Shown: one piece after another, positions 1 to 63,916 of the stretch
How the letters are laid out: every line of letters starts with the position of its first letter
Position numbering within the stretch: position 1 is the stretch's first letter
Assembly (NCBI GenBank): GCA_051294375.1
Contig: CM119268.1
Span: forward strand, 19,058,407 to 19,122,322
DNA: 63,916 bases
Origin: Paraspadella gotoi
Taxonomy: Eukaryota > Animalia > Chaetognatha
Reading direction: 5' to 3'
Made by a program: the position numbers and the translations under genes
Notes under the pieces: model-generated
Databases searched by the model: none
Told to the model about the DNA's origin: nothing
The model's input: the letters and a program-made list of their open reading frames with translations, nothing else

Positions 1-93
1 GGCTTGCAGAAGCCTTACAATCTTGAATTGCGAGACTATCAACGTCATCGTTGTCACTCTCTGTGGACATGCGAGGCCGCCTGCTTCCAACAG
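1..93 (-). mobile_element. Fragment of Tc1-like transposase (same family as 560-1349 and 11537-12470)
   Basis: Near-identical to 795-921 (ggcttgcagaagcct...tacaatcttgaattgcgagactatc...gcctgcttccaacag). Confidence 0.75.
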
Positions 94-559
94 CTCGTGT
101 GTGGAGGCAAAATCTGAAGTTGCTTTATATACAAATAACTTTATGCCACTAGTATTTGTTATCTATTTTCATTTCGTACTACTCATTTTAAATCCGATGT
201 ATTTGTTAAATTGATCGAAAAATACTGCCTACTAGTAGATAATTTGAAAACTCGAGACACTTCATCGATAATGTGAACAAATGTGAACGTGCTTGATCTG
301 GTTACATCGTGAAATCAGGGATATCCAACTTAAAGAGATTGAACTTTGTCTAAAAAAAAGTCAGACAAGTGACTTAGTCGTCGCTTATCTTTGCCGCCGA
401 AATGTGTGGGTTACTCTTTCGTCTTCGTCACTGGTCGTCTTTAGTCGCGCGTGCCTGGGTAATCTCAATATTCTCAACCTAATTGAATTGAACTGATGTT
501 GGAAAGAGTAATAGTAGGCGACTGCACTGTCATGGCTTATACTGAAAAAATATCACTTG

Positions 560-1349
560 TTCATCCATTATGACCAACACATTTTTGGATGAAGTTGCTA
601 GTCAGGTGAGTTTCCGGGCCAACTTTTGAACTGTTGAACTTTGATGGCCATTTTTCCTCATGACATTTTGAGTGGTCGTTTTAGCTTTGTATAACAAGAG
701 GCTCCAGGATCTGTCTCAATGAAGTTCTGCCCATTCACTGTTCTGAACTTACTGGCAACACTTCCATCTTTCTTCTCCATTTTTTTTCACCAACTGGCTT
801 GCAGAAGCCTACTTACNNNNNNNNNNNNNNNNNNNNNNNNNCCTTACAATCTTGAATTGCGAGACTATCCACGTCATCGTTGTCACTCTCAGTGGACATG
901 CGAGGCCGCCTGCTTCCAACAGTCCAAGGAGTCCAGTTGCTTCAAATTTGTTGACAACTCTGCAGATGGTTGTTAGAGGGAAATTAAACTGACTGGCGAT
1001 CCTATATCTTGACAAACCCCCCTTCCAAAGCTCAACTATCGCAGCTTTCTTTTTGGGGATCAGCTGTTTTGAAGTTTCCATGGTAAAAAAACACAAAAAA
1101 ACATAAAACAAAGATGGATAAAAGAATTTTTTCAACAAAAAAATGGAAATTGTAAGACAAAATTTCGATCCTTTTTTTTATTTTAGTACAGCTTTTATGA
1201 TATTTAGCCTAAAAACCTCGTCATGGGCTCGGATGAAAGATATTTGCCTTGGCTTTCAAATGAACTCAAATTTTAATTAATAGAACAACAGACAAGCGAG
1301 ATAGTAAGGCTAAGGGGTTCAAAGTTTAAACTGTTTTTGATCAGATCAG
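560..1349 (-). mobile_element. Degenerate Tc1/mariner DNA transposon
   Basis: Minus-strand HTH-like N-terminus (IVELWKGGLSRYRIASQFNFPLTTICRVVNKFEATG) and Tc1 motif WPGNSPD at 621-601. The right end resembles the TIR of the 11537-12470 copy and is followed by TA. Contains a 25-N gap. Confidence 0.85.
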
Positions 1350-1742
1350 TAGTTGAAAGAAAGTACACAAGTTCTTAAAAGTAATTTAATAAAGCAACCG
1401 CCGGGTTTCCTGTGATGCCCATTTGGATGGGGTATCTCACCGTTTGGTTTTGGAGCTTCCGACGCTTCCTGTCACTGGCGCGGTTACCCGAGGACGGTCT
1501 CCCTTTGCCAACGCAGAGGGAAGTGGTTCGGACTGTGGATGGAACTCAACGCTTGGGATGGTGTGTTCCGTCTCTGAGCTCATGGGATTGGCTGAACGAT
1601 GACGGACGTGAGGCGGTGTGAAAATACCGCCTCATTATCCTGATTAAAATCTTGATAAGGTTTGGCATTAATTGAAAGGTCGTGTAGAATATAATTTCAA
1701 ATAATTTTACTATTCTACTTTCTCACCACTCTCTCTTCTCTC

Positions 1743-1792
<50 letters not shown>

Positions 1793-2054
1793 CCGCTTTC
1801 TCTCTCTCCCAGTCTTCTTTGCCCTACATTGCCCTACATCTATGAACCGGTCATTTATCTGTAGTCAGGCCCTGTAACTCGCTAAAGCCGCGATGAATGA
1901 TGTTGCTTTTTAAGTTTAAGAGAAAATTATGAACTTGATCACGTGTACGTACAAAAAGGTGAAAAACACACGAAGCCTGGTACGAATTCGCCGATACATA
2001 TATCAAAGTCGATCCCAAGAGAGTCCCGACTAATTCGATTAACCCAGTTGGGTC

Positions 2055-2438
2055 TTTTTTAGTTGCGTCGCGAGTACTCGCGGAGCAACTTTATAAGTCA
2101 CTTTTCGGTCGGTCTGTCGGTCAGTATGTCGGTATGTCTGTCCGTCGTTCTGTCCCACTTAAGTTAAAAATACACATAATTTGCTTATAGTTGGTTGTTC
2201 ATTGGTTAAGACAGAAAAAAAACTCAAATCTCAGGGACTGCCTTCAGGAAATCCTAAAACTATATAAAGAATAAAAGACGGAATTTCGATGCAGTGCTGT
2301 CATAAATACACAGGCTAAGAAAGAGTTTTGTAGTTATGTCGCGTCATATTATGTCATGTCATGTCATGTCATATCACGAGAAATACACGTGAAAATAAAG
2401 TCACTCTGGCGCACCACATTGGATGACCCAATCTTGTT
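2055..2438 (-). mobile_element. Helentron-associated (HINE/DINE-1-like) non-autonomous element
   Basis: Terminal hairpin agttgcgtcgcgagtactcgcggagcaact next to a T-run, a (GTCY)-like microsatellite core, and AACAAG at the other end. An inverted copy of the hairpin end lies at 30323-30435. Confidence 0.6.
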
Positions 2439-3681
2439 TTCTTTTTATCTTCTTTTTATTCCATTTTCAAGTGAGGAGCGACTTGTTTGTTAGGGTTTAA
2501 GAAAAGATATCATTTCGTACCTCGTTTTTGGTTACCTAAATATTTACACAATTCAGAAAATTTTAAACCAAATATTTTTTTTTTTGCTACGCCTACTTCC
2601 TTCGTCGCTATTGAGACGACAAAATTTTTTTTTCTATCATCTTTACTATAATCTAAAAAATAAGGATAATATAGATTTACTCACGTAAAAAAAGTGCAAG
2701 GACATTGACTACTGTAGGTAAATAAACACATTTGTTTTCTTTTCGTCCGCATTTTCTTTCCCCGAATTTAATGTTTATTCATCCAAAAAAAAAAAAATTT
2801 CCTGAGGACAACTTTATCTTTTTCTTATTTTTCCCTTTAGGCAAACCTAACCTGTCGACAGTACTAGAGTAAAATTGCTTCTTTTTATCTTTTTTCTTTC
2901 TTTAATATTCTTTGAGCTAAATTAATTTGTGGACAGTGGAGCAAAATATGTTTGAAAGATATAATAATAATAATAATAAAAAGATTTCATTGACTATTTT
3001 GTTTCATGTTGCGAGAGTGCCTCTCGTACATAGATATTCTTTCATTTTTTTTTTCATTTTTGCTAAAAACGAGTAAATGAAAAATGCTGACAAAATTTAA
3101 AGTCATGTTTATGACGACAAGGGAGGCAACGTCGACGACGACGACGACGACGACGACGACCAGGATAACGATGACGTAGATGAGGGCAACGACCTCAACG
3201 TAAACGACGATGATAACTAAAACTGTTTATTCGTTTATTCCCTCTACATCCCCTCTTATTTTTCTCTCTTTCCCTCTCTATTCATTTTCTTTTCATTTTC
3301 TCTTTCCCTCTTATTTTTCTTTCTTTCCCTCTCTTTTCATTTTCTTTTCATTTTCTATTTTCCCCCTTTACTCGTCATTTCTCCTTCCTTTTCTCCCCTT
3401 ACGTCTTCCCCTTTGCCCTCTTTCGTTTTTTCCTCCTCCCCCTCCTCCTCATCTCCCTTTCCCCTTTCTTATCCTCCTCCCCCTTTCCTTATCTACATCT
3501 ATCCCTTCCCCTTCCACCTCTTCCTTCTCTCCTTTCCACCCTTCAACCCTCTCGACTCTTCCTCCCCCTTTACTCCCTCTTCATCTCTCCCTTCCCCCTC
3601 CACCTCTTCCTTCTCTCCCTTCAACCCTCTCGTCTCTTCCTCCCCCTTTCCTCCCTCTTCATCTCCTCTACCTCCCTCCAG

Positions 3682-3820
3682 ATTCCCCTTCGGACGGTCA
3701 CTCCGTCACCGAAGAAGACGACGTCTTTGAATCCGGAATCGCGTCCGGGAATTCGAGTCCCGCAGGACGGAAGACCCTGTCTAAGGGCATTTCTAAGGGC
3801 ATTTCCGAGGGCATTCTAAG
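3682..3820 (+). CDS. Internal exon A of a large low-complexity nuclear protein (5' exons not found in window)
   Basis: About 450-nt pyrimidine tract ending ccag at 3681. Encodes (D)SPSDGHSVTEEDDVFESGIASGNSSPAGRKTLSKG... Donor AG|GTGGGT at 3820/3821 is phase 2, matching the next exon. Confidence 0.6.
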
Positions 3821-3985
3821 GTGGGTCGAAGGAAGGGGCATCGTTAAGGGCATTTCCGAGGGAATTTTAAGGTGGGTTGAAGGAAAGAGGCATGACTAAG
3901 GGCATTTCCGAGGGCATTCTAAGGTGGGTCGAATGAAGGGGCATTTCCGAGGGCAATTCCCAGGGTGGGTCGAAGGAAGGGGCAT
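3781..3985 (+). repeat. ~51-bp tandem repeat spanning the splice donor of exon A
   Basis: Unit aagggcatttccgagggcattctaaggtgggtcgaaggaaggggcat, about 4 degenerate copies. Confidence 0.85.
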
Positions 3986-4157
3986 ATTTTTAGGGAACAT
4001 CTATCGAGACAAAGGGCGTTCAAAAGTGAGAGGGAATCCCAAAAATTAGTGAGGCCCCCCAAAAAAGGTTCGCTCCTTAAAGTTAACCTAGTCAACATAG
4101 TCTTTAAAATTATGACAGACTGTTAGTTTTAAAACTACAGAGAGAGAGAGAGAGAGA

Positions 4158-4220
<63 letters not shown>

Positions 4221-5910
4221 AAAAAGAGAGATCGAAGTTAATGCGATCATCCGATCCACGTTAAAAACCTCGGATGACATATTCATCGGCGAATGACGTT
4301 ATCAAATTAGTACAACCCATACAAAATTATCCATTCGTTTAATCAGCTAGCTTGACTCTCACTTTGAACAGGCTGTACGGTGGGTTGAGGCCTCCATCCC
4401 TAATACAAGATCAAAAAATAGCCGGACCCTACAAGACTCTCTCACAGTCGAATATATTTAGAGAACGTGGGTTCTCTTGCCATGAAGCGGTATAATGTTC
4501 TATGAACTGTTTGAACCACTCTCTAAATTATTAGATCTAGCCTAGGAATGTTATATTATACTTCGCACTATGTAGCATCAATATACATTACATATATTAT
4601 ATACATATATACATATATGCATTAAGGCGTAGTGAAAGTTACATACGAAAAATTCTAAAAAGTCAATTATGAACAACATACCATCAGTGAACATTAATTT
4701 GTAAAAAATATTAATTTTATGTTTTTTAATTTCGCAGTAGGCTATATTTATATATAGTACTATCCTTATAAAATCGAAAAATTTCAAAATAAGCTTATCT
4801 TAATTTGATTGCAGATTTGAATTCCTCTTCAAAAGTTGATAAAAGAAAATATAAATCATTTTTAAAAATTCTTTCATTAAGTGGGTTAAAAATAAAAAAA
4901 CTATATTTAATATATAAAAAGATTAATTTTCAGCTTAAAATATAGCTTTTCTAATTTTTGACCCAACTTAATAAGAAATTTTTTCAAAAAGTAAGTATAT
5001 TTCTTTTTCAACTTTTTATGACGAATCCAAATCTGCAAAAAAATCTTAGAAAAAACTGTTTTGAAATTTTAACATTTATTGATTTAGTACTAGTATAAAT
5101 ATGGCCTACTGCGTAAATTGTAAAATTTATTAAATTTTTTTAAAAATATTTTTATATTGAAAGTTAAATTTAGAAATTTTACTAAGCCTTAATATACATT
5201 ATACAAGGTGCTGACTGTTACTTCAGGCTCGATCCAACGATTTCGACTCTCGATTTATAAAAAAAAAGTTAATTGGGTTAATTATAATATAAAAAACCCA
5301 AATTTATAAATTAAAAAACAACTGAAAATCATTATCGTATCGATCGCTCCGGAAACTGGGAAACAAATTGAGCGAATTTTTTTTTTCATTCGAGTTAAAA
5401 AAATTAAATACGTAAGTCAAAATACGTCAGTGATGAGTTAAGAAAATCAAAATAGCGCTTCTCTCTTTGATCGTATATTATAAATATGTTTTTTATAAAT
5501 AAGTATAAAAAATTGTTTAAATATCATGATATGATGCAAACTTAAAGTCAGCGGTAATTTTAAAAATTTCAGTACTTTTTGGAATCAAACTGAAAAATAA
5601 ATATTCTTTAAAATCTCAACCGATAAAATACGCAATGAAATAAATGCATTTTATCTACTAAAAAAATTAATTTAAATTAATAAGACTGACTTTATTTTCC
5701 GAAAGTAGTTATCTTTTAATTTTAAATGACTATAAAAACTAGCGAAGCGATTATAAAAAAAAACGCAACAAATAGTAAATGGTTAATCCAAATTGCCATT
5801 TTAAAACGCTCCCACGAGGAATTAATCGTCGATCATTAACCTCTTCTTGCTTTTTTACGATTTCTACTGATCGGGAGGGTGGCCATGATGCGCATCAAAG
5901 TTTTTTTATC

Positions 5911-5992
<82 letters not shown>

Positions 5993-7154
5993 GTCTCTCT
6001 CTCAATTAGTCTTTCGAGAAAAAAGGCGTCGTTTTTAAGAGGCGATGCTCCTTAGCTGCCGAGCGAGAGAACTCGGATGAATGTCCTCTCGAACGAACTT
6101 GTCCCCAGATGGAAAACAACAACAACAACGACAACGACAACGACAACCGACTCGCAATTTAGATTTCGAGCGCGAGCAGCCATTATATTTTTTTCCGGCG
6201 ACCTATAAAAGCGGTCGCCCGGGGTCCTCCCCATCTCACCCCGAGGGGTATCATGACCCCGTCGCGATTGTCGACTACCCCTGGGGGTCCAGACTCACGA
6301 CATGAGTTCCCGCGGGGAATCACTTGATCAAGACGAAACTCGCGAAAGAGAGTTAGACGAGATGAGGCTTGAAGCTTGGAATCCAATTCACTTCAAATTC
6401 GTAAACAGAACTTAAAGAACAATAAAAACCGAAAAAGGAAATGCCAAATATCAAAGATAGAATTTGAAGAAACTAAAGCTTAAAATCGGAGAGTCCTTCT
6501 GCGATTCAAGTATAAAACTATCAAAATGACAACAAAAAAGAAAAACGAAATCAAACGAAGTTAGTTAATAAGTAGAAAAACATGAAAATCAGAAGAAAAG
6601 CGTTAAATCATAAAATACAATAAATAAGTGAACATGAAATTAACGGTGAAAGTCAAAGAATGGAGTAATTGGATTTAAAGAGAGTAAGCTCACCATTTTT
6701 ATTAAGTGTCACAAGCGCACAATAAAAAACAATAGTTTAATAAATATCCTTTGAATCATACATCTTATTTTATGCCAAAGAAGAAAACATGTTGAATTCC
6801 CGCGATAAAAGAAAAAGAAATAAAATTAAGGTGAGAGAGTTTAAACTCGAAACCAGTTCGAACTTTAAAATTTTAATAGGATTAAAAAAAAATACTTATC
6901 GCCAGCGGCATAGTGCCTCAGGTTTTAGTTTATTTCACCCAATTTAGTAAATTGATAAAAATGTATCTGTATTTCACGTCATTTAAAACTGTATGTATGT
7001 TAGGAGTGGCATATTCATTAAGGCGGAACAAGGTAAAAACTAAGAGTTCTGTCATACAAAAAACGTTAGAGCATCTCTGTGGGATAACAAAATTTTTAAA
7101 TTTTCATTGTATTGTTCATTGTATTGTTCATTGTATTGTTCATTGTATAGTTAA

Positions 7155-7366
7155 TAACTTCATTGATAGGGAAGTCAGGTACTCTGGGAGTGAATAAACA
7201 AGACTGTGAGAGAGTCTTGATTGAAAGCTTGCAGGGACCTGCTATGTCATTATCTTGTAAGAGTGATGGAGGCCTTAAACCACCACAGCCTGTCCTAAGT
7301 CAGGGGCAAGATAGCTTATTTATTAAATGAATGGATAATTTTTATATTGGTTGTACCAATTTCATA
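7155..7366 (+). repeat. Dispersed repeat family B (unclassified TE fragment)
   Basis: Reverse-complement copies at about 4309-4450, 31650-31853, 31968-32050 and 50893-50988 (e.g. ggaggccttaaaccaccacagcctgtcc...gatagcttatttattaaatgaatggataa). Confidence 0.8.
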
Positions 7367-8041
7367 GAAGCATTTAAACTTTATTATATTACTATAAATC
7401 ATAAAAATTTTATATTTCAAATTCAGAATTTTTAAAAACGGATTCGGGTAGAGCTTGAAAAAATAAATAAAAAATATTATACAAGAATTCCAAATTTTTA
7501 TGTTTTATTGGTTAAAATTAGCAAAAACTAAAAAAATTATTGTATGATAATGATGGTGATGATGATAATTTTTAAGGGTTTTTCCCTTATTTGACCCACT
7601 TATCATCGAAATATTGAAAAACGCATTATATTTTGTGTAGACAACTTTTTATGGGCTATCTGAATCCGTTCTTAAAAAAATAAAATTTTTACAAAAATAC
7701 TTCAATGTTATACTGTGCTTCACTAGTTATAAAAGTGATAGTAAACATTGATTAAGTATATGATGGACAAATGAATTTTATATGACAGAACTTCTAATGA
7801 TAAAAAGAGATCAAATTTAACCCGCCTTAATATTCATGGTACTGCGACATGCAAGTAAGAATCGGGAAAAAGCTCTAAAATTTATAGAATTTAAACCATT
7901 TTACTTTCGATAACTGTACTGGACTCCTCATTAGTAGTCAAAGTCATCACACCAACTATACATATGATAAACATATGAAGAATCTATTTGAAACCCAGCC
8001 AGGCAGAGATCGTGCGTCGTCTTCGACCGCTGAGAGAGAAA

Positions 8042-9038
8042 AACAAGTTTGAGCAAACAATGTCGGATCTGCCTACGATAATAGAGCGGTAATAAGCAAA
8101 TCCAATGATCTAATGATCCAAAGAAATTATAACAAATCGTAACTTAACAAATCATAACAGACTTAATGAATTTATGAAAAAATCTATAAATCAATACCAA
8201 ATACCAAATTGCATAATTTAGTCAACTTGCATAATTTGGTAATTTTGCATAATTTGGTAAACTTGCATAATTTGGTCAACTTGTTAAATTTGCTCAACTG
8301 ACATAATTTGCTCAACAGGCATAATTTGATCAACTGCCATAATTGGGTCAACCAGCATAATTTGGTAAAACTTGTTAAATTTGCTCAACTGACATAATTT
8401 GCTCAACTGGCATTTTTTTATCAACTAACATAATTTGATCAACTTGCAGAATTTGTTCAACTGCCATAATTTGGTCAATTGGCATATTTTGTCAATCAAT
8501 CAGTCAATCAATCAATCAATCAGAGAGAGATAGAGAGAGGGAAACTTTTAAAATTTCAAATAAATGTGTCTTTTGGTTTTCTATTTTAAACTCTTTTCCA
8601 CTCCTACGATTCCAACAAAAATTTATATCCAGCTTAATCTCAGACTTTCTATACCCACAATCAAAATTTCATTTTAATTTAATTATTCAATTTTTAATCA
8701 ATATAATAATTATGATTAAATATAAGTAAAAATACTTTAAGTAAATACAACTTTTTTTTTTCCATTTAAACTCATTTCAAATTGCACGATTCCATCGAAG
8801 CTTTATATCCAGCTCAATCACACACTTTCCTACCCACGCACAAAATTTAATTCCAATCCATTCATCCAATCACGAGTAATTGGAATTTAATGAAAAGGTG
8901 GGACGGATGGACATAATTTTTTTTATGATATGCAGTTATGATAAAAATAATTTACCGACAAGATTTGGGGGTGAGACTGACGGACCGACAAAGTGAATTA
9001 TAAAGTCGGAATCTGCGATAAGCAGATCCGACTAAAAA
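8042..9038 (+). mobile_element. HINE/Helentron-like element carrying an 18-bp minisatellite
   Basis: Starts AACAAG. Subterminal GTCGGATCTGC near 8062 is inverted in the 3' hairpin gtcggaatctgc-gataa-gcagatccgac-taaaaa. Internal (ataatttggtcaacttgc)n at about 8210-8490. Inverted copy at 61692-63510. Confidence 0.7.
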
Positions 9039-9104
9039 TAAAGAGTATAAGAACTTAAATCTCTTTATACCCGAAGAGATTATGGAAATGAAACAAACGG
9101 ATCC

Positions 9105-9152
<48 letters not shown>

Positions 9153-9515
9153 TTGTATAAAAGACGATAATTTAGATCCACTGATTTATATAGACTAGCA
9201 AGAGGCCGATTTATGTACCCCTTCGCCTTTGCTCGAAAATTTTTATCAATGGCGGCGTGATATTACAAGAGACGAAGTCTTTCTGTTTATACAAAGAGAC
9301 GAAACATTAAGACAAAGAATGAAATGAATCTGTCGGTCTGTTTCTCTATATATCTTTTTACAACATTCGAATAAAGTAAAATAAAATAAAAGTAATTGTA
9401 ATTTATTTTAAAAACCGTCGCTATTATGGGCAGCGGTTTGAAGGTAATCGAACCCGATCTCATTCTATAATCGCCGATGTTACTCTTTTCTATCGTTTCC
9501 CTTTATTCTTCGCAG

Positions 9516-9668
9516 CTTCGACGCGCGTCAGGACGGAACTTGGCACCAAGTTTTGACTCCCGACGCCGCATATCTCGAGACGGCGTCGAACGGCGTCGTT
9601 CGTTCCAACTCTCCCCACAGCGACTACAGCAGCGGACCCGAGTCGCCGATCAGCCACTCCGGCGAGGT

Positions 9669-9708
<40 letters not shown>

Positions 9709-11285
9709 ATGGGTGGCGCTACAATCTCGTCCGACGGAGACCGTCTGCTCCTCAGCCTCGACGGCGCCTCTTCACGTCTCCTTCGTCGCTGCTCGAACGG
9801 CGTCATTCGATTCGACGCCGACTTAGGCCACGCCGCTCCGATGCTATCATCGCCGGCGTCGTCTTCGTCCCAGCAGAGACGCCATCCTCGCGTAGGCAAC
9901 GCCGCTCGTGTTCAGGACTGCCTGGTGACGAGACAAGCGCAACACCGCGTCAGGAAAAGAAAAATGAGAGAGAATCCCACATCTTCCTCCTCCTCCTCCT
10001 CCTCCACCTCCCCGCTTCTCTTGGAGAGACTCTTGAAGCAGAAACAATTCGCCATCTCAACTTTGGATGATCTTCCTGTGCTGAAGATTCGGACGATGAA
10101 ACCCAGAGCGGACGTCTCCCCCAAATCGTCGCCATCCTCCTCTTCTTCCTCCTCCTCCTCCTCCTCCCCAACGATCCAAGACGCCGAGACGGTGCGTTAC
10201 ATCATCTCCTCCAGACTTCCCGTCTCCGTGGCCAAGTTGCGGCGCCAAGACCGCGACGCCGGCCGTCGCGATGAGGTGGTGGTGCCCACCCAGCCGCCCC
10301 ATTTTGATCATCAGTACTCGAGGCCGACGCCGAGTCGGCTGGCAACTCCGCCGCCGCCGCAGCAGCAGAAGCAGCTTACGCATCGGTTATCCGCACGAGA
10401 TCGAAGCCTCAACCTTTCCGCGAAATCATCGGGCATTAGCAACTCCAGCATTAATAAGAACATAGGTAACCAAGGCGGTGTCTTTGGTGCCGGTTCTCCA
10501 ACGGCCGGGGTCGCACGTAAGAAATTCGTTTTCGACGCCGGAAAATCTTCGACGACGACGCAAGTCTCGATTCTCTCCAAATCCAAATCCTACAGCAGCG
10601 GCGCCGACGACTCCGCCGCGGCCGCCGCTTCCACGCAGCAGTTCGTCGACGCGGCTCCGGTCCGGCGCGATTCTATCTTGGCGACGCTGGTAACAGGCGG
10701 CGCCGGAAGCGCGGCGGCGCGAAGGGCTTCCGGTCGACGCAACTTCATCCGCGTTCGACGAGGAGATCGATCCTTCATTCTTTCCTCGAACGCGTCGTCG
10801 ATGAAGGCGTCAAAAGGAGGCGTGGCCGAAGCGACGCCGGGAACCAACGGCATGTTGGCGGCGTCGATCGGGGAAGAAAGTTCGACGCCGGGTTTTCTCT
10901 CTAGCACCGCTGACGCCGCGCCGCAATCTTTACCTTCCAACAAAGCGGGGACGGACTTGTTGATGTCCTCGCCTCTTCGATTGCCGACCTGCTCGGCGGA
11001 AGAACCAACAACGACGGCGACGACGACGACGACGAAGGCTCACAAATCCACACGCGTCTTCCCTTATTCTACCGTATGCTCTTCATCCTCATCTTCTTCC
11101 TCTTTTGGATTACCCCAAGATCTAACGACGACAGTTTCCACCGCGGCTTCTGCCGACGCCGCTGCCGACGCCGCTGCCGATACAGCCGCCGCCGTCGCTC
11201 TCTCAGTATCCTCGACTGGGACCGACGCGGACGGATCTTCCATCGCCGATTCTAACAGCGACGTTGGTTCACCCGACAATCCCAG
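9516..11285 (+). CDS. Exon B of large Ser/Gly/Ala/Thr-rich disordered nuclear protein
   Basis: GC-rich 1770-nt open exon. Acceptor cttcgcag| at 9515 and donor CCCAG|GTCAG at 11285, both phase 2. Contains RVRKRKMR (NLS-like), LERLL, DHQY and PQDLT. Confidence 0.85.
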
Positions 11286-11536
11286 GTCAGCTTCCTGACT
11301 AAAGAGAACATTTTCTGTTTTATTTTTTGAGAAACAAACTCTATTGGCTGCTTCAAGCGCTCCCAAATCGTTTTCAGGGTTTTTAAAATAACTTTTGTAA
11401 AATTGTTCATAATATCATCGCAGGAAATGGACAATTATCGTTATCTCCTCGTGTATTTAATGTTAATAAAACTTCTCTACTTTATCCTCAATTAACCACA
11501 CTTACTTTCTTTCTTTCATATTTATGTTTATATTTA

Positions 11537-12470
11537 CAGATCTGCTCAAAAAAAAGTTTAATAGTAGTGATAAAAGCGTTTTATTTTGCTATATGAAGGA
11601 AAATTACACTTTTTATGACTCAGTTAATTAGTACTTGGTCGGACCACCATTTGCTCACAGCACTGCTTCCATGCGACGAGGGCGAGAGTCATAGAGGATG
11701 CGCAAATATGAAGAGTTCAGCTCCTGCCAAATGCATTTTACAATTTTCTTTATTTCGTCGACTGTCGTAGCGTTGTACTGCGAAATGTCCCTTTTCATCC
11801 TTTCCCAGATGTTCCGATCCCGTTTTCCTCATAACATTTTTGGGTGGCTTTAGCTTTGTATCCAGGAGCTCTATCCTCCATTAAAAGCCGCCCATTCACT
11901 GTTCACTGTTGAACTGACTATCAACAATTACTCTTCTCTTTATATTTTTCTCAACTGGCTTGCAGAAGCAGAATTGCAAGACTTTCTAGGTCATCGTCCT
12001 TGCTCTATATGGACGTGCAAGGCCACCTGCTTCCAACAGCTCGTCCAAGATCTCCAGTTGCTTCAAATTTGTTGACAACTCTGCAGATGCTGTATGAGAG
12101 AAATGAAACTGTTTGGCTATCCTATATCTTGACAAACCCGCCTTATATAGCTCAACATTTGCAGCTTTCTTTTTGGGGTTTAGCTGTTTTGAAGTTTCTT
12201 TGGTAAAAAAGAAAAACAAAAACAAAAAACAAAGATGGATAAGAAATTTTTTTTCGCAAAAAAAAAAAAAGAAAATTGTCAGACAAAATTTCGATCCTTT
12301 TTTTTTATCTTAGCACAGCTTCTATAATATTTAGCCCATAAACCTCGTCATGGCCTCGAATGAAAGATCTTTGTCTTGACTTTAAAATGACCCCGGGTTT
12401 TAATTAATAGGACGACAGACAAGCGAGATAGTAAGGGGGTTCAAAGTTTAAATTTTTTTGAGCAGATCTG
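11537..12470 (-). mobile_element. Internally deleted Tc1-family transposon (intronic)
   Basis: TIRs CAGATCTGCTCAAAAAAA / TTTTTTTGAGCAGATCTG with TA on the left. Decayed transposase: HTH N-terminus (11986-12225) and Tc1 C-terminus IWERMKR...RPRRMEAVL*ANGGPTKY*. Confidence 0.9.
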
Positions 12471-12945
12471 TTTATTTATATTTATATTTTTATATATTTA
12501 TCAATCTCATTCTTGGTTACATCAAAAGTTCATTCCTTATATCTTTAATAAAGTTTTATATTTAAATTTATATATTTTAAATAGTATATTTTATATTATT
12601 TTAAAATAATTACAATTTTTTTCTGATGTTGTAAATAAAAAAACAAGAATTTATAAAAAGAAATATAAAAAAACTGTATTAATATGTAGAATAAGATTTT
12701 GCGGACGAATATTAAATCTTTATTTTTTATTTAAAAATTAAAAAAAACTGACGAAAGTTAACATAAAAAATTAATAATCACAATAATTTTAAATAAATTG
12801 AAATTTAAAAAAATGAATTTAAACAAATTCAATATAGAAAAACTAATTACCGGGAGTAGCGCACTAGTGAATCGTCAATTTATACTACAAATTTGGCTAA
12901 ATCTAAAGCGAATATAAGGGCGAATTTTTAATTAATTTTTTCCAG

Positions 12946-13071
12946 TTCTGGTTCTCAACCCTGGAACGACGTCATGAATGAGATGGAAGATTTTCTTCCG
13001 GATGGAATCATGGAAGACATCGTCAATCTCTCGATGGCTCTGGAGATGGGAAGCGACGACGACGATTTCTC
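12946..13071 (+). CDS. Exon C of the plus-strand gene (not in ORF track): SGSQPWNDVMNEMEDFLPDGIMEDIVNLSMALEMGSDDDDF
   Basis: tttttttccag| acceptor and TC|GTAATA donor. 126 nt, phase 2 at both ends, joining exons B and D in frame. Confidence 0.85.
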
Positions 13072-13178
13072 GTAATATATTTAAATATATAAACATTATA
13101 AAAAACACGTTGATATAATAAAATTACCATATTAACGCATTTTATTTTTTTCCTTTCTCCCCTCTGACACTTCTCCAG

Positions 13179-14214
13179 CCCCAGCAAGATGTCCGAGGAT
13201 CTCTCCAGCCCCGTGCTGGACTTTGATTTCCTCACCTCGGGACTCCTTAGTGATTCTTCCCTCGACGGCGCCGAAGTTTTTGACGACGCCACTGGCCACA
13301 CGACGCCGCCGCCGACCACGCCGGTCGAGGCCGAGTTTGGAGGCGCCGGAAGCGGTGGCTGCGGCGCGGGAAACGGCGGCTGCGGCGGCGCTGGCGCTCG
13401 CGATCTCACGCTGACGCAACTCAACAGCGACTCCGATTTTCTCGAGTTAATGCGGAGCCTACGAGGGGAAACGGCGTCGCGAATCTCGACGACCGTCAGC
13501 TCGTCGATAAAACCGGCGTCGTCTTCGCCAACGTCTCCTTCGTCGTCGTACGAGTCGTCGTCTTCGTTGTCGTCGTCGTCATCGTCGTCGTCGACTCTTT
13601 ACTCAGATCTCATATGCTCCTTGTTCGACGCGTCCGAGGAATCAACAACTGCTGCATCGACTTCTGCATCGACTCCTGCATCGATTTCTTCATCGGCTGC
13701 TGCATCGACTTCTGCAACGGCAGCTGCATCGACTGCTGCTTCGGCTTCTGCTACAGATGCTGCGGATGCGGCGGAGGCTGAGACAGCCTCCTCAAACATC
13801 GCCGCCATCTTTGGCGCGGAGGGTTGGTACATCAACGGACCCGACACAATCTTGTCGTCGTCAGATTCCTCCGCTGACGCCGCCATCGACACCGCTCACG
13901 ACGCCGCCAGTTCTCAAACAGACGTCGGCCCTTTATCGTCTGCTTCTTACGGCGTCGATTCAATCAATAAAAAGTCGTCGGAATCGTCGTCCTCATCGTC
14001 GTTACGTTCTGACTTTCGCGTCCCTAAAGGTCAAAAATCCTTTAGCGTCGCCTCTAGCGATTCATCATCGAGACTGTCATTGCCCTCGTCGTCGTCGTCG
14101 TCGTCGTCGTCATCGAAACTGACAATTTCGTCGTCGTTATGCTCCTCTCCCTCTTCTTCCTCGATTTCCACATCCGCTACAAGTTATTCGAATTCTGATC
14201 GCGAGACGAAATCA

Positions 14215-14246
<32 letters not shown>

Positions 14247-14586
14247 AACCCCGACGAATCCTTTCCTCAAACCGCAAACTGTGAAACGTAAACAACCTCA
14301 GCCCCGCTCCTCCTCCTCCTCCTTCTCCCCCTCCTCCTCTACGAGACACCCACTCCGCGCCACCCAAACCTACGCCAGTTTCCACAGTAAGACTCCATCG
14401 CCCTCGGTGAGTCGCGTCTCTTTCCAGGAGAGTCTCGAACTCCGGCTTGGCAAGAGCCCCTCCCTGCTCAAGGCCCTGCTCTGTGGGGACATCAAGCAGA
14501 GCGAGGGACACATCGTGGCCAACGATCCCGAGACGGGAGCGCGGCCCTGCGTGCATCACAGTCACGCCCACGGTTCGAGGAGCGGG

Positions 14587-14618
<32 letters not shown>

Positions 14619-14643
14619 CAAACATCACCAAACGGTGAGGTGA
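13179..14643 (+). CDS. Exon D (probably terminal) of the plus-strand gene; Ser-rich, LKALL motif, C-terminal poly-His
   Basis: Acceptor ttctccag| at 13178, phase 2 and in frame with the 484-aa ORF. Ends TGA TGA, then AT-rich DNA. A possible donor ACG|GTGAGG at 14634 cannot be excluded. Confidence 0.8.
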
Positions 14644-15445
14644 TGAGTTTAGTTTTTGTCCTCATACAAAAAAAAATATTCTCGATCCAAGTCATTTTTT
14701 TTCGATAATAATTTTTTTACATACTTACATAGTCGCGTAAATTTCATGATTTTAATAATTCTAGATATAATTTGGATTAAATTACGTTACGAGACGCGCG
14801 TAAAAATATATTTTGACAAATAACTACGAAAATTGTTTGCTTTTAGCTTTATGGCAGTACGTACGTATTTTTTTATGAATAATTTTTAAAAAAAATATTA
14901 CCATCATTAGTTACGGATTAAAACAACTAATAAACACGTGGTAAATGGTTCTAGAGTTTTAATTTACGAAATGACCTCAAACATCTTTAAGCAATATTTA
15001 CAGTTGCGTTAATTTTTTCACGGTTCTCTTTTTTTTTTGTTGACCGTCCAGCATTAGTAAATATAAAATTAGTTACAAAAATGTACATATATCATCGAAA
15101 GGTTTTAATCAATAATGATGATAAGTTAGGAAAAGTCAGTTTAACTATAATTCTACATCTGTAAGTGACAAGCAACCCCTGTACTACTAACCATTTTAAA
15201 CCAACTGTAGATTATTATATTTCCCAAGTTTTTCAACCGTCTGTCAGTATGTCCGTTGTCTGTAAACAACCACGTAAGCTAAAAACAAATGGTTAGGAAA
15301 TCGGTATTAAATTTTTTTCAATAATCTGTAGTTTAATAGATCCGTTCTCAATTTCGCGATATTAGCATAAATACATTTCAATATTGAACTTTTTAATGCA
15401 CACTGACATTGTGTAATTTTCTCTCTTTTCGTTGTTTTATGTAAA

Positions 15446-15634
15446 TAGCGGAGTTCGAATAACGAAAATTTTCATTAGTTTACAACGATTTTTATAGACA
15501 TTGAGTAACGGACATGTTTCGACTCTTACATTTTCGAATGATGAAGACTCGAAAATGTAAGAGTCGAAACATGTCCGTTACTCAATGTTTATATAAAACG
15601 TTGTATAAAAACTTTCGTTTTTCGAACTCCGCTA
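15446..15634. repeat. Long palindrome centred on a Penelope-type hammerhead-like motif
   Basis: Arms tagcggagttcgaa...cggacatgtttcgactcttacattttcga and tcgaaaatgtaagagtcgaaacatgtccg...ttcgaactccgcta. Confidence 0.9.
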
Positions 15635-17368
15635 ATATTCGCTGACGAAAATTTTTGGCTGTGTTACTTAAGCTATAAGAACCTCGGCGAGACAGTCTTC
15701 ATTTCTTTTTATTTTAAGTTTTGTTTAAAAGAAAACTACTATAATAACCAGGAAAAAGATATTAAAAAAATTGCATTCTTATCCTGGCATGAACCTCGCC
15801 TTATCGCTCTGTTATAGATTTTACGTTAATGCATTACTTGATTCGAAAATTGGTTTCTCTTCAAATATGAAAAAAATTTATTAATATCAATAACGAGCTC
15901 CTCTTGTATGTTTCTTTTAATAAAAAGCAATTACGAGAGAAACATAATAAAAATTTGTTTTATAAAAAAACAATGCACTGTCACACTGCTTCGTCAATCA
16001 TCACCCGAATCTAATATTACATGGTTTTTATTTTCATTACTTTTTTGCAGTGACTATCTAGAGGGTAGTTTAAATAGTATACTGTCTTAGTTTTCTTTTT
16101 ATTTATGGATTTGAAATATTACTACGAAGTAGACCAACAAACTATCTCCTTTTATTATTTTGACAATGTGATACGGATATGATCGTACATACGTATTTAG
16201 CAAGGAAAAGGGGAAAATTAGGGGAAAAGAAGTATGAAAATTTTGGGAGGAATAAGAGATACAATATGATGCTTACCAGTTTTTTATTTTTGTTTTATTA
16301 CTAAATGCTTTCTGATTCTATAGAACTTTTCGTAAAGACAATCAATTTAACTCCTTGTCTTCCCATGCAATTTTCCTTAGTCGAGGTAGTAATTTTCAAT
16401 TCGTAATTTATAAGTTTGTGCAAGACTTTTAAACTAGAATGCAGTCAGCTAACTTCGACTAGTTTTCCAGTTCTCTTAAAATGAAAAATAATATTATGAA
16501 AAAAAACGTAACACTTCAGAATAGAGTCTATGAAATAAAGATGCTGAAATCCAAAGATTGCATTATGGCTTCTATTTAATTTTCAACTTAAATTCAAAGT
16601 AAAAATCTTTTTTTCGTTTTAAGGAGAAAAATATTGTTTTGCACAACGAAATACTATATTCAATTTTTATAAACATGTTTCTGATGGGTATTTTATTCCT
16701 TATTACTACTGATGATGAATGAAATGCCCATTAAAAAACAATATTAATATGTTAGGTAAAACAATATAAAATATTTAATTTATTTTTAATTTATCTCAAT
16801 ACCATCAAATACAATTTTTTACAGTTTTTTGCGGCTAAAGCTCTGTGTTTATAAGAATTATACAAAGTTGATTAATAGCAGGGATTTTAAGTATCAATTG
16901 TTTTCGCAAGGTGATATGAAAAACATTTTTAGACAAAAGTATATAATTGTAGTGATCTTCACCCTGACCCTCACTTTTATTTAAAATTGGCATTCAAAAA
17001 AGGTTTTTATGAATAAATCTTTTTATTAAACAACAATACTTCCTAAACACAGAAACAAAGTGACGTACATATCGTCATATCTTTATAAGTCTTCATTGAC
17101 AAATTTTATCCATTTCATTAATTTTAAAATATGAAAAAGGAACTGTTAACAAATTTCCGCTTACTTATGTTCTTTATCCCATTTTTTTAGATTAATTTCT
17201 ATAAATCATAATGAGTATGATTCATGCATTATTCTGTGTAAAAGTCACTGCTGTCTGTGATTACGCTAATCCAAACTAAAAACATCGCATGGAAAGAACC
17301 CGTATTTTAAAGATACTTCGTATTACATTTTGTCACTAAACCGCAAAGTCTCTCCTCCTAATCAAAGG

Positions 17369-17406
<38 letters not shown>

Positions 17407-19442
17407 CTCTTTTATCTGTGATTCTTACAATTGAGGCGGAAATAATATTTTTCGCCAAATGATAAACCCAAGTTCACGATCCTAATTCAGTCATCACCTG
17501 GTAACGATTTTCAGATTCGTTTAACTTTTCTTCGCCGAATATTTTTTTAAAAAGAATAATAACAATGGATAATCCTATTTTAATTTTAATATTAGGATAT
17601 TCCTCTTCGTGAATGAACAGTAGTGACGGGAAATGTCACAATAATTACAATTTGTCCGAATTATTTTTAATAAATTATAGCTTTTTCAAGTTAACATTAA
17701 ATGAATATATACAAATTATACAAATGTTTAATTATCTGCAGTGCTCATTATCCGTTTTTTATAACAATAGTAGTTATGAAAAAGAGAGGCAAAAAGGAAT
17801 TAAAAAGTTAAATCGCTAAATAATAATTAAATCACAATAAGCCTCTGTATGTAATTGACTAAACAATCGAATTCAAATTTTAATCTGTGTGGAATAATAA
17901 ACGTGAAATTAAAATGTCGTAAAACTAATAATGTGATTTATGTTAACTCGTAATACTCGCGTAAAAATTGGACGACGATGGATCTTAGGATTAAAATATA
18001 ATTTTTTTTAATAAAGATTCTTTTTCCCCAGAATTTAGAAACTAACTATAATCCTGGCACACCCTGAATCATACACTTTGCTATCCATAATGATATCGAT
18101 CGAAAATAGCAAGAATAAATTTAATCCCGAGTTTTTTATATATATCAAATATTTTCTCTAGGAGATTATTGTAATTTTTCACAAATTTGTCACTCCGTAA
18201 ATTACATTCAACAGTCACTTGTACCTTATTGGGTGATAATATACCCAATATTATTATTTTTTCTAGAATTGTGTTTGGTTAATTTTTTCTTCAATGTGTA
18301 TTGTTGGTTACAATATAATTGCTGATAAATTTTACCCGATGCTTTTTTTTATTTAGCTAATCTTTGCTTAGTTTTCGGAAGAGGCGCTCGAGTAGAAAAA
18401 ACTTATGTCTTTTGTTTTACGTGTAATATTTTTAGACTTTTTCATATTTTTTATGAGTGCTTCAGATCGAAATCAAAGATTAAAAAATTCCGGTAAAAAG
18501 TGAAGTAATTTTTGATGAGACTAACGCTAGTCTTTGCCTCTAAAGTTCCCACTCCTCACTTACCTTTTTCGATTAAGATAACTGGTTGTGAGGCAGAATA
18601 GAGATACAAATTCCAGTTACTTTGAAAGAATTGAAGGCGTATTCATAATTTCTTATGAGTTTTATTAACTATGTTAACTTTGAAAAGTCCAGCCTTTCTA
18701 AGGCGATAGTTATCTTATCTCATACTCCCAAGCCTAAAAGCTGCGAGAACGATCAAGGTCCAAGAATCTATCTTCAAACTAAAAAATTCGAAATTGACTA
18801 AATAATGAGGGTCGGAAATAAAAAAAAAGACAATTCGGTGAATCATTACTGTTTTATACAAGAGAAAAACATGAAGTTATAACCATTGCTTTGACAGTCG
18901 TCGTAACATGAAACCGGTACATATGTACAGCTGCAAAGATTTGATCGTTTTAGTGGTGTACACCGATACAATGGAGAAAAAAATACTTTCCCTTGAAATT
19001 TAATAATAATTACGATTTATAATTTTTTTTTATATGCCCTTTTTCAATGCGAGAAAGAGAACTACGCCACGATTATAATAGTATATGTCTAATATCACCT
19101 TGAAAAAGTTAATTTGGCGAGATAAAAATATGGTGCCTTGCCAGAAAATTGATTTTTTAAACTTTATTGTTGTTGTTATTTTATATTTATTACACTGTCA
19201 AATCGGAAGAAAAGTATAGGCGAGTACTACTTCGGGTTTTCGTAAAAAGAAAAGGGGTTAGAGAGATAATAATAACTTGGAACCAAAATTTAAGGAATAA
19301 TAAAACAAAAAATGAAAAAAAAAGTAAATTGCGCAAATGAAAAGGTAAAGAACGCCGATAGGGTCATTAAATACGTATAATCGTAAAAAGTTTCGGTTTT
19401 GTTTTGTAATAGTTTCGTAAAAAATATCAGAGAGAAAGAGGA

Positions 19443-19502
<60 letters not shown>

Positions 19503-20710
19503 GGAACTCTTTGTGACTAAATATTGCCGGTAACTATCACTTAGATCAGGGTCCAAAGAAAAATTCAGCTTTGAAAGAAACAAAGTAACAACGAAGCTTC
19601 CTGGTAAGCCGTGATCGGACGAAAATAGAGAGAGATAGAGAGAGAGATAAAAAGAGCGAGGGAGAGAGAGAGAGAGAAAAAGGACATAGCCGTTTTCTTT
19701 TTTTCTTTAAAACCTTGAGAAATTTGGTTTTTATTCTAAACGAAAAAGAAAGGAAAAGAAATAGACTAAATACGGTCTTAGCTGCATTACTTGTCTTTAT
19801 GGGCATGCGCATGCTGATTGGAGCTATGGAACGTGGTACAATGGTTTTTTTTGTTTTTGTTTTTCTGTAGCCATGCCCGTGCTAGGAATTTCTTTTCAGA
19901 ATTAAACAAAACTAAAAAAATATTTTTATAAAAAATGTCTAAGTATGTAATTCATAATAATCGTGCGGGACTGATTTCTATCGCATAAAATATTTTTTTC
20001 TGACAAAAAAATTGGCCTATAAATTTTTTTAAAACATATGTAAAAGCTGTCTCACTTAGCTTTAAAATGTCAGAACATTTTGTTTAAAATTTCAGTTAAT
20101 TTTCTCAGTTATACCTTTAATATAGCAACAAAAAAACTATGTTGGTTATGTCAATAAAAAACAAAAGGTAAATACGGCAATACGGCATTTTGATTTTACT
20201 TTTCCATTTACATTTTTCAAATTCATACTATTATAAACCTTTTGATGCGGGAAAAAAGAAATGATATTATTCTTAAGCTCTGATAAGAAGCCACTCAGTC
20301 GGTTCAACCTTGGCGGTCCCACATTTTTCTCTTTTTTTTCTGTTCATGAAAATTTACATTTCCTCACTTGTTTTGATATAATTTTTTTTAAATTCTGATC
20401 GGATAAAAAAAATTTACGTTGAACGCGGGACAAATAGGAAACGGATCTGGAAGGGAGAAAGGGAGAAAGGGAGAAAGGGAGAAAGAGATCGAAAGAGGGA
20501 GAGAGAATTTCGCTTCCCTGTTAATAATCGAGAAGCGTAGAAAAAGTACGATTTACATTAACTTGATTGAGATAAATCTTACATTGACATATATAACATC
20601 CAAACACTGATTACTTGAAGCAGTTAGCGCGAAAAAAATTGAAAACAGGGCTACCAGAGGAAGAGGGGTGGTGAAAAAGAATGGGTAGGGTAGGGAAGGG
20701 AGGTAGGGAG

Positions 20711-20766
<56 letters not shown>

Positions 20767-20959
20767 TTTAGGGAAAAATGTAAAGAAAGGAAAGGGGACT
20801 TAGAAATGAAAAAACGGTGGCGAATGCGTTCGTAACCCATTAAATTCGGTAAGCACGTTAAGAAAAAAAATATTTTTTGTAACATTAAAAGGGAAAAAAA
20901 TATTTTTTTGGGGAGGGGTCTTCGAGTCTTCGTCGTCGTTGTTGTTGTTGTAGACGGGA

Positions 20960-21120
20960 AACGGAATCGGCGCCTAAGACGTCAGCGAACCACGAATTGG
21001 CGAGCGACGCTTTGGACGCGCGTCACAAGCGTCACCCGACGACCGCGACGTCGCTTTGACGTCACGTCACGGATATTGGCGCCGGGCGTGGACAGCAGTG
21101 GAGGAGGGAGACGGGAAGCA
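20960..21120. promoter_or_regulatory. CpG-rich regulatory island with full CRE
   Basis: TGACGTCA at 21057-21064 plus several CGTCA half-sites, flanked by (GA)n. No credible ORF. Confidence 0.35.
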
Positions 21121-21125
21121 TGCTC

Positions 21126-21219
<94 letters not shown>

Positions 21220-21726
21220 AGAGAGAGAGAGAGAGAGAGAGAACCATTATCACAAATAATAGAAAAAAGGGGGAAACGATGAAAGTTGACCAAAATTTGC
21301 TTTAAAAATGACAAATATATTTGTGGTAACGAGCGACATGTATTAATTACTAATAAGCTGATACTTCGATGCAACCAGTTTATCGTTATAAATCAAAGTC
21401 TTTCCTTTTAAATTTTATATTTTGTTCGATATAATAATTTCGTTGAAGAGTTGCGATGTAGGAGAAAAGTGGCAGAATATCTGCCGTTACCATCGGTAAA
21501 GTTCTTACCTACGATTAATAGCAGAACATTTCTACGGTTAAGCCAAGTTTTAAAAGACAAAAATTAAAAAGTTGGGGTAATTTTTTTACACCAGTGGGTA
21601 TTTTTTTGTAATAAGCTCGATCGAAAGAAGACAGGGAGGGGGAAAAGCATTCAGACGAGAAAGAGGGAGAAAAGGGAGGGGATGTAGGTGGAGGGGAAGA
21701 GAGAGAAGAGGAGAGAGAGAAGAGAG

Positions 21727-21786
<60 letters not shown>

Positions 21787-22459
21787 AAAAGTCCTTTGGA
21801 TTTAGAGGAATCGAATTCAAGTGAGATAATAAGAGAGCTCTCCACGTTCTGGTCGCGCTTGTTCCGTCGTAACCATAGTAACCATAGTTAACAAAATGGC
21901 TGCAGGACGCAATCGCCTCGCAGTCGAGCTAAACAGTCTGGTGATGGTGACGGGAGATGGGGTGGACTTTCAACACCCGCCAAAAAAATGAAAAACTAAA
22001 AATTGAATTAAAAATATCCACGGCTTTTGTTTGTTTATATTTATTAAAATTGAACTCAATTGGGAGAGGGACCGAGAGAGGGAAGAACGCATTCGATTTG
22101 TGTATTCATCTACGAAGAAAGAGACGCAAAAAAATGATTGTAAAACCTAAGGGGAAAGGCCAATTATTAGCTGGCATTTCTCCTTAAATATCTCCATTGG
22201 GTATAGACATTTATCTTAATCGTTGAGTATCACTTGGCCAACTTATCAGTACATTTAGTACATTTTTGCTTTTGCTTTGTCTCGTTGGACAGAGATTTCG
22301 GTCAAAAAGGGAGAGAAAAAAGGAGGCAAATCTCTCGTCAAAAACTCGAGAGATTGTTTTCTTTTTTTTTTCTTCTTTTTTAAGAAACAAATCTTTCCTT
22401 TGGGGATCGAACGGCCCCAGTTTTTATCTTTAAAATAATGTCTTTTTTCTTTTTGTCTA

Positions 22460-22638
22460 TTTCAATAATTGGCTCGTTCAATTTGATAAAAAAATGGCGG
22501 GCGGGCAGTGGAACAAAATGGCGGCGCTCCAGTCAAATGGGCGGGCAAGAAAGAAAAACAAAAGACGGTCGCACCGCGAATTGAATTTGGGAGCGCCGAA
22601 CTATTCTCGCTGCCCTCTGCCGGCGCCAAAATTAGAAC

Positions 22639-22675
<37 letters not shown>

Positions 22676-22720
22676 CGGAGCCTGTTTTGAACAATTTTTC
22701 TGTGGGAGCGTCGCGAAATT
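22460..22720 (+). promoter_or_regulatory. Promoter-like CpG island with tandem YY1-type motifs
   Basis: AAAATGGCGG at 22491 and AAAATGGCGGCG at 22515, ATTGG at 22468, then (GA)n. Confidence 0.35.
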
Positions 22721-24424
22721 TCCTTGATTCTCTTCGATCTTTTGTTTGTTAGTGTTTGTATTATGTTGTTCGTTTGTTTGTCGTCGTTGGGCGACTGGCA
22801 GCTCCGTTTCGCGTCAATTTATGGTATTAATCGCTTACATTGAAGACCCCATCAAAATAATGGATTGTAGTCGTTGTCATGTTATGTACAGTAATCTGGA
22901 CCACCTCAAATGTTTGTTGTACCTTTTATTTTGCAACGCAAGAATTTTAAAGAAGTTACGGTTAATTTGGAATCAAGAATAGATTTAAATTACGCTGATA
23001 AAATACTTTATCGGTTTTTAATCATTACTTTGTGCGTTCTACCGATTTTACTTGGTTACTACAAAAATTTTGAAATAAAAATGTTTTGCACAACATTTGA
23101 ATGATAAAGATTTTCAAATAATTAAATTAGTGTTTTTGTCTTCTTATGTGGCGAAAGAGGATAGATTGGGAGGGTGAGGGGCGGGGAAGGGGAAGGAAGG
23201 GATGGGCGGGGCGGGGAAGGGGAAGGGAGGAGAGGGGGGGAGGGGCGTGAGAAGGAAGAATTTATTTAATTCATCCAAATCATAAACGCTTCTCCCGAAA
23301 AATTAAGAATGGAAAAGAAAGAATAGAATATAGAAGATGATAATATTTCAGCCGATGGAACGAAAAAAAAACAAACAAACAAACAAAAAACAAAGAAAAA
23401 CAACCTAAATAGAAAAAAACAATGATGGAGAACGAGCCGAAAAATAATGAAAGAGATCGCAACGAAATTGGGTTTGCCCAGTTGGCGGCGCCCACACCTC
23501 ACGAGACGGTGTGTGATGTACAATATAAATGAATGAGAATATCCCATTGAAAACATCAGCGAACAAATGTTTAAACGAAGAAACAAACAAACTAAAATAA
23601 TTTTTAAAAAATGTTTAAATGTTCATCGGTGTGTTAACCACAGTTTCGTTCAAACTTGGAAAAAAAAATTGAATGGATATTTTTTTTAACTTTTTTTTTT
23701 TGAGCGAATATTTTAACAAGGATTAAAACAGTTCATGTTGGTATAAGTTCGTTCTTTAATTAACGGGATGATATTATTTTTTTATGTTTTTATGTTTGTT
23801 TTTTTTTTTTTTTTTTTTTGAGATGCCGAATATAAAAAAATAAAGTTTCGGCAGAGCTCGACTGTGCAAAGTAAAACACGTAGAAACATTGACACATCTA
23901 GGAGAAAAAAAGACCGGATCGCTTTGAATCTTTGAAGTAAAATAGCGAACCGGGAATCCAATCAGGGGAGAAAAAGTACGGGCGAGTTCCAAAAGATGTT
24001 TAATAAACATCTAAATTTTTATATATCTAAATGTTGACATAAAAATTAAATAAAGTAAAAAAAATATTTCAATTTCTCGATTAGCAAGAACTCGCCTATG
24101 TATAATTCGCGTTGTATATTTTCATCGTGATAAAAGTTTTTAAAAAAAAACCGCGATTCTTTCAATTTTTTTACTCAGAATGTCAAAGAGGGCGCTGACC
24201 TTGATTAAAGTAAAAAAAAAGAACAACGTAAACCGGATGGGAGGAAGGAGGGAATGAGAAAAGTGTGAAAGTTGAGGTAATAAGGAGAGAAAGAAGTAAA
24301 ATAAAATAATAAGAATATATATAAGAACAAAAAAAGTTATACATATTATAGGCATAATAACCAAACAAAAAGAAATGGAAGGTGTGAGAGAAAAAAATGT
24401 AAGAGTTGTTGGAGGAAAAAGGAA

Positions 24425-24612
24425 AAGGAGAAAGGAAAAGAAGAAAGGAATAAAATGAAGGAAAAGGAGGAAAGAAAAGTAGAAAGGAATAAAATGAAGG
24501 AAAAGGAGGAAAAAAAAGAAGAAAGGAATAAAATGAAGGAAAAGGAGGAAAGAAAAGAAGAAAGGAATAAAATGAAGGAAAAGGAGGAAAGAAAAGAAGA
24601 AAGGAATAAAAT
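24425..24612. repeat. 39-bp purine-rich tandem repeat (~4.5 copies)
   Basis: Unit aaagaagaaaggaataaaatgaaggaaaaggaggaaaga. Confidence 0.9.
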
Positions 24613-25462
24613 AGCGGAAACGAAGGAGAACTCTTGATATTGCATAAAAAGAATCGTTCGGTTCCAGAAACGAGGGAACGAGGTTTAGGCTTTCGCAAGT
24701 TTGAGAATCACTGATCAAAATTTCATTTTGTGATGTTGTTGTTACTGATGTTCTTATAGTTGTTGTTTTGGTTGTTGTTGATGTATTTGTTGTTTTTGAA
24801 GTTGATGATATTGTTGTTGATACTGTTATTGATGATGCTTGGATTGTTGTATTCGTTGTTGTTTTTAATGTTGTCTCTGTTGTTGCTGTTGTTGTTATTG
24901 TTGTTTTAGTTCTTGAGGTTTTTTGTGTTGTTGTTGTTGTTGTTGTTGTTGATTTGTTGTGCGTGCCGAGGAAATTTTCTTCTTGTTAACTCAAATTTTG
25001 ATCGGATCGTAACACGTTTTTTCTTCGTGAACGATTCTAGTCAACGGAAATTTATAAGTAGAATGAAGAATTTGCTTTGTTGTTTAAAGTCGGAATATTT
25101 CGACTTTCCTGTCGTCTGGACACCAACACACCATGACCCAAAATATAAATTAGAAAAAGAAAAAGTCACAAAGAAAGTACATGTATTTTTTTTACTGAGA
25201 AAAAGAACCAAAAAAAATCGTGAATATAACTACGTCAAGTTTGAAATCGTCGTCTAAGTATTAAATAGAGACAAGCACCTTTTTTAAAAGTTATTAGTTT
25301 TTGCTAAGTTTATTACCATCGGTTGAAATATTAAAAAAAAATGCGATGATAAAAAAAATAGCACATACGGCGTTGACATGCAAATAGATAGATAAAAGAG
25401 AAAGGGCATAGATATGTTAGAAGAAAGTAGATGAAGAAAGAAAAAAGAAGAGAAAACGAGAG

Positions 25463-25629
<167 letters not shown>

Positions 25630-26438
25630 GAGAGAGAGAAAGAGAGAGAGAGAAGAGGAGGCTAGAAGAAACAAAGGGTCCACGAAAAAAATATAAACTA
25701 TATTATGCTACATACATTTTACCAAAAACAAAAACCAAAAAATATTAACCTTATAAAAGTAATTACATAAAAAAGTTATAAAGTGAGAGATAGCGTTTGC
25801 CAAAAAAAATTGGATGGCGTAGACTGTTTTATTCGTTTATATAAAAAAATGTTGTAATGGCATTCGGTAATTGTTTTTTAGTTGTTTTTTTTTCACAACA
25901 TGGTCACCAATCCGACACAATCTTATACTGTCATACTGTCATACTGTCATACTGTTAACGCCGTTGTCGGTGTTTTTGTTTCTCGGCAGAAATTTGACGT
26001 CTTTTTTTGCGGAGAATTCGTGGCGGGAGAAGAGATATTCTTTAGTCCAAAAGAAAAAAATGAAATCAATTTACGGTTTATGGTTTGAATTAAAACGTAA
26101 TCTTCAAGAATATCCTTTTTAAATAAGTAAGATCAGTGAAACAAAAAAAATATGAGGGACGTGGTGCGAGGGATATCTATCACAGCGAGAGTAATAATAA
26201 GTAAAAAGTTAAACCCATCAAACCATTTGACCTTACTTGATATTTCGAATTTTCGAATACTTCGAATTTTTTAGACAATAAATGTAAGAGCGGACCCCTG
26301 TCGTTTTGTTTTTTTTTTGTATAGAAAAAGCCAAAGGTTCTATTTAAACAAACGAAATAACGTTGATTCCGTCTCTGACTTTGGGACGCAACAAAAAAAA
26401 TAAATAAATAAAAAAAAGAAAGAAAAAGAAAATAGCGC

Positions 26439-27341
26439 TCAGACGTTAGTGGCTCCGCTTCCTCTCCTCTGTCCGATGGACGGGCTGGCGCCGTTAGCGG
26501 ACCCACCGCCGCCGCCGCCGCCGCCGCTGTTGAAGAGATTGGCGAATAGGCTGACGGCCGCCGCCGCCGGCGATTTAGGCGACTTGGGAGACGGCGAAGG
26601 TGATGGCGAAGACGTCGAGGCGCCGCCCATCGGAGATGCCGCGACGCCGGAGGTCCCCCGCGACGGCGTCGTCGAGCGCGAAGAAGAAGAAGCGGCGCCG
26701 ACGCCGAAAGCAGCGCCCACGACGCCGGAGAGAGTCGTCGTCGGCTCGATCCGACGAGCGCCGCGACGCCGATCGTCGTCGTCGTCGTCGTCGTCTTTCG
26801 TTTCCCCGTCGGGTGATGCGGTGACGGTGTCGTTTTGTGACAGATGATGACAGGTTTGATGCTGCTGTTGCGTCGATGCTGCGGTCGCCGCCGATGTCGT
26901 CGTCGTCGTTGTTGTTCTTTTGTTAACCGAGGATGATGCTCTGTTGGCCGAACCGGAGGAGGAGGAGGAGGAAGAAGAGAAGGGGAGGATGTTGTGATGA
27001 GGGAAAGAGGAAGTGATGGAGGAAGAGGATGATGGAGTAGGGGAGGAGGAGGCGACGATGGAGACGGAACGAAGAGGCTCGACTTGGATCACGGTCGACG
27101 TCCGGTGATGCTTCACCGTCGTCGCCGTCGTCGTCGTCGTACCCATCGCCTCCGCCAGGTAAAATGGAACCGTGGGATAAAAGGTGCTGAAATAATTGTT
27201 TGGTCGTTGTTGCTGTTGTTGTTGTTGTTGTTGTTGTAGTAGTATTGGGTCGATGGTCGTCGAAGAGGCAACTCCCGTAAGAGTCGAGGGATGTTGAAGT
27301 ATTCCCCCCGACTCCGCCCCGCCCTCTCTCGAGCTTGGTTG
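26439..27341 (-). CDS. Candidate stop-codon-readthrough extension of CaMKII (300 aa, QPSSREGG...GQRRGSGATNV*)
   Basis: In frame with, and directly after, the CaMKII TGA (27344-27342). No stop until 26441-26439. Includes the 235-aa ORF of the track. Exon-like GC and trinucleotide composition. Confidence 0.6.
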   Translation of the reverse strand, partial: QPSSREGGAESGGILQHPSTLTGVASSTTIDPILLQQQQQQQQQQRPNNYFSTFYPTVPFYLAEAMGTTTTTATTVKHHRTSTVIQVEPLRSVSIVASSSPTPSSSSSITSSFPHHNILPFSSSSSSSSGSANRASSSVNKRTTTTTTTSAATAASTQQQHQTCHHLSQNDTVTASPDGETKDDDDDDDDRRRGARRIEPTTTLSGVVGAAFGVGAASSSSRSTTPSRGTSGVAASPMGGASTSSPSPSPSPKSPKSPAAAAVSLFANLFNSGGGGGGGGSANGASPSIGQRRGSGATNV

Positions 27342-27400
27342 TCACTTGGGGAGCATTGCAGTTCCCGATCGGTGAAAGTGGATGCATTGCCAGATCCCAT
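27342..27400 (-). CDS. CaMKII: CaMKII exon 10, end of hub domain: (D)GIWQCIHFHRSGTAMLPK*
   Basis: ctttttttccgcag| acceptor, phase 1. Matches the conserved DGKWQNVHFHRSG C-terminus. Confidence 0.93.
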
Positions 27401-27459
27401 CTGCGGAAAAAAAGAGCGGTGGATGGGAGGGGGGCAGGAAGTCGATTTAAATTCCTTAC

Positions 27460-27474
27460 TGATTCCAGTTCCAT
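27460..27474 (-). CDS. CaMKII: Candidate 15-nt CaMKII microexon (adds DGTGI in hub beta-turn)
   Basis: Strong pyrimidine tract + taccag| acceptor, ATGGAACTGGAATCA, then |GTAAGG donor. Phase 1-1 with a 59-nt downstream intron. Confidence 0.55.
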
Positions 27475-28220
27475 CTGGTAAAAACAAAGGAGAAAAGGAG
27501 AAAATAAGAGAAAGAGGCGGAGAGTCTTTTGAAAGGGGAAGATAATTGGGCGGAAAGATGAATGGAAAGATGAAAATATGATTAAAAGTGAGAAATTTTG
27601 AGATATATAAAAGGTATTTAGAGGAGACGAGTTGCGTAATATTACTTATTGATAAACATACGTAATCGTTATGGGAACGGATAATTTTAAAACAGAACCT
27701 CACGTGACGGAATTAACAAAACCGAGTGTTGATCAATCGGTCATTTAATTTGTCAGCTCGACAATTTGTCAATTCGTCAGTTCGCCAGTTCTTCAATTCT
27801 TCAAATTGACTGTTCATCAGTTCGGCAGTTCGTCAGTTCTTCAGTTCGCCAATCGGCCCTAAGCACATCTTGGTGACTTCTTTTTGCTAAATAAACAAAT
27901 TCCTTCTTTTTTCCACTCGAAATCAAAAAATTAAATTTTACCGAAATGAATATTTTATGAAAATGACTTTTTCCGCCTCCGCCTTCTGTTAAGTCGAATT
28001 GAATTTATCTCTTTCGTCTCTGGTTTTATCATCAAATTTTCATGAAGAGGAAAAATTTTTTTTTTCAATTTCATTGTTTATTTTTAATTGCTGTTTTGTT
28101 TCCTTTGTTTTCTGAAACAAATATTCAATGACATCCTCTGAAGTTTGCTTTATAGCTAACATCTTTCCTTTACTAAAAACCAAGTCCTTTTTTAAGGTAT
28201 TTTTAATTTTTTGTAAAAAT

Positions 28221-29404
28221 TTTGTATATGGTGACAATTTTACAAGCGCCGGTAAAAAAACGCTGTCATTTGCAAACCAGTGGTTATTTCATTGGTTTTA
28301 AAAATTAGTTGAGTAGAAAATATTAAAGTCATTTATATGTTCAAATTTTAAATTGATCAGTTAAGATATGCCTTGACAATGAGTGGAGAAAGTTGGCTTG
28401 TAAAATCGGGTTTCATTTTCCCACTCAATTTTTTTAGATTCAATTTTTTTTCTTACTTTCAGTAAGTTTTCTGAAGAAATTTGAAATAAAAAAAAATTAA
28501 TATTATTATCTTCTGAAAGCCCTTTCAAATCTAAAGAGAATGGCATACTTACAAATACTGTAGTATAAAATTTAACCGGCCCAGCTTTTATTTAATTAGG
28601 ATACTCAAAAACAAGATATCTTTCCAAAAATCAATAGCTGGAGGGTAAATTTAAGATTTTTATTTAGACAAAGTTTGAAAAATAATTTCATCAACGATTT
28701 TAATTATGTACGGACATGTTGTCTCTTTAATTTCGAGTCATCATCAGCGTTGAAGACTCGAAAATAAAGAGTTGAAACATGTCCGTACATAAATAAAATC
28801 GTTGATGAAATTATTTTTCAAACTTTGTCTAAATCTCTAAACTCAACGAAGCTGAAAGGATTAATACAATGTCTACAAAGATTTTTATTTTATTTTTATC
28901 AAATTGTGATTGGCTATCTTAAATCTCTTTTTTTCAGGCTCTTTCATGATACTTATCTAAATAATAATATTTTATGTTTTAAAAATTTAAACAGGTCATA
29001 TATTTTAAAAAAAGATTTAAAACTTTAGATAATTAACTTTTGACTCTTTTAATTTTTATGTTAGAGCTTTCGTAAGTATATCATTCTCTTCATTTTTTAA
29101 GGGCTTTCTGGGGATATTAATATTGTTAATACCTTAATAAATACTTTGTTTAAAAAAGTGCTAAAATTTGAAGAAAAAAAATTAAATTTAAAAACAGTGA
29201 GTTGGAAAATGAAACCCGATTTTACTAGCCAAATTTATCCACTCATTGTCAAGGCATATCTTAACTGATCAATATAAAATTTGAATACATAAATGACTTT
29301 AATATTTTCTCCTCAACTAATTTTTAAAATCAATGAAATAACCACTGGTTTGCAAATGACAGCGTTTTTTTACCGGCGCTTGTAAAATTGTCACCATCTA
29401 CAAA
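28221..29404. mobile_element. Foldback/MITE-like element with >200-bp inverted repeats in the last CaMKII intron
   Basis: 28221-~28430 is the reverse complement of ~29197-29404 (atggtgacaattttacaagcgccggtaaaaaaacgctgtcatttgcaaaccagtgg...). Confidence 0.85.
28662..28834. repeat. Second hammerhead-centred palindrome, nested in the foldback element
   Basis: Arms atttagacaaagtttgaaaaataatttcatcaacgatttta...cggacatgtt and aacatgtccg...aaactttgtctaaat. Core related to 15446-15634. Confidence 0.9.
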
Positions 29405-29771
29405 GTTTTCAAATGATTAGCTGAAAGTGGAAAATTTGGATTCGTCAAAGTTGTTTAAAAAATTCCTACATTAAGCAGTTAAAAAATGATAAAAACATAA
29501 TTTGAGCTTCAAGTCGAATTTTTGTATCATAAATTAGGTTCTTTTTTTAATGTTTAACCTACTTCATGAAAGAAGGAAAGTATTTTTTTATATATCTACC
29601 TTTGACAAGGTATTCAAATCTGCAATAATAACTAAAATTAAAAAGATAAAACTTCAAAATAGTTTTAAGGACATTACTTTATATTAATGCAAAAAAATTC
29701 AATATAAACATAAAATAGAGTTTATCTTTAAAGTAGCCACCTCCCTAACCCCATAACGACCCCCCATTTAC

Positions 29772-30090
29772 CTTTCCGCTGCCAGACTCGCGTTTCCTCC
29801 GTTCTGCTCGTCTGCGGACAGCCGGTCTTGTCGATGAACTGAACCAGCCTGACGTAGGCGATGCAGGCGGCGTCCTCGCCCAACAAGTGGACGTGGGGGT
29901 TAAGGATGGTGGTGTGAGTCGCTCTCAGCGACTTGAAAACCCCTGAGTCGAAGTAGAACTTGTGAAAGTCTATTCCCTCCACCAGGTTTCCCATGGCCTC
30001 TGGCTCGAAGCACGTCAAATCCGAACAGTTCATTTTCACGTAGGTATCAAAATCTCCGCTCGCGATCGCGTCCAGGAGGTTCTCGGTGAC
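29772..30090 (-). CDS. CaMKII: CaMKII exon 9, association (hub) domain
   Basis: [20 protein letters not shown]...[20 protein letters not shown]...[22 protein letters not shown]...EETRVWQRK. aaag| acceptor, G|GTAAAT donor. Confidence 0.97.
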
Positions 30091-30239
30091 CTTTTGGAGG
30101 GCGGGGAAGAGAGAGGAAGGGAGGGAAAAGGGGGAGAAAGGAACGGAGAAAACAAGGAACGGTTATTCCAAGGTGTTGCGCCGCATTACTTTTCTTTTTA
30201 CTTATCATGTCATTTATTCCTTATAATTTATAAGATTTC

Positions 30240-30435
30240 TTTAAAAAACAAAAAGCGGCGCCAGTAGTCGCTCAAATTTGATTTTTAACAAATGTGCAAC
30301 AAACTATAGGCAAGTTATAAGCATTTTTAACGTAAGTGGGACAGATCGACGGACAGATATACCGACCGACGGACCGACGGACCAAAAAGTGACTTTTAGA
30401 GTTGCTCCGCGAGTACTCGCGGCGCAACTAAAAAA
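30240..30435 (+). mobile_element. HINE-like short element (same 3' hairpin as 2055-2438)
   Basis: gacggaccgacggaccaaaaagtgacttttagagttgctccgcgagtactcgcggcgcaactaaaaa. A degenerate end also occurs at about 51255-51312. Confidence 0.6.
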
Positions 30436-30599
30436 GGGAGGATGGAGGGAGAATGGTTTTTAATTGGTGACGCAGCAATTGGGTTCGATAAGAAATCGAA
30501 GAGGGAGAAAAATTAGGAGCAGAGAGAGACGAGAACAGAGAGGAGAGAAAAAAGGGGAAGGATAGAGAGAAATAGAGGATAGGATAGAGCGAGCAAGTA

Positions 30600-32902
30600 T
30601 GTCATCCTTCAGAATCGCCTCCCCCGGGGTCGCTTCTAGGAACGGCCCCGCGGGGTGGCCCGCGGGACGGCCCCGGGGGGCAAGCAAATCCTTACTGCCT
30701 ATTTTTTTGGGCCCCAAGGGGCCACTCCAGGGGGAATCCCCCAGGGGCTAGAAAAACCTTTCCCCTGGGGGCTACCCCCAGGGGGATGAATTTGACTGCC
30801 CCCTGGAATGGCTCTCTCTCCCTCCTATTTCTCTCTCCCTCTCATCTCTCTCTCTCTCCCTCTCTCTCTCTTTCTCTATCTCTTCTCTTTTTCATCTTTA
30901 ATTAAAAATAAAATATAAAAATAAAAATAATATTTTTCACTTCAATTAATCAATCAATGAACCAATAGCTGCGCCAACACAATATGCATAATTTGGTCAA
31001 CTTTTAGAATTTGGTAAACTTTTAGAATTTGGTAAACTTTCATAATTTGGTAAACTTTCATAATTTGGTAACTTTCATAATTTGGTCAACTTTCATAATT
31101 TGGTCAACTTTAACAATTTGGTCAACTGGCATAATTTGATAATTTTTTTTATAATTTAGTCAACTTGCATAATTTGGTTAACCTTCATAATTTGGTAAAC
31201 TTTCATAATTTGGTCAACTTTCATAATTTGGTCAACTTTAACAATTTGGTCAACTGGCATAGTTTGGTCATTTTTTTAATAATTTAGTCAACTTGCATAA
31301 TTTGGTTAACCTTTATAATTTGGTAAACTTTCATAATTTGGTAAACTTTTATAATTTGGTAAACTGTCATAAATTTGGTCAACTGTCATAATTTGGTCAA
31401 CTGTCATAATTTGGTCAACTTGCATAATTTCGGCTCAACTTGCATAATTCGGGTCAACTTGCATAATTTGGTCAACTTTGCATACATTGGTCAACTTGCA
31501 TAATTGGCAACAACTTGGATAATTTGGTCAACTTGCATAATTTGGTCAACAATCAACTTAACAATTAGCTAATTATTAATTTCATCTGTAAGAAATAGAA
31601 AGAGAGAAAGAGTAAAAACAAATTTTTAATAAAATTCAAGTAAATGAAATTGTACAACAATATAAAAATTATCCATCATTTAATAAATAGAGCTATCTTG
31701 GCCCCTGACTTTGAACAGGCTTTGGTGGTTTAAGGCCTCCATCACTCTTACAAGATAATGACATAGCAGATCCCTGCAAGCTTTCAATCAAGACTCTTTC
31801 ACAGTCTCGTTTATTCACCTCCCAGAGTAACCTGGCTTCCCTATCAATGAAGTGGAAAATATTTCAAAGAATGTTTCAATTGTATGAAAAGACCACTCCT
31901 TTAAGTATTAGATCGGGGAATACTTATTGTACTCCGCACTAGCATCAAAATACAAGGAGCTGAATTTTATGAAATTGGTACAACCATATAAAAATTATCC
32001 ATTCATTTAATAAATAAGCTATCTTGCCCCTGACTTTGGACAGGCTTTTGTTTTTTCCATTAAAACTCACTTTCACTTGCACACTTTTCTATCCACAACA
32101 CAAAATTTTATCTTAATTCATCTATAAAATTTTAAAATAGTAGAAATAAAGTAGTAAGGATGGTTTTAATTAATTAATTAATTAACTAATTATTAATATT
32201 AGTCTTTAAGTCTGTCCCAAATTAGCATTAAACTCAAATTATTTGTGATTAGATATATGGATTGGAATGAAATCTTGTGTGTGGGTAGAAAAGTATGTGA
32301 TTGAGCTAGATATAAAGTTTTGCTCACTCTCTCTCTCGAACCATCAGCCTTTCCTCAACAACATGAGGCAATCTACAAACTGACAATTAATAATTACAAA
32401 TCTTAAATTAAAAAAATTTATTTTACGATGTATTACATAAAACAAGTCTTGAAAGATAGAGAGAGAGAAAGAGATAGAGAGAGAGAAAGAAAGAGAGAAA
32501 GAAAAAGAAAGAGAGAAAATGAAAAAGAGAGAAAAAGAAAGAGAGAGAGAGAGAGAGAGAAAGTGAGAGAGAAAGAGAAAGAGAGAAAGAGAGAGTAACA
32601 GACAGGGAGAGATATTCTCAGATACAATAACATTGTCAGAAAGTATATTTTCTTATCTAAACTTTGCTCTCTCCTTAACTCGTCCCTGGGGGAGCGCTTT
32701 TTTGCTCCCCAAGGGGTTACCCCCAGGGGCAGACTTTTTTTGCCCCTAGGGGGCCGCCCCGGGGGGGTTCCCCCTGGGGCAAACATTTTGGGTCTATTAG
32801 GGGCGCCCCCTCAATGACCATTTTGCTGCTCCCCCTGGAATAGTCTGCCTCCGGGGCCGCCCCTAAAGCCACCCCGCGGGGCAGAGGATTTGGGAGATGA
32901 CA
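30600..32902. mobile_element. Composite TIR element with GC-rich ends (TGTCATC...GATGACA, TA flanks) containing nested repeats
   Basis: Degenerate inverted termini with many CCCCNGGGG palindromes (30600-30810 and 32680-32902). Interior has the 18-bp minisatellite and family B fragments. Confidence 0.55.
30985..31550 (+). repeat. 18-bp minisatellite (ataatttggtcaactttc/tgc), ~30 units
   Basis: Tandem array of the same unit as 8210-8490 and, inverted, 62850-63295. Confidence 0.95.
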
Positions 32903-33069
32903 TATCTCAGAGCGAGAGTGAATTATGGTGAAGAGTGCGTTTGAGAGAAGATTGAGAAATGGCTTCTCGGAAAATAGAGGATTGATTGAGTCGTGGGGAA
33001 AGTAAAGAGGAAGAGGAAAAAGGAGAAATAAAAATATAGAAAATAAAAAAAGAGAAAAAATTAAAGTAA

Positions 33070-33133
33070 GAGAAAGAAAGAAAGAAAGAAAGATAGAAAG
33101 AAAGAAAGAAAGAAAGATAGAAAGAAAGATATA

Positions 33134-33208
<75 letters not shown>
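33070..33208. repeat. (GAAA)n microsatellite
   Basis: Tetranucleotide run. Others at 46330-46860 and 57310-57445; (GATA)n at about 35110-35180 and 57780-57866. Confidence 0.9.
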
Positions 33209-33396
33209 TCAGTCGTTCAATACTACAAGCGACAGATATTTGTGGACAAGGCATCCGTCCTTTTTGGCTCCGGGCTTTCGTGAGATTGCCTCCTTTGATT
33301 AGAATGGGAAACGGAAGAGACAGAATGAGAAAAAGTGAATGAGTGAGAGAGAAAGAAAGAGAAAAAGAGAGAGATTGATAGAGATAGAGAGAGATA

Positions 33397-33456
<60 letters not shown>

Positions 33457-35108
33457 TAGAGATATTGATATTAAAAATAGGAGTATAGCTTTAGGCCAGT
33501 TTTCCAAACTACCTCAAAAAGCTACTTTATCGAACATAGAATTTAACACGATCCTGTTACTTTAAACAATTAATTATACTTCAAAAATTATAAAATTATA
33601 AATTATAAATTATAAAAAATAATAAAATTGTTATAAAAAATTTAATCATAATGATATTTTTTAGAAACCTTTGTCTTCACAACAGTGCAGTGTAACCCTC
33701 CCTCAAAAAAAAGTACCTGTAATTGAATAATGAAAGAGTTGTCCCAAAAAGCATCTGCGAGACCCCAAAAATAACAGACAATTTCATCTTTAAGGGGTGA
33801 ACTTAGGTAATATTTTGCCTGATTAACTGAGCAAAGTGTTACTGAAATTTCTGAATCAAAATATTTTGCTTATATTTATTTTTAAAGATAAATAAAACAA
33901 TATATTTTCTTTTATTGTTTTAATTTCGTTATCAACTATATTTTCAATTTGTTATTAGTTATTACTATATTTTAAGCCCAAAAATGCTTTTCCCAGATGG
34001 CATGAAATATGAGTATCAGCATTAAGTACGTAAACTACTTGGCTACTACCAGAGCCAGAACCAATAAAATTATTAAAGAAGATTAATTCATTAATTCAAA
34101 AATGTTTTGTATCTTATTTAGAATGTCAAAGCTCATTAGAATTCTTTGCAGTATATTCAATACCTCCCTAGCTGATTATATTAAAAAATTCGAGCTCGAT
34201 ATAAAAAGAAATATCCTATGGATATGATTTTCAAATAAAAAAAATATAAAAAAATTCTCCTTCTATTTTTATATCATTAACAAAGATTTTAACTCAAAGT
34301 AAAAAATGACATTCTTGAACATACTGAAAAATGTTTATCTTAATTAAAAACAACTATACAATAGACTCCAACCCCTGTCACCAAACACCAAATACCAAAA
34401 ACCAAACATATTTTTAGCTATTAATTTTTTGTAATAAAATTATTTTATCTTTCTTTAAAAATATTTGGGCTAAAACTAATTGAATTTCAATGTTGAGCAA
34501 ATTAAAGATTTATGTTTGATAAAGATTTTGTTTAAAAATTAATACCGAAAAATATCCTATTTTGTTATTTTTTTAATTTTATATGAAAATTTGCAAAATT
34601 ACTTGTTTCACTATCTTATATTTTTATATTTTATAAATGTTTTACTATTTAAACTATATTATTTAATTATACATATATTACTTTTTGAAAATATTATTTG
34701 CTTATTATATCTAATAACTCATTTTGGGAGGGGGAGGTCAGTGTTGTCTTCTGGAAATAGAGGGAGCATCTATACAACACAAGGTTAGACTACAATAGAA
34801 TACAATTAGACTACAATATTTAATTTACTATCATTTGGCTTCAAATTATTAAAGATAACCTTTCCCTTTTAAATCTTAGCAAATTAGTTTATCAGTTATA
34901 CCTTAGTTTTAAAGATCCTTTCCTCAATTAAAAATTACCTACTTTTATTCAGTTAACTACTAGGTAAACCAAAAAATTGTCTATTACCTATTTAAGAAAA
35001 AATCTTTGCCTAAGTTCACCCTTTACTTCTAACTACTTTTTGTACTTCAATTTTACTTCAAGCTAAAGAGAGAAAGAAAGAAATAGAAAAAGAGATATAT
35101 AAAGAGAC

Positions 35109-35178
<70 letters not shown>

Positions 35179-35282
35179 GGATAGACAGATAGTTCAAAAA
35201 TAAAAAAAGAAGTACAATAAACGTCGTTAAAGGGAAGCAACGGACATTACCGACAGACAAAGGGAGCGACTGACCGACTCAC

Positions 35283-35413
35283 TTTAACTATTTCTTGCTT
35301 CCTTCCTTTGACATCGTCCTCCTCGATGGTGTTGGCCGAATCGTGCGACTCTTTGACTCCAGCCGATCCGTCCTTCTGAACCGTCGACTTCTGAGACGAA
35401 GACGGGGCCCGAG
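35283..35413 (-). CDS. CaMKII: CaMKII exon 8, linker and start of hub
   Basis: (A)RAPSSSQKSTVQKDGSAGVKESHDSANTIEEDDVKGRKQEIVK. cgcag| acceptor phase 1, AAA|GTGAGT donor. Confidence 0.93.
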
Positions 35414-35608
35414 CTGCGCGTGGGAAGAGGGGGGAGAGGGGGGCGGAATGGGAGAGGGTAGAGGGAGGAAAAAGAGAAGAGGATGGGGAGAGAAGGATAA
35501 TATAGAAAATAAAGGGGGTTAAAAGAAAGTAAAAGAGGAAGAAATAAAAAAAGAAAGGAAAAAAGAGGAGGGAGAATGAGAAGATAAAAAATGGGATGAC
35601 AGCGTCTG

Positions 35609-35685
<77 letters not shown>

Positions 35686-36584
35686 CCACCTGCCGTCAAG
35701 AATAAATTATAATCTTGGTTGCAAAATCGATTTTTCGTCTCCATCGACGATAATAAACATTGATACTAACTAATCAGAATTTTTTTTTTTTTTGTGAACC
35801 GGAGGTTAAGCCAAGGCCGAAATAAAGAGTGGAAATATGAGGAAGCCTCACCATCACGAGAACGATGTTTAATTTGTTCATTATTCAAGTTAATCAAAAT
35901 TCGGATATTTACAACCTCAGGCTCTTTATTCGTCGCTCTCTGTGACATTATATATGATAATATATTTATATTTGATACAATCGATTCTCGCTTTAGTGTG
36001 ATTCGGTTGTTCGTAATTCTGTAAGCGTGAGAAAAAGGCTGACCACTACTCATCGATTGGAAAGAGAGAGATAGAGTGCGAGACAGATAAAAAGAAGAAG
36101 AGAGAGATAGAGTGCAAGACAGATAAAAAGAAGAAGAAAGGGAAGAAGAAAAATAAAATTCAAAACTAATCTCATTAAAACCATTTTTTAATTGTTCGCA
36201 GTATTTTGAGGAAGTGATTATTTTGCCACTAAGCGAGAGATAAACAAGAGCGTAAAGTTGTGCTATAGAGAAACTTATGTTTTTTTTCTTTCTTTCTTTC
36301 AATTGATTATTAATTTATGTATCACGACGATAAAACCATCGTTAAAACAATGTTTCTAACATTTTCGAGTAATATTAAATTGTAGTATTTACCATTTAGT
36401 ACATTTATTCCAATAAAATTAGTTACTGGTTTCAATATCTCTGCAACAAAAAAAGTATATGGATTCAAGAAAATTTATTAAAATAAAGTTCTATTTTGGA
36501 CAATTATTAAAAGCTAAAACAATGACATTCTGGCGATGTGTCCAGAATTTCAGGAAGTGTGTGATAGAAAGAGAGAGAGAGAAA

Positions 36585-36654
<70 letters not shown>

Positions 36655-39600
36655 GAGAGAGAGAGAGAGAGATTCAAAGTAAAAGGAAAGCAAGAGAAAA
36701 GAAGTGAAAGCGAGATTAAGGGCGACATTCGTTGACCCACGACGTTCGCTATATTTTTAGAAAAGAAAGACGACGACGACGACGACGATGACGACGATGA
36801 CGTAGTTTCCGGAATTCCTTTTTTCTTCTCTCCATCCTCGCTTCTTTCTTTTTTTTTTTTTTTTTTTGACCTTCAGGCACATTCTCATCCCATCCACTCC
36901 CAACTAATTACTCCCCTGTGACCAGAACACTTTTCATTCGCCCCCAACTGTCGCCTTCCGCTTTCTTTCGTCGTTTCTGGAATCGAAGGACAGTTTTTTT
37001 TCTTTCCCAGCCTTAGTTGTCCTTATTTTCTCAAAACGACCCATTTGATTTTAAATTTGGAATTTACTTTTTAAGTTTCAGCATGAGGTAATTGGTTAAA
37101 CATTAGGTTGGGGATTATGATTTGGATAAGAGTTAATGGGAAGAGTGTAAAGATAATGATTAAGATTTAGGGTCAGGGTTAATGTGAGGGTGACGGTTAG
37201 ATATTTATGGATTAAGAAACTTTCGTGATAATCCTTTCGTTTGTTATTTGAAATAGATTAGAGGAAAAAATAAATTTTTTCGAGATTTAACAACAACAAA
37301 AAAAAATTAATGTTGTTAAATCACGAAAAACTTTCGTTTTTCCTCTAAGGATTAAGAAACGAAATTGGGCGCTTATGTAAAAGAGAGCCCATAGTTATCA
37401 TTTGTCCATCCAAATTTCCCACTCTCTTCATTCCGTCTTTAAAACAGCCTCTGCTCCAAAGAATGAAAGGGTATCGCATCTCTCTGTTTCCGCCACCGAC
37501 TTTCCTATCGAGATCGGAGGTCAAGATGCAAATGAAGGAATCCGACTATCAGGTTGGGAGGAAAAAAAGAAGGAAAAAAGGAAAAGAAAGAAGGAAAGAA
37601 AAGAATTAAAAAGTGGAGGAAAAGAAAAGAGAAAATGGAAAATAAAGGAGAAAAGAAAAGAACGAGAAAAACCAAAGGTGACAGATGAGAGAATAAAAAA
37701 TAAAAAGAAGAAAGCTAAAACAAGAGAGAAAAAGTTGAGCCTTTGACCACTGCCTCCATAAAAGTCAACCCAAATCTATTCTCTTCGCCTTCTCATGCGA
37801 TTGTTTTGAGAGACAAAGTATTTTTTAACCAACCAAAGCAGAATAAGAGCACCTAGCTTCCCCCTACAATTTATTCCCTCGCTGACGCCTCAGAAATGAC
37901 CGATTGTAAGAGCCGCCCTTTAAATTTTCCGAATTCCTCCCGGGCCCCGCCAATCTCGATCGTCCCTTTGGAGTAAAAACTTTGTTTGAAAAACGTGTTA
38001 ACCTTAAGACCATAATTTTTTTTTCGCTCTCTGAAGTTACGTGACCCTTTTTTTCGGAAACACGAAGATTATACAGTATCGGTNNNNNNNNNNCCGATAC
38101 TGTATCTGTTTTACTTTCGATGCCAGGATTCGGCGCCAAATTCGTTGCAGGGGTCAACCTCCTTCTTCTGGCTTCATTGTTAGCGATGCACGTGTGCGAG
38201 AGAAAGTTTCATGGCGTTTGTGCGTATGCTTGTGTTAGGAGAATCTTTTTTGACCCTCAGTCAATCACCATGCGGCTCTATCGTCTATGGAATTTCTTTA
38301 AAATATTCAAACCTTTCTTTATTGGTAAAATTACCAAAATGAATAATTAAACAATCGTTTTGACTAAAACTGAAATGAATATAGTTTGGACATTGACTTT
38401 CTTCTGAAAAGAATAAGCTTTTGAAGTTAATACAGCAAAAAATTTATAATATTTCCGACAAGGTTACATTATTTATTTACCTGTATAATGAGTACTCATA
38501 ATTAGGTATTTTGAAATATACGTTAAAAATCCATAAAACTTGTATATAAATAGCAAGAGAAAGCATAAACTAGTTAATTTGTTTAGGAAGCATTAGATTA
38601 CAAATTTTTTGGCTTTGGTTAAAGGTAAATATGGTTATGTTAATACTGTTCAATTTTACAGACTCGGTACAATAAATCCGGACTAAAATTTGTTTTTCTG
38701 TTTTGTAATTTACGTCAGATATAAATTATTTATTCATGTTGACGTTCATAAAATTACACTGCGGTAACGATGGTACTTGGAATTGAATGCGGATTTAAAT
38801 CAATATATCTGTTTTCGTACAAACCTCATAAGGGAAGCTTCTCAAAGTAAATTTTTTTTATGCCTAAAAAAAGTAAATTCACAAATCAAGCGACAATCAA
38901 TTAACGCGAATTAAATTAATAAACACTTTTTGAAACGCTCTGGTCTGTTTTATATCTTGTAGAAAAAAAAGTTTTCAAAAAAGACGTGATTTCACATCAC
39001 TACGAAAAAAAATTATGAAAAAATTAATGCTGTACTTTCTGAGGGAACTTTTTGTTATGTGTCACACTTAACAACATACAATTAAAAATAGATCTTCAAT
39101 CATAAAAGATTAGTTAAACATAAAAATATAGTTAGAAAATAGATTAAAATTAAAAAATTTTGATGGTAATTACCAGCATTTTAGTGATAATATCACTAAA
39201 AGTATAACACTAATAAAAAGTCACACTATGAATATTCCTTAAACTTGATTAAAATATTTCAAAACTATTCACCTGGATGCTAAAATTAAACAGTTTTAAA
39301 ATTAAAATTCAGTCTGGATTTATGGTTCTGATCCTGTAATTAATAGAAGGCGATTTAATATTTGTACGTTTAAATGCGAAATACAGAATATGATTAATAA
39401 ACTCATAAAAGTGCACAGTGGAATCACCGACACTGGCTTTAACTAGCAAACAAATCATAAACAATATCTAAAGGACTTGGATATTTATTGCTTAATTGTG
39501 CGAATTTGTTGTTGTCAATTTTTTTGACTTGCAATAGTGCCTTTGACAGCATTCAAGACAATCCTTGCAGTTGACTATCTATTCAATTTTAAATTTTATT

Positions 39601-40000
39601 AAAGAGAAAGAGAGAGAGAGAGAGAGAGAGATAAAGAGAGAAGAAAAACATTTGATCGCCTTTTGTTTTTATAAATTTTATAAACGAAACTTATCATTTT
39701 TGTCAAGAAAAACATTTTTTTTCCACCATCACGATAGTTTATGCATGCAGGACGGAACCAGTATATCATGTTTACCGACGAAAATAGAGGAAATGTGAAT
39801 ACAGATTAAAAAAAACCTAAATAAATTAATAAAAACCCTCCATAGGATAAAAAAAAGCCCTCGACTTCTCTTTGAGAATGAGTGTCAGTTAAAAGATTAT
39901 ATAAAGAAATGGGATCACATGCTCACTCACGGGCTTCGACTGAACCGGAACTGTCCTTCTTTTCAAGGGTACTCTCTCTTTTCTCTTTAGAGGCTGGGAG

Positions 40001-40068
<68 letters not shown>

Positions 40069-40588
40069 GGCGGCAGCGTTGGAAGGCCGTTGATCAAGAA
40101 GGGGGAGCAATACAGAAATTGTTTCCGGTTTAGAAACTACAAAATTTATTTGTCCGATCGGCCGTCATTATTTAATCTTTTTTACTTAAAGAAAATAAAA
40201 TCTTTAAATAAAAGTATGTAGAGTTCGTAAACAAACCAGAAGGGGACATTTACAAGTAACGATGAACAGATTCGCTTAACTACAGGGCGTATCAAAATTT
40301 CAAAACTACTTCATGAGAACCCTTATTCTTGCGCAGTAACATTTAAATAATTTTAGGATGATATTTTACCCATAGTCGGCAGTGACGACAATAAGATATT
40401 TTTACGTTTTCTATTTTACTTATTAGTTAAAGCGAATGAGAACCCTTAACAATTGTCGATACACCATGTACTAATAATCGGGACAAGAAGGCCAAACAAG
40501 AAAAAACAAAAATCAGGTTTTGACATGAGGCAAGGAGGGAAAAAAAATCTAAACAAGGAAGGTAGTTAAAAAATAGAAAAACAAACTA

Positions 40589-40873
<285 letters not shown>

Positions 40874-41434
40874 TTATTTTTAAAATCTAATTGTAAATTA
40901 TAAATTGTACATATAATACATTGAATGATAACGTAAAAGTTTTTCCGTACTTATTGTTGTGAACTTTCATTTCATTTCGTTGAAAAAAACTATTAGCAGT
41001 TTCATATTGCCCCTAATATTAAGTCAACCCCTCTTGGACAATGATCAAACCAAATTTTTTTTTAAATACGTTTTTAACCTTAAATATAAATATTTTAAAG
41101 AACAAAAAAAAGTAACAAAACCATAAAAAACAAAAAACAAAATGAAATAAAAAAAATAACGGAAACAACGCCACCACGAAAGATCATGTAACCATCTAAC
41201 AACTAATAATCTAATAATCAATTATTTTTTTTATTACTTATAAGTCCCATGAGCATATCTCTAATCCCGGCCCCCCAATTTTAGTCAAGTGGGTCCCAAT
41301 GTCCCACGTTGTTATTATTATTATCACATTTTTGCTACGTTACACCTTTTAAACTAGAGCTATTAACTATTGTTGATAATTCCTTTTATAAACGACTCAA
41401 ATAAATTATCCAGCCCCCCTATTCTCGCCCAAAC

Positions 41435-41562
41435 CTGTCGATGCATGACGGAGGCGACTCTCTCGCGCTGGCAGATCCAGGGATGCTTCAAGGCATCACC
41501 GGCGGTGATTCGCTTTTTCGGGTCGAGACAGAGCATCGAGTCTATCAGCGCCTTGACACTAT
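41435..41562 (-). CDS. CaMKII: CaMKII exon 6
   Basis: (D)[42 protein letters not shown]. Splice phases consistent. Confidence 0.96.
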
Positions 41563-44500
41563 CTGTCATCGTCCAATTCGTTTCGTTTTTTGGTTTTATT
41601 ATTGTTTTTTGTTTTGGTTTTTTTTTTTAGTTCGGAGGTTGAAACGATGAGGGCGAGGAACGGTCCGTAGTTTCAACGTTGTTTGGTGGGAGGGAGGGAG
41701 AGAGATAGAGACAGAGAGAAAAAGAGAAAGAAAAAAAAAAAGAATGAAAGAAAGAGAGAAAGATATAAAGAGAGAAAGAGAGAGAGAGAGGATTGGGAAA
41801 TTTTTTGGAAACAATGGAAAAAAAACAAAGGGAGAGGGGAAGAAAAAAGAAAAAAAAATTAAGAAAAATAATTTGTATTCCTACGTATGACCCGCTGACT
41901 GAGTATTTGGTGCTAAACCCGATTTATATACATAATTATCAATATCTTCCCTTTAAACAAAGCAGGCTACTTTTCCAAATCTTGGTAATTCCGAGACAAT
42001 AACAGTATTAAATACATAAAAAGTATTAAATTTGTTTCATTAAAACCCGCCCCTTTTTCGTTGGCTTTCTTGGTCAGACTTTTCGAAAATGTTTTTCACG
42101 TGAACGGTTTTCTTTCTTTTTATTCACCAGGAATAAGGTTTTTATAATTCAAAGTTCCTTTACAAACGAAAAATAATTGGATGAAATCACAAAATCTTCA
42201 CCATGTGTGAAATATTCACGATAGCAAATCACAAAGACTCCAGTTTTTTCAAAAAGATAATCACAATAACAAATCACGACAATTTTTTCCCTCTTTTTCC
42301 TTATCTTCCCTTAAGACGAAATTCATGCAAATTCTAATTATAAATTGAAATCTATTTTCCACACATTCTGCCCACCCTTTTTAAAAGACCTAAAAAACGA
42401 TCAAGCTATGAGTTATTCAACCGGCCGCTCGGTCGATAAGGGCTAATGCTCAATTTTACGAATACAGACTGAATATTACTTAAATAATTTTTTTACGACT
42501 AACATTACTTTGAGCCCTGATTTACCTGACAGTGAACCAGTGAGATAATACATTTTATTTATTAACATAATTATTTTTTTTAATCTAATAGTCAAAATTA
42601 TAAACAACTCTTTTTTCATTATTAGGATTATATAATTTCTTCATAAAGGTGTTCAAATATTTGATTATTCCACTCTTATTTTAATTTTATTCTTTTATAA
42701 TGCTATAATTTTGGCTACGGCAGAATGTAACTTGAAACCATAGCTAGATCGTTTTTTGATGTTACAGAAGAGCAGCGACGATCAGTTATCCAAATTGTCG
42801 ACACTTTGTTTCCTAAGACTAATTTAAACGTTTCCATCCGTTGGGGACGAAATATGGGCTTGATTTTTATTATAAAACACCGTTTGTGAAAATAATATAA
42901 ACTGCTCCACGATATTTATATTATGAAACATCGAAAATAAAAAAATGACTTTCAGGAATGGAATTAGCTTTATAACTTATAAAAAAAAGCGCCACGCCAC
43001 GACTTGTCTATATGACGATGAAATAACGACACAAGTGGGGTTCTGATAAAACTTTCTTTTTATAGATATTGAATACCCCTTGAAGTAATGTTAATCTATT
43101 CGTTCATTAAGCCGAATACTTGTTTGCTCTTGTTTACCAGATAAAACAAAGTCTATTATGAAAGTTTAAAAAATATATATATAAATATAATAGATACCGT
43201 ATATATATGCGAGGTTGCAAGAAAAGCTTCTATTCTTAATATTCATGAGGATAGGATTAAACGAAATAATATCAATATTGTAAACGAAAAAAAATCTAAA
43301 TGAAATCTAATCTCTTTATATTCTGCGCTTACTACTTTTCTTATCTCTTTCAAGATAAGTTAAGTCGTCAAAATTTTTTATGGTGATTTGAGTGAAAAAA
43401 ATATTCGACGACTTAACTAGTGATTTATCTACATATTCTATGTATTATTGTACGACACACTGGTCAAAAATCCATTGTACGTCTTTGCATACTACGTCTA
43501 AAAAGCAATATATCTGTTAGTATTACGTATCTTTTTTTGTTTTTAAAAGACTCCTTTAGATTTAAAAAAAAAATTAAATATCTTTTATAACTACCAAGTT
43601 CGTGAGAAGATGACGTAAATTCTTTTTAAAGAATCGCAGCTAGGAAAGATATTTCTTTTTTTATTTTTTTATTTATTTATTTTGTTAAAAAAATTGTAAA
43701 ATAGGTATTGGTTATTTCTGCCCTTTTCAGCTACAAACAGGCTTGTCTTCCCAATCTCTGTGGCAAACATTAAAGTGACTATATTTACACATATATGTGC
43801 TTGAATGCTTCTTGATGAATCATTTCTTCTAATTATGAAAATATATCTAGATATAACTTTCATTTAATTTTTTTTTAGTCTTTGTATTTGAGTTTCCCTC
43901 AAAAACTTGGTTTTTATAAAAGAATCATAAAGAATAAAGTCCTAAACCATGCTCATCAATAAATACTTAACAACTGCTTTAATAATAAAGCGATATAGAA
44001 TTCGTCACTTCTCCGCTAGATACGCAAAGACAAATAAAAAAAAAATTATATCCGTCTAATAATTCCAGAAGGATGTTCAAGAAATCTATGCAAGTTGAGT
44101 GAAAAAAATCATTTCAAACAGTTAGTGTCCTTTTTATTTTAAAATACGAATTTTATTATTTGTTAGTCAAAGGTAAAAAAATAATTTAGTGAAAGCTTAT
44201 GAGAAAGCAAACAAAGCACTCTGTTAAGTCGTCATTGAAATATAATAGAGAAAGAAGTTTATCGTTTTTTAATACCCTTAAATTTATGACCATTTTTGGA
44301 AGTTTAAAGATGGCACAAGGATAACCAGAAATAAGGATTGTTTTTTTTTTTCATACCTGCATAGTCCTGACTCCCTTTGGATCCTTTGGTCAAACAAAAG
44401 TAATGGTTTTGTGAAAAAGTATGAAAGTGCAGTTGCATCAGCTGCTTTATAAGATAACGTATTTTAGACCTAAGTTAGATTCCTTTTAATCTGTATCTCA

Positions 44501-44935
44501 TGTGATATTTAAATAGGAAATCATCATTTTCCTAATTAAAATCTAACTTTTTTTTTAATATACCTGTCCTAATTAGAGTCCAAAAGCTAGGAGTTTAAAA
44601 CAGAAAAGAAAGTGTTACGGTACATTGAGCATCTGTTTAAATGAAAGAAAAAGAATCATACAATAATGTGCCGGCAAATGTGTGGGAAATTCCGTTAGTT
44701 TTTTCTCATGTTCCAATAAAAAAAAATAAAAAAAAGTATTAGATATCTACACAGGATTAAATTAAAAAGTCAGGCGTTATGTGCTCGTATTAACAAAAAA
44801 AATGATAATAACTCCCTTCGGAGATACGCACGAGTGGCGGGCCAAAACTCATTAAGCCATCGATCGGCCCTGCGTGTTTTCGAACAGTTAAAGAGCCATG
44901 CGCGAGAAAACCCCTTTCTATCACCGAAAACTAAC

Positions 44936-45034
44936 CTGTCACTGTATCCCATTCGGGAGATGGGTAGTCGTAAGATCCGCTTTTGATCTGAGCGTATAGT
45001 CTGTGTTGATCTTCGTCCCAGAATGGGGGGTAAC
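44936..45034 (-). CDS. CaMKII: CaMKII exon 5 (not in ORF track)
   Basis: (G)[32 protein letters not shown]. ttaag| acceptor, G|GTTAGT donor. Confidence 0.96.
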
Positions 45035-45222
45035 CTTAAAGGATATGAAAAAAAGTAATAATCGAATATGAGAATTTTTACCCCCCAAAAAATACTAGTT
45101 TATATCCTTCGAAAAATTTCTTTTTTCGTTATTTTGATTCTTATGAATTCATGTCATATTAGAAATAAACCAAAAATACAATTTGTCCTTCTGCTCCCCG
45201 CTCCTTTTCAGCCTTCGCTTAC

Positions 45223-45409
45223 CGACTAAGAGAATGTAGAGTATAACACCGCAAGCCCAGATGTCAACGGGCTTTCCGTAGGGCTCCTTCTTAAGGACCT
45301 CGGGCGCCAGGTATCCCGGCGTTCCGGCGAAACCGAACCACGCCATTTGGTCGCCCGTCACTTCGATTGCAAGTCCAAAATCCGCCAACTTCACAGCTGC
45401 CCCCTTGGC
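45223..45409 (-). CDS. CaMKII: CaMKII exon 4
   Basis: [17 protein letters not shown]...[37 protein letters not shown]. Confidence 0.97.
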
Positions 45410-45991
45410 CTGGAAAAAAATGGGGAACGGGGTGTGCACTGTGCAGAGTTGAACGTTAATTTCTTTTTAATTCGTCTCCCGTTTCTCTGTGTAAAAAACT
45501 GTAATCCTTACCTCGCCTTTTCAATGACCTTCTAGATTTCAGTATTCTCCTTTTATCGACGTCGTTCTCTTTCTATCTTTACTCGCCATTCTTATATTTC
45601 TACATCAAAATAAGTGTACATATAAAAAGGTAAACTCTGGCTGTCGTAATTCACGTAAGTTACGGTGAAATATGACAAAATTAGGGTTATTGAAATTTCG
45701 ATTACTGACAATACTTACAATACTGCCAAAAAATATTTGTCAAGTTATAGAAAAAAAAAAACCAGAATGGATAAAGGTCATGAATAATACACATTTAGTT
45801 TCAGAAATTTCCTCGGCCTTATTTTCCCAGAACGACCCCATTTCATCTTAAATTTAGAATTAATATTAATTTTTAGGTTTAGGTTTTTGAGGTTAAGGTT
45901 ATAAATTTGATTAGGAATAGAATAAATTGAGTAATTAGGGTTAGGGAATAGGAAATGGTCAAGCCTCTAACTCCCACCCCCTACTCCAAAC

Positions 45992-46186
45992 CTTGCTGGC
46001 TAGCAATAGATTCTCCGGCTTGAGATCCCGGTGCACCACGTTATTAGCATGACAGTGAGCGACAGACTCGAGGATCTGTTGGATGCAGTGGGAGGCGTCG
46101 GCCTCGGAGTAGAACTCCCGGGCGACGATGTCCTCGAAGAGTTCTCCGCCCGTGACCAGGTCGAACACGAGGTAGTGGTAGCCCTC
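45992..46186 (-). CDS. CaMKII: CaMKII exon 3
   Basis: [65 protein letters not shown]. Confidence 0.97.
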
Positions 46187-46704
46187 CTGAGGAAAGGGTC
46201 GAGGGTGGGGGTTCGTGTATGTGAAGGTCATGGGTAAAGTCCGTAGTAGAAACTATTTCTATATTTGAATAGTGTCATTTTTTAAAGAATATAGTATTTT
46301 AGTAACGGCAACAGCCTTGAAAGGAGATAGATAAAGAAAGTGAGAAAAAGAAAGAAATAAAGAGAGAAAGAGAAAAAAAAAGAGAAAGAGAAATAAAAGA
46401 GAGAAAGAGAAAAAAAGGGAGGAAAAAATATAGGGAAAGAGAGAAAGAAAGAGCGAAAGAAAGAGAGAATGAAAGAGAAAGAAAGAGAGAAAAAAGTAAG
46501 AAAGAAAGAAAGAAAGAAAGAAAGAAAAAGTAAGAAAGAAAGAAAGAAAAAAAGAAAGAAAGAAATAAAGAAAGAGAGAAATAGTGAAAAAAAGAGAGAA
46601 AAAAATATAGGGAAAGAGAGAAAGAAAGAGAGAAAGAAATAGAGAATGAAAGAGAAAGAAAGAGAGAAAGAAAGAAAGAGAGAAAGAAAGAGAGAAAGAA
46701 AGAG

Positions 46705-46739
<35 letters not shown>

Positions 46740-47241
46740 GAGAAAGAAATAAAGAAAGAGAGAAAGAAATAAAGAAAGACAGAAAGCAATAAAGAAAGAA
46801 AGAGAGAAAGAAAGAGAGATAGAGAGAAAGAAAGAGAGAAAGAAGAGAAAGAGAGAGAGAGAGAGCGGTTTTTAACTTTGGCAAACAAAAAGTCAATCAT
46901 TCTTCATGAATCTTCTCTGTATTCGACTTTCGCCTTTCATCGGCTTCTGAATCGTTCCTTGAATTTTCGGTATAAAACAATAAATTTCTTTTAGAATCAC
47001 GAAAACAAAATAGCGATCGATGGTCACTAGGGCGAAGCTGATAGTTGTATATAATATGAATTGAAATATATATTCTTTAAAACTTATCTTTTAAATAAAA
47101 TATACATTTTGAAAATTGCCTTCGATCGTCACTTTTGATTCGGTCTGGACTAATTCCAAGCTATCACTTCTTAGGCCCGATAACTTTTTTAATATTTCAC
47201 AGTAGCTAAAAGCTGAGTTAAACTTTTTATTTTTTCTTCTA

Positions 47242-47778
<537 letters not shown>

Positions 47779-47901
47779 TTAACTTGATCGACTTTACTTC
47801 TCTTGCCTCCACAATCACTTGACTAACCATAACCATCATCCAAAAATGCCTTTCGTTTGAAGTTGAACTCACCCGACCCGAACTTTCTCCCTACAACTCA
47901 C

Positions 47902-47959
47902 CCAGTTCTTCCTTGAGCTCGTACTCCTCGGAAAATCGTGTGGACGTAGGTTGTGCCAT
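47902..47959 (-). CDS. CaMKII: CaMKII exon 1 (start): MAQPTSTRFSEEYELKEEL(G)
   Basis: ATG at 47959. Matches the CaMKII TRFTDEYQLFEELG motif. G|GTGAGT donor. Confidence 0.95.
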
Positions 47960-48006
47960 TTCGTTCGGTCGAAGGGAGAATAGAGAGAGAAGGAGTTATA
48001 CCAAAA

Positions 48007-48144
<138 letters not shown>

Positions 48145-48293
48145 GAACAGGGATGGAGAGCGCGAGCGTGAGGCAACGTAAAAACGCGGAATAAAAAAGC
48201 TTAGATGCAAAAAAAATCGGCGCAAACAAATGGGGGACCCGTTAGTAGAGAGAAACGTGGATAGAGCCGGGGGGAAGCATAAAAAAAGCGGGA

Positions 48294-48324
<31 letters not shown>

Positions 48325-51300
48325 CGCGGTGAACGTCGATATGGATACGAATGAAGATGGCGACCGCGGCGGCGTGAGAAGACAACAATAACGACGAAGA
48401 GAAGAAGAAAAACCGGGAGATTTGACGAAGGAATAAAAAAAATCAGTTATATCGGCGCGAGTTTATTTAACTAACAGTTTGTTTGTTGAAGCGAATAGTT
48501 TAATTGGTTTGTTTATCGTGGAGACTATTATTTAATACACGTACCAAAAAAAAAAAAGAAATAGTGTCGATTATTGAATTTATTTTTGTTTCGTTTTTTT
48601 TTTCTTTTTCGCTCAGGAAAAAAAAGAAAAACAAAGATTGGCTATTTGTTTTCTTTTATCGTTTGCGCATCACTTGGTTGTTGATGTTTGTTATTGTATT
48701 TTTTTGTTTCGTTTCGTTGATGCCTAATTGCAAAACCAGGAGGGAAGCAATCGCGAAAATTCGTTGGATGGCAGATTTTGGATTTCTCGGTTTTTGTTTA
48801 CGGTGTTTCTTTACAAAATAATCGGAGTTAGTTAGTTTTTTGTTTTTGACAACAATGGCACACGGTTGTTTTCCGTTTTGTGTTTTAGAAATGGTTTCGT
48901 TTTCTTCTAATTTTGCGGGGAAAATCAAATTCTGTAAATTTTCGAAAGGACCGTCAGAAAATACAAATATTATATAGTATGTATATTTTTGTAATCAGAA
49001 AACTAAAACTTGCTTAATCTTAGCTTTTATCTAAGGGTGACTGGCGTGGGGGAGCGAGGGGCGCGGCAGGTATGCCAATAAAAAATCAAATTTCTAAATC
49101 GCGATCAGGTCAACTAAACAAAACAAACAAAACGACGGACCCTTCGAAAACAAAACAAGTAAAACAAAAAAAAAATTTCTCTGACGAAAATCGGGCGTAA
49201 ATCCGCCGATTGGGGGCAGTAGTGTCGCAGATTAATAATAATATTAAAGAGACGGCGTTTGTCTTTTGTTAAATACGTTGTAGTTTAAAATGCGGCCAAA
49301 GAACAACGTGGCGCCTCTTGTCCTCACTTTTTTTATTGATTGCGACGTGCGCGGATCTTGCTACGCTGAGCCCCGGTCTCGCGCTCCGTGGGCGTAGACC
49401 AGATTTAGGCTCGGTCCGGGGTTCTGCCAAAGGAGGAAAAGCTAATTAAGTTGATGCGGTCAAAATTCAGCAAGGTAAAGAGTTTTTGGTCGTTAAAGTA
49501 CTCAGCAAAATTTAACGTCAGCTAAAAATAGTTAACAATTTGTAAGATTTTCTTTACTATTTTATAATTTCATGTTGCTATGTTTTGAATATTACATGTT
49601 ACATTTGTGATCATTTTTCGAAATTCAATTTTCGAAGATTAATAAATAACGAGTCGACACGTAAGATGATACGGTATGTCCAAATGTAAGGGCCAAGATA
49701 GCTTAACTAATAATTGATAAATAATTTTTTAGCTAAGAGTGATTTTCAAATCCACGGGAATCAAAAACATTAAATCATTTCAATAGCGACATTTTTAATT
49801 TCAAAAAAATAAATCAAAACGAAAAAAAATATATATAAAAAATACGACAAGCGCTAAATCAGCCGAAAAAAAAATACCGGTTTCCTGATTATTATCGAAA
49901 GAAACTCGTACTACATCGACGAAAGGCCGAATAAAAACGTCGCTAAAAATAAATTTCTTTGGGAAGAAAGAGAAGAAGGCAAAGAAGGAGAGGGAGCAAG
50001 AGAAACTGAAAGAAGAAGAAATAGAAGAAGACGTAAAATTAAAAAGAAATTCGCGACGGCTTTCACTCCCGGTTATTTGATTCGACGTAACCAGATTTTA
50101 AAGTGCTCCGATGCGTTGACCTCAAAAACGCCCCTATTTCCCAGTCAGTCAGTCAGTCAGTCTCTCGTCTCCTCTCTCTCTTCTCTTCTTCTCTGTCTCT
50201 CTCTCATCTCTCTCTTCTCTCTCTTCTCTCTCTCTCTCTCTCTCTCAGAGGAACAAGGAAATGTTCCTGTCAATCGGGTTTCAGAAAATGAGGATTAATT
50301 GACTTCGAGAGAAAATTTACTAAATAAGTTATAATTTCGGTTTTTTTATGTTTTAGTTAATTTTTTTTTTATGCAAAAAACGCGGATTGAATATAAATAT
50401 ATTTATGCGTTGTTATCCTTTGCTGAGGTCACAAAGATCGAGAGGGCGAATTGAGTGAGTCGGAAAAAAAAATTTTAAAAATTAAGAGAGAAAGAGAGTG
50501 TGAGAGAGTGTGTGTGTGTGCCTGTTTAATTATTCTGTTTCTAGTCTACAATCTCCCTTTCTTTCTTTCTGCAACACACTTGGCCCAATCAACTAAAAAA
50601 CAAACAGACCGACTTGAAGAATTTAAAGGCTGTTTTCGTTTTCCGCGACACCGTTCGTCTCCCAAAGACAAGTGATCCACGATCCAGCCCTGTCAAAAAC
50701 TATAAAAAAAATGCGATGCTTTAACTTTGTTAATTATATGCTTTTCCAGATGATAATATTATTTAAACAATATAAAATATATATTAAATGGGTGATTATT
50801 AACTAAAACAGCCAACACGACTGCATTGACTTACTGATCACAAAACTATTTTTTTCCAGGTAATATAACTAAAAAAGTAAAAGCCATATATGAAATAGGT
50901 ACAACCAATATAAAATTTATCCATTCATTTAATAAATAAGCTACCTTCTCCCTGACTTTGGACAGGCTTTGGTGGTTTAAGGCCTCCATATATAACTACT
51001 GTTTAGGAATACAATAACTTTTAAACAAACTATTATTTATATTGATTAAGTATTTCATGAGTTATAACCCTTTTCCTATAATTATATTTTCTCATAATCA
51101 TGTAACTGCACAAGCATGAAACGTATGTACGTTAATATAAGCATAAAAAACCATATGAAACCTTTCTACCAAGTATCATTCAAAAATTATGCAGTTTTAA
51201 CCGACTAGTAAATATTTAAAGAATAAATTAAACAGAACAATGGAGCAACCAAGCGACTGACCGACCAACAAGATACTTATAGAGTATAGAGTATTCGCGG

Positions 51301-51401
51301 CGCGACTAAAAACCAGCAAATCAGCTACGAGGATTTTTTCTCTCAGGTGAAGACAGTGGGAAATATCTAGCGAAGAAGGCCCAGCCATATCGTCTGCTCG
51401 T

Positions 51402-51444
<43 letters not shown>

Positions 51445-51451
51445 CTTCTCT

Positions 51452-51492
<41 letters not shown>

Positions 51493-53965
51493 CTCAAAAA
51501 CCAATTCAGAGGCAGAGGGATAGAAGTAAGCCGAAGAGGAAGAGAGTTGAGATATCTCTTGTCGCTGATACATTTTTTTTTATTCCCTTTTGTTTCGGTT
51601 ATGTTTTTTTTTCTTTGTTTCGTTTTGTATTGCTGTTCTTTTGTTTTGTTTTTTTCTCTGCACGTTGAAGGTTGAATTCTTACAGAGTTTTCATATTTCC
51701 TTTGTTCAGTTAGTTCATTTTTACTTTTTATTTCTTTCTTTCTTTCTATATATCTTTCTTTATTTCTTTCTTTTTTGTTTTTTATTCTCAATTTAAACGA
51801 GTTTTACTTTATTACAAAATGACTTTGATATTGTTCTCTGCTTCGTTTGATTCCAGAGAATCGAAGAACATCAATTATCCGCTTTCAACAATCAACAACT
51901 TGTGAGAGAGAGAGAGATGAGAGAGAGATGAGAGGAGCAGAGACGGAGAGAGAGAGAGAGAGAGAGAGAGAGCTGCAATGGCTCTTCCGCCGTCAATGAT
52001 AGACCACATTATAAAAATAGAATCCGTGGGAACTGATTTAAATTTGAGTAGTCTACACGAGTTTAAAGAAAACAATAATAACAAAAAAAAAAAATAAATA
52101 AAAATCAACCAAAGCAACCTTTTCCATAAATTTTATTAAAATTGGGCCATCCGTTTAGGAGCAATGATTTTTTATAATGAAGTACTTTACCGCAAAGTTG
52201 AATGTAAAAAATCTGATAGATTTAAGACTAATCTGTTTTCTTATTATTATCAAATGTACTACTACTAGAACTAGTATCTTTACAATTTTCATAAAGAGAA
52301 AAATAAAAACTAAAGAAATAAAGAAAGATAAAACGAACTACCCAGTGAGCCAAATCCGATGATACGAAAGAAAATTAATTATACGTAAACTATACGCCAA
52401 TAAGAAAAATTTATAATACCAATTGAAAGAAAAATTTTTGACGTTTTTAAAAAGTTAAAAACATTGCTTAAAAACGCTTTAAAACATTCTAAAATGCTAT
52501 CAAAACCATTAAAAAAAATCGTCATCACTAGAAACTCGAACTGTACACATGTTATTGCCTATGTTTCAACATATTCACTATATTATGTCTCTTCAATGTT
52601 TTACCTCATACATAATAAATGTCTCCCAACTCTCTATATCGTGGTCTTCCACAGTAAAAAACTTTTATGCAGCAGATTCTGTGATTCACTGGTCACTCTT
52701 TCAAGCTTAAACTACCATTTTTTAAATTGTCTTGCCATAAGCACTCCTCTTTCTTTAATTTTTCAATATAGGGCAAGCTAATTATAGGCAGTGAATAGAC
52801 ATCTTTGTCTTGCCAATAATCTTTTGGCACAAAAAAGCAGTCTTGGAAATTGCTTAGTCAGCCAGCTAAAATTATTTCAATAAAGACTAGAGCATCATTC
52901 TCTCAGGAACCAAGAGGTTTATGGACTTAATTGTGGGCAAAAAAACACCATTATATCTGTAACACTGCTTTAAAAACTTAATACAAAATTATTCATTGCA
53001 CTCAATTTTTAACAAATACGATTCTTTGACAATTTGGCGATTTTACCATCTTTGTGAGAAAATAAATTTGAAGTTGTTATTAATAATGGATTAAAATAAA
53101 ATTTATAGATAAAAAACGTTAAGTAGTTATTTATCATTTTAAAACATCTCAGTAAGTCTATCACAACTCAGTAAAGTACGGCTGTGGTTTCTTTTGTATC
53201 ATTGGATTTGGCTCACGGGGTCCATATGGTATGGAATCTTAAATAGTTTTTGACTAAAATAATCTTTAACAATGATCTTTTCAAAAATTTTAAAAATATT
53301 ACCAAATTGACCCGAAAAAAACCCGACTTGATGTAAGAAAAAAAAAACAACGCACATTATTATATTCAATTGTACGTTTTTAACTTTTCCCACAGCAACT
53401 CAGGTTTCCTGGTGATATCGTTGGCAAGGAAAGAATTTCGTCAATGACCCCCGGGGCAACAGGAATTTCGCAAGAGCGAAAGCACGCGGCTAAAAATAAC
53501 TATCGCCATGGCAACGTGTCTGAACTTAAACTGGCGAATCGAGCATCATAAAGTCAAGTCTAAGAATACGATTTTCTCCGCGGATTTACTCCTAGTTTAT
53601 TTTTTTTAGACGTTTGTTCGTCTAAAGCTAAGGCAATATGGCATGTGGTTATTTAAAATAGTTTATTATGACTTGATCATTATTTTTATATCAATTATAT
53701 ATCGTGACGAGATTTATGAATATTTTTTAGTTTCGCGGAGGCTCCCTATAAATTGATTTGTAGTCGGTATGTCTGTTAGTCTCTTTCACAGTAACAAAGC
53801 AACAACCCCATCGAATTGCCGAAATAACCAAACAGCAATAAAGAGTCAAAGTATCTCGCCAACAATTCTAACGGCGCTCACCGACGCCGAATCTAAAAAT
53901 ACCTGTCGACGTCGCCATAGAAACGCGTCTCAAAATAACTATAACGCATTCGCGTCTTCGCCGAA

Positions 53966-54004
<39 letters not shown>

Positions 54005-54699
54005 CGAGAAAGATTTTTTATTTGGCGGAAGAACCCGGCCGGTTATTTTCACTTGCGTATGGAAACGTTTTTTTAACTCTTTTAACTTTGTTCTGTTTTG
54101 CTCCGTTTATTTAGGAATTGTTGTTCGCTCTTTTGTGAGCTCGTCGATGTGTTCGTGAGCCGCAAATATCATTCACTGAAGCCTCAGTAATTCCAGCGCA
54201 AAGTTATGCCATCGATATCTCCTCTCGTCTGTCCGGCGTGAGGTGGTCACTGGTCAGTCGCTATGGGACTGACCCAGATCCTTTGAGAGAAATTCGCCTT
54301 CGATTCGCCAGTTGCCATTACCTTCCCTTTCCTCGAAATGTATTTAATGTAGTTCATTTCTTAGGGCGATGTTCATATTGTCATATTCAAATTCATCTAT
54401 TTGTTTCTGGTTTATCTTCTTCGGGCGTTCCCCACTTTCAGAATTCCAAGCAGAGGATCTCTCCGAAATAATTGATAACCTTTAGCTTTATCGTAGGAAT
54501 TTTGATAAGAATAAGATCAGCACTGCAACTAAGCGGCTATCCTCAATTATAGAGTGAGCCAGTCCATTAAGAGTGCAGCAGTATCGATCACAATATCCCG
54601 ATCAGGTCAGTAATTCCAAATAGCAAAGAGACTAATTAATGAAAATGAAAAGCAGAAAAGCGGGTGAGGATAAATTTCTTTTCTAAACGATCGTCGTGT

Positions 54700-54935
54700 A
54701 AATGTGTGGATAAGGCGCTAAGTGGGCTGAAGAGGACTATCCCGAACTTCTAAAACCCCCTCTAGCAGACATGGAACGGGTCCTGGGCTTGGAACCAGGC
54801 TTGAGGGTTTTCCACGCCCCCAAGGCGGCTTACGGCCGTCCTCACACTTCCCACAGGGTAGGTACCGGGTTGGGATTGAACCCGGTACCTAGTGGTCATG
54901 AGCTGATGGCTTTAATCCATCCAAATACTCCAAGA
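54700..54935 (-). mobile_element. tRNA-derived SINE-like element
   Basis: Minus strand has a degenerate A box (tggatggattaaagc) and B box GGTTCAATCCC (54882-54872) inside the hairpin aggtaccgggtt...aacccggtacct, followed by a GC-rich body. Confidence 0.55.
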
Positions 54936-55076
54936 GATATTTGTATCGAGACGTGTTTGTATTCCTTTCGTTAGAGAAGCTTGTCAATCGACATTGTGCA
55001 ATGTTTCCACTATTATGAGGTTTGAATCACACGTCAATCGCTTCCGAGATTGACGTGTGGCCATAAGGCATTTCAG

Positions 55077-55156
<80 letters not shown>

Positions 55157-55662
55157 CAAATTTCCTAGGGCAAGAGCAAAAATCAATCGAATCTTGAGCG
55201 AGCTTTCCGAACAATATGCGCATGGAATACAGATTGATCAAATAAAAATATGAAATATAATATCCAAGGCTCTAACGTTACCTATTATTATATATCATTA
55301 TATATATATTTTTTAACCACAAATAAAAAACGTCCCATCTCCAGGAAATAAAAAAAGATTGAATTTCGATGACAATTGTCGAGGGATGTAACCCGGAAGC
55401 GTAGACAAGGCTGAGCGCGGATGAGAGTGGCGGGGTTGACGTCGCGAAAACGACAGAAAAGAGAGAAAAAAAAAAGAGAAACAAAATGGCGCCCGTCGCC
55501 GGTTCTTCTCCAACCGAAGGAAAGAAGAATAGAGCTTAAAAAAAATTGTCGTTGTCGTCGTCGTTCGTCGTGAGAAAATTTTTAATTATTATTCAGTCGA
55601 GATTTTTTCTTGAACGGAAAAGGTGATAAGGAAAGAAGGTTAATTGACCAGAATGTCTACTT

Positions 55663-55737
<75 letters not shown>

Positions 55738-55849
55738 GACATACCCTCCGGGAACAGGATTACATGTGACTATGTTCTTTCCTTCATTCTCCTTCCATAA
55801 AACAGAAAGAACGAAAGAAGGAGAAAACTAAGACGCTAGGAGCGAGCGC

Positions 55850-56105
55850 GAGAGAGCCAATGAAGAGATTGCGTTTCGATCTTTCGCCCAATCAGCGGCC
55901 TTCTTTGGATTTTCTCCCGATGATCGGGGCGTGTGCGTGCGCGCGTCTCGGCGAGTGTGCGTGTGTGTGTATGTCTGTATGCAAGTAAGAGCGTTCCTCC
56001 TCCTCTCTCCGTCTTCTTCTTCTCCTCCTCCGCCCCGTAGTAGGCTGGCTGGCAACTTCTCATTGGTCCAGCCCCTGATTGGACTCGGTTCTGATTGGTC
56101 GATCC
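55850..56105. promoter_or_regulatory. CCAAT (NF-Y) box cluster, probable promoter
   Basis: CCAAT at 55857 and 55888, ATTGG at 56062, 56078 and 56094, and a GC box ccgcccc near 56030, within a CpG-rich island. Confidence 0.55.
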
Positions 56106-56286
56106 CGCAAAAAGGTTGGCGCAGAGTCGGCCAGGAGCGAATGCTGGATCGAGAGACCAGGCCCAGTGAGTTGAGAAAGAACTGAGGTAGGTTTCTTTTA
56201 AATCCGAAGAACAATAGAGTTTATTCTTAGAGGATAATAAATATTAGGGAGTTACGTGTAAAATAGAGTTTTATATTCGATGAAAC

Positions 56287-56325
<39 letters not shown>

Positions 56326-57311
56326 CTCTCTTCTCTCTCTTCTCTCCTCTCTCCTCTCTCNNNNNNNNNNNNNNNNNNNNNNNNNNNNNNNNNNNNNNNN
56401 NNNNNNNNNNNNNNNNNNNNNNNNNNNNNNNNNNNNNNNNNNNNNNNNNNNNNNNNNNNNNNNCAGATTGAAAGGCTTCAGAAAGTCTGATGCACTAAAA
56501 CCGAGCCGCCGTTGGCTTCGCTGCAGAGCTATACTGGAAGACGGGATCTCTCTCTCGGATGCCAGCGTGATGAGCAAAGAAGGAGAGAAAGAGAAAAAGA
56601 AGCCGCCGAAAAAATGAAAAAAAAAATTGGATGAAAGAAAAAAAAAGAAGGAAAAAAATGAGATTTGGAAAAAAGAAAGAAAAAAAAGGAGTGGAAAAAC
56701 GTTTCCACAGGTTGAGCGTGGAGCGCGGGCGTTTCGACGTATTGATTGAGCACGGGAAGGAAAAGAGAGGGACGGAGGGAAAAGAAAGAGGGGGAGAAAG
56801 ATAGGAAGGAGAGAGAGAGAGAGAGAGAGAGTTTGGTCAGGCGGGGTACTTTGGGAGCAAAAAACCTTCTGACGTCAAAGAACGAAGACGAGTGGGTTTC
56901 AAAATACAGGAGAGGAAGAGGAGAGAGAGGAAGAGAGAGAAGGAGAGAGAGAGAGACAGGAGAGAGAGAGAGAGAGAAAGAGAAAGTAATTTTAAAACCA
57001 TTGTCGACGTTTGTCACAAAGAAGGATGATTTTATAAAAATTAAAAATTGAAATGGATTTTCCAGAAAGTTTTTTTTCTGGAGTCGCAAGAAGCACGTGG
57101 CGGTGTACAGTCTTGCCACGCCCAATTCTGGCGGAAAGATGGTAGAGGAATTGTCAAGGTTGTCTAGAAAATTCTAGAATGAAGCTGTAGAAAATAATTA
57201 TCATTTTCTACTGAATAAAGTATTATGTATTTATTATTGAGGATTTTTTAAAAATGCAGAAAGAGAAAAAGACAGAGAGATATCCCTATTAGATTGAAAG
57301 AAAAAAAAATA

Positions 57312-57391
<80 letters not shown>

Positions 57392-57415
57392 ATCAAAGAA
57401 AGAAAGAAAGAATCA

Positions 57416-57446
<31 letters not shown>

Positions 57447-57777
57447 GAATCTCACGTTTCCTATTCTCTAAAAAACTTTTTCTTTTTCTCTCTTGACTTG
57501 TTTTTCGCGACGGGCCGAGTCTCACTCATTGACTACGTGAGGCCATTCGGAATCCGCACCGAGAACTAACTCCATTCCATTCCACTCACGCCACGCGATT
57601 CCTGTCAGATCTCGAAATTACAATCTCACTTTATTTGATGCCATTCACACCGAGTGAGGCTTCGAGTGAGTTGCCCCTTTTTTTTTGCTTAGTGCGTCCA
57701 ATCAACATTTGGTAGCAATTCCAATAATGTGGCAAAGATGATAAAATAACCTTGGTATTTTCCTAGATGATATTTTT

Positions 57778-57867
<90 letters not shown>

Positions 57868-58246
57868 AACGACGATCATAAGAATACTGAGCCCGCCCGC
57901 GGTGCCAGCCATCCGCCGCCCGACGCCAATTAGATCCATCTAGCGGAAACGTCATCAAAAAACGAGGCCGTCGCGCGTAATCGCCAACGTGGAGTCGATT
58001 TTTTCCACCAATTTGCCGCTTTTTTCAACCAACTGACATTTTCATCAAACAACTGGCGCCTCTGTCAACTGGCAACATTTTGAGGTTTTGAGGCGCCCTA
58101 TAAACTCAATGACATTGTCAGTTTACTGGCGCCTTCGTCAGCAAAATGGCGCCGAAAGTCGCTTAACATCCTTCGCTTCGGTAAAAGTCGTTCACGCAAC
58201 GAAGCCGACGCCGTGTCACATCTCCGGGTCACCTGGCATCGACACA

Positions 58247-58365
<119 letters not shown>

Positions 58366-58750
58366 CGCGTGTTAATGACCTCGCATGGGTCGCTCAGCCA
58401 CGACGGTTACTCTCGGTCAGCGCCGATCGCCCGCAAAGAGGGCGCTAGCTTGCGCGCGTGGCGAGTGCGTGCCTGCGTGCGTTTCATTCATCGTCACCGG
58501 TTTTCTAAATAATATAAGTGAGAGAAAGTCGTTGTCCTTTAAACGAGTCTATCATGGTCGTCGACATCTGCAATCTTGTCAGTCAAAAACCGCACGCTCG
58601 CTAACTGTTCGAGTTGAACAACCGAGTTAATAATAAATAAATAAATAAAGGAAGTAACGAGCGATGCGTTTCAAGATTCTCCCGTTTTCGTCGGGCAAAA
58701 AATCTCTCTCCCGTGCAAAGTTTAAGCGCGTCTCTCTCTCTTTCTCTCTC

Positions 58751-58785
<35 letters not shown>

Positions 58786-58857
58786 TCTCTCTGAGTCTCG
58801 TTGCGAAGAGAAGAAGCACGAGGGCGTTGCTATGGTAACAAACAGCGTGACGTTTTT

Positions 58858-58933
<76 letters not shown>

Positions 58934-59897
58934 CTTCTCTCTCTCTCCTCGTAATTTCGGGACTAAAGAAAGGAAGCGGTTTCGAGTAATCTATTATTTA
59001 TAGAGGAAGGAGTTGAATTGGAAAGCAGAACTTAGTACAAATAAGAACAGATAAAAAGATAGTAGGAATTTTGAATGTTGCCAGTTGTCAGAAACGTGGC
59101 AAGTGAGTAAGTTTTGTGTGGGAATAGAGAAAAATAATCAGGTAATGGTGAAACAGGGGGAAGTGAAATTTGAGAGTAAAAAGTACAAATATTTTAGAAA
59201 TTGTGATAACTGCAACATGGGAAAAAATTTAAAAAAAAACAACAAAAAAAGCAAAAAAAGCAAAAAAAGCAGAGCAATGAGGATTGAGGAAGTCGGGCAC
59301 GGGTGGGTGGAATAGGCTAAGAATTGTCAATCAAGGATAGTGGGAGGTAAAATATGGGGAAGATAAATTAATTTGAAAGGTGGAACATGAAAAAGCAAAA
59401 GGTTGAACCACTGGAACATAATCGTTAATCCGAGGAAAGTTGAAAATTAATACATTAACTTGGATACCGCCCAGAAATTATTATTTTACTCCGTATAAAT
59501 AACTCATTTTGATTTAACTTCCATGCAATAAAGAAATAAACTCTCGTATTTTATGTTTTGTTTTGTTCTTTTCATCATTATTTTCTAATTTTAAAAACTT
59601 TATCAGAAAATATACATTTTAATTCATAATTATTATATTATTATATTATAATTCATCATTAAAACATTCCCAATGGTCCCTCTCGCTCTCAAAGATCTCT
59701 GCATTTCTCATCTTTGACTCTTCGTGGATTCTACCTTCGCATTGATCCACGTGCCCAAAGCCTTCATCTCCTTAATATCACATCTGCTTCCCCGTTGTCA
59801 TCCCCATGACAACCGCTACAACCACCACCACAACCACCAAAACCACCACAACCACTTTCCTTCCTTCTTTCCACCCTCCCTTCAGTCCATCCATCTC

Positions 59898-61597
59898 TCA
59901 AAGGCTTCCGCATCTTCCTTTAAGCCTCAGGCACTTGACGATCTCTGGTTTCTCCGCCGCCTCGGACGCCGACAGCCCCGCCATGACCGCCGCCTTCTCC
60001 AACGCCGCGCAGAGTCGCCCGTTATAGTCGCCGCAAGAGTCGTCGTCGTCGTCGTCGTCGTCGTCGTTGTTATCGATCAAAAGTGGCGCCTCTTGAGGAT
60101 CGATTTCGACCAGAGGGCCAAACGCGAAAGCGCCACCTGGTGGAAGGTTGTTCTGCAATGGCGTAGAACTTGTCGGTGTTAGAGTGGTCGATGCGGTTGT
60201 CCACGAAGTCGTCGGAAAAGATGTCGGGAGGTTTGTCGGCCGAGAAGTAAACGGAGTCGTCGAAGAAATTTTTGTGAAAGCAGACGTCGTCTTTTTCGTC
60301 GTGAACTTCATCGTCGTGACTTTGATCGTCGTCTTTGGGAACGTCGTTGATTCACCAATCGGCTTCGCGGTTCCCGTTGAAGATGTCGAAATTTGGATTC
60401 CTTCTGTGGTCGGATTCGTGGTCTGCTCTGTGGTCTTCTCTGTGGTCGGATTCGTGGTCTGCTCTGTGGTCTTCTCTGTGGTCGGATTCGTGGTCTTCTC
60501 TGTGGTCGGATTCGTGGTCTGTTCTGTGATCTCATTTTGAATCGTCATTTCATTCGTCGTTGTCATCGTCGCATCCATTGACGTCGATGTCGTCTCTTCA
60601 TCCATTGCAGTTGTTTGGTCGTAGGTTGTCGAGGCGATTGTTGCCGCAACTGTTGATGCGTTGGTAGTTACAGCAGTAGCAGTTGTGGCATCGCCTTCCG
60701 TCGTCGAATTCATTTCCCAGCTCATCGTCGTCTTGGGATTTTCTGATGTTGCTGTTGAAGAGGAAGTCGCTGCTGTCGTCGCTGTTGCGGCGTCGATGGT
60801 GGATGCTGGATTCGACGGCGACATGGAGGACGTTGAGGATTTTGAGGAAGATTGCGCGAATGGAGTTGGAATCGTCGTCGTCGCCGTCGTCGTCGTCCTT
60901 CCCCCATCAAACTCCAGTCCGCACCACTCCATCATCTCCACGCAGGCCTCTACGTTTTTCTTGACGTCCGGAGGCAAATCCGCGACGGAGATAAACCGGA
61001 CGAGCGACTGGAGGCTGCGACAGAGGCTTATCTCGCTCTTGGAACACCAACTAGTGAAGGTTGTGGAGGTGGACGGATTCGTTGAGGCAAAGATGGTGGA
61101 GGTGTTGTTCGGGGAGCTGGAACTGGAAGTTGCTTCTGTGGAATTGGAACTGGTTGTAGTTGTGGAGTCGGAAACGATGGGCGACGTTTGGTTGAAGGTG
61201 ATCGTTATGTTCTCCGCGATTTCGGTCGTAGTTGCCATCGTCGTCGTCGTCGTCGTCGTTGTCGTCGTCGGCGACGTCGGATTATCGTATGGCGTGGTCG
61301 TTGGCGCCTTTGAGCTCCTAGCGCCGCCGCAAACGACGCCGAGACATTCTCCGGCGTCGCAATCGTGGCGCCCGATGGGATCGTGCCCGCAACGAAACAG
61401 GTCGGTTTCGTTGCCACGGCAACTTACGCCGTCGAGCCAGAAGCCCCGCCGAGTCTGGCCGAAGTTGGACTTTCCCGTCCGGAAGGCGAGGGCCTCGGCG
61501 AAGCCCATCATCCGGCAGACGACGGAGGCCGTGGAGATGGAAGCCTCGTCGTCGCAAACGCAACGCCAGGCGCCGTTGATGGAGATCTCCACGTTGC
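59898..61597 (-). CDS. Last exon of SRCR-domain mucin-like secreted protein (DMBT1-like architecture)
   Basis: (G)NVEISINGAWRCVCDD...VVCRMMGF...FWLDGVSCRGNETDLFRC...GVVC is an SRCR domain. It is followed by Thr/Ser-rich linkers with TTNPTTEK repeats and two 4-Cys modules. caag| acceptor, phase 1. Confidence 0.92.
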
Positions 61598-61691
61598 CTT
61601 GGTGTTTTTGCGAACTGATTATTCATTTATTGACAGATTGACCGATGGAATAAACTCAATCTTTTTTTCGTACATGATTCAAATAGTTTAT

Positions 61692-62812
61692 CAGCAGATA
61701 CCGACTCTATAATTCACTTTCTCGGTCCGTCGGTCCCATCCCAAAATATTGTCGGTAAATCATTTTTATCATATCAGAACATCGAATTATGATTAATTAT
61801 ACCAAAAAAAATGATGTCCGTCCGTCCGTCCGTCCGTCCGTCCGTTTCCCCCCTTATCATTAAACTCAAATTACTCGTGATTGGATGGATGGGTTGGAAT
61901 GAAATTTTGTGTGTGGGTAGGGAAGTGTGTGATTGAGCTAAATCGTCCGAGTGGAAATTAGTTAAAATGGAAAAAACAAAAGTAATACTTACTTGAGATA
62001 TTTTTACTTATATTTACTAATAATTATTATGTTTATTATAAATTGGATAGATAAATTGAAATGAAATTTTGTGTGTGGGTAAAAAGGTATGTGATTAAGT
62101 TGGGTATAATTTTTTGATGGAATTGTATGAGTGAAAAAGAGTTTAAATTAGAAAACTAAAAGACACAATTAGTTGAATTTTATAAAATTTTTCTCTAGCT
62201 CTATTTGTTTGTCTGTTTGTTTGTTTGTGTAGGATTTGATCTAGGCTTCTTCGCCTTCACGACTGATGAAGCATAGTGAATCGCCAACTAACATTTTAAA
62301 CAAGTTTAACTTTTAATTAACATAAGTTACATTATAAACGATTTATCAAAATCAAATAAAACAATCATATCCGAGATTCGATCCCTGGACGAATGAATCA
62401 CGAACTGTGTCTCAATCACTTTCACTATTTTTCAAAAAAAAGGAACATCATAACCATTCACATATTTACTAGATCACACTAGTAGTTTTATAGTTTTCAT
62501 TGTTATGACTTTTATTTCCTTCTCCTTTCACAAAGGAATTCTCCTACCATGTTAAATGTTTACTGTCACAGTATTAATGTTTATTTTTATTGTTAATGTT
62601 ATTGATTAATATTATTACTAATATTGCTTTTGTCTGTTTGAGCATATAGATATTTTGTTTATCTGAATATCTATATGCTTTGATTATTTTATTAAGGTTG
62701 ATTTTAATGTTGAACAAATACAAGATTTTGTTCTAGAAAAAAAACTTTTATCCTTGACAATAAATAGTGAGGCACAGTTGCGCGTGGCGATTTGTGACGA
62801 ACGCCACATTTG

Positions 62813-62849
<37 letters not shown>

Positions 62850-63510
62850 CCTAATTATGCCAGTTGACCAAAATATGCCAGTTGAACAAATTCTGCAAGT
62901 TGACCAAATTATGCGAATTGGTAAAATTATGCTAGTTGACCAAATCATTCCAGTTGATCAAATTATGCCGGTTGACCAAATTATGCCAGTTGACCAAATT
63001 TTGTCAGTTGACCAAATTATGTCAGTTTATCAAATAAAGCAAGTTGACCAAATTATGCCAGTTGACCAAATTACGTCAGTTTACCAAATTATACCAGTTG
63101 ATCAAATTATACCAGCTTACCAAATTATGCAAGTTGAAAAAATTATGTCAGTTGACCAAATTATGCCAGTTGACCAAATTATGCCAGCTAACCAAATTAT
63201 GCCTGTTGACCAAATTATTCCAGTTGACCAAATAATGCAAGTTGATTAAATTATGAAAATTGATTAAATTATGAAAGTTGATCATATTATGCAAGTATTG
63301 GCGCAGGTACTGATAATGATTGATAGATCAATTGATTTATAGATTTTTTCATAGATGTATCAAGTCTGTCATGATTTGTTATGTTACGATTTGTTATTAT
63401 CTGTTAAGATCACAAATTGAGAGTAAGAAAAAATTAATGCTATTTATCATTGGATTAGCTTATTACTGCTTAATTATCGTAGGCAGATCCGACATTTCCT
63501 CAAACTTGTT
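61692..63510 (-). mobile_element. HINE/Helentron-like element with 18-bp minisatellite (intron of SRCR gene)
   Basis: Reverse-complement homologue of 8042-9038. (GTCC)n at 61816-61844, (gttgaccaaattatgcca)n at about 62850-63295. Confidence 0.75.
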
Positions 63511-63658
63511 TATTAATAGATTTAGGTAATATTTTATTTATTCATTCATTTATTTAATTAATTTAATAGATTTATGCAATAAATTATTTATTTATTCATT
63601 GATTTAATTTGATTTAATTCATTTGACGGATTTGATATTATACGATTTATATTCAAAC

Positions 63659-63863
63659 CTTCATGTACGGAGTGCCCGTTGACGAGTCTTATTCCTTGAA
63701 AAGAACCGGAAAAACACTCGACTCCGGCGAAATTGTTCAAACCGCAGTTTCCCTTTTGTTTGTAACTACAGTCGGCCAGCGAGTTCTCGTCTCCCCTGCA
63801 GGTGACGCTAGCAATACCCACCGTTCGCGGTTGAGGACCAAAAAAAGAACAACACGTTGTTTC
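63659..63863 (-). CDS. Upstream exon of SRCR gene (end of one SRCR domain, start of the next)
   Basis: ETTCCSFFGPQP...VTCRGDENSLADC...AGVECFSGSFQGIRLVNGHSVHE(G). acag| acceptor and G|GTTTGA donor, joining in phase to give IRLVNG...EGNVEI. Confidence 0.9.
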
Positions 63864-63916
63864 CTGTTTGATAAAATGCATTTCTTTTTAATCAATACCG
63901 TCCTGACATTGGTTTG

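What the first reader, a model, noticed from the sequence alone, without database searches (positions are those of the whole stretch)
26439..27344. Candidate programmed stop-codon readthrough giving CaMKII a ~300-aa disordered tail ending in a PDZ ligand
Seen in sequence: CaMKII ends ...HFHRSGTAMLPK-TGA (27344-27342). The same frame then stays open for 300 codons (QPSSREGGAESGG...polyQ...polyT/S/D/G...SLFANLFNS...GQRRGSGATNV) to a TGA at 26441-26439, while the other two minus frames close at 27113 and 26923. The segment has the GC-rich, trinucleotide-repeat composition of this genome's real exons and turns abruptly AT-rich just after the second stop. The stop context is TGA-CAA-CCA. Established knowledge: UGA-C is the leakiest stop context, CARYYA is the tobamovirus-type readthrough enhancer, and metazoan readthrough extensions are often low-complexity and neuronal. 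T-x-V-COOH is a class I PDZ-binding motif, and RRGS fits PKA and CaMKII (RxxS) consensus. Inference: a fraction of subunits in each CaMKII holoenzyme could carry a long flexible tether that anchors it to PDZ scaffolds. I know of no described CaMKII isoform of this type.
Basis: partly seen in the sequence, partly recalled or inferred. Interest (0 to 1): 0.9.

Follow-up and report, generated by a model that had tools for sequence, protein, structure and literature searches.

The report
Leaky stop gives CaMKII long tail
In this invertebrate the stop codon of the signalling kinase CaMKII is followed by 300 more in-frame codons that are present in the RNA and whose first part is conserved as protein code in a distant relative, so ribosomes likely read through the stop some of the time and add a long, predicted floppy tail.

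Summary
CaMKII ends at TGA 27344-27342 (context TGA-CAA-CCA) and the frame stays open for 300 codons. Length alone is weak evidence (200 of 5000 shuffles). A spliced RNA contig crosses the stop unchanged and unspliced. A relative (L006) whose synonymous sites are largely scrambled (70 of 163 four-fold sites identical) keeps TGA-CAA-CCA. It also keeps an in-frame tail with a coding pattern: 29 of 49 residues identical, 17 by synonymous change, and gaps in threes. Both share a 7-bp hairpin with two compensatory changes. A new nonsense change, base-call error, reinitiation, opposite-strand coding and selenocysteine were rejected. A minor 159-nt splice that removes the stop remains possible. Only 51 codons of one relative could be compared, so the distal tail, second stop and T-N-V 'PDZ ligand' are untested, and no protein was seen. 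Verdict: likely functional UGA readthrough (about 0.8), a known mechanism but one I found no report of for CaMKII. Earlier scan notes hold no such CaMKII case.

The parts
27342..47959 (-). CaMKII gene, 11 exons: 47959-47902, 47553-47368, 46186-45992, 45409-45223, 45034-44936, 44383-44357, 41562-41435, 40726-40627, 35413-35283, 30090-29772, 27400-27342. 495 aa after allowing for one extra base near 47503.
   Evidence: GT-AG introns, frame; Pfam CaMKII_AD, E 1e-38; relative P0253 against the solved CaMKII-alpha holoenzyme, E 2.5e-239
27342..27344 (-). First stop, TGA, at the ancestral end of CaMKII
   Evidence: unchanged in RNA contig 3 of run X1; TGA in L006; all 9 listed cluster members that include the last exon end at the matching Lys
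27336..27341 (-). CAA-CCA (CARYYA-type) context directly after the stop
   Evidence: identical in L006, inside a 13-nt identical stretch around the stop; 2 of 2091 TGA triplets in the window have it
27280..27315 (-). Predicted hairpin: 11 bp in the window, 7-bp core (27311-27284) with a 14-nt loop shared with L006. Possible readthrough stimulator, though farther from the stop than usual.
   Evidence: found independently by folding each species; 7 of 7 pairs hold in both, 2 changed on both sides; same register in 12 of 3000 synonymous recodings; whole-region folding z-scores not significant (-0.29, -0.16)
27137..27341 (-). Proximal tail with protein-coding conservation: GG.E.GG, HP, GVASS, and the aromatic motif NY[FY]STFYPT[VI]P (27197-27165). 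The polyQ at 27236-27207 is absent from L006.
26442..27341 (-). 300-codon in-frame extension, rich in S/T/G/A/P/Q, predicted disordered
   Evidence: codons 52-300 favour this frame in a codon model trained on other ORFs of the window; pLDDT 42; no Pfam family
26442..26468 (-). RRGS site and C-terminal T-N-V, which fits the class I PDZ-ligand pattern (pattern recalled). Seen in one species only.
   Evidence: conservation not testable because L006 ends earlier
26439..26441 (-). Second stop TGA, followed by AT-rich 3' UTR
   Evidence: X1 contig 1 spans it colinearly, but its letters lie in a repeat stretch the tool skipped
27187..27345 (-). Possible cryptic 159-nt intron (weak donor overlapping the stop, acceptor inside a conserved Ser codon) that would remove the stop in frame. 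This is the main rival.
   Evidence: sites; no such joint listed in X1; L006 unspliced; coding pattern inside it
25828..25833 (-). First AATAAA after the first stop, about 600 nt past the second stop
   Evidence: X1 contig 1 runs to the end of the laid stretch at 25760

Best explanation
The CaMKII mRNA keeps a conserved UGA-CAA-CCA stop followed by an in-frame, protein-conserved extension, so a minority of ribosomes likely insert an amino acid at the UGA and make an about 796-aa subunit with a predicted disordered 300-aa tail after the hub. Shown: the stop is real and ancestral; the main RNA is unspliced and unedited across it; the first 50 codons evolve as protein in this frame; no ATG precedes the conserved motifs. 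Inferred: a near-cognate tRNA decodes the UGA (Trp, Cys or Arg, recalled), driven by CARYYA and perhaps helped by the hairpin. Because CaMKII assembles through the hub into 12-mers, long subunits would mix with short ones. At 15% readthrough (the value reported for UGA-CARYYA in a mammalian reporter, PMC4132726, not measured here) 86% of 12-mers would carry at least one tail, 1.8 on average; at 2%, 22% would. The tail most likely works as a tether or localisation arm. Its conserved aromatic motif near the hub is the best candidate binding site, and the C-terminal T-N-V is a possible but untested PDZ ligand (about 0.35).
For: RNA: X1 contig 3 joins 29772 to 27400 (GT-AG) and runs 27400-27251 across the stop with 0 other letters and 0 gaps; contigs 2 and 1 cover 27198-26806 and 26762-25760. 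Relative L006: 381 of 388 residues identical over seven exons but only 70 of 163 four-fold sites; 13 nt around the stop identical; in the tail, 29 of 49 aligned residues identical, 17 by synonymous change, differences by codon position 15/13/30, gaps all multiples of 3. Protein score 87 against a maximum of 54 in 2000 shuffles. With the same 58 differences placed without regard to codon position, 0 of 826,070 replicates reached 29 identities (mean 16.6). Third-position excess p 1e-4. The first in-frame ATG is codon 66 and L006 has none in 153 nt. The opposite-strand frame that shares third positions has 4 stops there. No SECIS found. CARYYA gives about 15% readthrough after UGA in a reporter (PMC4132726, passages).
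Against: No ribosome, peptide or reporter data. Only 1 of the 23 loci belongs to this lineage, and it ends after 51 codons, so 250 codons and the second stop rest on one genome. The other 22 CaMKII loci have TAA (20) or TGA-A (2) with second frames of 0-40 codons, so the trait is lineage-limited. No single contig spans both stops; breaks fall at repeats. Contigs drop rare forms, so a minor splice or edit is not excluded. The alignment used was made on the proteins, which favours identity, although a DNA alignment gave nearly the same blocks. Codons 1-51 do not favour this frame in the single-genome codon model (-8.1 against -12.4 and +6.3), and an internal repeat-mismatch test was uninformative. 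The hairpin starts 27-30 nt after the stop, beyond the 8-12 nt spacers of known stimulators (PMC3159437), and all three frames of L006 are open over its 153 nt.
Confidence: 0.8

Rival explanations
1. A minor splice form removes a 159-nt intron (27345-27187; about 100 nt in L006) that holds the stop and joins the hub in frame to the rest of the tail. The conserved letters at the stop would then be a splice donor, not a readthrough signal.
For: Both species have AA|GTGACA at the stop and a YAG in the right phase inside a conserved AGC codon. This gene uses one purine-rich acceptor (41562) and one donor without G at -1 (35283). Contigs lose rare forms.
Against: No such joint among the 9 joints listed for this stretch; X1 contigs 3 and 2 and L006 are unspliced at both sites. 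The putative intron itself evolves as protein: 17 of 31 residues identical, 10 synonymous, third-position excess p 0.01, gaps in threes. The donor lacks both G at -1 and G at +5.
Confidence: 0.1
2. A-to-I editing of the UGA to UGI (read as Trp) opens the frame in a fraction of transcripts.
For: Would give the same coding signature; a folded RNA is predicted around the stop (z -2.8).
Against: X1 contig 3 and L006 both read TGA. The stop is unpaired in the window's fold. Editing would not explain the CARYYA match.
Confidence: 0.03
3. The region is a GC-rich 3' UTR with a conserved RNA element, or the relic of a once-translated tail, and is not translated now.
For: An open frame of this composition arises in 4% of shuffles; a hairpin is conserved; searches found no protein like the tail.
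Against: Position-blind conservation never reproduced the amino-acid identity. Four-fold sites in the tail are scrambled (5 of 19 identical) while residues are kept. The stop position is ancestral. GC falls exactly at the second stop.
Confidence: 0.04
4. The tail is made as a separate peptide by reinitiation or internal initiation (dicistronic mRNA).
For: An in-frame ATG in a good context at 27146 would give 235 codons.
Against: All conserved motifs lie upstream of that ATG, L006 has no ATG in its 153 nt, and no near-cognate start codon is shared.
Confidence: 0.03

Closest known systems
Functional readthrough genes of Drosophila and Anopheles (Jungreis et al. 2016, PMC5100048; 2026 atlas, PMC13278127), such as CASK, synapsin, kelch and headcase
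   Same: UGA-C stop, conserved in-frame coding signature, GC-rich disordered extension, conserved RNA structure within about 75 nt of the stop (passages).
   Different: CaMKII is absent from the 2016 candidate file and from the stored, cut part of the 2026 tables. The CASK extension is 27-31 codons against 300 here. This lineage fell outside the pancrustacean clade in my trees, though not firmly.
Tobamovirus-type UAG-CAR-YYA readthrough
   Same: Exact CARYYA hexamer after the stop in both species.
   Different: The stop is UGA, not UAG, and the gene is cellular. A reporter shows CARYYA works about equally with UGA (PMC4132726).
Structure-stimulated UGA readthrough (alphaviruses, kelch; Firth et al. 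2011, PMC3159437)
   Same: A stem 3' of a UGA with compensatory changes.
   Different: No CUA or CGG; the spacer is 27-30 nt rather than 8-12; the loop is short; the evidence rests on two sequences.
Mammalian MAPK10 readthrough (PMC4132726)
   Same: A protein kinase extended by UGA readthrough.
   Different: 13 residues and a CUAG motif there; 300 residues, CARYYA and a 12-mer enzyme here.
CaMKII isoform diversity (linker splice variants; the short alternative C-terminal tail of CaMKII-delta, recalled)
   Same: Kinase, regulatory segment, variable linker and hub; optional linker exon present.
   Different: Variation here is translational and lies after the hub, with a tail about as long as the kinase domain.

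Membership tests
Functional stop-codon readthrough genes (criteria of Jungreis et al. 2016) | Protein-coding conservation in frame between the first and second stop | tested here: met
   First 49 aligned codons in two species; distal 250 codons supported only by single-genome codon bias; PhyloCSF not run
Functional stop-codon readthrough genes (criteria of Jungreis et al. 2016) | First stop is old, not a recent nonsense change or sequencing error | tested here: met
   TGA in X1 RNA and in L006; 9 of 9 listed cluster members with the last exon end at the same Lys
Functional stop-codon readthrough genes (criteria of Jungreis et al. 2016) | Not explained by alternative splicing | tested here: inconclusive
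   Main RNA forms are unspliced and the candidate intron is itself coding-like, but contigs cannot exclude a minor splice
Functional stop-codon readthrough genes (criteria of Jungreis et al. 2016) | Not explained by a downstream ATG or by opposite-strand coding | tested here: met
Functional stop-codon readthrough genes (criteria of Jungreis et al. 2016) | Ribosome footprints or peptides beyond the stop | not testable with these tools
   only assembled contigs were served
Selenoprotein (UGA = Sec) | SECIS element in the 3' UTR | tested here: not met
   No SECIS family in Rfam over 23000-28000 at E up to 5; 0 loose cores; SECISearch not run
Tobamovirus-type signal | CARYYA directly 3' of the stop | tested here: met
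   window and L006
Tobamovirus-type signal | UAG stop | tested here: not met
   UGA in both species; works like this signal but is not a strict member
Structure-stimulated UGA readthrough | UGA-CUA or UGA-CGG with a stem 8-12 nt downstream | tested here: not met
   UGA-CAA; shared stem starts 27-30 nt downstream
CaMKII | Kinase domain, regulatory segment and C-terminal hub domain | tested here: met
Class I PDZ ligand | S/T-x-V at the free C-terminus (pattern recalled) | tested here: met
   T-N-V before the second stop; one species only
Class I PDZ ligand | Conservation of the motif and binding to a PDZ domain | not testable with these tools
   L006 ends after 51 codons; tail searches empty

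The most novel reading that the evidence does not exclude
A non-arthropod animal lineage has independently evolved insect-like programmed readthrough and uses it to hang one or two 300-residue tethers on each CaMKII holoenzyme, anchoring the kinase to PDZ scaffolds or condensates at a level set by termination efficiency. CaMKII would be the first of many such genes in that lineage.
Probability: 0.2. Interest if true: 0.85.

Novelty: new member of a known kind. Interest (0 to 1): 0.64.

Why it matters
CaMKII's known variety comes from splicing of the linker (recalled). A readthrough tail after the hub would be a different lever: it would set, at translation, how many subunits of a 12-mer carry a long arm, without touching the kinase. 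It also bears on a standing claim that abundant functional readthrough is limited to Pancrustacea (PMC5100048, section read). This lineage grouped apart from insects and crustaceans in my trees, so a three-frame test on its transcriptomes would test that claim directly. One gene does not show abundance, and the three other long ORFs of the window whose ends I checked show no such context.

Tried and rejected
Base-call error, majority editing and majority splicing at the stop: rejected. Recent nonsense change: rejected. Reinitiation, opposite strand and selenocysteine: rejected. Open-frame length as evidence: too weak. The neighbouring-triplet mismatch test did not separate the tail from an intron. 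Tail homologue searches found nothing: phmmer against 1.84 billion representatives gave 0 hits at E 0.001; the last 155 residues gave 0 of 2794 candidates at E 10; no Pfam family; no usable Atlas hit; the exact sequence is not in the collection. These blanks say little, since gene callers stop at the TGA. Runs X2 and X3 matched the hub exon but laid nothing on the stop region of the window or of L006, which is no proof of absence. The run search listed no holder on record as RNA; X1 is shown to hold spliced RNA only by its joint. No whole genome was held, so a genome-wide three-frame test was impossible. Taxon: not established. The relatives form their own clade (100/99); grouping them with pancrustaceans gave p-AU 0.021 in one test and 0.077 in another that included L023. 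My guess of arrow worms is recall only; no call supports it, and searches on that guess found nothing on readthrough. Literature: 'stop codon readthrough'+'CaMKII' gave 13 papers, 'CaMKII'+'readthrough'+'hub domain' 1, 'readthrough'+'PDZ-binding motif'+'C-terminal extension' 0; some searches were off topic. By listing and abstract start, none describes natural CaMKII readthrough.

Full report
Observation. The minus strand carries an 11-exon CaMKII gene from 47959 to 27342 (hub domain by Pfam). The last exon ends ...HFHRSGTAMLPK at TGA 27344-27342, followed by CAA CCA and 300 sense codons to TGA 26441-26439. GC is 61% in the extension and 31% in the next 300 nt. The short form is 495 aa with the 27-nt exon 44383-44357, or 486 without it, once one extra base near 47503 is allowed for. 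The open frame is by itself modest: 200 of 5000 dinucleotide shuffles keep it open, and another minus frame is open for 302 codons. The context is rarer: 2 of 2091 TGA triplets in the window are followed by CARYYA.

RNA. One listed run holds the stretch (X1). Its contig 3 joins 29772 to 27400 across a GT-AG intron, so it is spliced RNA, and runs on to 27251 across the stop with no other letter and no gap. Contigs 2 and 1 cover 27198-26806 and 26762-25760, the latter colinear across a skipped repeat stretch that holds the second stop. None of the 9 joints listed uses the weak donor at the stop. The TGA is therefore real, and the main RNA is neither spliced nor edited there. No single contig spans both stops, and contigs lose rare forms.

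Relatives. A search with the hub exon found a cluster of 16 unnamed proteins whose representative is 93% identical there. Of 15 listed, 9 include the last exon and all 9 end at the matching Lys, 8 at the same distance from HFHRSG and 1 a residue longer; the other 6 lack that exon. The stop is thus ancestral. A DNA pattern for the last exon gave 23 loci. One, L006, is a spliced transcript of this lineage. The other 22 are more distant CaMKIIs with TAA (20) or TGA-A (2) and second frames of 0-40 codons. L006 shares 381 of 388 residues with the window over seven exons but only 70 of 163 four-fold sites, so unselected sequence should be largely scrambled. Yet 13 nt around the stop, including TGA CAA CCA, are identical, and the frame is open for the 51 codons to the contig end.

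Coding signature. In the tail, 29 of 49 aligned residues are identical, 17 by synonymous change. Differences fall 15/13/30 on codon positions, four-fold sites are 5 of 19 identical, and all gaps are multiples of three. The protein score is 87 against a maximum of 54 in 2000 shuffles. Spreading the same 58 differences without regard to codon position never gave 29 identities in 826,070 replicates. That alignment was made on the proteins, which favours identity, but a DNA alignment gave nearly the same blocks, and aligning in frame 2 still put most differences on the third positions of frame 0. The best block is NY[FY]STFYPT[VI]P. For codons 52-300 there is only single-genome evidence: a codon model trained on other ORFs of the window favours this frame (+21 and +16 bits against -24 to -80). 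The same model does not favour it for codons 1-51.

Signals. CARYYA stimulates readthrough and gave about 15% after UGA in a mammalian reporter (PMC4132726, passages). Folding each species alone gave a hairpin at the same place: 7 pairs and a 14-nt loop, all pairs kept, two changed on both sides (two sequences, and that call's shuffle control is uninformative at 130 of 500). The shared register arose in 12 of 3000 synonymous recodings. It starts 27-30 nt after the stop, farther than the 8-12 nt of known stimulators (PMC3159437, passages), so its role is open.

Rivals. I applied the exclusion list of Jungreis et al. 2016 (PMC5100048, passages). Recent nonsense change and sequencing error fail as above. 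Reinitiation fails because the first in-frame ATG is codon 66, after the conserved motifs, and L006 has none. The opposite-strand frame that shares third positions has four stops there. No SECIS was found. Splicing is the serious rival: both species have the weak donor and an in-phase YAG that would remove 159 nt with the stop. Against it, that stretch is itself coding-like (17 of 31 identical, 10 synonymous, p 0.01) and is retained in X1 and L006.

Mechanism. Most ribosomes likely stop and make the standard subunit; a minority likely insert a residue at the UGA and make an about 796-aa form whose tail is predicted disordered (pLDDT 42, single sequence). A relative's protein aligns over its whole length to solved CaMKII holoenzyme chains, so long and short subunits would share a hub. 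By arithmetic, 15% readthrough gives 1.8 tails per 12-mer and 2% gives a tail on 22% of them. I commit to a tether or localisation role. The proximal aromatic motif has evidence of selection. The terminal T-N-V fits the PDZ pattern (recalled) but was seen in one species and is easily met by chance.

What is known. Readthrough with UGA-C, GC-rich disordered extensions and nearby RNA structure is common in flies (PMC13278127, passages) and was judged abundant only in Pancrustacea (PMC5100048, one section read in full). CaMKII is not in the 2016 candidate file (one supplement file not searched) nor in the stored part of the 2026 tables (file cut, so it may be listed in the unseen part). The supplements held for PMC3840789 were too small to tell. 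Searches showed, by listing and abstract start, no natural CaMKII readthrough; most subscription journals are not covered. The lineage forms its own clade apart from insects, crustaceans, hemichordates, brachiopods and vertebrates (19 of 38 rows kept in the last two, most partial rows dropped), but exclusion from Pancrustacea is only moderately supported (p-AU 0.021 and 0.077). Earlier scan notes hold readthrough cases in phages and fungi, none for CaMKII or this genome; none changed my reading.

Verdict. Likely functional UGA readthrough (0.8): a new member of a known kind, notable for its host protein, its length and its probable position outside insects. The PDZ-anchor function is untested. 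Interest 0.64.

Noticed in passing
window near 47503 (exon 47553-47368, minus): One extra base shifts the frame in the kinase domain compared with P0121 and L006.
   Followed up: partly
window 27474-27460 (minus): A 15-nt candidate micro-exon with a good acceptor and donor, 59 nt before the last exon, would add five residues in the last hub loop. It is skipped in X1 contig 3 and L006.
   Followed up: partly
window 44383-44357 (minus): A 27-nt optional exon inserts nine residues inside the kinase C-lobe. It is present in most relatives, absent in P0251 and in the named CaMKIIs aligned.
   Followed up: partly
window about 39993-39930 (minus): Optional linker exon matching the longer isoforms of relatives.
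   Followed up: partly
P0122 and its cluster: A 9-member cluster of short proteins with a CaMKII hub, no kinase domain and an unrelated N-terminal stretch; it branches next to this lineage in the quick tree. It resembles a kinase-less anchoring form.
   Followed up: no
window 9448-11298 and 13168-14643 (plus): Long GC-rich ORFs for low-complexity proteins with no Pfam family; their ends show no CARYYA context.
   Followed up: partly
window 59898-63887 (minus): SRCR-domain gene with a long Thr-rich, mucin-like stretch.
   Followed up: no
window about 28190-29410 and 30168-30300: Intron stretches with very many divergent X1 contigs (summed depth in the thousands): abundant repeats present in the run.
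   Followed up: no
L006 1-790 from the 5' end of the transcript: A long 5' leader of about 790 nt with several upstream ATGs before the CaMKII start.
   Followed up: no
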